From positions 59,471 through 123,470 of the forward strand of contig OZ241919.1 of NCBI GenBank assembly GCA_965203835.1: a stretch of 64,000 bases of DNA. Reading direction: 5' to 3'. Within the stretch, counting starts at the first letter, position 1. The number at the start of each line of letters is the position of its first letter. A program made the translations under genes and the position numbers. Under the pieces are notes generated by a model that did no database searches, was not told where the DNA came from, and was given only the letters and a program-made list of their open reading frames with translations. The DNA comes from Dehalococcoidia bacterium (GTDB taxonomy: Bacteria; Chloroflexota; Dehalococcoidia; Lucifugimonadales; UBA3495). Below, piece after piece: positions 1 through 64,000 of this stretch.

Positions 1-1
1 T

Positions 2-739
2 CCACACGGGCTTCTTCCGGGCATTGCGGGCCATTTCCGGCGACGCCACGATAACCGCTCCTCCGCCGTCGGAGACCATGCAGCACTCCAACAGGTGCAG
101 CGGATGGGCGATTACGCGCGACTCCAGCACGTCGTCCACGGTGATCTCGCGCACCCCTACGAACTCCAGGTCAGTCATGGCCTTGACCGCCTCAGGGTTG
201 CGCATGGCGTGGCGGCGCGTGGCCACTGATATCGCGGCGAACTGCTCGTCGGTGGTGCCGTACTGGTGCTTGTGCCGGGTCTTGACCATTGCGTAGTTGC
301 CGATGAGGGTCAGCCCCCAAGGGTCTTCCATATTGGTGAAGAAGTTGGCCGGCACCGTTCCCGTAGCACCGGCGGTGCCGATGGCCCTCCGGTCCGTGTG
401 GGACATGGAGCCATAGGTAATCAACGCCACGTTGCACTTGCCCGCTTCGATCATCCTGCGGGCGTGGTTGGCGTGGAACTCAAATGAAGACCCGCCGACC
501 GACGTGTTGTCGATGATGGAAGGTTTGAAGCCGAAGTACTCGGATATGCCAAGGCCGCCGATGCCCTGGTCGCTGCCGGTGTCGTATACGGCGTCCACGT
601 CCTTCCAAGTGAACCCGGCGTCTTCCAAAGCCTTGGCGGCAGACGCGGCCTTGATCTGAAGCGCGTTGGTCGTCGGTCCGGCGACCCGCAACGGGTACTC
701 ATGAATGCCGACTATCGCGGCAGTCCTTTCCTGAGCCAT
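2..739 (-). CDS. thiolase-like protein (SCP-x / acetyl-CoA acetyltransferase family); 3' end lies outside the window
   Basis: Own reverse-strand translation from ATG at 739: MAQERTAAIVGIHEYPLRVAGPTTNALQIKAASAAKALEDAGF...LLECCMVSDGGGAVIVASPEMARNARKKPVW. The first ~180 nt were checked triplet by triplet and the rest was read through with no stop. It is absent from the ORF track because it runs off the window edge. Sequence is thiolase-like. Confidence 0.7.
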   Translation of the reverse strand, partial: MAQERTAAIVGIHEYPLRVAGPTTNALQIKAASAAKALEDAGFTWKDVDAVYDTGSDQGIGGLGISEYFGFKPSIIDNTSVGGSSFEFHANHARRMIEAGKCNVALITYGSMSHTDRRAIGTAGATGTVPANFFTNMEDPWGLTLIGNYAMVKTRHKHQYGTTDEQFAAISVATRRHAMRNPEAVKAMTDLEFVGVREITVDDVLESRVIAHPLHLLECCMVSDGGGAVIVASPEMARNARKKPVW

Positions 740-857
740 GCTTTACTCCTGTTCCTGTAATGCGTTCCCGGGTATCTCCTGCTTTCGCACTCTCCTGAGT
801 GGAGAAAGCGGCTGGTGATAGTTTGACTTTTCCATCCCGGACAACTAGATTGTTCCA

Positions 858-1406
858 ATGCGCATCGGCCTTCTATCCGATACCCACTTGCCAAATGCTA
901 TAAGGGACCTCGATGGACTGGGACCGGAACCCGCCCGGTTCTTCTCAACGGTAGACCTGATTTTACACGGCGGAGACCTGACCTCTCCAATTGTGCTGGA
1001 CTGGCTGGAACAGTTCGCGCCGGTCATCGCCGCTGACGGCAACAACGATTCCTCGCCGGACCCTCGCTCCAAGGAAGTGCAGGTACTGGACGCCGAGGGC
1101 TGGAAGATCGGCATGGTCCACAACCTGGACCGCCAGTTCCGGCCGGTTTCCGAGTTGCAGGAAACCTTCCCGGAGAGAGTGGACATCATGGTTTCCGGCC
1201 ACACTCATCAAGAGCGGTTGGAGTTTCGGGAAGGAGTCCTCCTGCTCAACAGCGGCAGCATTACCTTTCCCCGCCATAAAGAGTTGCGCTTGGGCACCGT
1301 GGGCCTGCTGGAATTGGCGCCGGGCACGCTTCACGCCGAGATAATCCTGCTTGGAGAAACTCCCGGACGCCCCAATCCCTGCGTTCCACTGAGCCTGGAC
1401 CTCTGA
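858..1406 (+). CDS. metallophosphoesterase (YfcE/MJ0936-like)
   Basis: 182 aa with MRIGLLSDTHLP, ILHGGDL and SGHTHQ, the calcineurin-fold metal-binding motifs. Confidence 0.8.
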   Translation: MRIGLLSDTHLPNAIRDLDGLGPEPARFFSTVDLILHGGDLTSPIVLDWLEQFAPVIAADGNNDSSPDPRSKEVQVLDAEGWKIGMVHNLDRQFRPVSELQETFPERVDIMVSGHTHQERLEFREGVLLLNSGSITFPRHKELRLGTVGLLELAPGTLHAEIILLGETPGRPNPCVPLSLDL

Positions 1407-1591
1407 CACGCCCTTAGTCGCTCATCACACCCAAGGACGGCGTTTGGGATAGCGCTTGTCCAATTGGGCCATTCAAGGCCCGTAGCATGATACCCAGCCA
1501 CCTATGACTTTGGCAAGAAGCGCCGTAAGCCGTAGTAGAGTGGCGATTTATGTTACTGGTGTGTGAATAAAATCTAAAGAAACTCCGGTTA

Positions 1592-2170
1592 ATGGTGAAC
1601 CTGCGGAAACTTTCCACGGCATTCTGGCTCAATTTCAGCGTCAAGACGGCTTTGATTTGCCTGTTGGCGTTCGGAGCCTTCTCGGGACTGCAACAATTCG
1701 AAGGCAAAGCCTTCCTGTGGCGGCTGGCCACATACCCGATTGCGGCCTTCGTAGTCCCAATTGTCTGGGCAGCCCTTGGCCGAAGAACTGCCTACCCATA
1801 CCTCGCCGACGTTCTGCTGACCCTGCCTTTCCTCGTAGACACTGCCGGCAACGCCCTCGACCTTTATGACACCATCTGGTGGTGGGACGATGCCAATCAC
1901 TTCGTCAATTGGGCGTTGCTCTCAGGCGCCATCGGCGCGCTGGCTTGGCGGAACCGCATCGGACAGTGGGAGACAATAGCGCTCGTTGTGGGATTCGGGG
2001 CCGTCACGGCCATCTTGTGGGAAATCGCCGAGTACTTCGCCTTTATCCGCAACTCGCCCGAACTTGCCACCGCCTACGCCGATACGCTGGGCGATCTGGC
2101 CCTCGGACTGGCCGGCTCCGTCGCGGCCGGTCTGGTTGCTGCCTTCGCGCCGCGTCGCTGTCAAGTTTAA
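1592..2170 (+). CDS. hypothetical integral membrane protein
   Basis: 192 aa with several hydrophobic helices (ALICLLAFGAF, YPIAAFVVPIVWAAL, ALVVGFGAVTAILW). I did not recognise a family. Confidence 0.5.
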   Translation: MVNLRKLSTAFWLNFSVKTALICLLAFGAFSGLQQFEGKAFLWRLATYPIAAFVVPIVWAALGRRTAYPYLADVLLTLPFLVDTAGNALDLYDTIWWWDDANHFVNWALLSGAIGALAWRNRIGQWETIALVVGFGAVTAILWEIAEYFAFIRNSPELATAYADTLGDLALGLAGSVAAGLVAAFAPRRCQV

Positions 2171-2329
2171 AGAAGACCTCAAAGCCTTGCGCATTACCCA
2201 GCCAGTCATTCCCGTGACTGTACACCTGCTACGGTTTAAGGGTTAATATTACAATAGTGGATGGGGTTGAACTCGGATGGATCACCGAGTTAGACAGATG
2301 GCTTCCGATGGACATGCAGGAGTCAGACA

Positions 2330-3220
2330 GTGATGCGACTTCCAACTTTTGCCTATGGCAAGGACTTTACACACATACCGGAGCATGTGAGGGAAGACTT
2401 AGACACCCTTACCCGAGAGTGTGCAATCTACACTGATCATTGGATTGAAGAAGTTGGCGACTTTCGACACATAAGGGTTGATTTCACCCCTGAAGAACGG
2501 GACGAATATTTCCGACGCTCTTGGGCATATGAGCTTTTTATACGGGCTGGCCATCCAACATGGGCTAGTGAGACGCCTAACATCGATCAGGATATCGCAA
2601 AAGACGCTGATACGTATTCGCCACTCCTGCGAGACGGCACCATAATTCCACCGCCTTATCACTGTTTCGCCGCATTCTTGGGCAGCCATTTAGAGATGTT
2701 GATTTGTTCCAATTCCGGTAGGGAGGTTGTAATTCAACTGGAGGGAAGAGAAGCAAAGCTTTTCGAAGTCAGGCGTGCTATCCAAACCCTTACGCCTACT
2801 ATCCGATCCTTTGAACGCCGGGAACAAGGACTAAGCCCATGGACAATTACTTGTGAAGACGATGTCCGAGACCTGTTGTTCGTAATGCTCCGTCCAGTCA
2901 TCTTCGATATAACCAGGGAAGAACCTGTACCGTCAAAGGCAGGTACTCATAAGTTTGCAGACCTTTGCAGTAAGGCCGTTCCATTTCTGATCGAATTGAA
3001 ATGGATTGGCAGGAAAGGAACTTGGAAAAGAAAGATAGAAGAGATTTATGTGGACATACAAACCTATGCCCGGCACCCGGCTTGTCAAAACCTCTTCTTC
3101 GTCATAGTAGATTCGATCAAGGATATCCCGGACCCGCGGCAAATCGAGGAAGAATTATCTGGCCTCCAGACAATCGACGGTTTAGATGTCAATGTTCGGG
3201 CATTCGTCTGCGAACCATAG
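2330..3220 (+). CDS. hypothetical protein with PD-(D/E)XK nuclease-like C-terminal region
   Basis: 296 aa in an AT-richer stretch. C-terminal segment EDDVRDLLFVML...FADLCSKAVPFLIELKWIGRKG has the helix-E, D and ExK spacing of the restriction-endonuclease fold. N-terminal half was not recognised. GTG 2330 / ATG 2333 lies after GGAG at 2319. Confidence 0.45.
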   Translation: MMRLPTFAYGKDFTHIPEHVREDLDTLTRECAIYTDHWIEEVGDFRHIRVDFTPEERDEYFRRSWAYELFIRAGHPTWASETPNIDQDIAKDADTYSPLLRDGTIIPPPYHCFAAFLGSHLEMLICSNSGREVVIQLEGREAKLFEVRRAIQTLTPTIRSFERREQGLSPWTITCEDDVRDLLFVMLRPVIFDITREEPVPSKAGTHKFADLCSKAVPFLIELKWIGRKGTWKRKIEEIYVDIQTYARHPACQNLFFVIVDSIKDIPDPRQIEEELSGLQTIDGLDVNVRAFVCEP

Positions 3221-3348
3221 GTGGTCTCGTTGAGTACTTGTGCTTGCACCGCATGTTATTGATTACCCGGACTTGTACTCCGCCAACGGATTCTAGGTAG
3301 ATACTGGGAGAAGCACCACTCTGCAACGTCTTAGCAGATTAGTTCACT

Positions 3349-3915
3349 TTGGTTATTGCGATTACAACCATCTTAGATTCTTTAGTCCCCTTGATAGATG
3401 CCTTAGCATGGCCTCTGGTGGCAATAGCGGTGGCGCTAATATTCCGAAAACCTCTTGCCGCTCTGATTCCTCTAATAGAGAGGATCAAGTTCCCAGGAGG
3501 GGAGGTCAATTTAAGGGAGCGGTTAGAGGAGACCAGATCCCAAGCAGAACGTTCATTGCCTCTTCGTGATCCTCCGCCGGTTGACGAACGTATCCAGGAC
3601 GTCGCCGACACTTACCCTCGTGGTGCTGTGATTGAATCTTGGCTTCTCATTGAGACAGAGTTGAACGATTTGGCAGAAGGTTTAGATGTTCCCATATCCC
3701 CATCCCAGAGGAGATCAGCTAGACGGGTGGCGCAAGCATTAGCAAGGGCAGGTGTATTGGACGACTCGTTAGCAGGGATAGTTAACGACCTACATACCAT
3801 CAGAAACAGCGTAGTACATTCAATTAACACCTCACCTAGCAGGTATGAGGCTCGGGATTATGCTACAACGGCAGCTCGGGTTGTGGCTGCCATTCGAGAA
3901 ACCCGCGAGAGATAA
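3349..3915 (+). CDS. membrane-anchored HEPN-like (DUF4145-like) protein
   Basis: 188 aa. N-terminal hydrophobic helices (VIAITTILDSLVPLIDALAWPLVAIAVALIF). C-terminal helical domain ends in LHTIRNSVVH, an Rx4H HEPN-type motif as in DUF4145. TTG start as called by the ORF track. Confidence 0.45.
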   Translation: MVIAITTILDSLVPLIDALAWPLVAIAVALIFRKPLAALIPLIERIKFPGGEVNLRERLEETRSQAERSLPLRDPPPVDERIQDVADTYPRGAVIESWLLIETELNDLAEGLDVPISPSQRRSARRVAQALARAGVLDDSLAGIVNDLHTIRNSVVHSINTSPSRYEARDYATTAARVVAAIRETRER

Positions 3916-4111
3916 TTGTTCAACATATTCAATAACTCCGTGGAATAACAACGACGGTGTATGAAAGTCGGAGATATATACTTCTGCACGAAATCAGCCT
4001 GTCGACACTCCTTTATGAAAACCTATAGTTGTGATACAAGGTGCGCGTGTTAGAATACCCGCTATCTAACATTGGTGCCCCACCGCAACACGCTTAACTG
4101 AGGTGCGTTTC

Positions 4112-5245
4112 ATGGCAGGCGAAATCGTAATCTCGTCGGACTCACATGTTTTCGAACCACCCGACTTGTGGACCCAGAGGATAGACCCAAAGTTCAAGGA
4201 CCGCGGTCCCCGTATGGTGAGAATCGGAGACGTGGACCAACTGGTTATCGAGAAAGACCAGGTTATATCCGGCATCGGGCTTATATCCAACGCCGGAGCC
4301 CGGTTCGAAGCGCCGGAGACTATCTCGGCGCAAGGCAGGTTTGAAGACGTCCACATCGGCGGCTACGACCCCGAACAGCACCTGAAGGATATGGTCATCG
4401 ATGGGGTTTCGGGCGAGGTGCTGTACCCTTCCCAAGGGCTGTTTTACTTCAAGATCGCCGACCCGCCCCTGATGTCCGCGGTGTTCAAGGCGTACAACGA
4501 TTGGCTGGCCGACTTCTGCCAAGCCGATCCCCTCAGGCTCAAGGGTCTTGCCATGATCAACCTGGACGACGTTCAGGAGGGAATCAAGGAACTGGAGCGC
4601 ACCGCCAAAATGGGCTTGGTGGGAGGAATGATCACCGAGTACCCCGCTGAGGACCGCCGGTACTTCGGTGAGGAGTACGAACCCTTCTGGGCGGCGGCGC
4701 AGGACCTGAACATGCCGTTGAGCCTCCACACCGCCACCACCAGGGAGGGCCGGAACAGAAGCCTCGGAAACAGCACCCTCCGTGATGCCAGCCGCCGCGC
4801 CAACAAGGTGTTCTGGCCGTCCACATCGTTGTGCGACATGATTTTCTCCGGCGTGTTCGAGCGGTATCCCAAGCTTCAGGTGGCGATAGTGGAGTTCGAG
4901 TTGGCTTGGGCGCCGCACCTGTTGGGCACCATGGACTACACCTACCAGGAGCGCCACGAGGAGGCCAGCTACAGATTCAAGGGTGACGCCCTGCCCAGCG
5001 ATTTTTTCCATAGCAACGTGTACCTGAGTTTCCAGGAAGACGCCATAGGTATCCGGCTGCGGGACATCATCGGTGTTGACAGCCTCATGTGGGGATCGGA
5101 CTACCCGCACTCCGAGTCCACCTTCCCCAAGTCACGGGAAATCCTTGACGACATCCTCACTGGAGTCCCCCAGGACGAGAAGGCCAAAATCGTTGGCGGC
5201 AACGCAGCCAAGTTGTACGGATTCGACCTGGAAAGGATTGCCTAA
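4112..5245 (+). CDS. amidohydrolase-2 family protein (ACMSD-like metal-dependent hydrolase/decarboxylase)
   Basis: ISSDSHVFEPPDLW near the N-terminus and ...WGSDYPHSE near the C-terminus. I chose ATG 4112 (GAGG 8 nt upstream) over the track's GTG 4103. Confidence 0.8.
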   Translation: MAGEIVISSDSHVFEPPDLWTQRIDPKFKDRGPRMVRIGDVDQLVIEKDQVISGIGLISNAGARFEAPETISAQGRFEDVHIGGYDPEQHLKDMVIDGVSGEVLYPSQGLFYFKIADPPLMSAVFKAYNDWLADFCQADPLRLKGLAMINLDDVQEGIKELERTAKMGLVGGMITEYPAEDRRYFGEEYEPFWAAAQDLNMPLSLHTATTREGRNRSLGNSTLRDASRRANKVFWPSTSLCDMIFSGVFERYPKLQVAIVEFELAWAPHLLGTMDYTYQERHEEASYRFKGDALPSDFFHSNVYLSFQEDAIGIRLRDIIGVDSLMWGSDYPHSESTFPKSREILDDILTGVPQDEKAKIVGGNAAKLYGFDLERIA

Positions 5246-5300
5246 GAAACAGCGGTCCCGGTTGCAACCCATCTCAACCTGATGAAACGGGAGGAGAGCC

Positions 5301-6752
5301 ATGCTGGACATGATAATCAAGGGAGGAACCGTGGTAACCCCGTCGGGAGTGGGCGAGTGGGACATCGGCGTTCAGGACAGCAGAATCGCCGCAATTGCAT
5401 TGCCGGGGCATCTTCCTGACGAAGGGGTCACCATTGTCGACGCCACAGGCAGAATCGTGGTGCCGGGAGGAATCGAACCCCACGCCCACGCCGCCGCCAA
5501 CGTTCAGCCGGGTGCACGGGAACTGGTGCCTGGAACGCCCAACCCCGGCCCGGCTCTTCACTCGCTGGGGGCTATCTGGGGCGGCACGACGACGGTAGTA
5601 GACTTCGCTCCAGTGCCGAACGAGGGAGACTTGGTCAAGGGCATCCACGACTTCATCAACCCTTGGCGGGGCAACGCCTACACCGACTATTCCACCCACT
5701 GCATATACAAGAACGACAGCACGCCCGACGCCATTTCCCGTTACGGCGAACTGATCGACGCGGGCTTCCCCAGCGTCAAAATCTTCACCACCGACATCCG
5801 CCCTCCGGAAGGCCGCGCCAATTCGTTGACCCCTATAGGCAAGATAGACTCGGGGCGGCTGGAACATGTGATGCAGCAGGTCGCCAAACATGACGGCGTG
5901 CTGGCAGTCCACGGCGAAGACGACGAGTTGGTGATGTACAACTACCTGCTGGCCCAAGAACGGGGCCACTGGGACTGGTACAACGTCCACCTCATTCACT
6001 CCAAGACGGTGGAGGACCTGGCCTTCCGCAGCGTGGTGCGGTTGGCCGAACGCACCGGCGTGGGGCTGTACTTCGTCCACGTCACCGCTCAGGACGGGCT
6101 TGACGTAATATCCGAGGCCCGCAGCCGGGGTCTGCCGGTCTACGGCGAGGTATTGACGCTGGCCCTCTCCTTCAACTGCGACCGGTACCGGGAACCGGAC
6201 GGAATGAAGTACCACACCTACCCGTCCCTGAAATACGAGGATGACCGAGTGGGCCTCTGGGACGGCCTCATGCGGTCCGATCTGGCCTTCACCGCCACCG
6301 ACAGCAGCTTCACCACCTATCTGGACAAGATTGCAGGCCGCAACGTGGTGGACGTGCGCGGCGGCAACATCGGCATCGAGATACGCATGGGCGTCAACTA
6401 CACCGAGGCGGTAGTGAAGAAGGGCATGTCCCTGGAACACTACGCCGACGTTACTTCGAGCAACGCCGCCAAGATGCTGGGAATGTATCCCAGGAAAGGC
6501 GCCATCGCCGTCGGCAGCGACGCCGACTTCGCCATCATCGACCCATCCATAAAGAAGCCCCTGACCATGGACGACCTTCACGTCCCGGACTACTCCCCGT
6601 GGGAGGGTTGGGATATAGAAGGGTGGCCCACTACGGTCATCCTGCGCGGCAAGATTATGGTGGACGGAGGGCAACTTTTCGCCACCGGCGACGACGGGCA
6701 GTTGGTGCCTCGCAGGATCAACCCGCGGGTGCTGTCGAGGCCGGCGTTCTAA
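5301..6752 (+). CDS. dihydropyrimidinase/hydantoinase-like cyclic amidohydrolase
   Basis: 483 aa. IIKGGTVVTP...VDATGRIVVPGGIEPHAHAA, FPSVKIFT (candidate carboxylated-Lys position), AVHGEDDE. GGGAGGAG RBS precedes the ATG. Confidence 0.8.
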   Translation: MLDMIIKGGTVVTPSGVGEWDIGVQDSRIAAIALPGHLPDEGVTIVDATGRIVVPGGIEPHAHAAANVQPGARELVPGTPNPGPALHSLGAIWGGTTTVVDFAPVPNEGDLVKGIHDFINPWRGNAYTDYSTHCIYKNDSTPDAISRYGELIDAGFPSVKIFTTDIRPPEGRANSLTPIGKIDSGRLEHVMQQVAKHDGVLAVHGEDDELVMYNYLLAQERGHWDWYNVHLIHSKTVEDLAFRSVVRLAERTGVGLYFVHVTAQDGLDVISEARSRGLPVYGEVLTLALSFNCDRYREPDGMKYHTYPSLKYEDDRVGLWDGLMRSDLAFTATDSSFTTYLDKIAGRNVVDVRGGNIGIEIRMGVNYTEAVVKKGMSLEHYADVTSSNAAKMLGMYPRKGAIAVGSDADFAIIDPSIKKPLTMDDLHVPDYSPWEGWDIEGWPTTVILRGKIMVDGGQLFATGDDGQLVPRRINPRVLSRPAF

Positions 6753-6867
6753 CCCCTGAACGTCATCCGTCAATGAAGACGCCCTGGCCAAACTAGGAAG
6801 GCCGGGGCGTTGGTAATATCAGGAGTGGAGTTAGAGAGGTCTAATCGCCTGCCGCTTTTCGTTCAGC

Positions 6868-7227
6868 TTATCTAATGTAATCGCCAACTCTACGAATCTC
6901 CGACATAACCGTAGATGGTTTCCCCAACCGTCCGGCATAAAAATACTGGCCGTGCAACAGGCCTTGATGAATGAAATATGCGTTTCTCAAGTCTACCAAC
7001 CGGAAATCATCGTCTGCTAGGTCAACCAATCCAGAACTTACTTCCGGCGACCGTTCCGGCAATACGTCGGTCCGGGCCAGCACCAGTGCAGTAGTCGCCC
7101 TGTTTACCGCGCCCCAAGCTTTCTCGGCTGCGTCTCGAAGGTCTCCACTTTCCAGCATCTTCAAGGCGGACTCGTGCAAACTCCTAGCGTCGTTGAACAA
7201 ATTACTGACATCCTGCGCTACAACCAT
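6868..7227 (-). CDS. PaREP1-like helical protein
   Basis: 119 aa. LESGDLRDAAEKAWGAVNRA...LLHGQYFYAG resembles the archaeal PaREP1 signature (QASEKAWGA...LHxNFYE). AT-richer than its neighbours. Confidence 0.55.
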   Translation of the reverse strand: MVVAQDVSNLFNDARSLHESALKMLESGDLRDAAEKAWGAVNRATTALVLARTDVLPERSPEVSSGLVDLADDDFRLVDLRNAYFIHQGLLHGQYFYAGRLGKPSTVMSEIRRVGDYIR

Positions 7228-7390
7228 TCTATCCCATCGCTCCTAGTCTGCATCAGCGGAAAAGGATGCTCATCTTTACTCTGTCGATCTGGTACTCATC
7301 AGAACATGACTATAATACACGAAACGGCCTCTATCCCCATACCGATCACGTAGCAATGGACTTCCTACTTTTCCGTTTTGAGGTGCAATT

Positions 7391-8986
7391 ATGGCTAAAG
7401 CAACCATCGCGGTATTCTCCGGGCCAACCTCCACCATCGCCAACTCACCCACCCTGGTTACCGGCAACAAGGGGCGGTTGCCCGGCGAGCGGATGCTGGA
7501 AGGTCGCTACGACCACTTGGCGTCCCAAGTATTGCATGAGCCGGTGGTAGTCAGGATTCGCAAGTTTACCGGCCACCCGATGGAAGAGGACGCCAAGTCC
7601 GTCTATCACGACGACGGCAAAGAATACTACGAGGTGGAGTTGCGGCCCGAGGACGGCCCCTACCCCCTGCCTTACGTGGCGAGGCGGGCCGACGGCTCGG
7701 CCACCGGGGCGCCCTTCGAGGAAAGCGATCTCTCAGATCCTACCACCGGATTCGGTGGACGGCAGTTCTTCTATCCCGATGCGTCTCGCATCTTTACCGA
7801 CATCGACAGGACTATTCCGGGCCGGGATGAAGACGGGGAGGGCAGCATCTTGGACCGGATGGCCAACTACGAGTTCATCCGGGCCCTGCCTCCGGCGGGA
7901 TTTGCCGCCAAGGGGGAGGTGGCCGGCAGAGACTACTTCGCCTACAAGCCATACGGGCTTGCGACGCGGCCCCGCTATTCCGACTTGGCCCGCGTAACCA
8001 ATACGGTGCAGAAAGCATTGGCGACCGGCAGCTATGCCGGCGGCATCTGGCTGGAGGGCAGTCCCACGGTGGAGGAGACCACCTACTGGCTGAGCCTGCT
8101 GATAGACACCGACCTCCCCATCGCGGGCATCGCGTCCCAGCGCACCCACGGACAACTGGCCAACGACGGCGACAGGAACATCGTGGACGCGGTCGGATAC
8201 ATACTGTCCGGTCAGGGCGTTGGGCTGGGAGCAGTCGGGGTGCAGGACGAGCGCATCTATGCGGCGAGGGAGTTCAAGAAGGCCGACGACCGCCCCGGCA
8301 ATTACAAGGCCACCGGCGGGCACGGCGGCATCCTGGGCACGGTGGGGCCGCCGGTCACCGTCTGGTACCGTCCGGCTTACAACCGCGCCTCCACGTCCGA
8401 CGTGAACCTGAACCGGCTGCACGAAGAGCTGGTGTTCCCCAACGCCGTTGGTGACGCCAATCTCACCGCAGTCCGGGTCAAGGACTCGGACGGCGGCCTG
8501 CTCTCATCCGCCATTCCCCGGGTCCACATCGTAAAGTATGGCGCATATATGAGCGAAGACGACCCCCACGACCCGGACAACGAAGTTGACATAATGGCGC
8601 GGATACAAAAGGCCCACGATGACCAAGCAAGGCCGAACGGGGAAGCTCCCCAACTGCACGGTTTCGTACTGGAGGGAACATCTCCCTACGGCATGGGGTC
8701 GTCTTCCCAACACGCCGCGTTGACCATCGCCGCATTCAGCGGGATGCCGACGGTCCGGGTAGGCCGTGCCGACCCCGGCGGACGCGTTCCCTCCGACAAC
8801 CGGGGAGGATTCAGCATTGCGGGCAGCAACCTTGACGCCAACAAAGCACGGCTCTTGCTGATGGCCGCGATGTTGAAGCTGGGCCGTCTGCCCAAAGCGA
8901 AGGACCCCAGAAACCCCACCAAGGACGAGCGGAATGCCGTTATGACCAAGCTGGAGCAGTACCAGGAGATTATTGAGAACCACTGA
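7391..8986 (+). CDS. asparaginase-family protein, atypical
   Basis: 531 aa. IAVFSGPTSTIANS aligns with the ILATGGTIAG motif. WLEGSPTVEETTYWLSLL aligns with HGTDTMEETAYFL. DLPIAGIASQR aligns with PVVxxGAMRP. It is longer than classical enzymes and has substitutions in the catalytic motifs. Confidence 0.6.
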   Translation: MAKATIAVFSGPTSTIANSPTLVTGNKGRLPGERMLEGRYDHLASQVLHEPVVVRIRKFTGHPMEEDAKSVYHDDGKEYYEVELRPEDGPYPLPYVARRADGSATGAPFEESDLSDPTTGFGGRQFFYPDASRIFTDIDRTIPGRDEDGEGSILDRMANYEFIRALPPAGFAAKGEVAGRDYFAYKPYGLATRPRYSDLARVTNTVQKALATGSYAGGIWLEGSPTVEETTYWLSLLIDTDLPIAGIASQRTHGQLANDGDRNIVDAVGYILSGQGVGLGAVGVQDERIYAAREFKKADDRPGNYKATGGHGGILGTVGPPVTVWYRPAYNRASTSDVNLNRLHEELVFPNAVGDANLTAVRVKDSDGGLLSSAIPRVHIVKYGAYMSEDDPHDPDNEVDIMARIQKAHDDQARPNGEAPQLHGFVLEGTSPYGMGSSSQHAALTIAAFSGMPTVRVGRADPGGRVPSDNRGGFSIAGSNLDANKARLLLMAAMLKLGRLPKAKDPRNPTKDERNAVMTKLEQYQEIIENH

Positions 8987-9044
8987 CAGAGGGCAGGAAG
9001 AGTCGGCCGGTCAGGAGTGATAAAATGCGACGCATGGAGGATAC

Positions 9045-9554
9045 ATGACCACACCGCTGTCTGACCTTGGTAGTGCCGGCCCGAATGACCATACGGAGAT
9101 AAGCCGAAGGTTCTTGCGGCAGGCTAAACAAGAACTTAACGAAGGTGACCAACTGCAAGCCTCGGAAAAGACGTGGGGGGCATTGGCCCACGCCCTGAAA
9201 GCGATAGCCCAATCGCGCGGTTAGAGGCACCAGGGCCACAATCACGTGATAGCCATTGGTTATCAAATCGCCAGAGAGAGCAGCCGTAGCGACATTGAAC
9301 TGGCTACCAATCACGCGAATCTACTTCATCAAAATTTCTACGAGAATTTCGCCGGAACTCGCGTAATCCAAGGTGGCATAGACCTTGTGGAATCACTGCT
9401 GCCGGAATTGGACGCCATACGGTCCGCAACTCCCCAACCCTTCACAATAGAAGATACGGACGACAGGGGATACCTGCGGTTGCTGACGGGCGACCGCACC
9501 TTACAGATCGGCGATTCATCGCCCGTGGGGTTTTCCATGTTGCACTCCCCTTAA
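9045..9554 (+). pseudogene. PaREP1-like gene interrupted by an in-frame TAG (9222-9224)
   Basis: ATG 9045 gives ...DQLQASEKTWGALAHALKAIAQSRG-TAG-RHQGHNHVIAIGYQ...ANLLHQNFYENF. The track ORF 9246..9554 is in the same frame (201 nt = 67 codons from 9045). Both halves together make one PaREP1-like protein. Confidence 0.6.
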
Positions 9555-9577
9555 CAACGAAACATCAGGGCATAAAA

Positions 9578-9608
9578 AGGGGGCCTTCTCTTGCGGAGAA
9601 GGCCCCCT
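9578..9608. terminator. bidirectional intrinsic terminator hairpin
   Basis: Perfect 13-bp stem AGGGGGCCTTCTC / GAGAAGGCCCCCT with a 5-nt loop. TTTTTA follows on the minus strand (after the amidohydrolase stop at 9642) and CGTTTTG follows on the plus strand. Confidence 0.65.
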
Positions 9609-9641
9609 CGTTTTGCCCAGGACTCATGCGGGAGTGGGCGA

Positions 9642-10934
9642 TTAGTCCGCTGCCAAGGCCAAAAGGGCGTCGTCCGAGCTCCGGCTCAGATTTATCTTTT
9701 TGCCGTCTTTGATGACGGCGGAGAGGTGGCTGCCCTTCTTCAAGACACTGACGTCGGCCAAGGGGTCTTTGTCCAGTATAAGGATGTCAGCCAGCTTGCC
9801 GGCCTCGATCGTTCCCAGTTCTCCCTCCAGGCCCACGGCGAAGGCGTTCTCCCTTGTGTTGGCGACTATCGCCTCCATGGGGGTGTAGCCGCCGTATTTG
9901 ACCATGATTTCCATTTCGTTGGCGTGCAATTCGCCGTAGGGCATTACCGTGGAGTTGCCGCTGTCGGTACCGCAGAGCACCTTGACGCCCAAGGCGCGGG
10001 CGTGCTCCAGCATACTGTAGCTGCCTTCCAGGTTGTGCCTTACTTGATCGACCTCTCTGTCGCTTCTGCCGAAGTCCCGTCCAACCTCGACAGCATGCCT
10101 CAGGAAGGTCATCGTCGGCATGATGCGCACACCTTTCTCTACGACGAACTCAAGGTCTTCCTTGGTGGCCAGGTCGGCGTGCATGATCCAGTCCACTCCG
10201 GCCTCGGCGGCGGCGCGAGTCGATTCCGAACCCCTGGAATGTATTGCGACCCGGGCGTTCCGGCGGTGGGCCTCTCCAACGACCGCCTCAAGCTCCTCCT
10301 TGGAGATGGTCTGGAAGTCTCCCCACGTGCTGTCGGCCATCTTTATGAAGTCGACCCCGTGCTTGCATTGCCGCCGCACCTCCGTGATCATCTCGGACAC
10401 CGAGTTGGCCAACACACCGTTGACGTGCTCCGGCGTGCCCATCCATGACGGCTCGTTATCGGAAATACTGCCGTAGGTTACGATGAACCGCCCGGCGCAG
10501 TAAATGCGCGGCCCCTCGATCATACCGGCGTTTATAGCCTCACGCAGAGCTACGTCGATGAACCAAGTCCCGCCGGGGATGGACAAGCTGGTCACGCCGG
10601 ACCGCAACACGATCTGGGCGTTCTTTGCCGCCCTTATAGTGGAAAACTCGGGGCTGGTGGCGCCGCGGGCGATGTTCAACCCGGGCATGTTCGGCTGGCC
10701 GAAGGACAGGTGGCAATGCCCTTCGATGAGGCCCGGCATTATCCACTTGTCAGTAGCGTCGATGGTCTCCACGTGTTCCCGGTCCTCCACGTTAATCTGC
10801 GGGGGGACCGCCCCGACGCTGAGGATGCGGTTGCCCTGCACCACCACAGCATCGTTCTGGACTGCCGGCTGGCCTGTTGCGTCAATAAGGGTGCCGTTCC
10901 GAATTATCGTGGTCTTCACGCCGTTGTTGCTCAT
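9642..10934 (-). CDS. amidohydrolase family protein (metal-dependent, imidazolonepropionase/prolidase-like)
   Basis: MSNNGVKTTIIRNGTLIDATG...WIMPGLIEGHCHLSFG...VAIHSRG...CGTDSG. Start moved to ATG 10934 (GGAGGAG upstream), which avoids overlap with the upstream LLM gene. Confidence 0.8.
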   Translation of the reverse strand: MSNNGVKTTIIRNGTLIDATGQPAVQNDAVVVQGNRILSVGAVPPQINVEDREHVETIDATDKWIMPGLIEGHCHLSFGQPNMPGLNIARGATSPEFSTIRAAKNAQIVLRSGVTSLSIPGGTWFIDVALREAINAGMIEGPRIYCAGRFIVTYGSISDNEPSWMGTPEHVNGVLANSVSEMITEVRRQCKHGVDFIKMADSTWGDFQTISKEELEAVVGEAHRRNARVAIHSRGSESTRAAAEAGVDWIMHADLATKEDLEFVVEKGVRIMPTMTFLRHAVEVGRDFGRSDREVDQVRHNLEGSYSMLEHARALGVKVLCGTDSGNSTVMPYGELHANEMEIMVKYGGYTPMEAIVANTRENAFAVGLEGELGTIEAGKLADILILDKDPLADVSVLKKGSHLSAVIKDGKKINLSRSSDDALLALAAD

Positions 10935-10978
10935 GGACTCCTCCTCTGGTATGCGTTTCTCTTCCAAGAATGGGATGT

Positions 10979-11980
10979 CTATTGCAAGTGCGGCAGCAGT
11001 TCCTCGGAAATAAGCTGCAAGTACTCCAGCTTGGCGGGGAATTCCTTGGGCAAATTCAAGCTGGCCAGCCCGATGTAGTCCAGTCCTTCCTCTTCCTTGC
11101 AACGGTTGATGATTTCAGCGCAGTCCTGCGGACTGCCGGCCACCGCCCAATCAGACAACTCCCTCTGCCCTCCAAGCCCCAAATCGACGGTGGTGTTTTC
11201 CTGCATATTGAAAGAGCTGTACATCCCGGCTTTCTTGGCAGCCATTTCCCTGGCTTCGGTGATGGCCGTCTCCCGGTCCTTGGCTATGGCAATGGAACGG
11301 TGAGCGCCGATTCGCCCCGCCGGGTCCTTGCCCAACTCTCCCAAGGCCTCCTTATACTGGCGAGTCAGGACGCTGATGTCCTTCCAACCCGGCTGCGGCC
11401 CGAGTATGACCCGGTCGGCCAGGGCGGCTGCCCTGCGTACTGCGCCCCGACTCTGCGCCGCAATCCATATTGGAGGATGCGGCTTCTGGACGGGTGTCAA
11501 GGCCAGTTTGGCGTCGTGCACCTGCCAGTGCCTGCCGTCGAAGTTGACCTCGTCGCCGCTCCACAGCAGCTTCATCAACTCGATGGACTCTTCGAACCGG
11601 CTCACCCGGTCCCGCCGGTTAGTCCCAAAGGCCTCAAGCTCTGCTACGCGGTAGCCCAAGCCCACTCCAAGTATGAACCGGCCGTTGCTTATTTGGTCCA
11701 GGGTCACAGTCTGTTCGGCGATGTCCACCGGGTTGTGGTAGGGTAGCAGCAGGATACCGGTCAGCAACTTCAACCCCTCGGCCTCGGGGGCCAGACGAGC
11801 AAGCGTCTGCATCGGCTGCATCCAGACGGTGGGGTGAGATATGTAGTGCTGGGGCATGTAAATGGTCGAAAACCCCAGTGACTTGGCCCTCCGGCAGACC
11901 TCCGCGGCCTCTTCCACCTGCTCGTACATTGGCCGGTACGGGTCTTCCATGTAATCGCGGATATACAGTCCTACTTCCAT
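10979..11980 (-). CDS. LLM-class (luciferase-like) flavin-dependent oxidoreductase
   Basis: 333 aa. GFSTIYMPQHY...LLLPYHNPVDIAEQTVTLDQISNGRFILGVGLGYR is typical of the LLM family. Confidence 0.85.
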   Translation of the reverse strand: MEVGLYIRDYMEDPYRPMYEQVEEAAEVCRRAKSLGFSTIYMPQHYISHPTVWMQPMQTLARLAPEAEGLKLLTGILLLPYHNPVDIAEQTVTLDQISNGRFILGVGLGYRVAELEAFGTNRRDRVSRFEESIELMKLLWSGDEVNFDGRHWQVHDAKLALTPVQKPHPPIWIAAQSRGAVRRAAALADRVILGPQPGWKDISVLTRQYKEALGELGKDPAGRIGAHRSIAIAKDRETAITEAREMAAKKAGMYSSFNMQENTTVDLGLGGQRELSDWAVAGSPQDCAEIINRCKEEEGLDYIGLASLNLPKEFPAKLEYLQLISEELLPHLQ

Positions 11981-12035
11981 GGGTCTCCAATAAATCTCTT
12001 AATCATGACCTGTCGCGGATGTTCCCCAAAGCCAT

Positions 12036-12974
12036 TCAGGCTTGGCCCACCAAGGCGAAGGAGGCTTTCAACGCCGCCGTCGCTTCATCTACGGCGCGCC
12101 TTCCTTGGTCCAGCACCCCGGGCATGGCGAAGAAGCCGTGAATCATTCCGTCGTACCGGGTCGCTTGTGTAGGCACACCTGCGTTCCGCAGCAACTCGGC
12201 GTAGGCTTCTCCTTCGTCCCGGAGCGGGTCGAACTCGGCGGTGATTACCAAGGCTGGCGGCTGGCCTGAAAGGTCAGCGGCTTGAGCTGGCGCGGCGTAT
12301 GGATTGGCTGCGTCGGCGTCGTCAGCCAGGTATTGGTCCCAGAACCATCTCATGCCATCCTGGGTCAGTGAATATCCGGTGGCATTGTTGCGGTAAGACG
12401 CGGTATCGAAGTTCCGCTCAGTCACCGGATATACAAGTAGCTGGAACGAGATGGCGGGGCCGTTGCGGTCGCGGGCCATAAGACACATGGCCGCAGCCAG
12501 GTTACCGCCCGCGCTGTCGCCACCAACGGCTACCCTGGCCGGATCACCGTTAATGTCGGCAGCGTTGTCCACCGCCCATTGAGTGGCGGCATAGCAGTCT
12601 TCGGCAGGCCCGGGGAATTTCGTCTCTGGCGCCAATCGGTAGTCCACGGAGACTACCACACAGTCCGCTCCGACGCACAAATGCCGCGACGGGCCGTCGG
12701 CAGACTCCAAGTCACCGATGACCCAGCCGCCGCCGTGGTACCAAACCATAATCGGGAAGGGGCCGGTCCCCTCAGGAGTATATATCCTTACCAGCACGCC
12801 TCCATCCGGTCCCGGTATGGAACGGTCCTCCACCTTGGCGACTTCGGGACCCGGGGCACGTGGGCGAAGTTTCGCGTTAGCACGGGCTTCCTGCGGCGAG
12901 ACTTCATGGTTCGCGGGGAGGCCAAGGGCGGCGAGTTGGTCAAGTACCGCTTGGGCTTGTGGGTCCAGTGGCAT
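12036..12974 (-). CDS. alpha/beta hydrolase, hormone-sensitive-lipase-type esterase
   Basis: 312 aa with the HGGGW oxyanion motif, the GDSAGG nucleophile elbow and a C-terminal DPLRDE...HGF. Confidence 0.85.
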   Translation of the reverse strand: MPLDPQAQAVLDQLAALGLPANHEVSPQEARANAKLRPRAPGPEVAKVEDRSIPGPDGGVLVRIYTPEGTGPFPIMVWYHGGGWVIGDLESADGPSRHLCVGADCVVVSVDYRLAPETKFPGPAEDCYAATQWAVDNAADINGDPARVAVGGDSAGGNLAAAMCLMARDRNGPAISFQLLVYPVTERNFDTASYRNNATGYSLTQDGMRWFWDQYLADDADAANPYAAPAQAADLSGQPPALVITAEFDPLRDEGEAYAELLRNAGVPTQATRYDGMIHGFFAMPGVLDQGRRAVDEATAALKASFALVGQA

Positions 12975-13004
12975 GTCTTACCTCCCGTTATAGACCTTCC
13001 AGAT

Positions 13005-13943
13005 TTAGCCGGACACCAAAGGCAGGCCGCTGTCGGCGCGCACTTCATTGATAATTTCCAGGACGCGCTGCCGGAAAGGCGCGTATTGAAGCTCGAATTC
13101 ATCCAGCAACCGGCTGTTGTCCACCAAGTAGTTCCCGGACTCTTCGATGCCTCCCTCATTTGCGAAGGATATACGAGCATCAGGCAGGAACTCCCTTACC
13201 ATATCGGCCAGGTCACCGAGGCTGATGGCGTGGCCGCCGGAGTTGTAAATCGGGTAGTGACTGGAGTTTGCCAGCGACACCCGGACAAAGGCCTGAGCAA
13301 TGTCCTCGACGTGTATGGGGAGACGCATCATAGACTTGTATGGGAAGCTGATTTCCTCCCCGCGTGCCGGCAAAGTGATGCACTGGACATGGTCGGTGGA
13401 GCCCCTGACCTTGTCCGGACCGGTCACGTTGGCTGGCCGTATGCCGGTGATCGACATTCCATAGTTCTGGATGTACATCTGGGCTTGGAATTCGTTGAAC
13501 CGTTTGTGCATGGCGTACTGGCTGGTGCCGTGCATCGGGTCGTCTTCGTTGGTCAACCTGTCCCCGAAGTACTTCTGCTGCCCGCTGACCGCGATGGAGC
13601 TGGCGTAGACCACCCGGTTGACGCCGCACAAACGCGCCGCCTCGAAGCAGTTGTCCATACCCAGCAGGTTCAGCTTCATGGTGAAGTGGGGCCGGTCCTC
13701 GCCGCCGCCCAGCAGGTACGCCAGGTTGATGATGCGGTCGGGCTCGGTCTCGATGACAGTGCGGATGACGCTGGAGAAATCGGTAATATCGCCGAAGACC
13801 ACCTTGACCTGGTCGCCGAAAGCCGCGAAGGAAGCCGCGCCGGGGTTGATGTCCATGCACACGACCTCTTCACCCCGTTCCACCAACCTGCGGATAACCC
13901 TGGGCCCAATAAATCCGGTGCCGCCGATAACCAGAATAGGCAT
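13005..13943 (-). CDS. NAD-dependent epimerase/dehydratase (SDR family)
   Basis: MPILVIGGTGFIGPRVIRRL Rossmann motif, YAMHK (YxxxK). Start set at ATG 13943 (AGGAGA upstream) rather than the track's 13976. Confidence 0.8.
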   Translation of the reverse strand: MPILVIGGTGFIGPRVIRRLVERGEEVVCMDINPGAASFAAFGDQVKVVFGDITDFSSVIRTVIETEPDRIINLAYLLGGGEDRPHFTMKLNLLGMDNCFEAARLCGVNRVVYASSIAVSGQQKYFGDRLTNEDDPMHGTSQYAMHKRFNEFQAQMYIQNYGMSITGIRPANVTGPDKVRGSTDHVQCITLPARGEEISFPYKSMMRLPIHVEDIAQAFVRVSLANSSHYPIYNSGGHAISLGDLADMVREFLPDARISFANEGGIEESGNYLVDNSRLLDEFELQYAPFRQRVLEIINEVRADSGLPLVSG

Positions 13944-14054
13944 CACTGTCTCCTGTACAGAGCTTGGGAATGCCACTGGAAGTATAGGCAGGTGTCCCTA
14001 CAGCGTCAACCGAGGTAAAAGTTCACCGCAGGAGGAGTGGGTCTAAGGCGCGGC

Positions 14055-14252
14055 CTACCCCAGATACGCGTCAGGGCTGGCCAGGAACTTCGTGCGGCAT
14101 TCCAGGCTACAAAAGTAATACCAGACGCCGTTATGGAAGCTGCGGGTGCCCATCTGCGGGTCCACTTCAGCCGCCCCGTGCAGCGTCTGGCCGGTCTCGG
14201 CCCTGGCTCCGGCCTCGTTTATCTCCTTGCCACAAACCGGGTCACTGGGCAT
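14055..14252 (-). CDS. YHS-domain small metal-binding protein
   Basis: DPVCGKEI...WYYFCSLECRTKFLASPDAY is the YHS/TRASH-like pattern. The second ATG (14252) has GAGGTG 4 nt upstream. Confidence 0.6.
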   Translation of the reverse strand: MPSDPVCGKEINEAGARAETGQTLHGAAEVDPQMGTRSFHNGVWYYFCSLECRTKFLASPDAYLG

Positions 14253-14299
14253 AACGCACCTCATCCTATCGGGCCTGTACGGATTCGTTCAGTTCGGAA

Positions 14300-15475
14300 T
14301 CAAGGCACCGGTTCCAGCGGCATCCCCAGCCTGACGCGGCCCGGTTGGTCTATAAGCCGACTGGCGATCCTGGCGCGGTGCTCGAAACTGGTGCCCAGCC
14401 GCAAGGTCCACGCGGTCACTCGCCTGAACCACAGGTGAAGATCGAACTCCATCATGAACCCGATGCCGCCGTGGATCATCTGCGACGAGCGTACCACCGC
14501 CTCGCACTTGTCATTACAGAACGCCTTGGCTTGGGACACCTCTACGGTCGCGTCCATGCCTTCGTCCATTTTCCAAAGGGCCTCGTAGGTCAGAAGTTGC
14601 GCCCCGTCGATCCACAAAGTCATATCGGCGCACAAGTGCTGGATGGACTGGAACGCGCCTATCGGCCTGCCGAAGGCAGTACGGTTCTTGGAGTATTCGA
14701 TGGCCATCTCGGCGTCTTTCCGGGCGGCCCCGGCCATTTGGCAACACAAGAGAACCGTCGCCCGGTCCACCATAGCTTCCACGATTGGCCAGCCTTGGTC
14801 CAGTTCGCCCACCAGGTTGGCCTTGGGTACCCGCACGTCACTGAAGGTAACTTGGCTTTGTTTGTCCTTCGCCAGGGTGGTCAACGGCACTTCGGAGATT
14901 CCCGGGCTGTTCGTATCAACCAGCAGCAGGGATATGCCTTGATTGTCGTCGGACGCAGCCGTGGTCCTGCAGGCCATCAAGCATTTGTCCGCGGCGCCGA
15001 AGTTGTCTACGAACATCTTGACGCCGTTGATGACAAATTCGTCACCCTGCTGTACCGCCTCGGTCTGCACAGTTTCCGGCAAGAGCCGCGGGTTTCGCTC
15101 GATGACGCTCCATGTCAAAATCGTGTCGCCCCGGCTGACTCCCGGCAAAATCTGTTGCCGTTGCTCCTCGCTGCCGTGTTCGGCGATGGTAAGAGCAGGG
15201 ACCATTGTGCTGTGGAAAGGCACCGGCGCGATGGCGCGGCCCAGTTCCTCCGTTATGATGCCCAGATAGGTCAGGGGCAGACCCTGGCCGCCCAAGGACT
15301 CGGGCAGCGCCAGTCCCAGCCAACCGAGCTGGGCCATTTGCCGCCAGAGTTCAGGGGGATAACCCAAGTCATCCTTTTCCATGGCACGGGCCAAGCTGGG
15401 AGGGCATTCCCCTTCCAGGAACTCCCTGGCCGCGTTCTTGACCATTTCTTCTTCTTCGTTTAACAGCACATCCAT
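14300..15475 (-). CDS. acyl-CoA dehydrogenase
   Basis: 391 aa, ACAD fold throughout: MVKNAAREFL..., INGVKMFVDN, QIHGGIGF. Confidence 0.85.
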   Translation of the reverse strand: MDVLLNEEEEMVKNAAREFLEGECPPSLARAMEKDDLGYPPELWRQMAQLGWLGLALPESLGGQGLPLTYLGIITEELGRAIAPVPFHSTMVPALTIAEHGSEEQRQQILPGVSRGDTILTWSVIERNPRLLPETVQTEAVQQGDEFVINGVKMFVDNFGAADKCLMACRTTAASDDNQGISLLLVDTNSPGISEVPLTTLAKDKQSQVTFSDVRVPKANLVGELDQGWPIVEAMVDRATVLLCCQMAGAARKDAEMAIEYSKNRTAFGRPIGAFQSIQHLCADMTLWIDGAQLLTYEALWKMDEGMDATVEVSQAKAFCNDKCEAVVRSSQMIHGGIGFMMEFDLHLWFRRVTAWTLRLGTSFEHRARIASRLIDQPGRVRLGMPLEPVP

Positions 15476-15548
15476 GACGTTACCCAGTGACTGAAGAGAT
15501 TACCCGGCCCTTCATCATAAGTATGTCAAAGGGCGTCCCGAAAATAGA

Positions 15549-16748
15549 CTACCCGCGGGGAAGGCCCAGACCACGGCGGGCCATCTGGTCTCGCATGACT
15601 TGAACACTGCCGTGATTGATGCCCGACTGGAAGGAACCCATCAGGTTATGGGCAAAGACACCGTCCTCGATAGCGCCTTCGGAACCGTTCAACAACTGGG
15701 CATAGGGGCCCAGTATCTGGGACACCGTTTCGGTGGTCCTGACCCCATGCTCAGGCGCCCACACCTTCTCAGCAGCGCCTTCGTAGGTGAAGTGGCCACC
15801 TCTTTCCACCAGCGACATGCTGCGCATGGTCATCAAGCGGCAGACCTGCGCCTCGATCCAAAGCTCGGCCAAGCGGTCGCGCACCGCCGGATCATCAGCG
15901 GGAGAATGACCTCCCAAGTCGTTGTCCTTCACCCAGTTGATAATATCCTCGTCTCGTTGCACCGATATCAGATACCTGCTGGCGCCCACCCGGTCCAGGT
16001 TCAACCCCATCGCGCCGACGTACCAGCCCATGTTCTCTTCACCCAACATGCTGGTCGCAGGCACCCGTACGTCTTCGAAGAAAGTCTCGTTGGTACGGCG
16101 CTGGCCGTAGGTGGTGCCCGTGGGGGCGGTAGGTTCGTTCTGAATGGTCCAGAGTGGCCGCACGGTGATTCCCGGCGTGTCCATTGGCACCAGGAAAATG
16201 GAAATACCCCGGTGTTTCGGAGCGTCTGGATCAGTGCGGGCCATCAAGTAAATGTGCGAGGCGTAATGGGCTGATGAGGTGTACATCTTCTGACCATTGA
16301 TGACGTAGTCATCGCCGTCCCTTACAGCCCTGCATTGGAGGCTGGCCAGGTCGGCGCCCCCATGAGGTTCGGTAAATCCAAGAGCCAGCGTGATGTCGCC
16401 GTTGATAAGGCCGGGCAGGAAATACTTTTTTTGTTCCTCGGTCCCGGCGGCGAGGATTGCAGGCGCGCCGCTTCCGGCTCCACCAACGCCGATACCAACC
16501 CGCCCGAACTCCTCTTCAACGATGTACTGGTCGATGCGGCTACCATCCTGGCCTCCGTACTCCTTGGGCCAACTGATGCCGATCCACCCCTTTTCGGCGA
16601 CCTTCTTGGTCAACTCGCTGACCAATGGGCCGCGGCCTTCTCCCACCATCACGATTTCCTCGCGGATATCGTCGGTTACGTTCTCGGCGATGAATTGCCT
16701 TACTTCTTGCCGCAGGGCTTGTTGTTCAGGTGTGTAACCAAAATCCAT
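15549..16748 (-). CDS. acyl-CoA dehydrogenase
   Basis: MDFGYTPEQQALRQEVRQFI..., GFTEPHGGADLASL, YVINGQKMYTS. ATG 16748 preferred over the track's TTG 16763. Confidence 0.85.
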   Translation of the reverse strand: MDFGYTPEQQALRQEVRQFIAENVTDDIREEIVMVGEGRGPLVSELTKKVAEKGWIGISWPKEYGGQDGSRIDQYIVEEEFGRVGIGVGGAGSGAPAILAAGTEEQKKYFLPGLINGDITLALGFTEPHGGADLASLQCRAVRDGDDYVINGQKMYTSSAHYASHIYLMARTDPDAPKHRGISIFLVPMDTPGITVRPLWTIQNEPTAPTGTTYGQRRTNETFFEDVRVPATSMLGEENMGWYVGAMGLNLDRVGASRYLISVQRDEDIINWVKDNDLGGHSPADDPAVRDRLAELWIEAQVCRLMTMRSMSLVERGGHFTYEGAAEKVWAPEHGVRTTETVSQILGPYAQLLNGSEGAIEDGVFAHNLMGSFQSGINHGSVQVMRDQMARRGLGLPRG

Positions 16749-16878
16749 GACGCTGCTCCGCAACGGGTGGCTAAAAACGGACTAAGCTTGGGGTCATTGT
16801 GCTTTCAACGGGTAATAGTGTCAAGCTGAATGAACGAGCAGGAGTATAACTTTCGTCACTGCCCAGCCGCTTGGACGC

Positions 16879-17895
16879 TCAAGGGTATGGAATAACGAAT
16901 GTAGTCACTTCTTCTGCGACGGCTTGTGCTGATTGCGCATCGCTCAGGACTGCGGTGATGACGACCGGCATGACCGTGCCCCCGGTGGCGGCGCGCAATA
17001 TTCCGGCGCGGCGCTTGGCCCGGTTCACGTCATCTTCGTCGGCGGTAAGCGACACTTCCACGACCGAGTGGCGATTGCTATCGTCTGAGATGATGAGGTC
17101 AGACTCGTACAGGTCTGAGGACTGCTCCCGAGAGATGGCGCCATTGCCAATAGCTTGGGCAATAGCGCTGTTCAGTTGGGGCGCGATGGTCCCGTCCTGG
17201 GTCAGCGCCAGATAGGGATTCTCTATGCCGAGTATATCCCTGGCGCGGACCAAGGCTCTAGTCCTGACTCTTCGCTCGTAGTCGCTGCCCTCAAAATTGC
17301 TGAATCGCCCCTCTAGCCGACCCATCCTGGTCTCCATCCGTTGCATCTGGGTTGCCAATTGTCCTACCACGGTTTCCAGGCTCTCCGTCCGGGTTAACAA
17401 TTGTCCTACCACGGTTTCCAGGCTCTCCGTCCGGGTTAACAATTGTCCTACCACGGTTTCCAGGTTTCCCGTCCTGGTTGCCAGTTGTCCTACCACGGTT
17501 TCCAGGTTTCCCGTCCTGGTTGCCAGTTGTCCTACCACGGTTTCCAGGTTTCCCGTCCGGGTTGCCAGTTGTCCTACCACGGTTTCCAGGCTCTCCGTCC
17601 GGGTTGCCAGTTGTCCTACCACGGTTTCCAGGCTCTCCGTCCGGGTTGCCAGTTGTCCTACCACGGTTTCCAGGTTTCCCGTTCTGGTTGCCAATTGCCC
17701 TACCACGGTTTCCAGTCGCCCCAACCGTTCATTGGTTATCCGATTACTTTCCTGTGTCAGTTGGACGAACTCTGCGAACCGGGCAGGCAGGTTCAACAGT
17801 TCTTCGCTCAGCAATAAGCTCCGAATCGTGTCGGCCCATTCGGGCTGTTCTTTCAGGATGCGGGCCAAATCCGCTATGTCGTTGATGGATGTCAC
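16879..17895 (-). CDS. coiled-coil repeat protein with PD-(D/E)XK-like C-terminal domain (uncharacterised family)
   Basis: 338 aa, GTG start. N-terminus MTSINDIADLARILKEQPEWADTIRSLLLSEELLNLP, then nine copies of the 14-aa unit LETVVGQLATRT(GN/ES), then a C-terminus ...ESDLIISDD...VVEVSLTADEDDVNRAKRRAGIL. A paralogue lies at 62622. Confidence 0.7.
   Translation of the reverse strand: MTSINDIADLARILKEQPEWADTIRSLLLSEELLNLPARFAEFVQLTQESNRITNERLGRLETVVGQLATRTGNLETVVGQLATRTESLETVVGQLATRTESLETVVGQLATRTGNLETVVGQLATRTGNLETVVGQLATRTGNLETVVGQLLTRTESLETVVGQLLTRTESLETVVGQLATQMQRMETRMGRLEGRFSNFEGSDYERRVRTRALVRARDILGIENPYLALTQDGTIAPQLNSAIAQAIGNGAISREQSSDLYESDLIISDDSNRHSVVEVSLTADEDDVNRAKRRAGILRAATGGTVMPVVITAVLSDAQSAQAVAEEVTTFVIPYP
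17351..17728 (-). repeat. nine tandem in-frame 42-bp repeats (378 bp)
   Basis: Direct reading: GTTGCCA(A/G)TTGTCCTACCACGGTTTCCAGG(CTCTCC/TTTCCC)GTCC(G/T)G is repeated head-to-tail. All three plus-strand frames give periodic shadow ORFs in the track. Confidence 0.9.
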
Positions 17896-17964
17896 GGTTA
17901 CTATTGTACTCTCTTAAAAATTGCTTCTGCTCTATGTCAGTCCCTTCGGTAACGGTAGCCGGGG

Positions 17965-19812
17965 TCAGATACCGCCGCTCCGGTTTAACACGGGTTTCAG
18001 AGCCTCGACCAACGGGGGAAGGTACTTTTCCCAGTCTCCCACAATCCCGAAATCGGCAGCGCGGAAAATCGTGTGCCTCCGGTTCCGGTTTACCGCCAGG
18101 ATCACCCCGGCCTTCTGTATGCCGACGGTATGGTTGAACACACCGCGGATGCCGACGGCGATGTAGACCCTTGGAGTGATGGTGCGACCGCTGATGCCCA
18201 CTTGAATCTGGTGCGGCAACCACCCGGCATGAGTCACGTTGCGGGTAATCGCCAGAGACGCGCCGATTGAACTGGCCAACTCCTGTATTTCAGGCAGGTT
18301 TTCCGGACCGCCTATGCCCATGCCCACTCCCAGAACCACCTGCGCCTGCACCAACTCTACCGCCCCCAAGTCGTCTTGCAGGGTTTCCTCGACAATGGTG
18401 ACGTCCCGGCCTTCGAATGGCTCAACGTCAATTCTTTCAACCCGGGCCGTGGCGTCCGGGTTTGGTGTCACGGGAGTAAGCAGTCCCGGACGGAGAGTGA
18501 CCATGTTGGGAAGAACTTTCGACAGGATGGGCGCGACCACGTTGCCGCCCAAGGCCGGCTTCAGTTGCACCAGTCGTCCTTCCTCGTCTATCTCCAGATC
18601 CACGGCATCGCCGGTCAGTCCCAGCCCCAACTTTGCGGCGACACGAGCGGCAAGGTCACGGCTGTCCGGCGTAGATGCAAAAAGCACGGCGTATGGACGG
18701 GCCACGTCCATTGCATTGGCCAACGCTTGGGTAACAGCGCGGCCCCAGATGGGACCCAGTCCCGTATTGTCGAGGACCAGCACTCTGTCCGCTCCGTAAG
18801 CCGCCAGTTGGTCCAGTTGGTCTTCACGGGCCGGGCCAATCAGCACCGCAGCCACTTCGCTTTTTGTAAAGGACGTCAACTCCCTTGCCCTGCCCAGCAT
18901 CTCCAGCGTCACCCGCCGCAACTCGCCCTGGGCCGTTTCGGCCACGACCCAAATGCTTTTCTCTAGACCTTGAGGGTAGTGCTCTGGAGCCGGGGCGTCC
19001 GATGGGTTGGCGGCTTGGGAGTCCACCTCGGCCAGCCGGTCGGCGAGCAACGCAGCTACTTGGCGGGCAGCCTCCTCGGCGTCCTCCTCCTCGATGACTA
19101 CGCCTAAGCGGTTGGGCTCCACCAGCCGGATGTCCTGCACCCAAGTGGGAGAACCCTCTATGCCGAATAACGACGTATCCGAAGAGAGTTGAGCGCAAGT
19201 GACCTCTTCCACCGGCTTGCTTTCGGCTTCGGCCATCTGGTCACGGTTGGGGAACAACTCCGGTCCCACTCCCTCGGTAACGCAGGCCAGCGCCGGAAGG
19301 GAGCACTCTATGACTTGGTGCCCTTCGTCACTGAGACGCTCTACCCTGACGCTGCCCGATTGGTCGGCGTAGTCCAGCTTGCTGACCTGTCCGATGTGCG
19401 GAATGTCCAGTAGTTCGGCGATTTCAGGGCCGACCTGGCCCGTCTCCGAATCTGAACTGTTCCGTCCGCACAAAATCAGGTCGGGATTTTCCTTCTGCAA
19501 GGCCATCGACAGGGCCCGTGCGGTCGCCAAGGTGTCCGATCCGGCCAACACCCTGTCGGTAACCAATATTCCCCGGTCGGCCCCCAATGCCAAGCAATGG
19601 ACCAGACCCTCGCGGGCTTGAGGCGGCCCCATGCACACCGCCACGACTTCGTCGCCAGGCTGGGTTTTGAGTTCGACTGCCCGCGCCAAGCCCAGCAAGT
19701 CGAAGGAGTTTATTTCCGACGGCACGCCTTCGCGCTTGATGGTCTTGTTCTCGTAGTCGAATTGGATCTGGGAAACCACCGGGACATATTTGACGCAAAC
19801 GGCAATTTTCAT
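17965..19812 (-). CDS. fused electron-transfer flavoprotein, EtfB domain followed by EtfA domain
   Basis: MKIAVCVKYVPVVSQIQFD... (EtfB-like), then a linker (...SQAANPSDAPAPEHYP), then SIWVVAETAQGELRRVTLEMLGRAREL...PRVYIAVGIRGVFNHTVGI (EtfA-like FAD region). Start set at ATG 19812. Confidence 0.8.
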   Translation of the reverse strand: MKIAVCVKYVPVVSQIQFDYENKTIKREGVPSEINSFDLLGLARAVELKTQPGDEVVAVCMGPPQAREGLVHCLALGADRGILVTDRVLAGSDTLATARALSMALQKENPDLILCGRNSSDSETGQVGPEIAELLDIPHIGQVSKLDYADQSGSVRVERLSDEGHQVIECSLPALACVTEGVGPELFPNRDQMAEAESKPVEEVTCAQLSSDTSLFGIEGSPTWVQDIRLVEPNRLGVVIEEEDAEEAARQVAALLADRLAEVDSQAANPSDAPAPEHYPQGLEKSIWVVAETAQGELRRVTLEMLGRARELTSFTKSEVAAVLIGPAREDQLDQLAAYGADRVLVLDNTGLGPIWGRAVTQALANAMDVARPYAVLFASTPDSRDLAARVAAKLGLGLTGDAVDLEIDEEGRLVQLKPALGGNVVAPILSKVLPNMVTLRPGLLTPVTPNPDATARVERIDVEPFEGRDVTIVEETLQDDLGAVELVQAQVVLGVGMGIGGPENLPEIQELASSIGASLAITRNVTHAGWLPHQIQVGISGRTITPRVYIAVGIRGVFNHTVGIQKAGVILAVNRNRRHTIFRAADFGIVGDWEKYLPPLVEALKPVLNRSGGI

Positions 19813-19877
19813 TGGATGTCCTTTACATAACCAATAGTAGGAAACCGGAGGCGCGTGCGCCACTTCCGGACGGTGAC

Positions 19878-21254
19878 TTACAGTTCGGAGTCTATGAGTT
19901 GTTCCCTCAATTCCGCCGTCAACCGTTGTAGCTTCGGACTGAATTGCACCGGGAATCTGGGCGGGCCGACCAATGCCTTGAACCTGGAATCGAGGGAGTG
20001 CCAGTCTTCTTTGAAACGCCCCCGGATTTCTTCAAGGGTGGGAGATGGAGCGGTGGCGCGTCCCTCCACCATTACGGTGCTCAACAGTCCCTCGGCCCCG
20101 GCAACATCCTCATCGGCCAGTGCCACCACGTCCCGGGACCAGCCGCCGTCACCGTCGCGCATACGGAAGACCTGCTTGGCGCCTGGCGGAGATTCCTTGT
20201 CGGTGCTCAGCTTCATCACCGGCCTCTCGTTGTAACAGACCAGCTTGTAAGCCATGTCACTCCACGGCGCATCTGCGGAAACGCCGGCCTTGGTGCCAAC
20301 GCCGAAAAGGTCTATCGGCGCGCCCGCCTCGACCAACCGCTCCAACTCGTACTCGTCCAACCCGCCCGACGCAACAATTCTAACGTAGTCCAGACCAGCG
20401 TCATCCAGGATGCGGCGCACTTGGCGGCTCAGGGAATCGTAGTCTCCCGAATCCAGCCGGACTGCCACCAGCCGGTTGCCACTCTTCTCTAACGACTTGG
20501 CTGTTTCGACAGCTTTTCGCGCCCCTCCAATGGTGTCGTAAGTATCCAGCAGAAGGATCGCCCGGTCTGGAAAGGCCTCCGAATAGGCATTAAAGGCATC
20601 GGACTCCGACTCGAAGCTGGAAATGAAAGAGTGGGCCATCGTTCCGGCTGGGGGAATCCCATAGATCTTGGCAGCCAGCACGTTGCTGGTGGACTGGAAA
20701 CCCCCGATGTAGCTGCACCGGGCCATTTTCAACGCGGCGTCGGTCCCGTGGGTGCGACGGGAGGCAAAGTCGCTCACCGTCCGTCCCCGGCAGGCCCAGA
20801 CACAACGGGCCGCCTTGGTGGCCAGAAGCGTTTGGAGGTTGACCTGATTGATTATGAAGGTTTCAATCATCTGGGCTTCTATGATCGGGCCGGTTACTTC
20901 CAGGACAGGTTCGTTGGCAAAGAACAGACGCCCTTCGGGGATGGCGCGCACGCTGCCCGTGAAGCGGAGCGACGCAAGGTAGTCAAGAAAGTCGTCCTTG
21001 AATATACCGGTGGACTTGAGGTAATCGATACTGGAAGGGCCGAATTTCATGGCTTCCAAGAAGTCCAGCACATCCTCCAGCCCAGCGGCCACTAAGTATC
21101 CCCGGTTGGGCGGATATTCGCGGATAAAAAGACTGAAGGTGGCTGGCGCGAACATCTCCTGGCGGAAGTAGGCTTGCGCCATGGTCAGTTCATAGAGGTC
21201 CGCGAACAGGCCCGTCTCTTCCGGGGGAAGGGGTATGCGGGAGCTTCCTGTCAC
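19878..21254 (-). CDS. pncB: nicotinate phosphoribosyltransferase
   Basis: 458 aa. LFADLYELTMAQAYF..., GTMAHSFI and RLDSGD are NAPRTase motifs. Confidence 0.85.
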   Translation of the reverse strand: MTGSSRIPLPPEETGLFADLYELTMAQAYFRQEMFAPATFSLFIREYPPNRGYLVAAGLEDVLDFLEAMKFGPSSIDYLKSTGIFKDDFLDYLASLRFTGSVRAIPEGRLFFANEPVLEVTGPIIEAQMIETFIINQVNLQTLLATKAARCVWACRGRTVSDFASRRTHGTDAALKMARCSYIGGFQSTSNVLAAKIYGIPPAGTMAHSFISSFESESDAFNAYSEAFPDRAILLLDTYDTIGGARKAVETAKSLEKSGNRLVAVRLDSGDYDSLSRQVRRILDDAGLDYVRIVASGGLDEYELERLVEAGAPIDLFGVGTKAGVSADAPWSDMAYKLVCYNERPVMKLSTDKESPPGAKQVFRMRDGDGGWSRDVVALADEDVAGAEGLLSTVMVEGRATAPSPTLEEIRGRFKEDWHSLDSRFKALVGPPRFPVQFSPKLQRLTAELREQLIDSEL

Positions 21255-21367
21255 AACTCACCCGGCTCCTCGGTTGGTGCGCGCGTTAAGCGGTATGAGC
21301 AACGGCGTCGCGGGTTGGGGGATAATTATGTTGGCGGCCCTACGGCATGTCAACCAACTCCCTATCC

Positions 21368-21396
21368 TTGACACACGGCTGGCTGCTGGTTACCAT
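21368..21396 (+). promoter_or_regulatory. putative sigma70-type promoter of the SAM-riboswitch operon
   Basis: TTGACA (21368-21373), 17-nt spacer, TACCAT (21391-21396), about 35 nt upstream of the riboswitch P1 helix. Confidence 0.45.
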
Positions 21397-21429
21397 ACCC
21401 GTGATTAACAATCAGGGCACAAATTGGAA

Positions 21430-21567
21430 CCCTTTATCCAGAACGGCTGAGGGGACGGCCCGATGAAGCCGGGCAACCGGTCTAGCGCCCTACGATAGTG
21501 AGCGCGAGATACGGTGCTAATTCCGGCGTCTGTGGCGGGGATGTGGCGACAGGCGAAAGATGAGGGG
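21430..21567 (+). promoter_or_regulatory. SAM-I (S-box) riboswitch aptamer
   Basis: CCCTTTATCCAGAACGGCTGAGGGGACGGCCCGATGAAGCCGGGCAACCGG...ACGGTGCTAATTCCGGC...GAAAGATGAGGGG matches the S-box core. A 9-bp P1 forms between 21430-21438 and 21559-21567. Confidence 0.85.
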
Positions 21568-21582
21568 CTTGGTCTTTTATTG

Positions 21583-21610
21583 AGCTTCTCTTTTCAGAGA
21601 AGCTTTTTTA
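21583..21610 (+). terminator. riboswitch expression-platform intrinsic terminator
   Basis: 9-bp stem AGCTTCTCT / AGAGAAGCT, loop TTTC, followed by TTTTTTA. Confidence 0.75.
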
Positions 21611-21706
21611 TGGAGTCCGCATTTCCGCCCAGCCAACTCTCCTTGAAGACAGCTTTCCGGTGACGTTTGCGCCTTGTAAATCACCCTTGGCTGGGGGCAA
21701 CCTCCG

Positions 21707-22759
21707 TTGAACGAGATAAGGCCAATCCAGTGGACCGACGGCAAATTATGGTTGCTGGACCAGACACGTTTGCCGTTGGAAGAAGTCAATATGGAGGTCT
21801 CCCGGTACGACCAAGCGATAGATGCAATCCGAGAGATGCGGGTCAGAGGAGCGCCGGCAATAGGAGTGACCGCGGGCTACGCCATGGCGATGGCGGCACG
21901 GGAAATCGCCGCGGCCTACCAGACTGACTACCTGGCGCGGTTGGAAGATGCCGCCGCTCGCATCGGTGCGGCCCGTCCCACCGCCGTCAACCTCCAGTGG
22001 GCTGTGCAGCGAATGCTCCGGTTGGCCCATGACGAGCAGAACGTCAAAGACATTCCCGACAGGCTGCTGGCGGAAGCCCGCAAGATTCACACGGAAGATG
22101 AAGACATAAACCGGCGGATGGGGGACTTTGGCAAGGAACTGATGCCCGACGGGGGCGCGGTTTTGACCCATTGCAACACCGGTGCTCTAGCTACGTCCGG
22201 TTTCGGCACGGCCTTAGGCGTCATTCGCGCCGGATGGGAAGACGGCAAGCGGTTTCAAGTGTTCAATACCGAGACCAGGCCTTTCCTGCAAGGGTCGCGA
22301 TTGACGGCATGGGAGTTCCAGCAGCTTGGCATTCCCGCCACGCTGATCGTGGACTCGGCGGCGGGAATGATGATGAACGCCGGCCATATCAGTTGCGTGA
22401 TCACGGGGGCGGACCGTATCGCCGCCAACGGCGACACCGCCAACAAGATTGGCACTTACACCCTGGCGGTGCTGGCCCATGAAAACAACATCCCGTTCTT
22501 TGTGGCAGCACCTACCAGCACCATAGACCTTGGTCTGGCGACGGGAACCGACATTCAGATTGAAGAACGTCCGGCGGAAGAGGTCACTTACCTTCAAGCA
22601 CAGCCTACGGCGCCGCTCGGCACACCTGCCATGAATCCGGCCTTCGACGTTACACCCAACCGTTACATCAGCGCCATCGTTTCCGAGGCCGGTATCTCCC
22701 GGGCGCCATACCAGGAAAGTCTGACGCTTGCGGTGAAGTCCGCCGGGACCAACGGTTAA
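21707..22759 (+). CDS. mtnA: S-methyl-5-thioribose-1-phosphate isomerase
   Basis: 350 aa, TTG start. IQWTDGKLWLLDQTRLP...MRVRGAPAIGVTAGYAM...GADRIAANGDTANKIGTY. Confidence 0.85.
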   Translation: MNEIRPIQWTDGKLWLLDQTRLPLEEVNMEVSRYDQAIDAIREMRVRGAPAIGVTAGYAMAMAAREIAAAYQTDYLARLEDAAARIGAARPTAVNLQWAVQRMLRLAHDEQNVKDIPDRLLAEARKIHTEDEDINRRMGDFGKELMPDGGAVLTHCNTGALATSGFGTALGVIRAGWEDGKRFQVFNTETRPFLQGSRLTAWEFQQLGIPATLIVDSAAGMMMNAGHISCVITGADRIAANGDTANKIGTYTLAVLAHENNIPFFVAAPTSTIDLGLATGTDIQIEERPAEEVTYLQAQPTAPLGTPAMNPAFDVTPNRYISAIVSEAGISRAPYQESLTLAVKSAGTNG

Positions 22760-22769
22760 CTGGAGTATC

Positions 22770-23639
22770 ATGGCCACCCAGACAGCGAAGATAGGGATCA
22801 TAGGGGGCAGCGGCCTGTACGAGATGGACGGGCTGACAGGTGTGGAGTTCGTGGACATCGAGACCCCCTTCGGAAGCCCCAGCGACTCTATCGCCATCGG
22901 GGACTTATCCGGCATCCCAGTCGCTTTCCTGCCCCGGCATGGCCGCGGGCACCGCATCAGTCCCACAAATCTGCCCAGCCATGCCAACATCTATGCCCTC
23001 AAGACGCTGGGCGTGGAACGCATCGTTTCGATCAGCGCCGTAGGCAGTCTGAAAGAAGAACTGGAACCGCTCCATCTGGTGGTGCCCGACCAATTGATCG
23101 ACCGTACCCGCAACAGGGTAAACACCTTCTTCGACGAAGGCATGGCCGGCCACATCACCTTCGCCGACCCGTTCTGCGCCCCATCGAGCAAGATAGTGTA
23201 CGAAGGCGCCGTGGAAATTGGGATTGATGTGCATCAAGGTGGGACGCTGGTGGTAATGGAAGGCCCCGCCTTCTCCACCAGGGCCGAGTCCTTCATGTAC
23301 CGGTCATGGGGCGGGGACCTGATTGGCATGACCGCGTTGCCTGAGGCAAAGCTGGCGAGAGAGGCTGAAATCTGCTACGCCACTATGGCCTGGGTCACCG
23401 ACTACGACTGCTGGCACGAAGAAGAGGAAGACGTTACCGTGGAGATGATCATCGGCAACCTGCTGAAAAACGTGGCCGCTTCCAAGGAGTTGCTGCGCCG
23501 GATCATCCCTCGCTTGGACGTAGAGCGGGACTGCCCTTGTGGTTCGGCGTTGGCCGATGCGCTCGTAACCGCGCCGGACTTGGTCCCTGAAGAAATAAAA
23601 CGTAAGTTGGAACCGATAACGGGCCGGTATTGGTCCTGA
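22770..23639 (+). CDS. mtnP: S-methyl-5'-thioadenosine phosphorylase
   Basis: 289 aa. IGIIGGSGLY...FLPRHGRGHRISPTNLPSHANIYALK...GMTALPEAKLAREAE. Confidence 0.85.
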   Translation: MATQTAKIGIIGGSGLYEMDGLTGVEFVDIETPFGSPSDSIAIGDLSGIPVAFLPRHGRGHRISPTNLPSHANIYALKTLGVERIVSISAVGSLKEELEPLHLVVPDQLIDRTRNRVNTFFDEGMAGHITFADPFCAPSSKIVYEGAVEIGIDVHQGGTLVVMEGPAFSTRAESFMYRSWGGDLIGMTALPEAKLAREAEICYATMAWVTDYDCWHEEEEDVTVEMIIGNLLKNVAASKELLRRIIPRLDVERDCPCGSALADALVTAPDLVPEEIKRKLEPITGRYWS

Positions 23640-23659
23640 AGAATCGAGGAGGTCCCACG

Positions 23660-25343
<1,684 letters not shown>

Positions 25344-25388
25344 ACCGGTTATCCAAGAATCAATGAAACGAACCATGGAGTGACCCTT

Positions 25389-26621
25389 ATGCCTCTACTG
25401 TTTCACGAGTCGCCCAAGTACCTGTTGACCTCCGAATCTGTCACCGAAGGCCATCCCGACAAGCTGTGCGACCAGATCTCCGACGCGGTGCTGGACGCCG
25501 CCTTGGCCGGGGACAACATGAGCCGGGTAGCCTGCGAGACCGTGGCCACCAAGAACCTGGTTATGGTCACCGGCGAGATAACATCGAATTCAAATTTGAA
25601 CTTCAACGACATCGCCCGCCAGGTCATGCTCGACATCGGCTACACCGACGTCAAGTACGGCTTGGACGGCCACTCATGCGGAGTTGTCGCCCACGTCAGC
25701 CAGCAATCGGCCGACATCAGCCAGGGTGTTACCACCGCTTTGGAGCACCGCACCGAAGGCGAAGCCGCCGACGCCAGGAGGGCCACCGGAGCCGGTGACC
25801 AAGGGATGATGGTGGGTTTCGCCTGCAACGAGACCGAAAGCCTGATGCCGTTGACGGTTGACCTGTCCCATCGGTTGGTGGAACGGTTGGCCGCGGTGCG
25901 CAAGGACGGCACCCTCCCTTACCTGGGGCCCGACGGCAAGTCCCAAGTCACCGTGGAATACCGCTACGGCAAGCCCCACCGAGTGGATGCCGTGGTCATA
26001 AGCACCCAGCATGAAGACCAGGAAGACCGGGACGCCTTCAGGGAAATCATCTACAGCGACATCATCGAGCACGTCATAAAGCCCGTTGTCCCCGCGAACC
26101 TCCTGGACGACGACACCAAGTACTACGTCAACCCCAGCGGATGGTTCGTCATTGGCGGGCCGCAGGGAGACACCGGCTTGACCGGGCGCAAGATCCTGGT
26201 GGACACCTACGGAGGGATCGCCAGGCATGGTGGCGGCGCGTTCTCCGGCAAAGACCCTACCAAGGTCGACCGGTCCGGCGCCTATGCCGCCCGGTATGTC
26301 GCCAAGAATCTGGTGGCTGCCGGACTGGCGGACCGGGTCGAGGTTATCGTCTCCTACGCCATCGGCGTCGCCAGGCCGATCTCCGTCTCCGTGGAGACTT
26401 TCGACACCAGCCACTTCCCCAACGACAAAATCGAGCAACTGGTCCAGGACAACTTCGACCTGCGACCGGGGGCGATAATCGAGGACCTTGACCTGCGCAG
26501 GCCCATTTACGGCAAGACGGCCGCCTACGGTCATTTTGGCCGTGCGGATGTGGACCTGCCTTGGGAACGTACCGACAAAGCGGATGCACTGAGGGCTGCG
26601 GCGGGGCTGGCGACCAAGTAA
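25389..26621 (+). CDS. metK: S-adenosylmethionine synthase
   Basis: [26 protein letters not shown]...[12 protein letters not shown]...[22 protein letters not shown] 25389 lies 8 nt after GGAG. Confidence 0.9.
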
Positions 26622-26662
26622 ACCGGCAGCCTTGGACACCGGAAGTTGCGGCGAGGAGGGTT

Positions 26663-27403
26663 ATGGAAAAGCAGGAAAGAGACAATATCATGACCCGCTT
26701 GACACCGGAAGAGCGGAATACCATGCGTCAATTGATCGTTGACGCCAAGGAAGAATGGAAGTCCCGCGGTCTGGAAGTCTTCACCGCCCAGAAGGGTCTT
26801 GGACCCCGCAAAGAGGGCCTGTCTCCGCAACTCCAAGCCGCAATAGACGCGGTCATCGCCAGGGACGAAATGGGGCCGGCGGTGGGGCAGGAGCCGCCGG
26901 ACTTTAACCTCAAATTATTGGGGTCTGACGAACGTGTCCGGCTGTCCGATTATCGTGGCAAAAGGCCGGTCGCCCTCGTTTTCGGTAGCTACACTTGACC
27001 GCCCTTCCGCTCCCAGGTTGGGCGCATAGAAGAGGTTTACTATCGGTTCGGGAGCCAGGTCGAGTTCTTCGTGGTGTACGTTCAGGAAGCACACCCGTCC
27101 GACGGTTGGCAAATGCCGATAAATGTCGAGGAAAATGTAATCTACCGCCAGCACCAGAGCTATGACGAACGGGAGGAAACGGCGGCGGCTTGCAGTTTGG
27201 GCCTCGATATAAAACTCCCGGTCCTTATCGAAGAAATGGACAACGCGGTTGACTACGGCTACGGCGCTGCCCCGGAACGGCTCTATCTCGTGGACTCCAC
27301 CGGCCTCGTCGCGTATCACGGTGGAGCGGGGCCTCACTTCTTCAACGTGGATGAGTGGGAACAGGCCATTCAGGCCTGCCTTGCCACGGTCACTTCGCCC
27401 TAG
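26663..27403 (+). CDS. deiodinase-like thioredoxin-fold protein with in-frame TGA (26996-26998), probable selenocysteine
   Basis: Track ORFs 26561..26998 and 27071..27403 share one frame and are separated only by this TGA. Read-through gives ...RPVALVFGSYT-U-PPFRSQVGRIEEVYYRFGSQVEFFVVYVQEAHPSDGW, the iodothyronine-deiodinase family active-site pattern. ATG 26663 follows GAGGAGG. Confidence 0.7.
27009..27025 (+). promoter_or_regulatory. candidate bacterial SECIS-like hairpin
   Basis: Starts 11 nt after the TGA. Pairs are G27009-C27025, C10-G24, (U11/C23 mismatch), C12-G22, C13-G21 and C14-G20, with apical loop AGGUU. Short and unvalidated. Confidence 0.3.
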
Positions 27404-27466
27404 CCTGCTCTTTTCTGTGTTCGTCATTCCAGTCCTGGAAAGGACACCGGCGGCTTGGGAGGGTAG

Positions 27467-28882
27467 ATGACGACAGACATCCGGTTTGGCACCGACGGAT
27501 GGCGCGGGGTTATAGCTGACGATTTCACCTTCGACAATGTCGGCCGTTGCGCCCAAGGTCTGTCCGACTACCTAACGGGCCAGGGCATTGCCCATAAGGG
27601 CTTGGTCGTTGGCTACGATACTCGCTTCCTGTCCCGCGAATTTGCTGAGAAGGTGGCATCCGTGGCCGCCGCCAACGGCGTCAAGGTCTACTTGGCCCAA
27701 GAGCCGGCTCCCACGCCCGTGGTCAGCTATAACGTTTTGCATCTCCAGGCTGCCGGAGCCGCCGTCATCACCGCCTCTCACAACCCCGCCATTTGGAACG
27801 GGTTCAAGTTCAAGCCGGAGTACGCCGGCAGCGCGACGCAGGAGATTACCGACCAACTGGAACTGGCTATAGCCCAAGCTGAAGAGGTGAAGTCAGCCCC
27901 CTTAGCCCGCGCCAAGGACCAAGGGACCGTCGTAGACTTCGCGCCTGCTCCGCCCTACTTGGAAAGGGTTGGAGAATTAGTAGACCTGGGAGCCATCAGA
28001 AATGCCGGTCTGCGGGTGGCTGTGGACGCCATGTTCGGCGCCGGTGGCGGCTACCTCCCGAAACTCATTTCCGGCGGCAAGACATCGGTCCGTGAAATCA
28101 ACGGGCGCCGGAACCCGGCGTTTCCCGGCATGGCACAGCCGGAGCCCATCGCCGGCAACCTTTCAACTCTTATTGACACCAGTAAACGAGGGGAATGCGA
28201 CGTCGGGCTCGCCTTGGACGGGGACGCCGACCGGGTTGGAGTAGTGGACGAGCATGGCCGGTTCATTACTACGCTGGAAGTATTCTCCATACTGGCCCAG
28301 TACCTGTTGGAGCAGAAAGGCGAACGTGGGGCGCTGGTCAAGGGCGTCACGTCGTCGGTAATGCTCAACAAGCTGGCCGAACGATTTGGCGTGGCCGTAC
28401 ACGAGATGCGGGTGGGGTTCAAGTACATCGGCCCCAGGATGTCCGAAGTGAACGCACTGATGGGCGGGGAGGAAAGCGGAGGATTCGCCTTCCGGGGCCA
28501 CATACCGGAACGCGACGGAGTGCTAAGCGCTCTCTATGTGCTGGAATACATGGCCAAGACCGGCTTCACTCCCTCTCAACTGGTCCAGCGATTGTTCGAC
28601 CAGGTCGGCCCTCATTACTACCACCGGCGCGACGTGCACTTTGACTCCGGCGACCGCGAACGGATCGAGAAGCTATTGCACAACCCCGAATTTACCGCGC
28701 TGGCCGGAATGACGGTCCGTGGTTCCGACGAGATAGACGGACGCCGGTTCATTTTTGACGACGGGTGGCTGATCTGCCGGTTCTCCGGGACAGAACCTTT
28801 GTTGAGGATATACGCGGAGGCCGGCCAGTCCCAGATGGTGGACGCGCTGTTGGACGCGGCGACCGAATATCTGGGCGTTTAG
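27467..28882 (+). CDS. phosphoglucomutase/phosphomannomutase family protein
   Basis: 471 aa. FGTDGWRGVIADDFT..., ITASHNP (active-site Ser loop), DGDADR metal loop. Confidence 0.85.
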   Translation: MTTDIRFGTDGWRGVIADDFTFDNVGRCAQGLSDYLTGQGIAHKGLVVGYDTRFLSREFAEKVASVAAANGVKVYLAQEPAPTPVVSYNVLHLQAAGAAVITASHNPAIWNGFKFKPEYAGSATQEITDQLELAIAQAEEVKSAPLARAKDQGTVVDFAPAPPYLERVGELVDLGAIRNAGLRVAVDAMFGAGGGYLPKLISGGKTSVREINGRRNPAFPGMAQPEPIAGNLSTLIDTSKRGECDVGLALDGDADRVGVVDEHGRFITTLEVFSILAQYLLEQKGERGALVKGVTSSVMLNKLAERFGVAVHEMRVGFKYIGPRMSEVNALMGGEESGGFAFRGHIPERDGVLSALYVLEYMAKTGFTPSQLVQRLFDQVGPHYYHRRDVHFDSGDRERIEKLLHNPEFTALAGMTVRGSDEIDGRRFIFDDGWLICRFSGTEPLLRIYAEAGQSQMVDALLDAATEYLGV

Positions 28883-28900
28883 CGGAAGTCGTCCGTCAGC

Positions 28901-29311
28901 CTACCGCTTGGTGTATTGAGGCGCCCGGCGGGCCCGCTTCAACCCGTACTTCTTGCTTTCCTTGATGCGGGCGTCACGGGTGATAAATCCGTGGCGGCGC
29001 AGGCCGGGTTTCAGGGACGCATCGTAAGCCACCAACGCTCTCGCTATCCCGTGGCGAATGGCCTCGGCCTGGGAATGGACGCCTCCACCCAACACTTTGA
29101 CAACTACCCGGAAGCGATTGACAGTGTTGCTGGTGCGGAAGGGTTCGGTGATGGTGTCCTGCCAAGGCCTCCAGTTGAAATACTCGTCAATAGTCTTACC
29201 GTTGACAATGAAGGGCGCGTCGTCGTCCAAGTAAAGCTTTACTTTGGCGATCGACGTCTTGCGTTTCCCGGTGCCGTAGTAGTATTCCTGGCTTATAGCG
29301 GCTTGAACCAA
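28901..29311 (-). CDS. rpsI: 30S ribosomal protein S9
   Basis: YYGTGKRKTSIAKV...GGGVHSQAEAIRHGIARAL...RARRAPQYTKR. Confidence 0.95.
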   Translation of the reverse strand: MVQAAISQEYYYGTGKRKTSIAKVKLYLDDDAPFIVNGKTIDEYFNWRPWQDTITEPFRTSNTVNRFRVVVKVLGGGVHSQAEAIRHGIARALVAYDASLKPGLRRHGFITRDARIKESKKYGLKRARRAPQYTKR

Positions 29312-29320
29312 CGTTATTAC

Positions 29321-29767
29321 CTACTCCTCGGTCCGGCTGGTTGACACCGCAACCTGGGCTTGGTGCTTATGCTCGCCTCCGGCGTAGACCTTCAGCCTGC
29401 GCAGCATCTCGCGCCCATTATGGTTGCGCGGCAACATCCCTTTGACCGCCAGTTGGATCACCCTGTCAGGGTGGGACTTCATCATGTCCATCAGCCTGAA
29501 GCTGCGCAGGTTGCCCACGTATCCGCTGTGGCGGTAGTACATTTTCTGGGTCATTTTCCGTCCGGTGACACGCACTTTGGCGGCGTTCAACACCACCACG
29601 TAGTCTCCGGTCAGGACGTGGGGAGTATAGCCGGGCTTGTCCTTGCCCTGCAACGCCACCGCTATGTCCCGTGCGATTCGTCCTAAGGTCTGTCCTGTAG
29701 CGTCGATGACACGCCAGTTGGCTGGAACATCGCCGGCCTTGGGGAAATATGTGCTGGTCCGTTTCAT
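29321..29767 (-). CDS. rplM: 50S ribosomal protein L13
   Basis: WRVIDATGQTLGRIARDIAVALQGKDKPGYTPH...YYRHSGYVG. Confidence 0.95.
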   Translation of the reverse strand: MKRTSTYFPKAGDVPANWRVIDATGQTLGRIARDIAVALQGKDKPGYTPHVLTGDYVVVLNAAKVRVTGRKMTQKMYYRHSGYVGNLRSFRLMDMMKSHPDRVIQLAVKGMLPRNHNGREMLRRLKVYAGGEHKHQAQVAVSTSRTEE

Positions 29768-30528
29768 TTAAGATAAGTCCTGTAAGATAAGTCCTGCGGT
29801 GGAAAATTAGGATAAACGACCGTCATCAGGCATAATCCGCAAGCTGGGACGGAAGCCCATTCCACTTTACCGTTTGCCTGTCCGGTCAACACGTTCTTGA
29901 CTATATACTCTGGCCTCTTTCCTTTTCCAATCTCGATCAGCAGCCCCGTTGTCCGCCTTATCTGGTGCTTCAGGAACCCGTTGGCCTCGCACTCTACTAT
30001 GACCGAATCTCCTTCACGCCGGACATCCCATCGTGACATCCTGCGCACGGCGCTGCGTTCGGCGGCGAACCCCGGAGCGAACGGCCTAAAATCGTGTTCT
30101 CCAACCAAGTGCCTTGCCGCGGCCGCCATCCGGTCGGCATCCAAACTGTCACGAACCCAGTGGGTGCTGTGCCGGCGCAAGGGTGACGGCCAGGGCCTGT
30201 TGGAAATCTCGTACCGGTAAACCCTGCTGATGGCGTTCTTGCGGGAGTGAAAGTCCAGGGGCACCTTGTACCCCACCTGAACTCTGATATCCCGGGGCAG
30301 GTAAAAATTCAGTCCCGCGGCATATGAGTCGAGACGATTCCGGCTGCCTGTCAGGAAGTCCACCACCTGCCCTTGAGCATGGGCACCGGAGTCGGTGCGA
30401 CTGGCTCCCCGAATGCGAGTCCTTTCTCTTGTGAACTTATAAAGACTGTCCTCTAGCTCCCCCTGTATCGTCGGTTGGTCCGGTTGGAACTGGAACCCCA
30501 TGTACCTGGTCCCGTCATATTCGACCAC
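29764..30528 (-). CDS. truA: tRNA pseudouridine synthase A (true start probably a few codons upstream)
   Basis: VEYDGTRYMGFQFQP...RGASRTDSGAHAQGQV. The track start (GTG 30528) lacks the usual MRIAL lead-in, which is encoded just upstream without a canonical start codon. Confidence 0.8.
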   Translation of the reverse strand: MVEYDGTRYMGFQFQPDQPTIQGELEDSLYKFTRERTRIRGASRTDSGAHAQGQVVDFLTGSRNRLDSYAAGLNFYLPRDIRVQVGYKVPLDFHSRKNAISRVYRYEISNRPWPSPLRRHSTHWVRDSLDADRMAAAARHLVGEHDFRPFAPGFAAERSAVRRMSRWDVRREGDSVIVECEANGFLKHQIRRTTGLLIEIGKGKRPEYIVKNVLTGQANGKVEWASVPACGLCLMTVVYPNFPPQDLSYRTYLK

Positions 30529-30559
30529 CAGCGCTATTCTGATGATGCTTTTTGACTCC

Positions 30560-30913
30560 CTAGACCAGTTCGATTATCGCCATGGCCGCGCCATCCCCTT
30601 GCCGTCGTCCCAACCGGATTATCCTGGTATACCCGCCGGGTCGCTCGGCGTACCTGGGGGCCACGTCGTCGAAGACCTTCGCAACGACTTTCTTATCGGG
30701 AATCTGCGCTAGGGCCAAACGGCGGTGATGCAGGGTTCCCTTCTTTCCATGGGTTATCAACTTTTCCGTCACCACCCGCGTCTCTTTCGCTTTTGCCAGG
30801 GTCGTCGTGATACGCTCGTGACGGATGAGGTCGCCCGCTAGTCCTCTCAGCAAGGCAATCCTCTGGTCTTTGTACCGGCTGAGTTTTCTGCCGGCGATTC
30901 GATGAGAGGCCAT
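30560..30913 (-). CDS. rplQ: 50S ribosomal protein L17
   Basis: [13 protein letters not shown]...[25 protein letters not shown] 30913 is preceded by GGAGGAG and lies 2 nt after the rpoA stop. Confidence 0.95.
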
Positions 30914-30915
30914 AG

Positions 30916-32085
30916 CTAACACTCCTCCCCATCCTCGAAGTCATCATCCTCGAAGTCGTCATCGTCTTCGAAGCTATCATCATCGCCGGTATTGGGCGCC
31001 AACCCGCTCCCCGGCGCCATCAACTCACCCAGATCTTCCGCTGAGATAGTGTTTACCGGGTAATTCCATTCCCCGGGAGCAGCATCAACTCCTACACTTA
31101 CCTGCCCGCCGCTGCCCTGGTACGCGATCCCCCGTTCGGCCAGCCTGTCGTGCAACTCCTCCAATGACTTTTCGCCCAAGTTCCTGATCTTGAGCAATTC
31201 ATCGTCGGTCATCTCCAGGATTTCTCCCACTTTGGTAACGTGGGCGCGTTTCAAGCAGTTCAGAGTTCTGGGAGTCAGCCCCAGACGCTCTACGGGAGTC
31301 TGATAAACCTCAGGAGACACCACCAAGGGCAGACGGTCCATGCCTGCCGCGGACGCCCGGTCCAAGTTGCTGAACAGGAAGAAGTAGTTGACCAAGGATT
31401 CTGCAGCCCTGTGAACTGCCTCCACCGGCTTGATAGTGCCGTCGGTCCAAACTTCCAGCACCAACCGCTCATAACTCATGTCCTGTCCAACCCGAGTGGG
31501 AGCGATTTCAAACTTAACGTTGCGTACCGGGTTGAACACCGCGTCCAGTGGCAGGACACCCACCGGAGACGAATCTCGTTCTTCACTAGTGTCGATTTGT
31601 TTGTACCCTACACCCTGCTCTACGTTGAACTCAATCGCAAGCCGGGCGTCGTCGGAGTCCAGGGTAGCCAGATGCAGTTGCGGGTTCACTATCTGGAAAT
31701 CGTTGGAAGTGGCGATGTCCCCGGCACAGATACGGCCCTGTCCTGAGATATCCAAGCGCATCTTGCCGGCGCGCTCCGCCATGGCTCGAATGCGGATCCG
31801 CTTGATGTTGAGCAGGAGCTCCATCACCTCTTCTTTGACTCCGGGGATGGGCGCATACTCATGTACTGCGTCTTCTATTTTGACCCAGGTAATGGCGCTG
31901 CCGCCGGTGGAACTCAACAATATCCGCCGCAATGGGTTGCCGATGGTAGGGCCAAACCCTCGGGGCAGCGGTTCCACGGAGACCTTTCCGTAGGTCTCCT
32001 CTGATTCCAGCACATGTACGGCGGGGGTTATGGCCTCGTGCCCTCCGTCCTCATTGCTGGGAGGCAGGATAAAAGTGTCTAACAT
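30916..32085 (-). CDS. rpoA: DNA-directed RNA polymerase subunit alpha, with acidic C-terminal tail
   Basis: [23 protein letters not shown]..., a C-terminal-domain helix-hairpin-helix segment ([16 protein letters not shown]), and the tail [23 protein letters not shown]. Confidence 0.95.
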
Positions 32086-32093
32086 TGAAGTTT

Positions 32094-32720
32094 TTACCTC
32101 GAGTAAAACTCTACGATCAGCCGCGAGTTAATCGCCTGCTGCAAGTCCTCATCCGCCGGCATATTCATAACCCTGCCCGTCATATCCGTTTGGTCCAACA
32201 TCAACCATTCCGGCACAGGCCGCTTGGGAATACCGTCGGTCCGCTCGGCGAAATAATCGGTCGTCTTGTCCGACTCCTTCCACGAAATCACATCTCCCAC
32301 CTCTACTTGGTACGAAGGAATATCGGTCCTCTTTCCGTTTACTTGGAAGTGGCTGTGCAAGACCATCTGCCGGGCCTGCTTGCGAGAGTCGGCAAAACCC
32401 AGCAGGAATATCACGTTGTCCAACCGCCTTTCCAAGGAGCGCAGCAAATTGAGACCGGTGACACCGGGGGCATCAAATGCCTGCGCCATGTATTTCCTGA
32501 ACTGCGACTCCAGAACCCCGTAAATGTATTTCGCCTTCTGCTTTTCAAGGAGGTGTACTCCGTAGTCGGAAGGACGCCTCCGGCGGCGTGATTGTTCTCC
32601 GGGAGCGGACCTGCGCCGCTCTATGGCGCATCGGGGGGTGAAGCACCGCTCCCCTTTCAGGAATAGCTTTTCTCCGGCCCGCCGGCATAACCGACAGGAC
32701 GGTCCGGTATATCTGCCCAT
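32094..32720 (-). CDS. rpsD: 30S ribosomal protein S4 (Cys-cluster form)
   Basis: MGRYTGPSCRLCRRAGEKLFLKGERCFTPRCAIERR... Confidence 0.95.
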   Translation of the reverse strand: MGRYTGPSCRLCRRAGEKLFLKGERCFTPRCAIERRRSAPGEQSRRRRRPSDYGVHLLEKQKAKYIYGVLESQFRKYMAQAFDAPGVTGLNLLRSLERRLDNVIFLLGFADSRKQARQMVLHSHFQVNGKRTDIPSYQVEVGDVISWKESDKTTDYFAERTDGIPKRPVPEWLMLDQTDMTGRVMNMPADEDLQQAINSRLIVEFYSR

Positions 32721-32731
32721 GCGTTTTCCTT

Positions 32732-32782
32732 TGGATTCCCGCCCTTGCCCTTACGAGGGTGACGTGCCTGTGCGGGAATGAC
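32732..32782 (-). repeat. REP-like hairpin element, expanded-loop copy (copy D)
   Basis: Reverse strand reads GTCATTCCCGC-[29 nt with an inner CCCT/AGGG hairpin]-GCGGGAATCCA. Located in the rpsK-rpsD gap. Confidence 0.75.
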
Positions 32783-32796
32783 GTTGATGTGTTCCC

Positions 32797-33180
32797 TTAG
32801 ACCCTTCTTCGTTTCGGCGGTCTGCACCCGTTATGCGGGATCGGCGTTACGTCTCTGATGCTGGTTACCATCAGTCCGGCGCCTTGAAGAGAACGTATAG
32901 CCGCTTCCCGCCCGGCGCCGGGGCCCTTGATCAGAACGTCGACTTGGCGGAGTCCCTGGTCCATGCCCTGTCGCGCCGCCTGCTCTGCAGCCCGTTGAGC
33001 CGCGAAGGCAGTGCCTTTCCGTGACCCCTTGAAGCCAACGGTACCGGCGCTGGCCGACGCGATAACGTTGCCAATCGTGTCGGTGATGCTGACCAACGTG
33101 TTGTTGAACGTGGAATAGATGTACGCCCGTCCTTGTACGACGGTCCGCCGTTCCCGGCGGCGGGTTCTTGGTCTAGGCAT
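32797..33180 (-). CDS. rpsK: 30S ribosomal protein S11
   Basis: [41 protein letters not shown]... Confidence 0.95.
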
Positions 33181-33193
33181 AAACTACCACCAA

Positions 33194-33586
33194 TTACTTC
33201 TTGCCTCCGGTCCGGCGGCCTCTTCCAGCCACGGTCCGGCGGGGTCCTTTCCTGGTCCGTGCGTTTGTCCTGGTCCGTTGACCGTGGGCCGGCAGTCCGC
33301 GCCGGTGCCGCAGCCCTCTGTACGTCCCTATCTCGATCAATCTGCGGATGTTCTGGTTCACGTCCCGACGCAGATCACCTTCGGATAGGTACTCCCGGTC
33401 AACGATTTCCCTGATGCGGTCCACCTGCGCCTCCGACAGTTCGTTCATCCGCGGAGGAGAATCGGTGTCGATGTTGGCCTTCTCTAGGATTTGCGAAGCG
33501 ATTACGGGGCCAACACCGTAAATGCTGCGCAGCGCAACATGCGCTTTTTTCCGGTCTGGAACGTCAACTCCAGCTATGCGGACCAT
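33194..33586 (-). CDS. rpsM: 30S ribosomal protein S13
   Basis: MVRIAGVDVPDRKKAHVALRSIYGVGP...GLRHRRGLPAHGQRTRTNART. Confidence 0.95.
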   Translation of the reverse strand: MVRIAGVDVPDRKKAHVALRSIYGVGPVIASQILEKANIDTDSPPRMNELSEAQVDRIREIVDREYLSEGDLRRDVNQNIRRLIEIGTYRGLRHRRGLPAHGQRTRTNARTRKGPRRTVAGRGRRTGGKK

Positions 33587-33612
33587 TCTTGGCCTCCTGC
33601 CGTTAGACCTGT

Positions 33613-33726
33613 TTAACCCTGTCTCTGGGTGTGCCGCGCATTAGGACAGATAACGCGGACTATCCCTTTGCGCTTGATAATGCGGCACTTGTCGCACCTT
33701 GTCTTTACCGATGCAGATACTTTCAA
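33613..33726 (-). CDS. rpmJ: 50S ribosomal protein L36 (below the ORF-track size cut-off)
   Basis: Own translation from TTG 33726: (M)[36 protein letters not shown] then stop. 37 aa, Zn-binding C..C..C..H form, in the expected infA-rpsM position. Confidence 0.9.
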
Positions 33727-33761
33727 GGCCCTCTTCCTTGCCGATTGTTTGTAACGCCCGG

Positions 33762-33980
33762 TTACTTGAACCGGTACGTAATGCGCCCCCGCGTCAAATC
33801 GTAGGGCGACAGTTCAACCAGTACCCGGTCGCCGGGCAACACCCGTATAAAGTGCATTCGAATCTTGCCCGACACGTGGGCCAGTACGTTGTGTTCGTTG
33901 GGCAGCGTTACCCGGAACATGCCGTTGGGCAATGCCTCGGTTACGCTTGCTTCAACCTCGATAGCTTGCTTTTTTGCCAT
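33762..33980 (-). CDS. infA: translation initiation factor IF-1
   Basis: [72 protein letters not shown]. The track ORF carries a spurious 73-aa upstream extension. Confidence 0.95.
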
Positions 33981-34036
33981 AAACGTCCTCTGAAGGTTTG
34001 CGCTGAACAGACCGGTCGCGTCCGACGCTCCCAGGA

Positions 34037-34843
34037 TCAGGGAGCAACGGTCAGAATCTCGGGACCATTTTCGGTGATGGCTATAGTGTGCTCGAAATGG
34101 GATGACAACTTGCCGTCCAGGGTAACCACCGTCCACTCGTCGTCCAGGATACGAGTGCGCCAGTCGCCCAGGTTCAACATGGGTTCGATGGCTATGCACA
34201 TTCCCGCCCGCAGCAATACGCCTCGTCCCGGCTGCCCGTAGTTGGGGACCTGAGGGTCTTCGTGCAGGAAGCGCCCAATGCCATGGCCCACGAACTCGCG
34301 GACGACACCATATCCGCGGGACTCACCGTAAGCCTGGACCGCTGCGCCTATGTCGCCAATGCGATTGCCCGGAACGGCGGCTTGGATACCTTGGTGGAGG
34401 CTCTCCCGGGTGGCGTTCATCAAGTCCTCGGCCTCTTGAGAGGCCGCTCCCGCCGCCATTGAAATCGCAGCGTCGCCTATGAATCCGTCGACGGTGGCGC
34501 CGACGTCTACCTTGACGATGTCACCCTCTTTCAGCCTTCTTTTACCGGGAATCCCGTGGACAATCTCCTCATTGACCGATGCGCATATACTGGCCGGGAA
34601 CCCCCGGTACCCCTTGAAAGCGGGCTTCGCGCCGTGGCGCGTGATTTCCTTGTAAGCGATGTTGTCCAGGTCCTTGGTCGTCATTCCGGGCTCGATCGAC
34701 CGTCGCAACAGGGCCAGGGTCGCGCCTACGACCGCTCCGGCCCGGCGCATCGCGTCCATCTCCTCAGGGGACTTGATGGTGATCCCGCCGGTATACGGTG
34801 AGGCCGAATTGGAAGCAGTGCCCTTTTTTTTGCTTTGGTTCAT
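34037..34843 (-). CDS. map: type I methionine aminopeptidase
   Basis: [36 protein letters not shown]...[10 protein letters not shown]...IAIEPM. Confidence 0.9.
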
Positions 34844-34939
34844 TTGTCCTATTCTACCTTGAATCGGAGTTCTTGGAAAGTTTCGGCCCCGTGGCGTAAC
34901 CCGTCTTTATTGGCCGACCGTGCAACCGCGGTTGAGATG

Positions 34940-35626
34940 CTATCGGCCGGCATCCACTGTGTCTTCTTTTCCCAACTCGACCAGAATCCGCCGGTTGATA
35001 TTGGGCACCGTATCCACTCCGGAAACCTCCGCCAGCATCCCCCGGCCGCGGTAAAAGTCCAGGACCGGGAAGGTCTCCGAGAAATAGACCTCTATACGTT
35101 TTGTCACGGCGTCAGGGTGGTCGTCGGCCCGCTGGTAAAGCTCGCCACCGCACCGCTCGCACCTGGGAATCTGCTCCTCGGCTTCGTGTGCGGACGAAAT
35201 GGTGTACGGGGACTGGCATTCGCGGCACACGAAGCGTCCTGCCAAACGCCTCACCAGTTCCTCTTCCGGCACATCCAGGGACACTACCTTGTCCAGTCTT
35301 CTCGACCTCCGGTCAAGGGCCTCTTCCAAGACTTCCGCTTGGTTCCGGTTGCGGGGAAACCCGTCCAGGATAAACCCTTCCTGAGATTCCAGTGACAATA
35401 CCCTGTCGAGCATGATGTCGATGGTGACCTCGTCAGGGACCAACAACCCTTGGTTCATGTACTCGGCTGCTCTCAGTCCCAAAGGCGTCTTGGCCCTCAG
35501 GTGATGGCGAAAAAGATCGCCCGAACTGATCTGCTCCACGTTCAATTGTTGCATCAACAACTGTGCCTGAGTGCCTTTGCCGGCTCCCGGCGGCCCGAAC
35601 AGCACCAATCGCAAACCCTGGGCCAA
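34940..35626 (-). CDS. adk: adenylate kinase (Zn-lid form)
   Basis: LVLFGPPGAGKGTQAQLL..., lid CRECQSPY...CERCGG. Confidence 0.9.
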   Translation of the reverse strand: MAQGLRLVLFGPPGAGKGTQAQLLMQQLNVEQISSGDLFRHHLRAKTPLGLRAAEYMNQGLLVPDEVTIDIMLDRVLSLESQEGFILDGFPRNRNQAEVLEEALDRRSRRLDKVVSLDVPEEELVRRLAGRFVCRECQSPYTISSAHEAEEQIPRCERCGGELYQRADDHPDAVTKRIEVYFSETFPVLDFYRGRGMLAEVSGVDTVPNINRRILVELGKEDTVDAGR

Positions 35627-35632
35627 CTTGGT

Positions 35633-36961
35633 CTACCTCAAAAAGCCTTCGTAGTTTCGCATCATCAGTTGCGCCTCCAACTGGCGCAACGTGTCCAATC
35701 CCACGCCTACCATGATCAACAGGCTGGTGCTGCTCAGTGAGATCGCTTGCACGCCCGTTATCAGCGACGCTATGTATGGGACGATGGCGACGAACCCCAG
35801 GAACAGGGCTCCGCCCATAGTAATGCGCACTATGACCCGGTTGAGATACTCCTGGGTAGGTCTGCCGGGGCGTATGCCCAGAACAAACCCTCCGTTGCGT
35901 TGCAGGTTTTCAGCCAGGTTCTGCTGGTTGAAGACCACCAGCGTATAAAAGAAGGTGAAAATCACCACCAGAATGAACACCATTACCCAGTACAACGGCG
36001 CCGTGGGCACCATGAGATCCGCGAAGAACCGCGCGGCGTCGCCGACAACACCGGGGCTGGTGGAGAAGTACGTGGCGATGGTGCCCGGAAGAATGACGAT
36101 GGAAAACGCGAATATCAGCGGGATCATACCCGCGGAATTTATTCGCAGGGGCAGATAGGTCGCCCCGCTTTGCCGGTACATCCTGCCTCCGCGGAATATG
36201 CTCCTGCCGTACTGCACCGGTATGCGCCTATGGGCTTCGTTGAACATTACTATCAGCGCGATTATAACGAGGCCTATCAAAGCAAAGAAGCCGATGCCAA
36301 GCACGTTGTCCCGGTCCAGGAAACCTTGGCTTATCAGGCCCGGGAACCCGGCAACGATGCCGGCGAATATTATCAACGATACACCGTTGCCGATGCCGCG
36401 CTCGGTTATCAATTCGCCTATCCATACCAGGAACATCGTGCCGGCGACGATGGACAGCAGCGCCGCGATGGTGGGAAGGAGCGCCTCGGCACTGAAACCG
36501 ACCGACGGCAATACATTGGTCTGTTGCAACAGCAGCAACTGACCATACCCTTGCGCCAATGCTATGGGCACCGTCAGCCAGTGAGTTATGCGGTTAATCT
36601 TGGCCCGCCCCGACTCCCCTTCCCGCGCCATTTCCTGAAGGTTGGGGATCACCGGGGTCAGCAACTGCATCACGATGGACGCCGTGATGTATGGGAAGAC
36701 GCCCAAGGCCACGATGCTCATCCGCCTCAGGGCGCCGCCGCTGAACAGGTCCAAGAATCCCAGCAGCGGGTTGGCTTCGAACAGGTTCGCAAGCTGCGCT
36801 TGGTCAATCCCCGGCATGGGGATGTGAGCGGCGAACCTGTAAATCGCCAGCATGGCCAACGTGAACAGGATTTTGGCCCGCAGGTCCGGTAAACTGAACG
36901 CGTCTATCGCCGCTTGGAGTAACCTTGGAAGGCGCCCCCCCTGAGCTTCCGCCGATAGCAT
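35633..36961 (-). CDS. secY: preprotein translocase subunit SecY
   Basis: 442 aa, polytopic. LFSGGALRRMSIVALGVFPYITASIVMQLL...GNGVSLIIFAGI. Confidence 0.95.
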   Translation of the reverse strand: MLSAEAQGGRLPRLLQAAIDAFSLPDLRAKILFTLAMLAIYRFAAHIPMPGIDQAQLANLFEANPLLGFLDLFSGGALRRMSIVALGVFPYITASIVMQLLTPVIPNLQEMAREGESGRAKINRITHWLTVPIALAQGYGQLLLLQQTNVLPSVGFSAEALLPTIAALLSIVAGTMFLVWIGELITERGIGNGVSLIIFAGIVAGFPGLISQGFLDRDNVLGIGFFALIGLVIIALIVMFNEAHRRIPVQYGRSIFRGGRMYRQSGATYLPLRINSAGMIPLIFAFSIVILPGTIATYFSTSPGVVGDAARFFADLMVPTAPLYWVMVFILVVIFTFFYTLVVFNQQNLAENLQRNGGFVLGIRPGRPTQEYLNRVIVRITMGGALFLGFVAIVPYIASLITGVQAISLSSTSLLIMVGVGLDTLRQLEAQLMMRNYEGFLR

Positions 36962-36966
36962 CGAGA

Positions 36967-37410
36967 CTACAACTCCTCCACCCTACCCTGTGCCGCCTCT
37001 ATCTTCTCCCGGGCCGATCGAGTAAACCGGTTCGCCGTTACGGTAAGGGCCTTGGTGATTTCGCCGTCACCCAGTATCTTGATGGGCCGGTTCAGGCTCC
37101 TTACGTATCCCCGTTGCAGTAATGCTTCGGGGGTAACGTGCGCTCCCGCATCAAACCCGTCCAAGTCTTCCAGTTTGACGAGGGAGTAGTGGGTCTTGAA
37201 CTTATTGTGGAAGCCCCGCTTCATGGGCAAACCCTTGATCAACGGCAATTGGCCGCCCTCGAAACCGGGCCGCGGCCCGGGGCCGGACCGGGACTTCTGC
37301 CCCTTCATGCCACGGCCGGCGGTGCTGCCCTGCCCTGCGGAGTCGCCTCTGCCGACCCTTTTCCTGTTCTTTCTGGCCCCCGGGTGGGGCGCCAGTTGAT
37401 GTTCCATCAT
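36967..37410 (-). CDS. rplO: 50S ribosomal protein L15
   Basis: [34 protein letters not shown]. Confidence 0.95.
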
Positions 37411-37598
37411 GATCCGTTTTCCAGCTCCTTCACCGTCACCAAGTGAGTCACCTTATTGATCATCCCTCTTATGGATGGCGTGTCGGCGTGAACCACCGAT
37501 TGGTGCAACCGCCGCAGACCCAGGGACTGGATAATTCTCCGCTGGTTCTGGGGGCGCCCGATGCAACTCTTTGTCCAAGTAATCTGTAGTTGGGCCAT
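37407..37598 (-). CDS. rpmD: 50S ribosomal protein L30
   Basis: [34 protein letters not shown]. 4-nt overlap with rplO. Confidence 0.9.
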
Positions 37599-37648
37599 TT
37601 ATCTACCTTAGTATTCACCTTTGGACCGGATTCCAAGGTCCGGCGGTG

Positions 37649-38188
37649 TTATCTTCCCTGGCGAGTGGGAGGGGGGAGCGGAGCCGCCCGACGGGCGCGC
37701 TCTTCATCAGGGTCGCGCAGTTCCCGGAGCGCGTCCAAGGTCGCGTAAACTATGTTGATCGGGTTGCGGGACCCAAGGGACTTGCCCACAACATCCTTCA
37801 CGCCGCCCAGTTCCAGAATCGCTCGCATCGCACCGGCGGCGATGACTCCGGTACCTTCTCGGGCGGGCTTTATCACCACGATGGTGGCGCCGCGTTTCAA
37901 CGTGATCTGCTGAGGGATGGTGCCGTTTTTGAGGGGCACCGTAACCATGTTGCGGCGTGCCACCGCGTTGCCCTTGCGCACAGCGTCGGGAATGACGAGG
38001 GCCTTGCCCAGCCCCGCGCCGACCTGGCTCTCTCCGTCGCCCACCACGACCAACGCGTTGAACCTGAGCCGCCGGCCTCCCTTGACTACCTTAGCGATTC
38101 GACGTGTCAACACCACCCGTTCGGTGAAACCGCCAGTGTCTTCTTCCCGGAAACGGGGCGCTCTTGGCCGATTCATTGCGGTAACCAT
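37649..38188 (-). CDS. rpsE: 30S ribosomal protein S5
   Basis: ERVVLTRRIAKVVKGGRRLRFNALVVVGDGESQVGAGLGKA... Confidence 0.95.
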   Translation of the reverse strand: MVTAMNRPRAPRFREEDTGGFTERVVLTRRIAKVVKGGRRLRFNALVVVGDGESQVGAGLGKALVIPDAVRKGNAVARRNMVTVPLKNGTIPQQITLKRGATIVVIKPAREGTGVIAAGAMRAILELGGVKDVVGKSLGSRNPINIVYATLDALRELRDPDEERARRAAPLPPPTRQGR

Positions 38189-38241
38189 ACAGGGAATTCT
38201 CTCCTTTAACTCATGCGGACTGGACGGCTATGCCTTCCCGC

Positions 38242-38265
38242 GACCCCCGCCTTCGCGGGGGAGAC
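38242..38265 (-). repeat. REP-like hairpin element, GC-substituted variant (copy E)
   Basis: Reverse strand reads GTCTCCCCCGC-GAAG-GCGGGGGTC. Both stem arms are changed in a compensatory way relative to TTCCCGC/GCGGGAA. Located in the rplR-rpsE gap. Confidence 0.6.
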
Positions 38266-38283
38266 GGGCTGAAGGAAGACCAT

Positions 38284-38652
38284 CTAAAACTGCAAGCCGC
38301 CTTGCCGGCTTGCTTCCGCCAGGGCTTTTACTCGCCCGTGATACTTGTACCCCCCGCGGTCGAAGACCACTTGGGTAATGCCCTTGGACTGGGCCCTTTG
38401 GGCCAGCAACTTGCCCACCGCTTCCGACGCCGATACCTTGGGTCTCGTGTCCCCGTTGTTTTGGACATCAGCCTCGTCACTGGAAGCGGATACCAGCGTG
38501 TGGCCCACTGTGTCGTCAATCACTTGGGCGTAAATATGTCTCAGACTGCGAAACACGCACAGCCTGGGGCGTTCCGGTGTTCCCGTCACCCGGTTGCGGA
38601 CCCGGGCATGGCGCACCAGCCTTAACTTTCTAGCATTCTTGTCCTTCGGCAC
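38284..38652 (-). CDS. rplR: 50S ribosomal protein L18
   Basis: (V)[45 protein letters not shown]...[20 protein letters not shown] 38652 is preceded by GGAGAG; the track's longer ORF adds a non-homologous lead-in. Confidence 0.9.
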
Positions 38653-38716
38653 TTGGAAATTCTCTCCGGTCTCTATTACTGGAAGGGGGAAATTACTGCG
38701 AGCCCATCGGCACTGC

Positions 38717-39307
38717 CTACGCCTTCCGGGCTGCGGCCTTTCCGGGTTTGAAGTGCAGGACTTCACCCTGGTACCGGATGCCCTTTTCCTTGTAGGCGTT
38801 GGGCGGACGGACCTTGCGCACTTTGGCTGCCAGGTTCCCCACCTTCTGCTTGTCGATCCCCCGGACGTGAATCCGGTTGTTGCCCTCGACCTCCATGGTC
38901 ACGCCTTCCGGCGGGTGCATCTCCACTTGGTGGCTGTAGCCAACGAACAGGACGATGCCGTCTCCGGCTTGTTGGACCCTGTAACCCACCCCCATCAACT
39001 CCAGGGTACGGGTATACCCTTCCGATACCCCCTGTACTGCGTTGGCGATGAGACTCCGCGTCAAGCCATGCAAAGCGTGGTGAAACTTCCGCTCGGACAT
39101 TCGCTCGACGATCACCTCACCGTCTTCCACCGTGACCTTGACGTCGGGATGGTAAGTCTGGGTCATTGTGCCCTGGGGGCCTTTGACCGTGACCTCTCCA
39201 TACCCTATCTGTACGTCCACTCCGGCAGGTATGGGAATGGACTTGCGGCCTATGCGGGACAGCGTCCGACCTTGTGACTGACCGTTGACCACTGCATTAC
39301 CAGACAT
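38717..39307 (-). CDS. rplF: 50S ribosomal protein L6
   Basis: ...[31 protein letters not shown]... ATG 39307 (GGGGAG 10 nt upstream) gives about 15 extra N-terminal residues. The start is uncertain. Confidence 0.9.
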
Positions 39308-39695
39308 AACAAAGCAACTCCCCGCCGATACCTCGGCGCCACGCTTGACGGCCGGCCATTACACCCTCGGAAGTGGAAAGGATCGCCAACCCCAAACCGC
39401 CATAGACTCTGGGGATTTCGCCTTTCCCTACGTAGACCCGCAGCCCCGGCTTGCTGACCCTCTTCAGGCCCCTGATGGCAGGCTCCCTCCGCTCTCGATA
39501 GGCCAGATGTACCCGCAGCGTCGGATGGGCTTGCCCTCGGGGGATATCGAAGTCCCTTATGTACCCTTCTTCCTTCAGAATCTTGGCTATAGCCAGCTTG
39601 GTCTTGGAGTGGGGCATCATGACTTGTTCGTGGCGCACTTGTATAGCGTTCCTGATACGCGTCAGCATATCCGCCACAGGATCGGTAACCGGCAA
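39297..39695 (-). CDS. rpsH: 30S ribosomal protein S8
   Basis: [46 protein letters not shown]. Confidence 0.95.
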
Positions 39696-39716
39696 GACTC
39701 TATCCCTCCTGGCTCT

Positions 39717-39902
39717 CTACCAACTGGCTTTGCGCACTCCGGGGAGTTCCCCGTTCAGCGCCAATTCACGGAAACAGATGCGGCAAATGCCGAAGTACCG
39801 GATATAAGCCCGAGGCCTGGTGCAGCGGTTGCAGCGGCTGTGCCACCGGACCGGGTGCTTGGGCTTTCTCAGCCATTTCTGGACTTTGGATGCTTTGGCC
39901 AT
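39717..39902 (-). CDS. rpsN: 30S ribosomal protein S14, type Z (zinc-binding)
   Basis: [61 protein letters not shown], 61 aa with CxxC...CxxC. The track ORF has a spurious extension. Confidence 0.9.
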
Positions 39903-39912
39903 TGGGTCTCCT

Positions 39913-40611
39913 TTACACCTCGCGGACGAAGGGGAAGCCGTACAACTCCAGCAGGCGGGTTGCCAAGGCATCCGTTTGAGCCGTGGTGGTGATGGTGATT
40001 TGCAGCCCACGGATCCGGTCAATCTGGTTGTAATCTATTTCAGGGAAGATGATCTGCTCCCGGATGCCGAGGGAGAAATTGCCCCGTCCATCGAAGCCAC
40101 GCCTGGGCATACCCCGGAAGTCGCGAATGCGCGGCAGGGACATATTTATCAGACGGTCCAGGAAATGGTACATCCTTGCGCCGCGAAGGGTTACGCAGGT
40201 GCCGATTGGGTTGCCTTCACGGATTTTGAATCCGGCGATGGCCTTTCGTGCCCTGGTGATAATGGGCTTCTGGCCCGTTATGGTCGCCAAGTCCCGCGTG
40301 GCGCTTTCCATGGCGCGGCCATTGGTGAGGGCTTCTCCCAACCCGATATTCACCACGATCTTCTGGACCCGCGGCACTTCCATCGGATTGGACAATCCGA
40401 ACTCCCGCATCATGGCGGGAACGATCTCGTTCCGGTAAAGCTCCAGCATTCGGGGAGGAGGCAATGCCTCGTCGGCTGCGGGAGCCTCTTCCACGGCAGC
40501 GGCGCGTCCTCGCTGTCTTCCGCCTCGACCGCCCTCCCCGTCCTGGTTCCTGCGGCGTCTGGGCTGCTCTTCTGTGGCTTGTTGGGCGCTCTCTTCTTGA
40601 TTATCTTGCAT
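39913..40611 (-). CDS. rplE: 50S ribosomal protein L5 with about 54-aa low-complexity N-terminal extension
   Basis: The core starts at [36 protein letters not shown]. The internal ATG 40449 is preceded by CCTCCTCCCCGA (no SD), so the long form from ATG 40611 looks real. Confidence 0.85.
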
Positions 40612-40921
40612 TGTCGATCACTTCTTGACACTTGGGACAGCTTCTGACTCGTGCTCCGGTATCCAGAAAAACAATGTTGGGCCTGGTGGGCCGGTTGCAC
40701 TTGTTGCAAATCAACATGAGGTTGGACTCGTGGATGGGGGCTTCCTGCTGGATGCGTCCCGACTGCCGAATGCCGGGCCGGGGTTTGACATGCCGCGTAA
40801 TCAGGTTTACCCCTTCCACCACCACACGGTTTTCTTTGGTCAACTGGCGCTCAACCCGCCCGGTCTTACCCTTCTCCTTGCCAGCGATGACCAATACGTT
40901 GTCTCCACTTCGGATGCGCAT
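40601..40921 (-). CDS. rplX: 50S ribosomal protein L24 (Zn-ribbon form)
   Basis: [23 protein letters not shown]...[28 protein letters not shown]. The CxxC...CxxC pattern resembles Thermus-type L24. Confidence 0.9.
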
Positions 40922-41289
40922 TATACCACCTCGGAGGCTAGGGAAATGATCCGCATAAACCCGTGGTCCCGCAATTCCCTTGCCACCGGACCGAATATGC
41001 GGGTGCCGCGGGGCAGCCTGTTCTCCAGTATCAACACGGCCGCGTTGTCATCAAACCTGATGTAGGTGCCGTCGGGCCTCCGGTGACCTTGGGCTTGGCG
41101 AATTATCACCGCCCTTACTATGTCGCCTTTGCGTACCGGCGAATTGGGGGCGGCTTCCCGGACGTTGCATACCACCACGTCGCCCAAGCTGGCAAACTTC
41201 CGCTTGCCGCTTCCGGGAACGTTAATCAACCGGATGACCTTGGCTCCGCTGTTGTCGGCTACTGTCAACCGTGTATAAGTCTGGATCAT
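40921..41289 (-). CDS. rplN: 50S ribosomal protein L14
   Basis: [24 protein letters not shown]... Confidence 0.95.
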
Positions 41290-41681
41290 TCCTCGGTGTC
41301 CTGTTCCTCGGAAGCGGATTCGTCGTCTTCCTCTTCCTCTTGATTCAGATCGTCTAGCGCCTGGTCTTCGTCTTCTTCTACAAACACTTCAGCGTCTGCT
41401 TCAAGCTCGATTGGTTGCACTTCGGCCACTTGCCGGCGGTCCAGTATCTCCAGCAAACGCCAGTGTTTGGTCTTGGAGATCGGCCTGGTCTCTTCTATGC
41501 GGACCGTATCTCCCAGTTGGCACCGGTTGTCGGGGTCGTGGACCATGAACCTCGTCAACCGCCGCACCTGCTTGCGGTACAACCGGCTGCGCTGCTTCCA
41601 CACCATCTCCACGACCGCGGTGCGGTCCATTCCTACGCGCACCACCGATCCGGTGCGCACTTTCCTCATAGACCTTGCCAA
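41286..41681 (-). CDS. rpsQ: 30S ribosomal protein S17 with acidic C-terminal tail
   Basis: [23 protein letters not shown]...[17 protein letters not shown], then ...[30 protein letters not shown]. Confidence 0.9.
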
Positions 41682-41683
41682 GC

Positions 41684-41881
41684 TTAAGCCTCCGTCTGCT
41701 GCCGTTCGTTGGCGACGGTCTTCAACCGGGCTATGGTCCGTCGCACCGTCCTGGGCAAGTTGGTATTGGGTAGTTGGTTGGTGGCGACCCTAAACCGGAG
41801 GTCCATCAACTCCCGTTCGGTCTTTTCCAGCTCTTCCTGCAACTGCTGGTCCGTAAGAGCCCTGATCTCGTGCATCTGCAT
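41684..41881 (-). CDS. rpmC: 50S ribosomal protein L29
   Basis: IRALTDQQLQEELEKTERELMDLRFRVATNQL. Confidence 0.9.
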   Translation of the reverse strand: MQMHEIRALTDQQLQEELEKTERELMDLRFRVATNQLPNTNLPRTVRRTIARLKTVANERQQTEA

Positions 41882-41893
41882 CGTTCTGCGCCT

Positions 41894-42334
41894 CTATTCA
41901 GTCCGGCCCGTCAAAGCGGCAATGCGGTCCCGCTGCACCGTCTTGGTTGGAATAGGGAGCTTGTGAGCGGCCAGTTCCAAGGCCTCCATCGCGTCTTGAG
42001 GCGGCACTCCGGCTACCTCAAATAGGATTTTCCCAGGCTTGACTACGGCAGCCCAGTAGTCGTTGGCGGCTTTTCCCCCGCCCATGCGGGTCTCGGCGGC
42101 CTTCTTGCTGACCGGTTTATCGGGAAACACCCGCACCCATACCTGACCACCTCTCCTCAGCCGGCGGGTGACGGCGACGCGGGCAGCCTCTATCTGCCGA
42201 GCCGTAATCCAGTCGGCTGCCAGCGCCTTGAGCCCGAATTCCCCAAAATCAACACTGTTGCCGCTGGTGGCCATACCCTTGCGGCGGCCCCGGAAGGACT
42301 TCCTGTACTTGGTCCGCTTCGGCTGTAGCATCAA
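41894..42334 (-). CDS. rplP: 50S ribosomal protein L16
   Basis: [21 protein letters not shown]...[15 protein letters not shown]. Confidence 0.95.
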
Positions 42335-42340
42335 ATACTC

Positions 42341-43084
42341 CTAGCAGGGCTGAAGGTCTTCATCGAATACCATTTCTTCATCCGGACCATCGGCCTGTAC
42401 TGTTACTTCGATGGTGTCCAGTTCCTCCACCTCTTCCGGAGGTGGCGGTAGAATATCGCCGTGATAGACCCAGACCTTCACACCTACGCGCCCCATGGTA
42501 GTGTGGGCCTCCGCCAGTGCGTAATCAATGTCGGCCCGCAAGGTGTGCAACGGCACCCGGCCCATCATCAGTTTTTCGACTCTGGCGATCTCCGAGCCGG
42601 AGATACGCCCTTTGACGATGATCTTGATGCCTTCGGCCCCTCCCTGCATGGCCCGTTGGGCCGCTTGCCGCATCGCGCGCCGGTAGGCAACCCGGCGTTC
42701 CAGTTGGTCCGCGATGTTCCGTGCCACCAGGTAGGCGTTAATCTCCGGCTGCTCTATTTCCAGGATATTCAGTTGCACCCGGCGCTGGGTGATCCCTTCA
42801 AGCTTGGCGCGAAGGTTCTTCACACGCTCGCCGTCCCGTCCGATGACAATACCCGGGCGGGCGGAGTGAATGTTGATGACGCTGTCTTGCGCGCCCCGGT
42901 CGATTTCTACCCGTGCTATGCCGGCATCGGCAAAGCCTTGGTACTCGTCGCGGATGCTGTTTCTAAGCTGTATATCTTCCAGCACCAAACGACGGTAGCT
43001 GTCGGCACGGGGAGCGAACCAATGGGCCTTCCAGTCCTTTACGATGCTCAGCCTGAAGCCGTATGGGTGGGTCTTATGGCCCAT
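42341..43084 (-). CDS. rpsC: 30S ribosomal protein S3
   Basis: MGHKTHPYGFRLSIVKDWKAHWFA...GRISGSEIAR. Confidence 0.95.
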   Translation of the reverse strand: MGHKTHPYGFRLSIVKDWKAHWFAPRADSYRRLVLEDIQLRNSIRDEYQGFADAGIARVEIDRGAQDSVINIHSARPGIVIGRDGERVKNLRAKLEGITQRRVQLNILEIEQPEINAYLVARNIADQLERRVAYRRAMRQAAQRAMQGGAEGIKIIVKGRISGSEIARVEKLMMGRVPLHTLRADIDYALAEAHTTMGRVGVKVWVYHGDILPPPPEEVEELDTIEVTVQADGPDEEMVFDEDLQPC

Positions 43085-43086
43085 AA

Positions 43087-43434
43087 CTAAAACTCCTCAT
43101 CTGGTTCATCGACCACGACGGTGATGTGGCTGGACCGCTTGGTGATCCGGCCTATACGGCCCCTGGCTCTTGGCCGGAACCGCTTCAAGGGCCTTGCTTG
43201 GTCGGCCGTTATCTGGACGATCCGCAGAGCGTCACGGTCCATCAGCATGTTATTCTCGGCGTTGGCGGCTGCCGATTGGACCACCTTGTAGACCACCTTG
43301 GCCCACGGGGAAGTCAACAAGCTTAGGGTGTCCAGGGCGTCGTTCACCGGCTGGCCTCGGACTAGGTCCAGGATCGGCTTCAGGCGTTTTTGCGACGCTC
43401 CTATCTGTTTAGCCATTGCTCGGACGGGGGGCAA
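43087..43434 (-). CDS. rplV: 50S ribosomal protein L22
   Basis: QKRLKPILDLVRGQPVNDALDTLSL... TTG 43434 is preceded by GAGG at about 7 nt. Confidence 0.9.
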   Translation of the reverse strand: MPPVRAMAKQIGASQKRLKPILDLVRGQPVNDALDTLSLLTSPWAKVVYKVVQSAAANAENNMLMDRDALRIVQITADQARPLKRFRPRARGRIGRITKRSSHITVVVDEPDEEF

Positions 43435-43438
43435 TTGA

Positions 43439-43723
43439 TTACCTCACTCTACTCGACCGTTCTGACCGGGAAACGTGGCCTCTGTAAGTCCGTGTGGGAG
43501 AGAATTCGCCCAACCGGTGTCCCACCATGTTCTCCGTTATAAACACCGGCACATGGCGCCTTCCGTCGTGGACACCGATGGTCAAGCCCACCATTTCCGG
43601 CATTATCATTGACGCGCGCGACCAGGTCCTTATGACCGTCTTGGCCCCGGAACGCTGTACCGCCTCGACTTTCTTGGCAAGTTTCGCATCGACGTAGGGC
43701 CCCTTCTTTACTGAACGGGACAT
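43439..43723 (-). CDS. rpsS: 30S ribosomal protein S19
   Basis: [15 protein letters not shown]...[33 protein letters not shown]. Confidence 0.95.
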
Positions 43724-43724
43724 A

Positions 43725-44558
43725 TTACCGTCTCCTGCCCCTTCGCACTATTAGATCGCTGCTGGACTTCTGTGCCTTCCGCGTCTTGCGTCCCAGGGTC
43801 GGCAGACCCGTGGGCGACTTGGGACCGGGCATACCGATCGGCGAACGGCCCTCACCGCCGCCGTGAGGATGGTCCACCGGGTTCATTGCCACGCCCCTGA
43901 CGTGGGGGCGCCGCCCCAAGTGCCGCTTTGCTCCCGCCTTGCCCAAGCTCTCGTTCTTGTGGTCGGGATTGGAAAGCTGGCCGACGCTGGCCCGGCAGGA
44001 CAGCAACACCCGCCGCATCTCTCCCGACGGCAGCCTTATCAGTACGTACTCGTCTTCCCTGGAAAGCACTTGGGCGCCGGTCCCCGCGCTGCGGGCCAGT
44101 TGGCCCCCGCGCTGGGGAGTCAATTCCAGGTTGTGCACCACGGTCCCTGTGGGGATCGACCTCAGAGGCAGGCAGTTTCCTGGGTGAATCTCCGCTTGCG
44201 GTCCCGACTCAACCCAGTCGCCGACCGACAAGCCCAAGGGCGCCAGGATGTAGCTCTTCTCACCGTCGGCGTAGTATATCAGGGCGATGCGGGTGGAGCG
44301 GTTGGGATCGTATTCTATCGCGGCAACCCGCCCCGGCACGTTATCCTTCATTCGCTTGAAATCGATTTTCCGGTACATCTTGCGGCTCCCGCCGCCTCGT
44401 GACCGGGTGGTTATCCGCCCCCGGTTGTTGCGCCCCGCGTGGTTGGGCAAAGGCTCCAGCAACGATTTCTCAGGTTTGGTCTTGGTTATCTCTTCAAAAG
44501 ACGGCCGCACCGCGTTCCTGGTGCCCGGCGTGACCGGCTTCAAGTTTTTCAACGGCAT
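43725..44558 (-). CDS. rplB: 50S ribosomal protein L2
   Basis: [15 protein letters not shown]...[20 protein letters not shown]. Confidence 0.95.
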
Positions 44559-44575
44559 AACGTGTACCCCGGGGC

Positions 44576-44860
44576 CTACAGCCCTTCAATCAGGTTAATC
44601 CGGTCACCTGTCTTCAGGGTGACCACGGCCTTTTTCATATCCGGCAACTTCTTTACGCGGGGGCCGTACCGCTTTCGTTTGCCGTGTAGCTTTGTAATGT
44701 TGACGTTGACAACCGTCACGCCAAAACTTTGCTCAACGGCCTGTTTTACTTCCACTTTGTTCGCCTTGGGAGCCACGTGGAAGGTGTACTTGCCCGACTC
44801 CTGGAGGATGGTGCTTTTCTCCGTGATCGTCGGCTTCACCAGGACTTGGTGGATGTTCAT
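44576..44860 (-). CDS. rplW: 50S ribosomal protein L23
   Basis: [38 protein letters not shown]. Confidence 0.9.
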
Positions 44861-45568
44861 CTACTCCTCTCCTCCATCGTCCTCGTTGCTGCCGGCGCCA
44901 TCCGGTTCATCTTCTTGAAGACTGCCTCGGCCCCGTCGCTGGCGCTCGGCGGCCAACTCCTGTTCCGCCCAGCGAGCCGCATCCAGGGTAATGATGACCG
45001 TTTCCCGCCGAAGCAGTTCGTCGGCGTTGAGTTGGTTGACCGGCAAAGTCCACACCTTCTTCAGGTTGCTGGCGGCCCGTACCACACCCTCCGCGCCATC
45101 CCTGGTCACCACCAGCGCCGACCCGCGGACCCCGAGGTTGGCAAGCAGGCTGACCATGGACTTGGTCTTGCCGTCGACGCCGTCCATGCCGTCGACGCAG
45201 ACCAATCGCTGTTGTCGGGCTTTCTCGGACAGGACGCATTTCAACGCCAATCGCCGCATTCGACGTGGCAGCGCTTTGCGATAGCTTCTGGGATGCGGGC
45301 CGAAAACCACGCCGCCGTGCCGCCACTGGGGTGAGCGGATGCTGCCCTGCCTGGCTCGCCCTGTATGCTTTTGAATCCACGGCTTGCGGCCGCCTCCCGA
45401 CACCTGGGCCCGCGTCTTGGTGTCGTGGGTGCCCTGTCGCTTGTTCGACTGGTATATGACCAGCGCCTGGTGTACCAGCGAGTGGTTCATCGGCACGGAG
45501 AATACAGCGTCGTCCAGGTTGACGGTATCCACCGTATCGCCGTTGATGTTCTTTACCTCTAGTTCCAT
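44861..45568 (-). CDS. rplD: 50S ribosomal protein L4 with acidic C-terminal tail
   Basis: MELEVKNINGDTVDTV...SGGGRKPWIQKHTGRARQGSIRSPQWRHGG. Start set at ATG 45568, because the track's extra MDSRLRGKDGKGNG is the translated REP-like hairpin. Confidence 0.9.
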   Translation of the reverse strand: MELEVKNINGDTVDTVNLDDAVFSVPMNHSLVHQALVIYQSNKRQGTHDTKTRAQVSGGGRKPWIQKHTGRARQGSIRSPQWRHGGVVFGPHPRSYRKALPRRMRRLALKCVLSEKARQQRLVCVDGMDGVDGKTKSMVSLLANLGVRGSALVVTRDGAEGVVRAASNLKKVWTLPVNQLNADELLRRETVIITLDAARWAEQELAAERQRRGRGSLQEDEPDGAGSNEDDGGEE

Positions 45569-45584
45569 TCCGTTCCCCTTCCCG

Positions 45585-45610
45585 TCTTTCCCGCGAAGGC
45601 GGGAATCCAC
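45585..45610 (+). repeat. REP-like hairpin element (copy A)
   Basis: GTCTTTCCCGC-GAAG-GCGGGAATCCA, 7-bp stem and 4-nt loop, in the rplC-rplD gap. Confidence 0.8.
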
Positions 45611-45644
45611 TGGGACAGGCCTTGCGTGTTCCCGGTTGAGCGCT

Positions 45645-46274
45645 TTACGCTGCCACGGACTTCCCGGTGCGCCTTATTTGCAGCAGCCCCATAGGCCCCC
45701 CGGGTACACCACCCTTCAACATCAATAAGTTTCTCTCTTCGTCAACCCTGATTACCTTGAGCCCCTTGGCGGTAATCCTGCGGTTGCCCATGTGGCCGGC
45801 CATCTTCATTCCCTTGAACACTTTGCCCGGCGTGGTGCCGCCGCCGATGGAGCCCGGGGCGCGGGAACGGTCCGATTGACCGTGGGTGCGGGGACCTCCG
45901 CCGAATCCATACCTCTTCATCGTGCCTGCAAAGCCGCGGCCTTTGGAACGGCCAATCACGTCTACAATGTCGCCGGGTTGGAACATGCCCACCGAAATGC
46001 TCTGTCCCACCTGGAACTCGTTAACGTCGTCGGCTTTCACTTCCCGCAGGTAGCGGCAGGCCTGCATGTCTTTCATGTGGCCGCGCATGGGCTTGTTGGG
46101 GCGTTTCAGGGCACCGAAACCCAGTTGGACCGCTTCGTAGCCGTCGCGCTCCACGGTTTTGATCTGGGTAACGAAACAGGGGCCGGCTTCGATGACCGTA
46201 ACCGGCGCCATGGTGCCATCTTCAAGGAAGACCTGGCTCATGCCAATTTTTCTGCCAAGGAATGATTGCAGCAT
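45645..46274 (-). CDS. rplC: 50S ribosomal protein L3
   Basis: LGRKIGMSQVF...GRSKGRGFAGTMKRYGFGGGPRTHGQS. Confidence 0.95.
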   Translation of the reverse strand: MLQSFLGRKIGMSQVFLEDGTMAPVTVIEAGPCFVTQIKTVERDGYEAVQLGFGALKRPNKPMRGHMKDMQACRYLREVKADDVNEFQVGQSISVGMFQPGDIVDVIGRSKGRGFAGTMKRYGFGGGPRTHGQSDRSRAPGSIGGGTTPGKVFKGMKMAGHMGNRRITAKGLKVIRVDEERNLLMLKGGVPGGPMGLLQIRRTGKSVAA

Positions 46275-46321
46275 TGTCGTAACCGTCTGGACTAAGACTT
46301 GCCCGATTGAATTTTAACCCG

Positions 46322-46633
46322 CTAGAGCTTGATCGAAATATCCACGCCTGCCGGCAGATTGAGCCGGGTCAGCGAGTCTATCGTCTTGGATGTTGGTTCG
46401 AGAATATCAATCAGGCGCTTGTGGGTGCGAATCTCGAAATGCTCCCGCGAGTCCTTGTCAACGTGCGGGCTTCGAATCACGCAGAACCGTCTGATGTGGG
46501 TGGGCAACGGCACCGGACCGGCCACCCGCGCCCCTGTCCGCTCCGCGGTTTCCACTATCTGGCCCGCGGACAGATCAAGCATTTTATGGTCGAAGGCCTT
46601 GAGCGTTATCCTTACTTTTTGCCTGGTTACCAT
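46322..46633 (-). CDS. rpsJ: 30S ribosomal protein S10
   Basis: [41 protein letters not shown]. Confidence 0.95.
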
Positions 46634-46660
46634 AATCCTCTTTCGCTATCTGAGCATGGG

Positions 46661-48754
46661 TTACACCCTGCGCAGCAGGGTATTCAACACGTTGTCTGAA
46701 ACCGGCTCGTAGTGGCGGAACTCCATCGTAAAGACCGCCCTGCCGCGAGTGATGGAGCGCAGGGCGGTGGTATACGAGAACGTTTCTCCCAAGGGAAGCA
46801 ACGCCCTCACCACTTGCGTATCATCCTGCCCTTCTATGTTTCGAATCTGGGCCCGGCGTGTCCCCAAGTCACCCAGCACCTCGCTGAGATGCTCCCCAGG
46901 CGTGACCACTTCCATGTCGACTATCGGCTCCAGCAACACCGGCCTGCCCTTGGGGACTCCCTCGCGTATGGCCAGCATACCGGCGCTCCGGAAGGCCATT
47001 TCCGAGGAGTCCACCGGATGGTAGCTACCGTCGGTCAGGGCCACTTTCACGTCCACCAAAGGGAAACCTGCCAGTGGGCCGTTGTCCAGCGCCTGCCGCA
47101 CGCCCCGCTCCACAGCCGGGATGTACTCCCTGGGAATGGCCCCCCCGACCACCGCGTTTTCAAACACGATGCCCGCTCCCCGCTCCAACGGCTCGAGTTG
47201 CAGCCAGACATGGCCGAACTGGCCGTGACCGCCGGTCTGGCGTACGAAACGCCCCTCGATTTCCACCGGTTGGGTGATAGTCTCGCGGTAAGACACCCTG
47301 GGTTGACCCACGTGGGCCTCAACGGCGAACTCCCGCTTCATCCGGTCCACCAGGACCTCCAAGTGAAGCTCCCCCATGCCTGACATGACCGTCTGGCCGG
47401 TCTCTTCGTTGAAGGTAACCTCGAAGGTCGGGTCCTCGTCCGCCAGCTTGCGCAATGCTTGTGCCAAGCGGTCCTGGTCGGCCCGCGTCATGGGTTCAAT
47501 CGCGACCGATACCACCGGCAGGGGGAATTGGGGAGGCTCCAGTATCACAGGGTCCGACATCACGCTGATGGTGTCGCCGGTGAATGTGTCCTTCAATCCA
47601 ACCGCCGCGCAAATGTTGCCTGCGCCAACAGTCTCCAATTCCTCGCGGTGGTTGGCGTGCATCTGCAACAGGCGGCCCATGCGTTCCCGCTGTCCCTTGG
47701 ACACGTTGAACACCGTCTGCCCAGTGTGGGCTTGGCCGGAGTAAACGCGAAGGAACACCAAACGTCCAACATAGGGGTCGGTTGCAACTTTGAATGCCAG
47801 GGCGGCAAGAGGTTCGTCTTCGTCAGGGCTGCGGAATTCTACTGCATCGGTGTCCGGGTGCAATCCTTCCACCGGAGGAACATCTGCGGGAGATGGCAGG
47901 TAATCGGTGACGGCGTCCATCAAAGGGTGTATTCCCTTGTTGGAGATGGCGCTGCCGCACAGCACCGGGACTAGCTGCCGGGCCAGGGTTGCCTTGCGAA
48001 GCGCTTTGCGCAGATCGTCCTCCGACAGGACATCGCCTTCCAAGTACCTTATCAGGAGAGCTTCATCGGTCTCTACGATCTTCTCCACCATCTCCTGCCG
48101 GTAACTTTCGAAGTCCTCCTCGCACTCGGAAGGGATAGGGACTAACTCCGGAGGGTCAGAATCGTTGCGCCGGGCGCCGTTGCTATGACCATTGGGATAT
48201 ACCATCGCCTGCCCGGTAATAAGGTCGACCATGCCCCGGAACTGGTCTTCTTCGCCAATGGGCAACTGCACTGCTACCGGGTTAGCCCGCAAACGCCTGC
48301 GGACCGATTCGATAGTCCTTTCGTAGTTGGACCCCACACGGTCCATCTTGTTCACAAAACAGATGCGGGGGACCTTGTAAGTATCTGCTTGGCGCCACAC
48401 CGTCTCGGACTGGGACTGTACGCCGGCCACGGCGTCCAGGACTACGATCCCCCCGTCCAATACCCGCAGGCTGCGTTCTACTTCGGCGGTAAAGTCTACG
48501 TGGCCCGGCGTGTCGATGATGTTGACCCGGTAATCGCGCCAGTACGCGGTGGTGGCGGCGGCGGTGATGGTGATGCCCCGTTCCCGTTCCTGGGGCATCC
48601 AGTCCATGGCGGTGGTCCCTTCGTCAACCTCACCAACCCGGTGTATCCGTCCCGTGATAAAAAGGGCCCTCTCTGTAACTGTGGTCTTACCCGCGTCAAT
48701 GTGAGCGATAAAGCCGATGTTACGGATTTTCTCGATTGGAAAGCTATTCTCCAT
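46661..48754 (-). CDS. fusA: elongation factor G
   Basis: 697 aa. [22 protein letters not shown]...[21 protein letters not shown]...NKMDRVG. Confidence 0.95.
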
Positions 48755-48790
48755 GATAGTGTGTCACCGCGGGCAGACCAGGGGAGAAGT

Positions 48791-49261
48791 CTACCGTCGA
48801 TAATGGACGAAGGCTCGATTCGCCTCCGCCATACGGTGCAACTCCTCCTTGCGGCGGACGGCGGAACCTTCGCCTCTTGCCGCTTCCATAAGCTCCTGCG
48901 CCAGTCCCTGGCGCATCGGTATCCCTTTTCTGGACCTGGCCCCGCGAATCAGCCAGCGAATCGCCAAGGCCTCGCTCCTGCTGGACCGGAGTTCCGTGGG
49001 TACTTGGTATGTCGCGCCGCCTACCCTCTTGGGCCTGACTTCCACGATGGGAGTAGCGTTCCTCATTGCTTGTTGGAACACCTCCAACGGCTCCCGGTTG
49101 GACTGGTCCTTGATAATATCGAAGGCGTTATACAGAATCCGTTGGGCCGTCGTCTTCTTCCCTTTCTGCATGACGTTGTTGATGAACTTCGCCAGCTCGA
49201 GGTTGTTGTAAACGGGGTCCGGCGGTATGATCCGGCGCTCTGCTCGCCTTCTCCTCGACAT
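48791..49261 (-). CDS. rpsG: 30S ribosomal protein S7
   Basis: MSRRRRAERRIIPPDPVYNN...VEVRPKRVGGATYQVP. ATG 49261. Confidence 0.95.
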   Translation of the reverse strand: MSRRRRAERRIIPPDPVYNNLELAKFINNVMQKGKKTTAQRILYNAFDIIKDQSNREPLEVFQQAMRNATPIVEVRPKRVGGATYQVPTELRSSRSEALAIRWLIRGARSRKGIPMRQGLAQELMEAARGEGSAVRRKEELHRMAEANRAFVHYRR

Positions 49262-49336
49262 AGGTTGCCTCACCTTCCATTAGGTTTCGCAAAAATAAAA
49301 GCCGGTCTTGGACCAAGCTCGTGGACTACGACAGGC

Positions 49337-49756
<420 letters not shown>

Positions 49757-49794
49757 AACAAAATCCCCGCTCGTTTTCGTAACAGCGGCTTGCT

Positions 49795-49823
49795 ACTCTA
49801 CCAACCTCGGATGCGGATGTCAA
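49795..49823 (-). promoter_or_regulatory. putative sigma70-type promoter of the rpsL-led ribosomal array
   Basis: Reverse strand reads TTGACA (49823-49818), a 17-nt spacer, then TAGAGT (49800-49795), about 40 nt upstream of the rpsL ATG. Confidence 0.55.
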
Positions 49824-49948
49824 TACAAAAATCCGTCTTGACGCGCCAGAGTCAAACAATGACGCCATCTCGCCTTTATAATGGATGGCTAGTAACTGTC
49901 AGGGTCTGCTGTTAACGAGATCAATGCACTATAGAGGGCTATCGTCCT

Positions 49949-51118
49949 ATGATCCCTGCTTCGATGATCGAGTCCATTCACATTCGCGGCTTCCGGTCTT
50001 TGGCGGATGTAGAACTTTCCAACCTTCCCCAAGCAGCGGTATTGATTGGAGCCAACGGGTCCGGCAAGTCCAACTTCATCAGGTTTTTCGATATGTTGAG
50101 TTGGATGCTGCGCTCCCGTCAACTCGGGGAGTTTGTCACCAGGCATGGGGGCGCGGACGACCAACTCTTTGGAGGTAATGTCCGCACACCTCGCATGGAA
50201 GCCGAGATCAGGATGAGAACGGAACGCGGGCAGAATGACTATCGCTTCGCACTGTCCTATGCCCATCCTGACCGCTTCTTCTTCACAGAAGAAGCCTTCC
50301 GTTTTAGCAGTTCAGACCTTCCAACGGAGGCTCAATGGCAATACCTCGAGAGCGGCCATCGTGAAGCAAGGATAGTGGAAGTCGCGCAGTCCCGACCAAA
50401 CCCTTTTGTCGATCTCCGTTATTTGGTCAATCCCATTCCTCCCGTCAATCCTGCCACGGCCTCGGTCATCGTAAACCTATTGCGTAACTGCTCTGTCTAT
50501 CAATTCCATGACACATCCGACAGTTCCAGCTTTAAAGGCAGTTGGGACATGACCGAAAATCACCAACTCCGAAGTCATGGCGGAAATTTGGCGGCCGTGC
50601 TGTACCGCTTGGAGCAACGAGATGTCCGAAGATACGAACTGATCTGTAAACAGATCGCGCGTATACTGCCCGGGTTTGACCGTTTCGCGATCGAACCTGA
50701 CTATGGCAAAGTCTTATTGAGGTGGAAAGCCAAGTGGACAGACAAAACCTTCGGCGCGCATATCACCTCCGACGGCTCACTACGGTTCTTTGCGCTGGTG
50801 ACGCTGCTTAATCTTCCACCCGAAATGCTCCCAGACGTAATTCTGCTGGACGAGCCGGAACTCGGTCTGCATCCCGCAGCCGTCGCTTTAGTCGGCGGAA
50901 TGATAAAGTCCATGTCTGCGGAGCGGCAGATTATCGTGGCAACTCAATCGCCTCTCCTGGTGGATGCGTTTGACCTTGACGATATTTTCGTGCTGGACCT
51001 TGAGGATGGAAAAACAAAATGCCGCAAGCTCAACGCGGACGATTACAGGGTGTGGCTTGAAGACGGCTACCCTACCGGGCAGCTATGGTGTAAGAACCTG
51101 TTCGGAGGCCGCCCTTGA
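49949..51118 (+). CDS. ABC/SMC-like AAA ATPase (AAA_15/AAA_21 type)
   Basis: 389 aa. Walker A GANGSGKSN (residues 34-42), signature-like SDGSLRFFAL, Walker B VILLDEPELGLHP, then IVATQSP. AT-richer region. Confidence 0.75.
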   Translation: MIPASMIESIHIRGFRSLADVELSNLPQAAVLIGANGSGKSNFIRFFDMLSWMLRSRQLGEFVTRHGGADDQLFGGNVRTPRMEAEIRMRTERGQNDYRFALSYAHPDRFFFTEEAFRFSSSDLPTEAQWQYLESGHREARIVEVAQSRPNPFVDLRYLVNPIPPVNPATASVIVNLLRNCSVYQFHDTSDSSSFKGSWDMTENHQLRSHGGNLAAVLYRLEQRDVRRYELICKQIARILPGFDRFAIEPDYGKVLLRWKAKWTDKTFGAHITSDGSLRFFALVTLLNLPPEMLPDVILLDEPELGLHPAAVALVGGMIKSMSAERQIIVATQSPLLVDAFDLDDIFVLDLEDGKTKCRKLNADDYRVWLEDGYPTGQLWCKNLFGGRP

Positions 51119-51729
51119 TTCGGCTGGCCATATCAGTCGAAGGCGTCACGGAGGAGGCGTTTGTCAATTACATTCTCGCGGCGCACCTGCGGGCAAGAGA
51201 AGTAGAACCATATCCGATACCACTTGACGGCAACATAACAGTGGAACGATTGGCTTCGGAAATGGCAAAACTTGTTTGGAACTTTGACCATGTTACTTCG
51301 TTGGTGGATTTCTATGGCTTCCGTGATAAGGGTAATGTGACTCGCCGTGAGTTGGAGCAGGCCATTTTCGAAACGATTGACCGCAGTATAGGCCGTACTT
51401 GGGACCAGTCGCGGGCATTCCCATACATCCAACAGTACGAGTTCGAAGGTCTGTTGTTTTCGGACGTAAGTGCCTTTGCGACAATCCCCGACGTATCAGA
51501 CAGCCATGTAGAAGCACTGCGGGGAATTCGTTCAAACTTCCAGACTCCAGAAGACATCAACGACAACCCGCACACCGCGCCAAGCAAGCGAATCGAAAGC
51601 ATAGTCCCCCGGTACCGTAAAGCAACTTTCGGCTTGGTGGTTGCCTCTGAAATAGGACTGGATACCATCCGCGCTGAGTGTCCCCGGTTCAACTCTTGGT
51701 TCGAGCGGTTGGAGTCTCTTGGAGAGTGA
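51115..51729 (+). CDS. DUF4276-like (Toprim-like) protein
   Basis: 204 aa. TTG start overlaps the ATPase stop (TTGA). IRLAISVEGVTEEAFV, LVDFYGF, YEFEGLLFSD, APSKRIESIVPRYRKATFG...CPRFNSWFERL, as I remember the DUF4276 pattern. Confidence 0.6.
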   Translation: MIRLAISVEGVTEEAFVNYILAAHLRAREVEPYPIPLDGNITVERLASEMAKLVWNFDHVTSLVDFYGFRDKGNVTRRELEQAIFETIDRSIGRTWDQSRAFPYIQQYEFEGLLFSDVSAFATIPDVSDSHVEALRGIRSNFQTPEDINDNPHTAPSKRIESIVPRYRKATFGLVVASEIGLDTIRAECPRFNSWFERLESLGE

Positions 51730-51771
51730 CTCGTCCAAAGTTAGCTTCCGACAAGAACACCTCACTCCAGG

Positions 51772-51800
51772 TTGACAACCATTGCCACGCTCAATACAGT
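51772..51800 (+). promoter_or_regulatory. possible promoter of the cbiE-like/cobN unit
   Basis: TTGACA (51772-51777), 17-nt spacer, TACAGT (51795-51800). Confidence 0.35.
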
Positions 51801-51870
51801 AATCGCGTAATTGGGACAACAGACACCCATCCATATTTAGACATATTAGAATCACCAGCCTTTCAACACT

Positions 51871-52560
51871 ATGCCAAATAACCAAAACAACATCTCCATG
51901 TCGGTGGTGGCGGTAGGCCCCGGCGACCCCGACTTGATAACCCTGAAGGGCCGCGAAGAACTGCGGAAAGCCGATCTGGTGGTGGGCTTCAAGACGGTGC
52001 TGAACGTCGTCGAGCCCTGGCTGGACCATGCCGAGGTACGGCCTATGGCCTACCGCGACCAGGAAGAAGTGCTGGAATACACGGCCTCTCAGGCCAGGGA
52101 AGGGCGCCGTTGCGTTCTGTGTTGCTGGGGCGACCTGAACTTCTCGGCCAGGGAGTTGCTGGCAAGAGCCGCCCGCAGGGTTGATCATCTGGAACTCTTC
52201 CCTGCCATAAGCTCCGTGCAGGTTGCTTGCGCCCGCGCGGGCATCCCCATGGAAGAGTCGGTGTTCATCACCCTCCACCAACGCCAGCAGTCCGGCTCCA
52301 AGCTGGAGGAAACTGTCCATTACCTCAATGAAGGCCGCCGGCACGTCATCCTACTGCCCCAACCTTACGACTTCATGCCTCCCGCCATCGCCAGTGGGTT
52401 GGTCGAGGAGGGTGTATCCGGCGACCGGAGAGTGACCGTTTTCCAGCGCCTTACCCTGGATGGAGAGCAGAGTTGGAGCGGGTCACTGGCGGAGTGCGGC
52501 AACATCACCGACGAATTCAGCGACCTGTCGATCATGGTCATCTTCAAAGAAGAAGCCTGA
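51871..52560 (+). CDS. tetrapyrrole (corrin) methyltransferase family protein, CbiE-like
   Basis: 229 aa. VVAVGPGDPDLITLKGREELRKADLVVG...FPAISSVQVACARAGIPMEESVFITLHQR. Subfamily assignment is tentative. Confidence 0.6.
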   Translation: MPNNQNNISMSVVAVGPGDPDLITLKGREELRKADLVVGFKTVLNVVEPWLDHAEVRPMAYRDQEEVLEYTASQAREGRRCVLCCWGDLNFSARELLARAARRVDHLELFPAISSVQVACARAGIPMEESVFITLHQRQQSGSKLEETVHYLNEGRRHVILLPQPYDFMPPAIASGLVEEGVSGDRRVTVFQRLTLDGEQSWSGSLAECGNITDEFSDLSIMVIFKEEA

Positions 52561-52615
52561 CCCAACAGTTTCGTGCCTTCGAGACTATCTCAAAACCTGC
52601 CCTGCAACCCCGCTC

Positions 52616-52641
52616 GTCATTCCCGCGCAGGCGGGAATCCA
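52616..52641 (+). repeat. REP-like hairpin element (copy B)
   Basis: GTCATTCCCGC-GCAG-GCGGGAATCCA, between the cbiE-like gene and cobN. Confidence 0.8.
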
Positions 52642-52797
52642 TTGAACTCCTCTTTTCGCTGGGAATGCTGTTAAACTGTGGTGGCGCAGGCGGCAGGTTC
52701 CCCGCTACGCCTACTCTGACCCAGCTACGTTAGACTAGGGTTCCTGCGAAAACTGAAAGGCCGCTGCCGCGCCCCCAACCTCAGGGAGGAACGACCG

Positions 52798-55700
52798 TTG
52801 ACTTCTTCCACAAACACTGATCAGCAACGCCGCACCATGCTCTTCGTCACCACGGCGGACACCGACATTCTGACCGCGGAACGGGCTTTGTCCGGACTAC
52901 CGGATGAGTTTCCCCAGGTAGTGGCGTTCAATCCCGTCAATCTTGCCGATTCCGAGGCGCAGGAGACCTTGCTGCAAGCGGTGGAACATGCGGGAGTGGC
53001 AGTGTTGCGCCTCCTGGGCGGCAAGCGGGCGCTACCCGATCTTTTCGATCCCTTGGTCCGCGCTTGCCAGTCCCAGGGCGTCCCGCTTATCGCCTGTCCT
53101 GGCCATCAGGAATGGGACGAAGACCTGGTTACCGCGTGCAGCGTTCCGGTTGCCGAGGTTGAGACTGTTTTCGCCTACTTGATGCGGGGCGGCGTCCAGA
53201 ACCTGCAAAACCTCTTCCTGTTCCTGAGCGACACTTACTTCGATACCAGCTACGGCCACGACGCCCCAACTCACCTGCCTTGGGAGGGTTTGTATCACCC
53301 CGATGTCGCCGAGGGCACTGGCTTGGACGACTATATGCGGCTGCGGTTCACCGACGGCAAGCCCAACGTTGCCGTCCTCTTCTATCGCGCCCACTGGATG
53401 AGCGGCAACCTTCAAGCCATAGACAGCCTCGTGCGTCGGCTTGAAGGGCTGGAGGCCAACGTCCTGCCTATTTTCTCCTACAGTCTCAAACACAACCCCG
53501 AAGGGGACGGGCAATCCAACCGGACCTTCACCGAGTTCCTGGCAGGGCCGGACGGAACGCCCCGTGTCGATTGCATCATCAACACCATGGGCATGTCTAT
53601 GAGTGAACTCAGCACGGAAGGGGCAACCATTGCCGCCGGGTGGTCGGTGGACTACCTGGACCAACTGGACGTTCCCATGCTCCAAGGCATAGTCAGCACC
53701 GGCACCCAAGAGGAGTGGGATGAAAGTTCCTTGGGCTTGGGCCCCATCGACACCGCCATGAGCGTAGCCCTGCCGGAGTTCGACGGCAGGATCATCTCGG
53801 TGCCCATCTCCTTCAAGCAGGAAACCGCCGCCGCGCAAGACGGGAAACTGGCTGGACGGCTTCAGCGGTACGTGGCCCATGAAGACCGGGTGGACTATTT
53901 AGCCCGTCTGGCCATCAAGTGGGCCAAGCTGCGGGTCAAGCCCAACTCTGAAAAGCGCGTCGCCATTATCCTGAGCAACTACCCCACCAAGGACGCCCGC
54001 ATCGGCAACGCCGTCGGCCTTGACACCCCGGCATCGGTGATACGGATTCTTCACGAACTGGAAAGCGCCGGCTATCACGTTGTCGACATCCCGGAAAACG
54101 GCGACGACCTCGTCCATCGCATCATCGAACGTTGCAGCAACGACCGGGACTACCTTACCGAAGAGCAACTCAGGATGGCGGCGGGCCACGTTACGAGCCA
54201 ACAGTACAGTGAGTGGTTCCAAGGCTTTCCGCCCTCCGTCGCGGAAGAGATGACCGAGGCATGGGGCGACCCTCCGGGACAGGTATACCGCAGCAACGGC
54301 AGCCTGGCCATCGCCGGCATCGACCTCGGCAACGTATTCGTGGGTCTTCAGCCTCCCCGGGGGTTCGGTGAGAACCCCATCTCCGTCTATCACAGCCCTG
54401 ATCTGGCCCCCACTCACCACTACATCGCCTATTACCGCTGGATAAAGGATGTGTTCCAAGCCGACGCCATGATTCACGTCGGCAAACACGGTACCCTTGA
54501 ATGGCTTCCGGGCAAAGGCATCGGGCTGTCGGCGGCCTGCTATCCTGAAGTGGCCCTGCAGGACCTCCCTTTGTTCTATCCGTTCATTATCAACAATCCC
54601 GGTGAAGGCGCGCAGGCCAAGCGGCGCACCCACGCGACCGTCGTCGATCACCTCATCCCAGCGATGACCACCGCCGACAGCTACGGAGACATCGCCAGGG
54701 TCGAGCAGTTGATGGACGAACACTACCAATGCCAGACCCTGGACCCAGCCAAGCTGCCCCTGCTGGAGACCCAGATTTGGGAACTGGTGAAGCAGGCTGA
54801 GTTGCACCGGGACCTGGATATGGACGAACGCCCCGAGGATTTCGGCGATTTCATACTTCATATAGACGGCTATCTCTGCGAGTTGAAGGACCTCCAGATC
54901 AAAGACGGTCTTCATATCCTGGGAGAAGCTCCGGAGGGCGAACAACTCGTCGGGCTGCTCTGCGCCCTGACCCGGCTGGACATCAGCGGCATCCCGAGCC
55001 TGCGCCGCGCCGTGTCGGAAGCCCTGGGGCTGGACTACCAGGTCATGCTCTCCGACCCCGCTCAACCCGTCGAAGGCGCGCTTCCCGAAGCAATCGCCCA
55101 AGTCACCCAGGATGCCCCGGTGCGTACCTACGGCGACCTGCTGGAGGGCGTCGAAGCCATTTGCCGTAGCGCCTACACCCAACTGCTGCAACAAGGGTTC
55201 CAACCCGGAGCCGTCGCCCCCGTGGTGCGTCAACTGCTGGGCCATGAAGACCACCAAACCAACACCGTGCTGGAGTATGTCGCCAACACCATCTACCCGG
55301 CCCTGCTCAAGACCCCTGACGAGCTGGGCAACCTGTTGCGGGGACTGGAAGGCCGGTTTGTTCCTCCGGGGCCGAGCGGGGCGCCCACTAGGGGCATGGC
55401 CAACATCCTGCCCACGGGACGCAATTTTTACTCGGTAGACCCCAATACCATCCCGTCGCCCGTGGCTTGGGAGACCGGCAAAGCCCTGTCGGAGGCTCTG
55501 TTGGAGAAATACCTCTCCGAAGAAGGCGCCTACCCGGAGATGGTGGGCATGGTCGTATGGGGAACGTCGGCCATGCGGACCCACGGAGACGACATCGCCC
55601 AGATTCTGCACCTTCTGGGTGTGCGGCCCGTCTGGCAGCCGGAGAGCCGCCGCGTATTGGGACTGGAAGTGATACCCAAGGAGGAGTTGGGGCATCCCCG

Positions 55701-56670
55701 CATCGACGTCACGGTGCGCATCAGTGGTTTCTTCAGGGACGCCTTTCCCAACCTGATCAACCTGCTGGACCAAGCCGTGGAGTTGGCCGCATCGCAGGAC
55801 GAAGGCCCTGAGGACAACTTCGTAGTCAAGCACCTGCGCGAAGACCTCGCGGGTGGTCAGTCGCCAGTGACCAGTGACCGGGAAGCGATGACTGACCACC
55901 AGCCACTGACCACTGAGCACTCCCACCTGTACCGCATATTCGGCAGCAAGCCCGGCACCTACGGGGCGGGAATTCTGGCGGCGTTGGACGAGCGGAACTG
56001 GGAGACCGTGGAGGATCTGGCAGAGGTGTACACCGCATGGGGCGGGTACGCCTACACCCGGCAGGACTTCGGCGTCAGCGCCCGCACGCAATTCCGCCGC
56101 CGGTTCAGCCAGATAGTGGTCGCCGCCAAGAACCAGGACACCCGAGAACACGACATCTTCGACAGCGACGACTACATGCAGTACCACGGCGGCATGATCG
56201 CCACCGTGCGCGCCCTGACCGGCCGGAACCCGCGGGAGTTCTTCGGGGACAGCGCCGACCCCTCCCGGGCCAGGGTCCGCGACCTTCAGGACGAGGCCCG
56301 CCGGGTGTTCCGCAGCCGCGTGGTCAACCCGAAGTGGATCGAGTCCATGAAGCGCCACGGCTACAAGGGTGCCTTCGAACTGGCAGCGACGGTGGACTAC
56401 ATGTTCGGCTATGATGCCACCGCCCAAGTGGTCGAAGACTGGATGTACGAAGACGTTACCGAAAGCTACGTCCTGGACCCAGAGACCCAGCGGTTCTTCC
56501 AGGAAAGCAATCCGTGGGCGTTACGGAGCGTGGTGGAACGCCTACTGGAAGCCATCGAGCGCGGACTGTGGGAGGAACCTCCGCCCGAGATGCGGGACAA
56601 GCTGTTGCAGCTTTACTTGGAGTTGGAGGCCGATTTGGAGGCCCGCCAGGAAGGACGGCAGGCTGGATGA
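52798..56670 (+). CDS. cobN: cobaltochelatase subunit CobN (CobN/Mg-chelatase H family)
   Basis: 1290 aa, TTG start after GGGAGG. Family-typical segments: YHPD..., HVGKHGTLEWLPGK, GPSGAPTRG, NPKWIESMKRHGYKGAFE. Confidence 0.9.
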   Translation: MTSSTNTDQQRRTMLFVTTADTDILTAERALSGLPDEFPQVVAFNPVNLADSEAQETLLQAVEHAGVAVLRLLGGKRALPDLFDPLVRACQSQGVPLIACPGHQEWDEDLVTACSVPVAEVETVFAYLMRGGVQNLQNLFLFLSDTYFDTSYGHDAPTHLPWEGLYHPDVAEGTGLDDYMRLRFTDGKPNVAVLFYRAHWMSGNLQAIDSLVRRLEGLEANVLPIFSYSLKHNPEGDGQSNRTFTEFLAGPDGTPRVDCIINTMGMSMSELSTEGATIAAGWSVDYLDQLDVPMLQGIVSTGTQEEWDESSLGLGPIDTAMSVALPEFDGRIISVPISFKQETAAAQDGKLAGRLQRYVAHEDRVDYLARLAIKWAKLRVKPNSEKRVAIILSNYPTKDARIGNAVGLDTPASVIRILHELESAGYHVVDIPENGDDLVHRIIERCSNDRDYLTEEQLRMAAGHVTSQQYSEWFQGFPPSVAEEMTEAWGDPPGQVYRSNGSLAIAGIDLGNVFVGLQPPRGFGENPISVYHSPDLAPTHHYIAYYRWIKDVFQADAMIHVGKHGTLEWLPGKGIGLSAACYPEVALQDLPLFYPFIINNPGEGAQAKRRTHATVVDHLIPAMTTADSYGDIARVEQLMDEHYQCQTLDPAKLPLLETQIWELVKQAELHRDLDMDERPEDFGDFILHIDGYLCELKDLQIKDGLHILGEAPEGEQLVGLLCALTRLDISGIPSLRRAVSEALGLDYQVMLSDPAQPVEGALPEAIAQVTQDAPVRTYGDLLEGVEAICRSAYTQLLQQGFQPGAVAPVVRQLLGHEDHQTNTVLEYVANTIYPALLKTPDELGNLLRGLEGRFVPPGPSGAPTRGMANILPTGRNFYSVDPNTIPSPVAWETGKALSEALLEKYLSEEGAYPEMVGMVVWGTSAMRTHGDDIAQILHLLGVRPVWQPESRRVLGLEVIPKEELGHPRIDVTVRISGFFRDAFPNLINLLDQAVELAASQDEGPEDNFVVKHLREDLAGGQSPVTSDREAMTDHQPLTTEHSHLYRIFGSKPGTYGAGILAALDERNWETVEDLAEVYTAWGGYAYTRQDFGVSARTQFRRRFSQIVVAAKNQDTREHDIFDSDDYMQYHGGMIATVRALTGRNPREFFGDSADPSRARVRDLQDEARRVFRSRVVNPKWIESMKRHGYKGAFELAATVDYMFGYDATAQVVEDWMYEDVTESYVLDPETQRFFQESNPWALRSVVERLLEAIERGLWEEPPPEMRDKLLQLYLELEADLEARQEGRQAG

Positions 56671-56684
56671 TTCCAAAGGAGATA

Positions 56685-57254
56685 ATGTACAGTCAAATGA
56701 AAACATGGCGTATGCAATTGAAGCCTTTCTACGCTTTAATCGTCGCAGCCCTCTTTCTGGTTGCCCTCATAGCGTGCCAAACCGACGAAGCCACCGTTTC
56801 AGGCGTAGGCTCCAGGGCCAGCGCGGAACTGAAAGCCCCTGATGGTATGATAATTGGCATGGTCAACATGGTGCAGGGCCCCAACGGCGTCCTGGTGTCG
56901 GTTGAGGCAACCGGGTTGGTCCCGGGATCTCACGGCTTCCACATCCACGAAGTGGGCAGTTGCTCGCCGGACTTTTCCGCAGCGGGCGATCACTTCGACC
57001 TCGGAGACCGGGCACACGGCTACCTGTTCGTGGATGGCGACCACCTCGGCGATATGCCCAACATCTACGCCGCCGCCGACGGAACTGCCCGGGCCGACGT
57101 ATTCAACGACGCTATTAGCCTGGATGCAGAACCGGCCAATTCGGTCTTTGATGATGACGGTTCCGCCATCATTATCCACGAAAAAGGCGATACTTACGGT
57201 GAGGACGCCGGCGCGGGTGGACGGGTGGCCTGCGGCGTAATTCTTCCCGGCTAG
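56685..57254 (+). CDS. sodC: Cu/Zn superoxide dismutase, lipoprotein-type signal
   Basis: ALFLVALIACQ lipobox. HGFHIHEVGSC...GDHFD...HLGDMPN...IIIHEKGD...GGRVACGVI. Start is ambiguous: in-frame ATGs at 56667, 56685 and 56697. Confidence 0.8.
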   Translation: MYSQMKTWRMQLKPFYALIVAALFLVALIACQTDEATVSGVGSRASAELKAPDGMIIGMVNMVQGPNGVLVSVEATGLVPGSHGFHIHEVGSCSPDFSAAGDHFDLGDRAHGYLFVDGDHLGDMPNIYAAADGTARADVFNDAISLDAEPANSVFDDDGSAIIIHEKGDTYGEDAGAGGRVACGVILPG

Positions 57255-57386
57255 CCAGGGGCTTCCCGGCCCGTGTCCCGATTCTTCCACCAAGGTTCAC
57301 CGTCTGGTAAAATCGGGGCGGCTGTTTGAACGGGCAGCGCCCCAGCGTACACCAACCGTAACGTCAGCGGCTTCTGGAGTAGGACA

Positions 57387-57809
57387 GTGGAAATTGCTGT
57401 GGAGCTAATCAAAGAGTTGACCAAAGACGAACGGGTCATGTGGGTCGTCGGCGGCGGTCCGGTAGTCAGCGAGAATACCTCCCAGGGCATAAAAGAGCCT
57501 GAACTCAGCGGCGGGTATCTCACTGTAGAGGCCGATAACTGGCATTTCCACGTCCCTGTAGACAAGGTCACCGGAATCCAATTTGTCGAAGCGGAAAGTC
57601 ACGGCGATCTGTTGTCGTATTACGTCCGGTTTTCCGGCGACGGCGAAGCCACGCTCCTTCGCGGCTACTTCCCCAACCCATACTTGGACGATAACCTCAA
57701 GCGTACCGAGTTGCAGCCGGAGAAGCTCCAAGCGTTCAACAACATGCGTGCCCGCTACGAAGGGCGCGACGGCATAGTATTTGTGAAGTACCGCCCCCAA
57801 CAAAAATAA
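57387..57809 (+). CDS. hypothetical protein, possibly ChuX/HutX-like tetrapyrrole-binding
   Basis: 140 aa, GTG start. NWHFHVPVDKVTGIQFVEAESHGDLLSYYVRFSGDGEATLLRGYF...LQPEKLQAFNNM resembles the HxH...F-x-G...PEQ..F layout I recall from HutX/ChuX. The assignment is weak. Confidence 0.35.
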   Translation: MEIAVELIKELTKDERVMWVVGGGPVVSENTSQGIKEPELSGGYLTVEADNWHFHVPVDKVTGIQFVEAESHGDLLSYYVRFSGDGEATLLRGYFPNPYLDDNLKRTELQPEKLQAFNNMRARYEGRDGIVFVKYRPQQK

Positions 57810-57813
57810 ATCG

Positions 57814-57842
57814 TTGACTCGATTATTGCCGTCGGTTATAAT
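57814..57842 (+). promoter_or_regulatory. sigma70-type promoter of the B12-riboswitch/cbtBA unit
   Basis: TTGACT (57814-57819), 17-nt spacer, TATAAT (57837-57842). Confidence 0.65.
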
Positions 57843-57887
57843 CCCGCCACGCAATCAGCAGAATATCTTTAACAATCGAAATGACCT

Positions 57888-58045
57888 GTACGGTGTCCCG
57901 AAGTTATTCGGGATCATGGGGAAGCCGGTGTAATACCGGCGCGGTCGCGCCACTGTAACCGGATGTTGTAACCATCAGCCTTGGAGGAATCTTCGAGGCA
58001 ACAACCGAAACAAAACAACTCCGGGAGCCAGGAACCCACCGTCCA
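57888..58045 (+). promoter_or_regulatory. cobalamin (B12) riboswitch aptamer
   Basis: ATGGGGAAGCCGGTGTAATACCGGCGCGGTCGCGCCACTGTAACCGG core plus a B12-box-like GGAGCCAGGAACCCACC. P1 pairs ACGGTG (57890-57895) with CACCGT (58037-58042). Confidence 0.8.
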
Positions 58046-58096
58046 GTATGACTTGACGCACTTCGCGCCAGAGGGTAAGAGTCGAATGAATGCATA

Positions 58097-58125
58097 AGCC
58101 CGCCGGAAGTGCCGGGCTTTTTTAT
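58097..58125 (+). terminator. riboswitch expression-platform terminator
   Basis: Stem AGCCCG / CGGGCT (58097-58102 / 58113-58118) followed by TTTTTTATT. Confidence 0.6.
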
Positions 58126-58165
58126 TGTCCAGTTCCCTAAGCTACCGAAACAAACGGAGGAAAAT

Positions 58166-58360
58166 ATGTTCAATCGCATCGCAAGCGTCGCCACTACCCG
58201 GTCCTGGGCCCCTTGGTTGTTGATGGGCGCGGTAGTCCTGTACGCCGCGGGCTATGTCGACAGCAGCGTCCACGGCGCGGCCATCGGCGCCCCCGCCGTC
58301 CTGGGCACCGTCCACGAGTTCTTCCACCACGCCAGGCACGTCGCCTTTATGTGCCACTAA
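58166..58360 (+). CDS. cbtB: cobalt transporter subunit CbtB
   Basis: 64 aa with one TM helix and C-terminal VHEFFHHARHVAFMCH (CbtB His/Cys motif). ATG 58166 follows GGAGG. The track ORF starts upstream inside the terminator. Confidence 0.75.
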   Translation: MFNRIASVATTRSWAPWLLMGAVVLYAAGYVDSSVHGAAIGAPAVLGTVHEFFHHARHVAFMCH

Positions 58361-58451
58361 GAAATAATCACAATACTCGTCGCGGTACACAAGCCGTCGT
58401 ACTTGGCCTGCGACTTAGCAATTTAGGCGGCTTACTTCCCGGACTCAACCT

Positions 58452-58477
58452 GTCATTCCCGCGAAGGCGGGAATCCA
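58452..58477 (+). repeat. REP-like hairpin element (copy C)
   Basis: GTCATTCCCGC-GAAG-GCGGGAATCCA, inside the 212-nt cbtB-cbtA spacer. Confidence 0.8.
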
Positions 58478-58572
58478 TGGGCTTCAGTTGGCGACGAGCT
58501 GTTTCATCCGTAATCGACCGGTGCTGATATAGTTTCCAAGACCTTGACGCCCATGAGGCGTGGGAGGGCCAC

Positions 58573-59343
58573 GTGGAAAGAGTCTTGCCCACCGCTATGG
58601 TTATGGGTCTTATTGCTGGCCTGCTCGTAGCCGGGTACATGAATATTTTCAATGTGCCCGTCATGGAGTGGGCCATTGACCTTGAGGGCAAAGCGGCCTT
58701 GGCCGAGCCCGCAGGCGATGAACAGGAACTGCCGCTCTCATGGGCTACCAGCCTTGGCGCGCAACGGGTGGGGATGACCTTGGGGCTGGCGGTGGTAGGC
58801 GTGCTTTGCGGCGCGGTATTCTCCGGGTTGTACTACCTTACCCGCCGGGCAACTCCGGGCTGGAGTCCTTGGGCATGGGCCGTGATTGCGGGGTTGCTGG
58901 GGTTCTGGTCGGTGTCCATGTTCACCCAGCTCAAATTCCCCCTCAATCCTCCCGGCGTAGGCGATGAAGGAACATTGCTGGCCCGCCAAGGGTTGCAATT
59001 CCTGGTAATCGCCGTCTCCGCGGTCTCAGCCGCGGCGGTCCTTTACGCTGTGGGCGTTGTGAACCGCACCTCGTCCGGCTCCGACCGTTGGTTGCGCTAT
59101 GCCAGCATCGGTCTGGCTTATGCGGTGGTCATGTTGTTGTTGGGTTTCGCGGTGCCCAACGTGCGCGACGCCGCCCCCGACTGGCTGCCCCCGGCGTTAG
59201 TCATCATGTTCCGCACCTTCACCGCCGTCGGCCACTTCCTCTTGTGGATGGGCATATCCTTCGGCACGGTTGGATACCTGCTGTACCGGCAGAAAGGAAT
59301 CCATGCTTACCGGCAATCCTCGAATACCGGCGTCAGAGTATAG
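58573..59343 (+). CDS. cbtA: cobalt transporter subunit CbtA
   Basis: 256 aa, polytopic. LKFPLNPPGVGDEG loop typical of CbtA. GTG start after GGGAGGG. Confidence 0.75.
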   Translation: MERVLPTAMVMGLIAGLLVAGYMNIFNVPVMEWAIDLEGKAALAEPAGDEQELPLSWATSLGAQRVGMTLGLAVVGVLCGAVFSGLYYLTRRATPGWSPWAWAVIAGLLGFWSVSMFTQLKFPLNPPGVGDEGTLLARQGLQFLVIAVSAVSAAAVLYAVGVVNRTSSGSDRWLRYASIGLAYAVVMLLLGFAVPNVRDAAPDWLPPALVIMFRTFTAVGHFLLWMGISFGTVGYLLYRQKGIHAYRQSSNTGVRV

Positions 59344-59377
59344 CTGCTTCTGCACGACAATAAAGCCTCTTGCAAGA

Positions 59378-59409
59378 GGGCGGTACTGTCTGGCGCCGCC
59401 CTTTCTTTT
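59378..59409 (+). terminator. putative intrinsic terminator after cbtA
   Basis: GGGCGG / CCGCCC stem (59378-59383 / 59396-59401), 12-nt loop, then TTTCTTTT. Confidence 0.5.
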
Positions 59410-59488
59410 CGTCAGACTCTCGTTACGGCGGAACAACGAACGGTGACCTGCAGGGGGTCTGTGGTAAACTCCACGCTGCCAAAAGATT

Positions 59489-61600
59489 ATGCCGGGAGCC
59501 TTGATTTTGCAGGGTGAAAGACCTGAACCTCGTTTCCCTTTTACCGCCATCGTGGGGCAGACTTCCATGAAGCGTGCCCTACTGCTCAACGCTATTAACA
59601 CCAAGATTGGCGGTGTCCTCATTCGCGGCAAAAAGGGCACCGCCAAGTCCACCGCGGTGCGTTCCCTCGCCGCCTTGCTGCCGGAAGTATCGGTGCTGCG
59701 CGGCTGCCCTTACAGTTGTTCGCCCGACATGCTTCAAGGACTGTGCCAGCTTTGCGAGGGCGGCAGGGTGGAGGCGGACGAGGTCAACCGGCAGGTACGC
59801 ATCGTGGACCTGCCAGTGGGGGCCACCGAGGACCGGCTGGTCGGTTCCCTGGACATCGAGCAAGCCATCAAGACCGGTTCCCGCAGCTTTGAGCCGGGCC
59901 TCATCGCCACCACCCACCGGGGCATCCTGTACGTGGACGAAGTCAACCTTCTCAATGACCATTTGGTTGACGTGTTGCTTGACGCCGCAGCCATGGGCCG
60001 CAACTACGTGGAGCGCGAGGGCATATCCGTCAGCCATGCCGCCGACTTCATCCTCGTTGGCACCATGAACCCGGAGGAAGGGGACCTGCGCCCCCAGCTT
60101 CTCGACCGCTTCGGCTTGGCGGTTGAGGTGGACAGCGCCTTCACCCGCGAAGAACGCCGCCAAGTCGTGCAGCGTCGCATAGCCTACGAGGCCGACCCTT
60201 ACGGCTTTATGGATGAATGGCAAGCGGCCGAAGAGGAAGAACGGGAACACGTCCTCGCCAGCCGCAAGCTCCTTCCCCAAGTCCAGGTGGGCGACGACAT
60301 CCTGGAACTGATTACCGACGTATGCACCGAGTACCAGGTTGACGGTCTCAGGGCCGACATCGTCATGTACAAGACGGCCAGCACCATCGCCGCCTATGAA
60401 GGCCGGACAGAGGTTTCAGCAGAGGATGTGAGGGAAGCAGCCCAGATGGCGCTACTCCACCGCCAGAGACGGCAGCCCTTCCAGCAACCCCACTTGGCCA
60501 CTGAACAACTCGACCAGATGATCGACGAGTTCCAGAACCAACCCCGTGACCGCGAACCCTCAGACCCCGGCTCGGACTCCAGCCCAGACCAGGAAGAGAG
60601 CGACCCTGACCCGTCGGACCAGGAACAGCCCCAACAGAACGCCCAACCCCAGGACCAGGACTTCGAGGTCGGCAATCCCTTCTCAGTACGGTCATTGCAA
60701 CTGAAGCCACCGGACCACCGCGCCAGAAGGACGGGAGGCCGAAGGGCCAAAACGGTCAGCGGCTCTCCCACCGGTCACTACGTCGGCGCACAGCCTCCCA
60801 AAGACAACGTTACGGACCTCGCGTTGGACGCCACCCTCAGGGCCGCCGCCCCGCATCAGCGGGAGCGCCTTGCATCCGCGGGACCTGCGAACAACGTACT
60901 TATAGTTGAACCATGGGACATCCGCGAGAAAGTAAGGGAAACCAAGACAGGCAGTCTTATCCTCTTCGTCGTGGATGCCAGTGGTTCTATGGGTGCGCAA
61001 CGACGGATGGTGGCCGTGAAAGGGGCCGTACTCTCCCTACTCCTCGATGCCTACCAGAGACGAGACCGGGTTGGGCTCATCTCCTTCCGCGGCGCCCACG
61101 CCGACCTGTTGCTGCCCCCTACAAGCAGTGTGGACTTGGCCGAACTCCACCTGCGCGAGATGCCTACCGGCGGGCGCACACCCTTGAGCCGTGGCCTGTA
61201 CATGGCCTTGGACGTGATTGAAAACGAAAAGATGAAGAACCACGATGTGCTGCCGCTGCTGGTGCTTCTCTCTGATGGCCGGGCCAATGTCGCTATAGGC
61301 GCTTCCGGTCCCGGTAATCCCGCAGGTGACAGTCTGCCCGTTGCCGAGGCCAAGGCCGTTGGAGCGTTGGTGAAGCAACAACACATAAATTCTGTGGTGG
61401 TGGACACAGAGGCCGACTTCATCCGGCTGGGTATGGCAAGACACATCGCCGAAGCTATGGGCGCCCATTACCTGAAACTGGAAGACCTGCACGCCGACAG
61501 TTTGGCCGACGCCGTGCGGCTCGAGTTGCCAGCTCCCGACTCTCCGCCGCTTACCCAGCAGGAAATCCAGGGGCTTCTCGACCGGTTGGCCTTGTACTGA
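59489..61600 (+). CDS. chelatase ATPase/vWA fusion (complete ChlI-like AAA+ module, linker, ChlD-like vWA domain)
   Basis: 703 aa. FPFTAIVGQ..., Walker A GKKGTAKST, Walker B ILYVDEVNLL, GTMNPEEGDLRPQLLDRF. A P/Q/D/E-rich linker is followed by a vWA domain with the MIDAS motif VVDASGSMG. Confidence 0.8.
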   Translation: MPGALILQGERPEPRFPFTAIVGQTSMKRALLLNAINTKIGGVLIRGKKGTAKSTAVRSLAALLPEVSVLRGCPYSCSPDMLQGLCQLCEGGRVEADEVNRQVRIVDLPVGATEDRLVGSLDIEQAIKTGSRSFEPGLIATTHRGILYVDEVNLLNDHLVDVLLDAAAMGRNYVEREGISVSHAADFILVGTMNPEEGDLRPQLLDRFGLAVEVDSAFTREERRQVVQRRIAYEADPYGFMDEWQAAEEEEREHVLASRKLLPQVQVGDDILELITDVCTEYQVDGLRADIVMYKTASTIAAYEGRTEVSAEDVREAAQMALLHRQRRQPFQQPHLATEQLDQMIDEFQNQPRDREPSDPGSDSSPDQEESDPDPSDQEQPQQNAQPQDQDFEVGNPFSVRSLQLKPPDHRARRTGGRRAKTVSGSPTGHYVGAQPPKDNVTDLALDATLRAAAPHQRERLASAGPANNVLIVEPWDIREKVRETKTGSLILFVVDASGSMGAQRRMVAVKGAVLSLLLDAYQRRDRVGLISFRGAHADLLLPPTSSVDLAELHLREMPTGGRTPLSRGLYMALDVIENEKMKNHDVLPLLVLLSDGRANVAIGASGPGNPAGDSLPVAEAKAVGALVKQQHINSVVVDTEADFIRLGMARHIAEAMGAHYLKLEDLHADSLADAVRLELPAPDSPPLTQQEIQGLLDRLALY

Positions 61601-61652
61601 CGTCGGATGGTCGGTTGACCGGAGACCTCCCTCACAGTTAAAGGAACTTCAA

Positions 61653-62480
61653 ATGTCGTTCAGCAAGCGAAACATAGCCATTATCGCCGTGGTAGTCCTG
61701 ATTCCCGTGCTGGTGGTCGGGTGGTGGCTTCTGTCACCCCTGTTCATAAGCAAGACCGTAGATGAGGAATTCCCCTTTTCAGCGTCGGCGGTAGTCCCTG
61801 AAAACATGGAACGTAAGGACGTGGAAATGGTCATGTCCCGCATGGCCGAGATGGGGGAACAGGTAGACGAACCCATGATGAAAATGGAGGATATGAGCTC
61901 GGGCGCTGGTGAAATGATGGACAGCCCGATGATGGACGCTGTCGCTGACACCGCTGCCGCCGGTGCCGCTCAAGACCTGTCCGAGGATATGGCGCCGTAC
62001 ATGCCCCAAGGTATGCCGGCCACTACCGAGCAGGTAATGGTCCAGGTCATGGCTGACAGGATCAAGGAGAACTTGGAAGAGGCCATGACCGAGGCGATGG
62101 CCCAGCCGCCGGCAGACCCTCCGGCGCCGGTTGGCCTGAAGCAGGGTGAATTTACCGACGCCGACCGTTTCCACCAGGGCAGCGGCCAAGCCACCATATA
62201 CCGGCTTCCCGACGGCTCTCACGTACTCAGATTGGAGAACTTGGACGTCACCAACGGACCGGACTTGCGCGTCATTCTTTCACCCAGCCCAAATCCCGAA
62301 AGTAGCGCGGACGTCAAGGCTCAAGGCTACGTCGAACTGGACAAGCTCAAGGGGAACAGGGGCAACCAGAACTACCCTATTCCAGCGGGATTCGACGTAG
62401 GGCCAATCCAGAGCGTCGTCATCTACTGCAAGCCCTTCAAGGTGATTTTCAGCATAGCGTCCCTCCAGCAAGCGGGATAG
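61653..62480 (+). CDS. membrane-anchored Met-rich protein with C-terminal DM13 domain
   Basis: N-terminal TM helix (IAIIAVVVLIPVLVVGWWLL). Central region has dense Met clusters (MERKDVEMVMSRMAEMGEQVDEPMMKMEDMSSGAGEMMDSPMMD...). C-terminus GEFTDADRFHQGSGQATIYRLPDGSHVLRLENLDVTNGPDLRVIL is DM13-like. Confidence 0.65.
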   Translation: MSFSKRNIAIIAVVVLIPVLVVGWWLLSPLFISKTVDEEFPFSASAVVPENMERKDVEMVMSRMAEMGEQVDEPMMKMEDMSSGAGEMMDSPMMDAVADTAAAGAAQDLSEDMAPYMPQGMPATTEQVMVQVMADRIKENLEEAMTEAMAQPPADPPAPVGLKQGEFTDADRFHQGSGQATIYRLPDGSHVLRLENLDVTNGPDLRVILSPSPNPESSADVKAQGYVELDKLKGNRGNQNYPIPAGFDVGPIQSVVIYCKPFKVIFSIASLQQAG

Positions 62481-62621
62481 CGGCTTACACGTCTCCTCCG
62501 GTTTAATCCCTATGGAACAATCCCTTGTTGCCGCGATATTCAATCTTGGCCGTACTTGGGTTACACTATTGATGGTTGCATAAGTGTATATACAAGTCTT
62601 TGCGGCCCTTGATCAATCGCA

Positions 62622-63656
62622 ATGACCACCATCAACACAATTGAAGACTTAGTCCGGCTACTGGACGAGAAACCCGAGTGGGCCGAGGCGCTACGTTCCC
62701 GGTTGCTGACTCGCGAACTGATCGAACTGCCCGGCAAGTTTGAAACCTTCAGGGCGGAAATGACCCAAGCCATGTCTGACTTGGCCCGTGTCCTGACGGC
62801 AACTAATGAACGGCTTGACCAAGCTGAAGAGGACCGGCGGGACCTGCGACAGACCGTTATAGACCTGGCCCAGACCGTCAAGGGCTTGGCTGATGCCCAA
62901 GTGGAAACAAACCGGCGGCTTGACCAAGCTGAAGAGGACCGGCGAGACCTGCGCCAGGTCGTGCGGGGCTTGGCTGATGCCCAAGTAGAAACAAATCGGC
63001 GGCTTGACCAAGCTGAAGAGGACCGGCGAGACCTGCGCCAGGTCGTGCGGGGCTTGGCTGATGCCCAAGTGGAAACAAACCGGCGGCTTGACAGAGTAGA
63101 AGGTAACGTTCAGGGGCTTAGGTCCGAGTTAAACGGGCTTCAATCTGAGGTCAATGGGCTTAGGTCCGAGTTCAGTGGGCTTCAATCTGAGGTCAATGGG
63201 CTTAGGTCCGAGTTCAATGGGCTTCGTGACGATTTCGGTCCGGTAAAGGCTGCTCATGTTCGGAACGCCGCGCTACGAGAAGTCGCCGACATTGTCAGGT
63301 CGATCGGGTGCACCTTGGTTAGGGTGCTTGGACCGGAGGAAGTTTATGACTTGCATCGAGACAAGGACACCAGCGGTATTTCCAGCGATCAATTGAAGAG
63401 CTTCAGGTATGGCGACCTTATCATAGAAGCAACGGACATCAACGGCTCCGCCTGCTACCTCGCCGTAGAGGTGTCTTACACCGTCGACAAGAGAGACACA
63501 TCCAGGTCGGTCCGCAATGCCGCGTTCTTGACCAAATTCACCGGCAGGCCGGCTTTTGCCGGAGTCGCAGGCGTGCGTTTCGACGACGAGATCGCGTCCA
63601 GCGGTGATGGCGTTTTCCTGTACCAAGTGTATTCAAGGAACTTGGAAGTAGACTAG
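62622..63656 (+). CDS. coiled-coil repeat protein, paralogue of 16879..17895
   Basis: 344 aa. N-terminus MTTINTIEDLVRLLDEKPEWAEALRSRLLTRELIELP. Internal 28-aa and 7-aa repeats. C-terminus ...YGDLIIEATD...YLAVEVSYTVDKRDTSRSVRNAAFL aligns with the other copy. Confidence 0.7.
   Translation: MTTINTIEDLVRLLDEKPEWAEALRSRLLTRELIELPGKFETFRAEMTQAMSDLARVLTATNERLDQAEEDRRDLRQTVIDLAQTVKGLADAQVETNRRLDQAEEDRRDLRQVVRGLADAQVETNRRLDQAEEDRRDLRQVVRGLADAQVETNRRLDRVEGNVQGLRSELNGLQSEVNGLRSEFSGLQSEVNGLRSEFNGLRDDFGPVKAAHVRNAALREVADIVRSIGCTLVRVLGPEEVYDLHRDKDTSGISSDQLKSFRYGDLIIEATDINGSACYLAVEVSYTVDKRDTSRSVRNAAFLTKFTGRPAFAGVAGVRFDDEIASSGDGVFLYQVYSRNLEVD
62808..63092 (+). repeat. in-frame tandem repeats: one 105-bp unit, two 84-bp units and a partial unit
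   Basis: CGGCGGCTTGACCAAGCTGAAGAGGACCGGCG recurs at 62913 and 62997 (84-bp period). A 105-bp variant starts near 62808, and a truncated copy lies at 63079-63092. The repeats encode RRLDQAEEDRRDLRQVVRGLADAQVETN. Confidence 0.9.
63114..63239 (+). repeat. six in-frame 21-bp (heptad) repeats
   Basis: GGGCTT(AGG/CAA)TC(C/T)GAG(TTx/GTC)AAx is repeated six times and encodes GLRSELN GLQSEVN GLRSEFS GLQSEVN GLRSEFN GLRDDFG. Confidence 0.9.
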
Positions 63657-63773
63657 CCTCGTCCGAATAGAGCACAGTTTACATCATCCTAAGGAATTGG
63701 TACGCTCTATCGTGGCGGACGAACCCTCAGCCAACGTCCGCTACCCGGCAACTTTGGACCAAGGGAGAACCCA

Positions 63774-64000
63774 GTGGCCCGCTCTTTGCCCTATGCCGAC
63801 ATGGACAAAATCCTCTCGCTATCCAAGCGGAGGGGGTTCATCTTCCAGAGCAGCGAGATTTACGGCGGTCTCGGCTCTACTTGGGATTACGGCCCTTTGG
63901 GAGTCGAACTGAAGCGCCACGTCAAAGAGGCTTGGTGGCGCTCAGTCGTCCTGGAACGGGACGACATGGTGGGCTTGGACGCGGCTATCCTGATGCACCC
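63774..64000 (+). CDS. glyQS: glycine--tRNA ligase (class II, GlyQS type), 5' part only
   Basis: ...[46 protein letters not shown]... GTG 63774 lies 6 nt after GGGAG; ATG 63801 is the alternative. The gene runs off the window. Confidence 0.8.

Follow-up and report, generated by a model that had tools for sequence, protein, structure and literature searches.

A Dehalococcoidia gene split by an in-frame UGA encodes a deiodinase-like protein with a probable active-site selenocysteine

Analysis of the 64-kb window (the whole stretch of Dehalococcoidia DNA studied here, 64,000 nucleotides) revealed two open reading frames on the + strand, 26561..26998 and 27071..27403, which the ORF list places in a common frame. 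Translation of 26561-27403 found a single internal stop, TGA 26996-26998, lying between ...GKRPVALVFGSYT and PPFRSQVGRIEEVYYRFGSQVEFFVVYVQEAHPSDGWQMP... within the motif FGSYT-[TGA]-PPFR; as an earlier note on this DNA had stated, one frame runs from ATG 26663 to TAG 27403 with no other interruption. The gene 26663..27403 is colinear with P0001, a full-length Cys-containing homologue, and with 80 genomic loci, and its N-terminus (MEK...) at ATG 26663 is kept in P0001 and in the close relative L001. The comparisons reported below confirmed that the two "split" ORFs are one gene, encoding a 246-residue deiodinase-like enzyme with an active-site selenocysteine (Sec) specified by the in-frame UGA. 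The features of the locus are as follows.

21431..26621, + strand: upstream context of SAM riboswitch, mtnA, MTA phosphorylase, ahcY and metK (Rfam, Pfam)
26653..26659, + strand: Shine-Dalgarno-like GAGGAGG, 3 nt 5' of the start codon, from sequence
26663..27403, + strand: complete deiodinase-like selenoprotein gene, 246 codons including Sec112, and the TAG stop
26663..26887, + strand: N-terminal hydrophilic helical extension, residues 1-75, without a membrane segment
26996..26998, + strand: in-frame UGA, assigned as the Sec codon (Sec112) in FGSYT-U-PPF by comparative alignment
27009..27025, + strand: bacterial SECIS-type hairpin with seven stem positions (one a U/C mismatch here), GGU loop and invariant G 27016
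27086..27109, + strand: EAHPSDGW motif with Glu142, His144 and Trp149, bordering the deiodinase-specific insertion (loop-D)
27191..27193, + strand: Cys177 codon (TGC), candidate resolving cysteine

Protein searches, run with U read as C, placed the product in the deiodinase family. The Pfam T4_deiodinase profile (PF00837) aligned its positions 75-229 (of 237) with residues 74-232, scoring 111.5 bits against a gathering cut-off of 27 (E 5e-32), and the structures of mouse Dio3 (4tr3) and Dio2 (9h48) were matched with E values of 9e-25 and 4e-22, respectively. In both alignments U112 falls on the catalytic Sec (crystallised as Cys), in agreement with the proposal of the earlier note that the stop occupies the Sec/Cys column of a deiodinase active site. 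The downstream motif EAHPSDGW aligned with EEAHPSDGW of Dio3 and DEAHPSDGW of Dio2, residues whose roles in deiodinases have been described (PMC11592359); Glu142 and His144 are invariant and Trp149 is at least 90% conserved in the homologue alignment (A3). The best NCBIfam match, NF038285 (deiodinase_rel; E 1.4e-58, residues 12-240), scored 199 bits, below the curated cut-off of 250, and covered only profile positions 111-344 of 347, so that the window protein, which lacks the first ~110 model positions, is a relative of reduced length rather than an equivalog.

The predicted fold is consistent with this assignment. An AF2 model of P0001, which is 61% identical and served as a stand-in for the window protein, had a pLDDT of 88.7 and found Dio3 and Dio2 as its top PDB matches (TM 0.75-0.81 on target length), followed by ResA/TlpA-type oxidoreductases and the 1-Cys peroxiredoxin AhpE; four helices span the N-terminal extension of the model (pLDDT 64-84). 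A hydropathy scan found no N-terminal transmembrane anchor in the window protein, whose N-terminus is strongly hydrophilic and whose maximum 19-residue Kyte-Doolittle value is 1.1; the value for the Cys-form homologue P0034 is 2.4.

Comparison of homologues at column 112 showed a division between TGA and Cys codons, the outcome of a check that the earlier note had proposed. TGA stands at the exact column in all 83 gene copies from the best 80 related genomic loci, and also in L081. These 80 loci derive from independently assembled genomes, mostly of Dehalococcoidia/SAR202 with additional members in Entotheonella, Myxococcota and Binatia, and their proteins are 46-89% identical to the window protein. 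Among 120 database homologues, 79 carry Cys at the column and are more distant than the TGA loci, 22 are N-truncated just past it, and three, all JGI translations, print W. Each of the six Cys-form genes checked in DNA has TGT or TGC, and Cys-form homologues are contiguous across the column. Relative to L001 (CBDCFV01, 89% identical), codon differences in the half before the TGA were 26 synonymous and 10 non-synonymous, and those in the half after it 47 and 21; both gene halves are under purifying selection. Taken at the level of sequence comparison, Sec recoding of UGA 26996-26998 is strongly supported. A scan of the window for other TGA codons flanked on each side by 40 or more open codons gave many matches, owing to high G+C, but apart from 26996 none falls within a genuine gene that is coding both before and after the TGA. 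Candidates rejected in this way included TGA 25341, the stop of ahcY with metK next in the same frame, and TGA 58525, where a small ORF is followed by CbtA.

The hairpin begins 10 nt past the UGA, inside the coding sequence. Its stem pairs G27009 with C27025, C27010 with G27024 and CCCA 27012-15 with UGGG 27019-22, with a U27011/C27023 mismatch and a GGU loop at 27016-18; the apical loop AGGUU described in the earlier note is this same loop with the A-U pair left open. With an energy of -7.7 kcal/mol, the window hairpin by itself does not stand out from shuffled sequence (z -0.6 to -1.7), and its significance comes only from the comparison, in which TGA is universal and the stem covaries. Stem cells are paired in 86% of cases in Sec forms versus 20-51% when the partner is slid (alignment A2), the stem holds 45 double-change cells (0 of 500 shuffles), and G27016 is invariant in 81 sequences. 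Alignment pair 21-35, for example, occurs as CG (57), UA (16) and UG (5), and pair 24-32 as UA (31) and CG (26); these pairs join a synonymous third position to an amino-acid-changing second position. Sec forms have on average 6.0 of 7 pairs versus 2.5 of 7 in Cys forms, with a corresponding difference in energies (Mann-Whitney p 8e-4, n = 6 Cys versus 80 Sec). Thus, the hairpin is retained through compensatory changes in Sec forms and absent from Cys forms. The earlier suggestion of a hairpin at the site of a bacterial SECIS stood in that the element is present and conserved only in TGA genes, but it is weak and not significant alone.

Support is confined to the upper hairpin. Extending the SECIS by a lower stem (columns 15-18 of the alignment with 40-43), which is present in the window MFE fold, was considered and rejected, this longer form being only 58% paired across homologues, and a search of 26950-27100 against Rfam at a permissive threshold matched no family. 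In one sub-clade (L062-64, 68, 70-72, 74 and 76) the hairpin lies ~4 nt further downstream. The SECIS of the E. coli fdhF type is a hairpin within the ORF, ~10-11 nt past the UGA, with a short upper stem and a small loop. The element described here resembles it in being internal to the ORF, in its conserved loop G followed by U or G and in its overlap with coding constraint, but differs in its loop of 3-5 nt, its stem of 6-7 bp and the lack of a conserved bulged U.

The same comparative data bear on whether a full-length selenoprotein is made at all. If the TGA were a nonsense mutation in a pseudogene, or a miscalled TGC/TGT, no full-length protein would exist, and a lone genome with an in-frame stop and a locally unremarkable hairpin would be insufficient to argue otherwise; however, the presence of TGA in every copy from 80 independently assembled genomes at such protein divergence, the synonymous excess in both halves and the co-conservation of the hairpin in TGA forms only leave this reading with negligible probability, and we regard it as effectively refuted. 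Bacterial Sec insertion competes with termination, and the UGA might mostly terminate, yielding a 111-residue N-terminal protein and/or a C-terminal protein started at GTG 27071, fragments of the kind that gene callers indeed produce, as in the 22 truncated database entries. We consider this very unlikely, since neither half is a whole thioredoxin fold, and the catalytic strand-helix junction at FGSYT-U-PPF and the EAHPSDGW insertion flank the UGA yet pack together in the Dio3-like model. In addition, the contiguity of the Cys-form homologues argues against it, and GTG 27071 has no conserved counterpart, fragments elsewhere starting at MGRIE..., MEEIY... or MTPF....

Decoding of the UGA as another amino acid, through a reassigned code (Trp or Gly) or through near-cognate suppression by Cys or Trp at a leaky UGA-C, is hardly credible. 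Termination at UGA is weak when C follows, and the C right after the UGA is invariant in homologues, but the Pro codon also accounts for this C. The W printed in three JGI translations likewise offers little, because the one entry checked at the DNA level has TGA and the same hairpin, making the W a translation-table artefact. Furthermore, TGA closes 23 of the 63 long ORFs in the window, indicating that the code is not reassigned; Cys at this column in homologues is the classic Sec/Cys signature; and a downstream structure under selection with an invariant loop G would be needless for mere leakiness.

We propose, with high confidence in the explanation as a whole, that one gene encodes a soluble cytoplasmic deiodinase-like selenoprotein, produced by SECIS-dependent recoding and acting through a chemistry that we infer for Sec112 and Cys177. 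In translation, UGA 26996-26998 would be read as Sec, with the hairpin 27009-27025 serving as the SECIS through which SelB-GTP-Sec-tRNA(Sec) is brought to the ribosome and competes with release factor 2, a step proposed because it is the established bacterial mechanism (PMC9312934). Gene callers halt at the UGA and thus report an N-terminal stub and a C-terminal fragment. As the earlier note had observed, the window itself is without selA, selB, selD and tRNA-Sec: it holds no tRNA gene in its 64 kb, and no SelA, SelB or SelD domain was found among 30 scanned ORFs (the flanking genes and other large ORFs, of ~63 long ORFs in the window), the sole EF-type GTPase among them being EF-G. Nor did ARAGORN find tRNA-Sec near the gene in the 80 loci. 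Dehalococcoidia MAGs are among the most selenoprotein-rich bacteria, with 46-49 genes (PMC13326102), and in one sponge microbiome the majority of bins, from various phyla, have both SelA and SelB (PMC5649159).

The enzymatic chemistry of this selenoprotein is proposed wholly by analogy with animal deiodinases. The window protein has in common with Dio1-3 the thioredoxin fold with its Dio-specific insertion, FGS-x-T-Sec-PPF, EAHPSDGW and a Glu before RLY, at ~26-29% identity to vertebrate Dio. Alignment identified Ser109, Thr111, Tyr139, Glu142, His144 and His164 as counterparts of the Dio3 proton-relay residues Ser167, Thr169, Tyr197, Glu200, His202 and His219; within the Sec clade the first five reach at least 95% conservation and His164 70-95%, His164 being lost in distant Cys forms. 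Beside this network, Sec112 would act as the nucleophile and abstract an electrophile: a halonium if the small substrate is a halogenated phenolic, or an oxygen if it is a peroxide. The resulting Se-X or Se-OH could then be resolved by Cys177 to a selenenylsulfide, which thioredoxin or a low-molecular-weight thiol would reduce. Cys177, at least 95% conserved in 82 Sec-form sequences, is a candidate resolving cysteine by analogy with the distal Cys205 of Dio2 (PMC11592359).

Differences from the vertebrate enzymes center on the substrate site and the thiols. Dio3 Arg275 and Dio2 Lys241 clamp the amino-acid carboxylate of the hormone (PMC11592359), and this clamp is missing in the window protein, where GGRGP of Dio3 aligns with GGAGP and Arg275 corresponds to Ala222. 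The substrate would thus not be thyroid hormone, and iodothyronine cannot be assumed to be the natural substrate. Dio3 Cys168 corresponds to Tyr110, and Dio3 Cys239 has no counterpart here, the conserved Cys177 lying in the next helix instead. The window protein also lacks the N-terminal membrane anchor of vertebrate Dio, and its SECIS is a coding-region hairpin, whereas that of vertebrate Dio is a kink-turn element in the 3'-UTR.

The same recoding could serve other chemistry, and a generic Sec-dependent peroxidase or thiol-disulfide oxidoreductase acting without dehalogenation is a strong contender that we rate as nearly an even prospect. AhpC-TSA (PF00578) matched above threshold (34.4 bits versus a cut-off of 26), although much more weakly than the overlapping T4_deiodinase match; ResA/TlpA-type proteins and AhpE are the structural neighbours next after Dio3 and Dio2; the describers of the family proposed a redox function (PMC1088965); and among the neighbours in some clades are a rhodanese, a thioredoxin-like protein and a sulfite-oxidase-like Mo enzyme. 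The protein shares with atypical 2-Cys and 1-Cys peroxiredoxins and with TlpA/ResA oxidoreductases the fold class and a nucleophile at the N-terminus of helix alpha1, and as in those enzymes resolution of the oxidised nucleophile could fall to a second conserved Cys. Unlike them, it has neither PxxxT/SxxC nor CxxC and contains the deiodinase insertion, and its sequence and structure scores to them are far below those to deiodinases. PxxxT/SxxC is the peroxidatic motif of peroxiredoxins; the local sequence VFGSYT-U-PPF has Thr at -1 and no Pro at -7. Retention in the Sec clade of the insertion and of the full proton relay (Ser, Thr, Tyr, Glu, His, His) also speaks against a generic peroxidase or oxidoreductase, with the qualification that the relay His164 is lost in distant Cys forms.

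A more specific possibility, which we regard as unlikely, is that the Sec enzyme is a cobalamin-independent reductive dehalogenase that would remove Br or I from halogenated phenolics (bromotyrosine-type metabolites, halophenols) by halogen-abstraction chemistry as in animal deiodinases. The Sec enzyme occurs widely among Dehalococcoidia/SAR202 of marine and sponge-associated origin. If true, the dehalogenase reading would give a function to a 20-year-old orphan family and provide the class with a second dehalogenation system, unrelated to RdhA.

Gene neighbourhoods vary by clade and give no hint of the substrate. In the window, the upstream SAM riboswitch (Rfam RF00162, 65.6 bits) heads a row ending in metK, and no terminator-like site was found on the + strand between metK and the selenoprotein gene, which possibly lies on one transcript with the riboswitch, mtnA, MTA phosphorylase, ahcY and metK. 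A weaker and likewise unlikely variant is that in this sub-clade the gene may be regulated by the SAM riboswitch together with the genes of methionine salvage and the SAM cycle, and may act on an S- or Se-containing metabolite of the cycle. The gene order of the window is kept in 10 of the 80 loci, but linkage to metK was rejected as a functional clue because these 10 loci share the arrangement of all nine flanking genes, an order explained by common descent. There are at least five distinct conserved neighbourhoods with no common partner: SAM-cycle genes and PGM; rhodanese, Mo-oxidoreductase, Ham1, MoxR and VWA; a thioredoxin-like protein and dienelactone hydrolase; a sensor kinase, NHL, a beta-lactamase-fold protein and gamma-glutamyltranspeptidase; and a luciferase-like protein, SMP-30 and PanB. 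No conserved link to halogen or peroxide metabolism emerges from these neighbourhoods. Dienelactone hydrolase is found near the gene in 15 loci and is not a general neighbour.

Comparison with published data indicated that the window gene is a further member of a known family, with nothing essential differing, and not a new kind of gene; no new mechanism is revealed. The 'deiodinase-like protein' was predicted as a prokaryotic selenoprotein family in the Sargasso Sea in 2005 (Zhang, Fomenko & Gladyshev, PMC1088965) and in GOS data in 2008 (PMC2398784), and it has been without an assigned function since 2005 (reviews PMC9312934, PMC13188914), in keeping with what the earlier note had said of such predictions in marine metagenomes. 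Features in common are Pfam00837 homology, an in-frame UGA matched to Cys in homologues, a SECIS immediately past the UGA whose small apical loop contains a G, and marine or uncultured origin. Recent reviews give the family motif as UxxC (PMC9312934, PMC13188914), whereas this clade reads U-P-P-F and lacks a Cys at +3; no motif is listed for the family in the GOS table (PMC2398784). This clade also adds the ~75-residue hydrophilic helical N-terminal extension, and in one of its sub-clades the gene directly follows metK in the row headed by the SAM riboswitch.

The clade offers a compact soluble target with the full deiodinase proton relay and without the hormone clamp, together with a large comparative set of at least 598 species genomes and natural Cys variants that are suited to expression. 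Standard gene calling breaks up or shortens this gene and many related ones, and in some pipelines a Trp is printed at the UGA; the family, and with it the use of selenium in Dehalococcoidia/SAR202, is under-counted. A large part of the 150 best cluster representatives consists of fragments of ~120-140 residues that start just past the Sec column.

Translation of 26561-27403 revealed that the two called ORFs, 26561..26998 and 27071..27403, both on the + strand, lie in a common frame whose sole internal stop is the TGA at 26996-26998, inside ...RGKRPVALVFGSYT*PPFRSQVGRIEEVYYRFGSQVEFFVVYVQEAHPSDGWQMP..., confirming the single frame described in an earlier note, which had proposed that a standard gene call split a selenocysteine-containing protein in two. 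The likely start codon is ATG 26663, with GAGGAGG ending three bases before it and an N-terminus, MEK(Q/A)ERD..., common to the window protein, P0001 (a full-length homologue) and L001 (the nearest genomic relative).

The TGA very probably encodes selenocysteine (Sec112) in a single deiodinase-like gene. Prokaryotic genomes, one per species, were scanned and gave at least 598 confirmed homologous loci; the best 80, mostly from Dehalococcoidia, SAR202 and other Chloroflexota MAGs but also from Candidatus Entotheonella, Myxococcota, Binatia and other delta-type lineages, were analysed. TGA occupied exactly the same column, within FGSYT-TGA-PPFR, in 83 of 83 gene copies of these best 80 loci, which span 46-89% protein identity to the query. 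Among the 120 database homologues listed, 79 had Cys at this column, 22 were N-terminally truncated, starting a few residues past it, and three had a printed Trp; all six Cys-form genes examined as DNA carried TGT or TGC. The Trp entries (P0005, at L081:946, P0024 and P0036) are JGI protein translations, and P0005, the one examined as DNA, has a TGA codon and a perfect hairpin, so this entry, at least, comes from a selenoprotein gene to which a TGA=Trp table was applied. Codon differences between the window and L001 were mostly synonymous both upstream (26 synonymous, 10 non-synonymous) and downstream (47 and 21) of the TGA; purifying selection acts on both gene halves. As 23 of the 63 long ORFs in the window end with TGA, there is no reassignment of this codon here. 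Together, TGA conservation, Cys homologues, selection on both halves and the TGA stops exclude a pseudogene, a sequencing error or two independent genes, and both the observation and the interpretation of the earlier note are supported.

Profile and structure comparisons of the 246-residue product, made with U read as C, agreed with its proposed family. The Pfam T4_deiodinase match scored 111.5 bits (cut-off 27, E 5e-32), with far weaker overlapping matches to AhpC/TSA and Redoxin, and the top NCBIfam model, NF038285 "deiodinase_rel", scored 199 against a cut-off of 250, over profile positions 111-344 only. The top sequence matches among solved structures were mouse Dio3 (4tr3, E 9e-25) and Dio2 (9h48, E 4e-22); the UGA column fell on their catalytic Sec, where the earlier note had placed it, and EAHPSDGW aligned residue for residue. 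The structure model used in place of the window protein was that of P0001, a Cys homologue of the same architecture and 61% identity (mean pLDDT 88.7, pTM 0.81), which showed a four-helix N-terminal extension, at lower confidence, followed by a thioredoxin-fold domain. Its top PDB matches were again Dio3 and Dio2, then ResA/TlpA-type oxidoreductases and the 1-Cys peroxiredoxin AhpE. In contrast to the membrane-anchored animal deiodinases, the window protein lacks any hydrophobic segment (19-residue hydropathy peaks at 1.1) and so is soluble and presumably cytoplasmic.

Bacterial SECIS-type hairpins bind SelB carrying Sec-tRNA(Sec) and direct Sec insertion at the UGA. A hairpin reported in the earlier note is indeed present:
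27009-27025, + strand: hairpin (GC, U/C mismatch, CCCA/UGGG, loop GGU; -7.7 kcal/mol)
Taken alone, however, its stability did not exceed that of shuffled sequence (z -0.6 to -1.7), so that comparative support was required. The 57 nt surrounding the TGA, taken from the window and 80 loci, aligned without gaps and revealed a 7-bp stem (columns 20-26 with 30-36) and a 3-nt loop whose first base, G at window 27016, is invariant. Standard pairs filled 86% of stem cells, compared to 20-51% when the 3' partner was slid by 1-3 columns; 45 cells were double changes, and neither the pairing score nor the covariation score was reached in any of 500 shuffles. The informative pairs link a synonymous third codon position to an amino-acid-changing second position: CGC...CGC (Arg) becomes CGU...CAC (His) in one (CG 57, UA 16, UG 5), and GCU...GAG (Glu) alternates with GCC...GGG (Gly) in another (UA 31, CG 26), the coupling expected if selection acts on base pairing in the RNA rather than on the protein. 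In the window and L001, a Ser codon (UCC) stands in place of the Ala found in most genomes and causes the one U/C mismatch of their stems. The window's own fold suggested a further, lower stem, which was rejected as not conserved (58% paired across homologues), and one sub-clade has its hairpin moved ~4 nt downstream.

The same positions were paired 6.0/7 on average in Sec forms (n=80 distinct) versus 2.5/7 in Cys forms (n=6, a small control), and local folding energy was weaker in the six Cys forms than in the 80 Sec forms (p 8e-4). These comparisons show a UGA retained by selection jointly with the downstream hairpin. The hairpin, which matched no family in an Rfam search, starts 10 nt after the UGA and has a small loop containing G, in agreement with described bacterial SECIS elements (PMC1088965, PMC9312934).

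The 64-kb window contains no tRNA gene, and no SelA, SelB or SelD domain was found among the 30 ORFs scanned (flanking and other large ORFs, about half of the long ones), where the sole translational GTPase was EF-G. Indirect evidence for Sec competence of the lineage comes from Dehalococcoidia MAGs, which with 46-49 genes are listed among the bacteria richest in selenoproteins (PMC13326102), and from the joint occurrence of SelA and SelB in most symbiont bins, across phyla, of one sponge microbiome (PMC5649159).

By all sequence-level criteria, the window gene is a further member of a family described in 2005 from the Sargasso Sea, with in-frame UGA, Cys homologues and a bacterial SECIS (four Sec, six Cys; PMC1088965), and counted again in GOS in 2008 (22 Sec, 21 Cys; PMC2398784), in line with the earlier note's mention of marine metagenome predictions. 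The family also appears in the 2022 and 2026 prokaryotic selenoprotein catalogues (PMC9312934, PMC13188914), and its function is stated as unknown, "possibly redox". Two reviews list its redox motif as UxxC (PMC9312934, PMC13188914) and the GOS table gives none (PMC2398784); in contrast, the window clade (26996-27007) and all 80 loci have U-P-P-F, with no Cys at +3. The knowledge added is modest: the family is very common in Dehalococcoidia/SAR202, covariation in the SECIS is clean, and the window clade is soluble, has a helical N-terminal extension and retains the deiodinase relay without the hormone clamp.

The Dio3 proton relay comprises Ser167, Thr169, Tyr197, Glu200, His202 and His219 (PMC11592359), which align with Ser109, Thr111, Tyr139, Glu142, His144 and His164 of the window protein. 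Across 82 Sec forms, conservation is at least 95% for the first five and 70-95% for His164, which distant Cys forms have lost. Unlike Dio3, the window protein has Ala222 in place of Arg275, the proposed hormone-carboxylate clamp, and lacks counterparts of Cys168 and Cys239. A cysteine of the helix that follows, Cys177, shows conservation of at least 95% within the Sec clade and is a plausible resolving cysteine by likeness to the distal Cys205 of Dio2. By homology, Sec112 would be the nucleophile, its Se- attacking an electrophile in a deiodinase/peroxiredoxin-type cycle; an Se-S bond would then form with Cys177 and be reduced by a thiol system. The substrate would be a non-hormone small molecule, the electrophile being either a peroxide oxygen, for which we give generic redox/peroxidase chemistry slightly less than an even chance, or a halogen, for which dehalogenase chemistry seems unlikely.

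Gene context gives no function. The following features lie upstream:
21368-21396, + strand: promoter-like site before the SAM riboswitch
21431-21566, + strand: SAM riboswitch (RF00162, 65.6 bits)
21582-21605, + strand: terminator-like hairpin after the riboswitch
The riboswitch heads a methionine-salvage/SAM-cycle row on the + strand, mtnA, MTA phosphorylase, ahcY and metK (stop 26621), and this row leads directly up to the selenoprotein gene; a phosphoglucomutase/phosphomannomutase gene follows and, beyond it, rplM, truA, rpoA and rpsD on the opposite strand. No terminator-like site was found between metK and the selenoprotein gene, making co-transcription possible. The metK-selenoprotein gene order is kept in 10 of 80 loci, as is that of all nine flanking genes, so common ancestry explains it rather than a specific functional tie. 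In other clades the gene has at least four unrelated neighbourhoods, which share no partner. A dienelactone-hydrolase-family gene lies nearby in 15 loci (L022, L026-L059), upstream in one neighbourhood and downstream in another, weakly suggesting that the two genes are functionally paired, though the association is not general.

Two or three TGA-containing deiodinase-like paralogues occur within about 6 kb on some Dehalococcoidia chromosomes, two of them in tandem (L062, TGA at 5538, 6307 and 11317; L064, at 5538 and 6307), each having a hairpin of its own, displaced by about 4 nt from the main-clade position. Outside Chloroflexota, the sponge symbiont Candidatus Entotheonella sp. TSY1 (L044, KI931778.1) has a 55%-identical Sec form, full-length (residues 1-245) and with the same N-terminal extension, a pattern suggesting that the gene moved laterally between sponge or marine symbionts. 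The Cys-form relatives L088 (P0040, Opitutaceae) and L082 (P0020) occupy quite different settings: one, with a signal-peptide-like N-terminus, is flanked by two sulfatase genes, and the other belongs to a row MarR-DUF2141-deiodinase-like-DSBA. The C-terminal half was matched by 2305 cluster representatives at E <= 1e-3 (645 at E <= 1e-10), many of them ~120-140-residue fragments beginning just past the Sec column; the family is thus systematically truncated in databases.

Elsewhere in the window, 52798-62480 (+) resembles a cluster for cobalt uptake and chelation:
52798-56670, + strand: CobN, just upstream of the cobalamin riboswitch
57874-58057, + strand: cobalamin riboswitch (RF00174), upstream of a 104-residue ORF
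58573-59343, + strand: CbtA, after the 104-residue ORF
59489-61600, + strand: ChlI/VWA-type chelatase subunit, alongside CbtA and a DM13-domain protein
Within 14300-19863 (-), a 632-residue single ORF with ETF beta-type and ETF alpha FAD-binding domains, a fused EtfBA, adjoins two acyl-CoA dehydrogenase genes. An AAA_21/AbiEii-type ATPase with an SMC_N-like N-terminus (49949-51118, +) adjoins the EF-G and ribosomal-protein cluster and is possibly a defence or toxin-antitoxin-type element inserted among housekeeping genes.

Follow-up and report, generated by a model that had tools for sequence, protein, structure and literature searches.

A repeat-built coiled-coil stalk, varying mostly in whole heptads, joins a conserved cap to a PD-(D/E)XK-like domain in a bacterial protein family

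Two paralogous genes with shared ends and different stalks

The 64,000-nucleotide stretch of Dehalococcoidia DNA analysed here (the window) contains two related genes, ORF A and ORF B, whose features are listed in Table 1. A protein identical to the ORF A product (P0001) is encoded on a 4.6-Mb NCBI contig. Profile comparison with hhalign aligned both the caps (E = 2.5 × 10−20) and the cores of the C-terminal domains (E = 2.7 × 10−10), confirming the proposal of the first-pass annotation that ORF A and ORF B are true paralogues with homologous ends. HMM searches of the six-frame translation identified no further paralogues in the window, and a consensus scan of the ORF A surroundings for promoters and terminators was uninformative.

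Table 1 Features of ORF A and ORF B, in window coordinates
Feature	Position	Strand	Basis
ORF A, 344 aa: N-terminal cap, coiled-coil stalk and PD-(D/E)XK-fold domain	62622..63656	+	ORF list
Conserved N-terminal cap, aa 1–38, three short helices	62622..62735	+	alignment, hhalign
Stalk, predicted single continuous alpha-helix, aa 36–219, ~27 nm	62727..63278	+	AF2 H36–219
35-aa unit ERLDQAEEDRRDLRQTVIDLAQTVKGLADAQVETN, i.e. the 28-aa unit plus one extra heptad TVIDLAQ, 105 bp	62808..62912	+	
Two 84-bp / 28-aa units	62913..63080 (62913–62996, 62997–63080)	+	TRF, pairwise DNA comparison
Junction: RRLD, the beginning of another unit, joined to RVEGNVQ, register kept	63081..63113	+	
Five 21-bp heptads GL(R/Q)SE(L/V/F)(N/S)	63114..63218	+	TRF, unit DNA
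Conserved junction heptad GLRDDFG, stalk entry into the C-terminal domain	63219..63239	+	xLRDDxG in alignments
C-terminal restriction-endonuclease-fold domain, aa 200–344	63219..63653	+	AF2, Foldseek, alignments
ORF B, 338 aa: same cap, different stalk, homologous C-terminal domain	16879..17895	−	
42-bp ×8.9 array, 14-aa unit LETVVGQLATRT(G/E)(N/S) in ORF B	17349..17722	−	TRF

The cap carries ten invariant residues in the alignment (I7, D9, R12, P18, E19, W20, R25, L28, L29 and P37). Its profile, which had no Pfam match, found 1552 clusters (50% identity), each time at residues 1–45. Among the best 145 representatives, none fused the cap to other effector domains; these proteins carried A-type, B-type or more divergent D...E-x-S C-terminal domains, together with fragments and frameshifted calls. 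A hydropathy scan detected no signal peptide, anchor or membrane segment in either protein. The N-terminus is the acidic conserved cap, with a mean hydropathy of −0.3 over the first 25 residues, and the only hydrophobic maxima in the two proteins are the core strands of the C-terminal domain. The ORF A product is a small cytoplasmic protein with a repeat-built helical stalk. In the full-length AF2 model (pLDDT 85.8), the stalk helix merges into the first core helix of the C-terminal domain and has a pLDDT of 86–93 over residues 60–190, although this is a monomer model, and such models draw long helices regardless.

The tandem repeats first described at 62808–63239, a 105/84/84-bp array followed by a 21-bp array, are real and lie inside ORF A, as established by TRF and DNA comparison, and their coordinates fall exactly on its codon boundaries. 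TRF reported an 84-bp unit at 62882–63092 (×2.5, 96% matches, score 408) and a 21-bp unit at 63114–63225 (×5.3), the latter equally described as a 42-bp unit (×2.7) at 94%. The 84-bp repeats are 96–98% identical, far above chance, and the two copies encode identical protein, differing at 2 nt, both synonymous. In order, the heptads at 63114–63218 read GLRSELN, GLQSEVN, GLRSEFS, GLQSEVN and GLRSEFN; units 2 and 4 share the same DNA sequence, and the array is amplified as a 42-bp double unit (×2.5). Five of the six 21-bp units originally counted are borne out, whereas the sixth, GLRDDFG, is a junction heptad conserved throughout the family and not a repeat copy. Nor is every unit a multiple of seven residues, as had been claimed, because the truncated copy spans 11 aa; despite this, the a/d register is unbroken across all ORF A junctions. 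The repeats also create, as by-products, long ORFs on the opposite strand of the array, such as 62691–63068 (−).

Repeat content differs among relatives. Orthologues contain one to five copies of the 35-aa unit, and every close orthologue retains RRLDRV(E/D)GNVQ. Expansion of the GL(R/Q)SE heptad is limited to the ORF A lineage, other orthologues having a single copy, and ORF B orthologues carry 0–9 copies of the 14-aa unit. The suggestion that unrelated heptad modules were amplified independently holds both for ORF A versus ORF B and across the two families, in which LETVVGQLATRTGN, LESLEIAQTETNRR, NLETSVG, QHxExLA, DLAQTVx, TNIAGIK and GQARLEA have each been amplified in different lineages.

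The C-terminal domain and its relatives

The AF2 model of the C-terminal domain (pLDDT 91.3, pTM 0.82) comprises the elements H2–39, E44–49, E79–84, E90–101, H103–120 and E124–133. Its top Foldseek matches (NucS/EndoMS, BsaWI, MspJI, BbvCI, Cap4 and Hjc) all have the restriction-endonuclease fold, with modest scores (best E = 4.7 × 10−4, TM 0.35–0.46), and matches in a viral library were Mrr-like, MmcB-like and PD-(D/E)XK proteins. Invariant residues are D265 (63414–63416), E283 (63468–63470), S285 (63474–63476), D292, R295 and R298. The lysine of the canonical (D/E)-x-K motif III is replaced by a serine that is invariant in both families, and the helix that follows carries a basic patch (R291/R295/R298), invariant or nearly so. 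The domain would be expected to bind or cleave nucleic acid; since the canonical catalytic lysine is absent, it is possibly not an active nuclease.

The best structural matches to the domain core were NucS/EndoMS and archaeal Hjc, PD-(D/E)XK nucleases of solved structure (2vld, which gave the best E-value, 5gke and 2wj0). Their acidic residues occupy the same strand positions, at 8–16% sequence identity and TM-scores of 0.28–0.42. Unlike the ORF A family, NucS and Hjc have a canonical E-x-K and lack a coiled-coil stalk.

Searches of Pfam, NCBIfam and PDB sequences returned no match reaching threshold for the ORF A/ORF B family, which is outside Pfam coverage. Matches of the full-length proteins in Pfam, NCBIfam and PADLOC (SMC, Rad50, JetC and Baculo_PEP_C among others) were compositional coiled-coil noise far below cut-offs, and a PDB profile search with the C-terminal domain gave nothing meaningful, the best hit being BurrH repeats at E = 0.65. 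Similarly, the PADLOC-DB defence models yielded only coiled-coil matches (JetC, LmuB, ZorA, DruC).

The family is distantly related, below threshold, to the coiled-coil PD-(D/E)XK proteins DUF1626/PDDEXK_10 (PF07788, COG5493; stalks classed in Pfam as DUF3782), in which a coiled coil at the N-terminus likewise precedes a small domain of the restriction-endonuclease fold (PMC1913061, PMC4786415); coiled-coil stalks of endonucleases have been noted before (PMC4786415). DUF1626 is described as having an Asp in motif II and (D/E)-x-(K or T) as motif III, with a basic patch on the helix that comes next (PMC1913061). The present family has the fold and the N-terminal coiled coil, as well as the corresponding D265, E283-x-S285 and subsequent arginines, so that a hydroxyl residue replaces the motif III lysine in both groups, Thr in DUF1626 and Ser here, and the following basic patch is common to both (PMC1913061). 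Structural links to NucS/DUF91 and Hjc, and occurrence in Chloroflexi as well as other groups, are also shared. Neither family A nor family B reached the PF07788 gathering score of 21.2 bits: ORF B and family B scored 12.2–18.8 bits (E = 0.0015–0.18), always at profile positions 4–70, and the ORF A C-terminal domain and 21 relatives gave no match. DUF3782 (PF12644) had no match at E ≤ 10 to N-terminal fragments or to the short members P0021 and P0137, and was not among the listed matches of full-length proteins. Unlike DUF1626, for which none of these features has been described, the family has a 38-aa N-terminal cap, hypervariable tandem-repeat stalks that change in 7-residue steps, and a sponge-symbiont distribution.

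Stalk length and heptad register

As first proposed, tandem repeats make up the stalk, which is a heptad coiled coil. A single a/d frame spans approximately residue 45–55 to residue 207 in both ORF A and ORF B, and in ORF A 75% of the core positions are hydrophobic, compared with 0–25% in non-core frames. Across the family, when the N-terminal anchor is used to set the frame, the composition is V51/L17/F14% at position a and L46/T15/I13% at position d, and the stalk units each carry an R-h-x-x-h-E motif. Val at a with Leu at d is a dimer-like pattern, while R-h-x-x-h-E is trimer-like. We infer that the stalk assembles as a parallel homo-oligomer, either a dimer or a trimer.

Positional orthologues in the same syntenic slot are 316–421 aa long, or from 295 aa if P0006 is counted, although some length variants on short contigs, such as P0006 on a 1.8-kb contig, are possibly collapsed assemblies. 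Their ends are 92–100% identical over the 295–421 aa range, and all 11 distinct lengths in this range are 1 mod 7 (p ~ 4 × 10−9). Variants of 337, 344, 351 and 372 aa occupy the same slot, and genomes whose end domains are 98.6–100% DNA-identical differ by 49 aa. Repeat copies within one gene are 0–3 nt apart, compared with 12–18 nt between units of the window and those of other genomes; stalk copy number and length change faster than point substitutions. Rather than a fixed, non-repetitive linker, the orthologues show varying repeat stalks.

Across both paralogous families, stalks range from ~20 to 244 residues (about 3–36 nm), with no preferred length beyond the mod-7 class, and short non-repetitive forms are common, many members being without repeats. 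One mod-7 class holds 76–90% of proteins: family A has 103/119 members in it and family B 109/121, and the independent genome loci have 58/76. When distinct lengths are counted, the figures are 24/31, 20/28 and 17/28, respectively, with p-values from 1 × 10−7 to 3 × 10−14. Approximately 10–24% of stalks fall off the main class, mostly at +4 or +1; the heptad register rule is strong, though not absolute. The conserved property is the register of an uninterrupted coiled coil, seen as length modulo 7. Stalk length itself is the least conserved property, given the 316–421 aa range among orthologues, the 49-aa difference between near-identical genes and the range of stalks in the families.

A comparable periodicity is known from sensor histidine kinase linkers (YF1, LOV and bacteriophytochrome receptors), whose natural lengths are heptad-periodic with minority 7n+1 classes (PMC6798134). 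In the kinases as in the ORF A family, lengths follow the heptad because two domains are connected by an unbroken parallel coiled coil. Unlike the stalks described here, which vary by up to ~30 heptads, kinase linkers are short and do not derive from recent tandem DNA repeats. Their role is to pass a signal from sensor to kinase, whereas the ORF A family has no known sensor or effector pair. Tandem DNA repeats in multiples of the coiled-coil period also change stalk length quickly between strains in streptococcal M proteins and in the stalks of trimeric autotransporter adhesins, which are secreted, anchored and host-exposed. Unlike these, the two proteins encoded in the window lack a signal peptide and anchor and end in a nuclease-fold domain.

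Distribution and alternative explanations

The family is multi-copy and found in sponge-associated bacteria of five phyla, and appears to be confined to such bacteria. A metagenome scan with strict peptide patterns recovered no relatives, and one with an alignment-derived pattern recovered 11 loci. PHROGs and tblastn searches of phage and plasmid collections gave no matches, and no literature linking the host taxa with sponge was found. In 79 loci there were neither conserved neighbour genes (ORFs of at least 80 aa) nor small flanking ORFs (at least 30 aa); recurrent flanking clusters proved to be ORFs antisense to the gene itself, close relatives in synteny, or upstream DNA that is conserved but non-coding. 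Rfam identified only tRNAs at three Latescibacterota loci.

We consider it probable that these proteins consist of a cap, a register-held, repeat-built coiled-coil stalk and a PD-(D/E)XK-like domain, with stalk length and sequence left to drift. The stalk would lengthen or shorten as near-identical DNA units are duplicated or lost in tandem, with replication slippage or unequal recombination the most likely mechanism. Changes would persist only in steps of 21n bp, because others would disrupt the hydrophobic a/d seam and put cap and C-terminal domain out of phase; length and sequence would therefore drift fast while register is held. The first-pass annotation had instead proposed selection on stalk length, which, as stated, is unsupported, since length changes outpace point substitutions. 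A molecular ruler of this kind, for which each lineage or paralogue amplified whatever heptad module was at hand, would accord with a stalk that physically separates two conserved domains, and with the way paralogues and lineages differ freely in stalk sequence yet keep the same architecture. Yet positional orthologues differ in length, even between near-identical genes, the families prefer nothing but a mod-7 class over a range of about 3–36 nm, and short, non-repetitive forms are common, which makes the ruler improbable. An intramolecular antiparallel hairpin of the SMC/Rad50 or seryl-tRNA synthetase arm type, with cap and C-terminal domain meeting at the base, appears very unlikely: the weak similarity to the coiled-coil profiles of SMC, Rad50 and the Seryl_tRNA_N arm that could suggest it is generic noise far below cut-offs, AF2 draws one straight helix without a turn, a single frame runs from end to end, and both one-sided tandem duplications and stalks of only 20–34 residues fit such a fold poorly.

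Mis-assembly has the least claim on the data, and we give expansion or collapse of the tandem repeats next to no credence as the source of the repeat numbers. Short-read assemblers can collapse tandem repeats of 84–105 bp, and some variants come from 1–4 kb contigs; however, variants of 337, 362, 365, 372, 414 and 421 aa lie on contigs of 1.0–5.95 Mb, the copies in the window are told apart by synonymous differences, and all variants keep reading frame and heptad phase, unlike random mis-assembly. Adaptive hypervariability is, in our view, unlikely. Here, the near-identical DNA repeats would make up a contingency-type locus, and fast in-register length change would diversify the reach or spacing of a conflict-related (defence or selfish) nuclease in symbiont populations, as could be read from copy number outpacing point substitution, from the presence of multiple copies per genome across the five phyla, from a fold typical of restriction and defence nucleases, and from one subfamily located inside a multi-copy integrated element with Replic_Relax and a TraG/TraD-like protein. 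Against it, PADLOC gives only coiled-coil noise, no conserved neighbour, small partner ORF or phage or plasmid homologue was found in the searches above, the copies in the window are surrounded by housekeeping genes, repeats are absent altogether from many members, and neutral slippage under a register constraint accounts for the same data. More speculatively, and with little probability in our estimation, the family may represent an undescribed conflict or defence module of sponge-symbiont communities moving between phyla, in which the cap would dock on a fixed cellular or invader structure and the slippage-prone, heptad-stepped stalk would act as a fast-evolving, adjustable ruler that places the nuclease-fold domain, giving diversity of reach at the population level; on this reading, stalks of the minor 7n+1 and 7n+4 classes could differ in functional state, as in engineered sensor kinases.

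The register-held, drifting stalk makes the family an unusually clean natural experiment in coiled-coil evolution, in which the stalks of hundreds of homologues, among them positional orthologues whose ends are nearly the same, vary over ~3–36 nm almost only in whole heptads, with at least seven unrelated repeat modules amplified independently. Constraints on register, length and sequence, which are usually confounded, are separated here, and only register is held. The family also extends the poorly understood coiled-coil PD-(D/E)XK proteins (DUF1626/DUF3782) and provides a concrete target for symbiont-specific, horizontally shared functions.

Repeat arrays in the two window genes

ORF A, the gene in which the repeats had been flagged, encodes a 38-residue N-terminal cap, a coiled-coil stalk and a C-terminal domain (C-domain). 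The repeat description and coordinates of the first-pass annotation were borne out by in-frame reading and Tandem Repeats Finder, with three small amendments. The 84-bp unit is present 2.5 times with 96% matches, and its two copies differ at two positions, synonymous each time. The array read as a 21-bp unit present 5.3 times is better described as a 42-bp unit present 2.7 times at 94%; heptad units 2 and 4 have identical DNA in a unit-by-unit comparison, and the amplification step of this array is a 42-bp double unit rather than 21 bp. Where six 21-bp units had been counted, five are heptad repeats and the sixth is a junction heptad conserved in every family member. Similarly, not every unit is a multiple of seven, as the truncated copy has 11 residues, but the register is unbroken throughout. 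Long antisense or alternative-frame ORFs with repetitive translations overlie both arrays; they were rejected as genes and are by-products of the repeats.

Coordinates of the repeat arrays and associated features (window positions unless a locus is named)
Feature	Position	Strand	Basis or remark
ORF A	62622-63656	+	344 aa
Cap, ORF A	62622-62735		
84-bp array	62882-63092		Tandem Repeats Finder
21-bp/42-bp array	63114-63225		Tandem Repeats Finder
35-aa unit, one	62808-62912	+	in-frame reading
28-aa units, two	62913-62996 and 62997-63080	+	in-frame reading
11-aa junction RRLD+RVEGNVQ	63081-63113	+	in-frame reading
Heptads GL(R/Q)SE(L/V/F)(N/S), five	63114-63218	+	in-frame reading
Junction heptad GLRDDFG	63219-63239	+	in-frame reading
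ORF B	16879-17895	-	338 aa
Cap, ORF B	17782-17895		
42-bp array, 8.9 copies	17349-17722	- (ORF B)	repeat search
Antisense/alternative-frame ORF	62691-63078	-	rejected
Antisense/alternative-frame ORF	17297-17917	+	rejected
Three-gene cluster	58573-62480		upstream of ORF A
CbtA-like membrane protein	58573-59343		upstream of ORF A
Fused Mg-chelatase/VWA protein	59489-61600		703 aa, upstream of ORF A
DM13-domain protein	61653-62480		upstream of ORF A
PemK + small ORF	L001:8723-9494, L081:6432-7146, L082:6122-6893		orthologous loci
Repeated segment	L019:1021-6535		genome locus

The only other copy in the window identified by tblastn is the paralogue ORF B, and HMM searches of the six-frame translation found no third copy there. 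Its 42-bp array encodes LETVVGQLATRT(G/E)(N/S). The two proteins are 29% identical overall by BLASTP, with nearly identical first 40 residues, and profile-profile comparison of their respective relatives (families A and B) gave E 2.5e-20 for the N-terminal 38 residues and E 2.7e-10 for a 72-column C-domain core. No entry of the protein collection is identical to ORF B; the closest one (P0121, 310 aa) shares its ends and is shorter by two 14-aa units, and other orthologues have 0-3 units (212-254 aa).

Stalk length and heptad register among relatives

At E<=1e-3, we collected 629 homologues of ORF A and 307 of ORF B. The closest ORF A orthologues, whose ends are 92-100% identical, measure 295, 302, 316, 337, 344, 351, 365, 372, 407, 414 and 421 aa, each length being 1 mod 7 (p about 4e-9). 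They carry one to five 35-aa units, 28-aa units, one to eight DLAQTVx heptads and one to six GLRSEFN heptads, and the 337-, 344-, 351- and 372-aa forms share one syntenic slot (CbtA, Mg-chelatase-like, DM13, family gene, class II tRNA synthetase, PemK, BirA). Since relatives bear repeats and vary in length, the repeats extend beyond this assembly and the linker is variable. Non-repetitive short forms (206-257 aa) are common. The amplified modules vary by lineage (LESLEIAQTETNRR, NLETSVG, QHxExLA, TNIAGIK, GQARLEA and others) which, together with the dissimilar arrays of ORFs A and B, supports the earlier proposal that unrelated heptad modules were amplified independently between conserved ends.

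Stalk length, taken as the distance between fixed HMM anchors, fell into one mod-7 class for 103/119 family A proteins (24/31 distinct lengths; range 27-237 aa), 58/76 independent genome loci (17/28; 20-244 aa) and 109/121 family B proteins (20/28; 24-164 aa), and tests on distinct lengths yielded p values of 1e-7 to 3e-14. The minor classes in the family A samples lie chiefly at +4 and +1 residues, offsets equal in size to known discontinuities of coiled coils. A sliding a/d analysis placed both ORFs in a single heptad frame from approximately residue 45-55 to 207, through all repeat-type junctions, with 75% hydrophobic core positions vs 0-25% in non-core frames. When the N-terminal anchor sets the frame, family A has V (51%), L (17%) and F (14%) at position a and L (46%), T (15%) and I (13%) at position d. 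Each 28/35-aa unit of ORF A (62913-63080) has R-L-D-Q-A-E at g-a-b-c-d-e, which fits R-h-x-x-h-E, a trimerisation motif of coiled coils; in contrast, the family-wide core, with Val at a and Leu at d, is dimer-like.

Taken together, what stays constant is stalk length modulo seven: the register is maintained and the length is not. Length varies more than any other property, so the suggested selection on a particular stalk length is unsupported. Length modulo seven would be kept if the stalk were a continuous parallel coiled coil with a seam that enters the first C-domain helix, and sensor-kinase linkers, natural and engineered, likewise show heptad length dependence, including 7n+1 variants (PMC6798134).

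Within a single gene, units are 0-3 nt apart per 84-105 nt; comparing window units with those of the other genomes gives 12-18 nt, with flanking domains 92-94% identical. Loci L001 and L003 have ends 98.6-100% identical, yet encode 372 vs 421 aa; the number of copies therefore shifts more quickly than point substitutions build up, through recent amplification, homogenisation, or both. Misassembly could in principle generate repeat-number variants, but many of them lie on multi-megabase contigs, which argues against such an artefact. Neutral slippage under register constraint is the simplest reading, although the stalk could also be adaptively hypervariable. Five representatives (P0326, P0354, P0364, P0362 and P0383) turn into arginine/proline-rich nonsense shortly past the stalk start, as if frameshifted in the repeats, and may reflect sequencing errors or genuine pseudogenes created by slippage.

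Predicted fold and family placement

The AF2 model of full-length ORF A (pLDDT 85.8) has three short helices at residues 7-34 and a stalk formed by one helix (36-219, ~27 nm) running straight into the C-domain; no signal peptide or membrane segment was found in the protein. Modelled alone (pLDDT 91.3, pTM 0.82), the C-domain has the order alpha-beta-(alpha-alpha)-beta-beta-alpha-beta, and its best PDB structural matches, NucS/EndoMS (2vld, E 4.7e-4), BsaWI, MspJI, BbvCI, Cap4, Hjc and SgrAI, adopt the restriction-endonuclease fold without exception. A viral library returned Mrr-like, MmcB-like and "PD-(D/E)XK" proteins. Invariant residues are D265 directly ahead of the second core strand, E283-x-S285 within the third, and D292, R295 and R298 in the helix that follows. 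The cap, 53% identical between the ORFs with 10 invariant positions, is more conserved than the nuclease-fold domain (24%). Its profile matched 1,552 clusters at 50% identity, invariably at residues 1-45, and had no Pfam match; among the best 145 of the 1,552 representatives it is fused solely to this C-domain type.

The ends of ORF A had no significant Pfam, NCBIfam or PDB sequence match, and ORF B and its relatives repeatedly match PF07788 (PDDEXK_10, formerly DUF1626) over one and the same region, at 12-19 bits, below the 21.2-bit cut-off. DUF1626 is a PD-(D/E)XK domain tied to DUF91/NucS and Hjc/Hje; a coiled coil usually precedes it, threonine often replaces the motif III lysine, and the following helix bears a basic patch (Knizewski et al. 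2007, PMC1913061). The window genes match this pattern, except that the threonine is a serine. The coiled-coil stalks of these endonucleases (Pfam DUF3782) lack nonad "beta-layers" in bacterial members (Hartmann et al. 2016, PMC4786415), in accord with the pure heptad frame here. From this architecture and motif pattern, we therefore place both genes in new sister families of DUF1626-type coiled-coil endonuclease-like proteins, outside formal Pfam membership; the protein is of the coiled-coil PD-(D/E)XK (DUF1626-like) kind, and its function, oligomeric state and catalytic competence are predicted.

Genomic setting and distribution

Across 79 genome loci, no conserved neighbour gene or small flanking ORF was found. 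The conserved three-gene cluster upstream of ORF A is preceded by CobN at orthologous loci and looks like a cobalt-chelatase neighbourhood, unconnected with the repeat finding. Downstream of the orthologous locus, two genes on and past the window's end, lie a PemK-family toxin gene and a small ORF. Latescibacterota copies, paralogous and orthologous, share an AT-rich block (AAAATTTACAGCCGCTATATTGCCC ... TTGATTTGG ... GATAAAACGGCCATTGAGGAAAAC-GTG) ~130 bp ahead of the start codon (locus coordinates roughly 3600-3790; L018, L020, L022, L023, L029, L036, L037, L049, L051 and L069), ending in a GAGG ribosome-binding site. It had no Rfam match and is probably a shared promoter/5'UTR duplicated together with the gene.

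Two Dehalococcoidia genomes have a subfamily copy within a segment of 3-5.5 kb that recurs in the same genome with 94-96% nt identity (L019; also L013, L016, L021, L026 and L030). With its immediate flank, the L019 segment encodes PAPS_reduct, two XRE HTH regulators, Replic_Relax and a TraG/TraD/TrwB-like ATPase, and such segments look like a multi-copy integrated mobilisable element. ORFs A and B lie outside any such setting, and no homologues of the family were found in phage and plasmid collections.

A genome scan identified 313 type-A copies. The best 80 of these are all from MAGs, which belong to Dehalococcoidia and other Chloroflexota, Caldilineaceae, Binatia, Latescibacterota and Spirochaetia, and a single genome often has 3-4 copies; their hosts span five phyla typical of sponge microbiomes. 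Synteny is closest with loci in Dehalococcoidia MAGs, which makes a genome of this kind the most likely source of the window. The JGI metagenome collection yielded only 11 loci, of which 7 belong to three sponge metagenomes, LXNJ (Petrosia), LXNI (Sarcotragus) and MKWU (Aplysina); the paired seawater assembly contributed none. This distribution suggests that the type-A gene is habitat-linked and horizontally shared. The phenomena beneath the stalk variation, coiled-coil register constraint and tandem-repeat slippage, are already well understood; the polymorphism itself, driven by repeats and stepped in heptads, is clean and has good support, and its distribution among sponge symbionts is intriguing.
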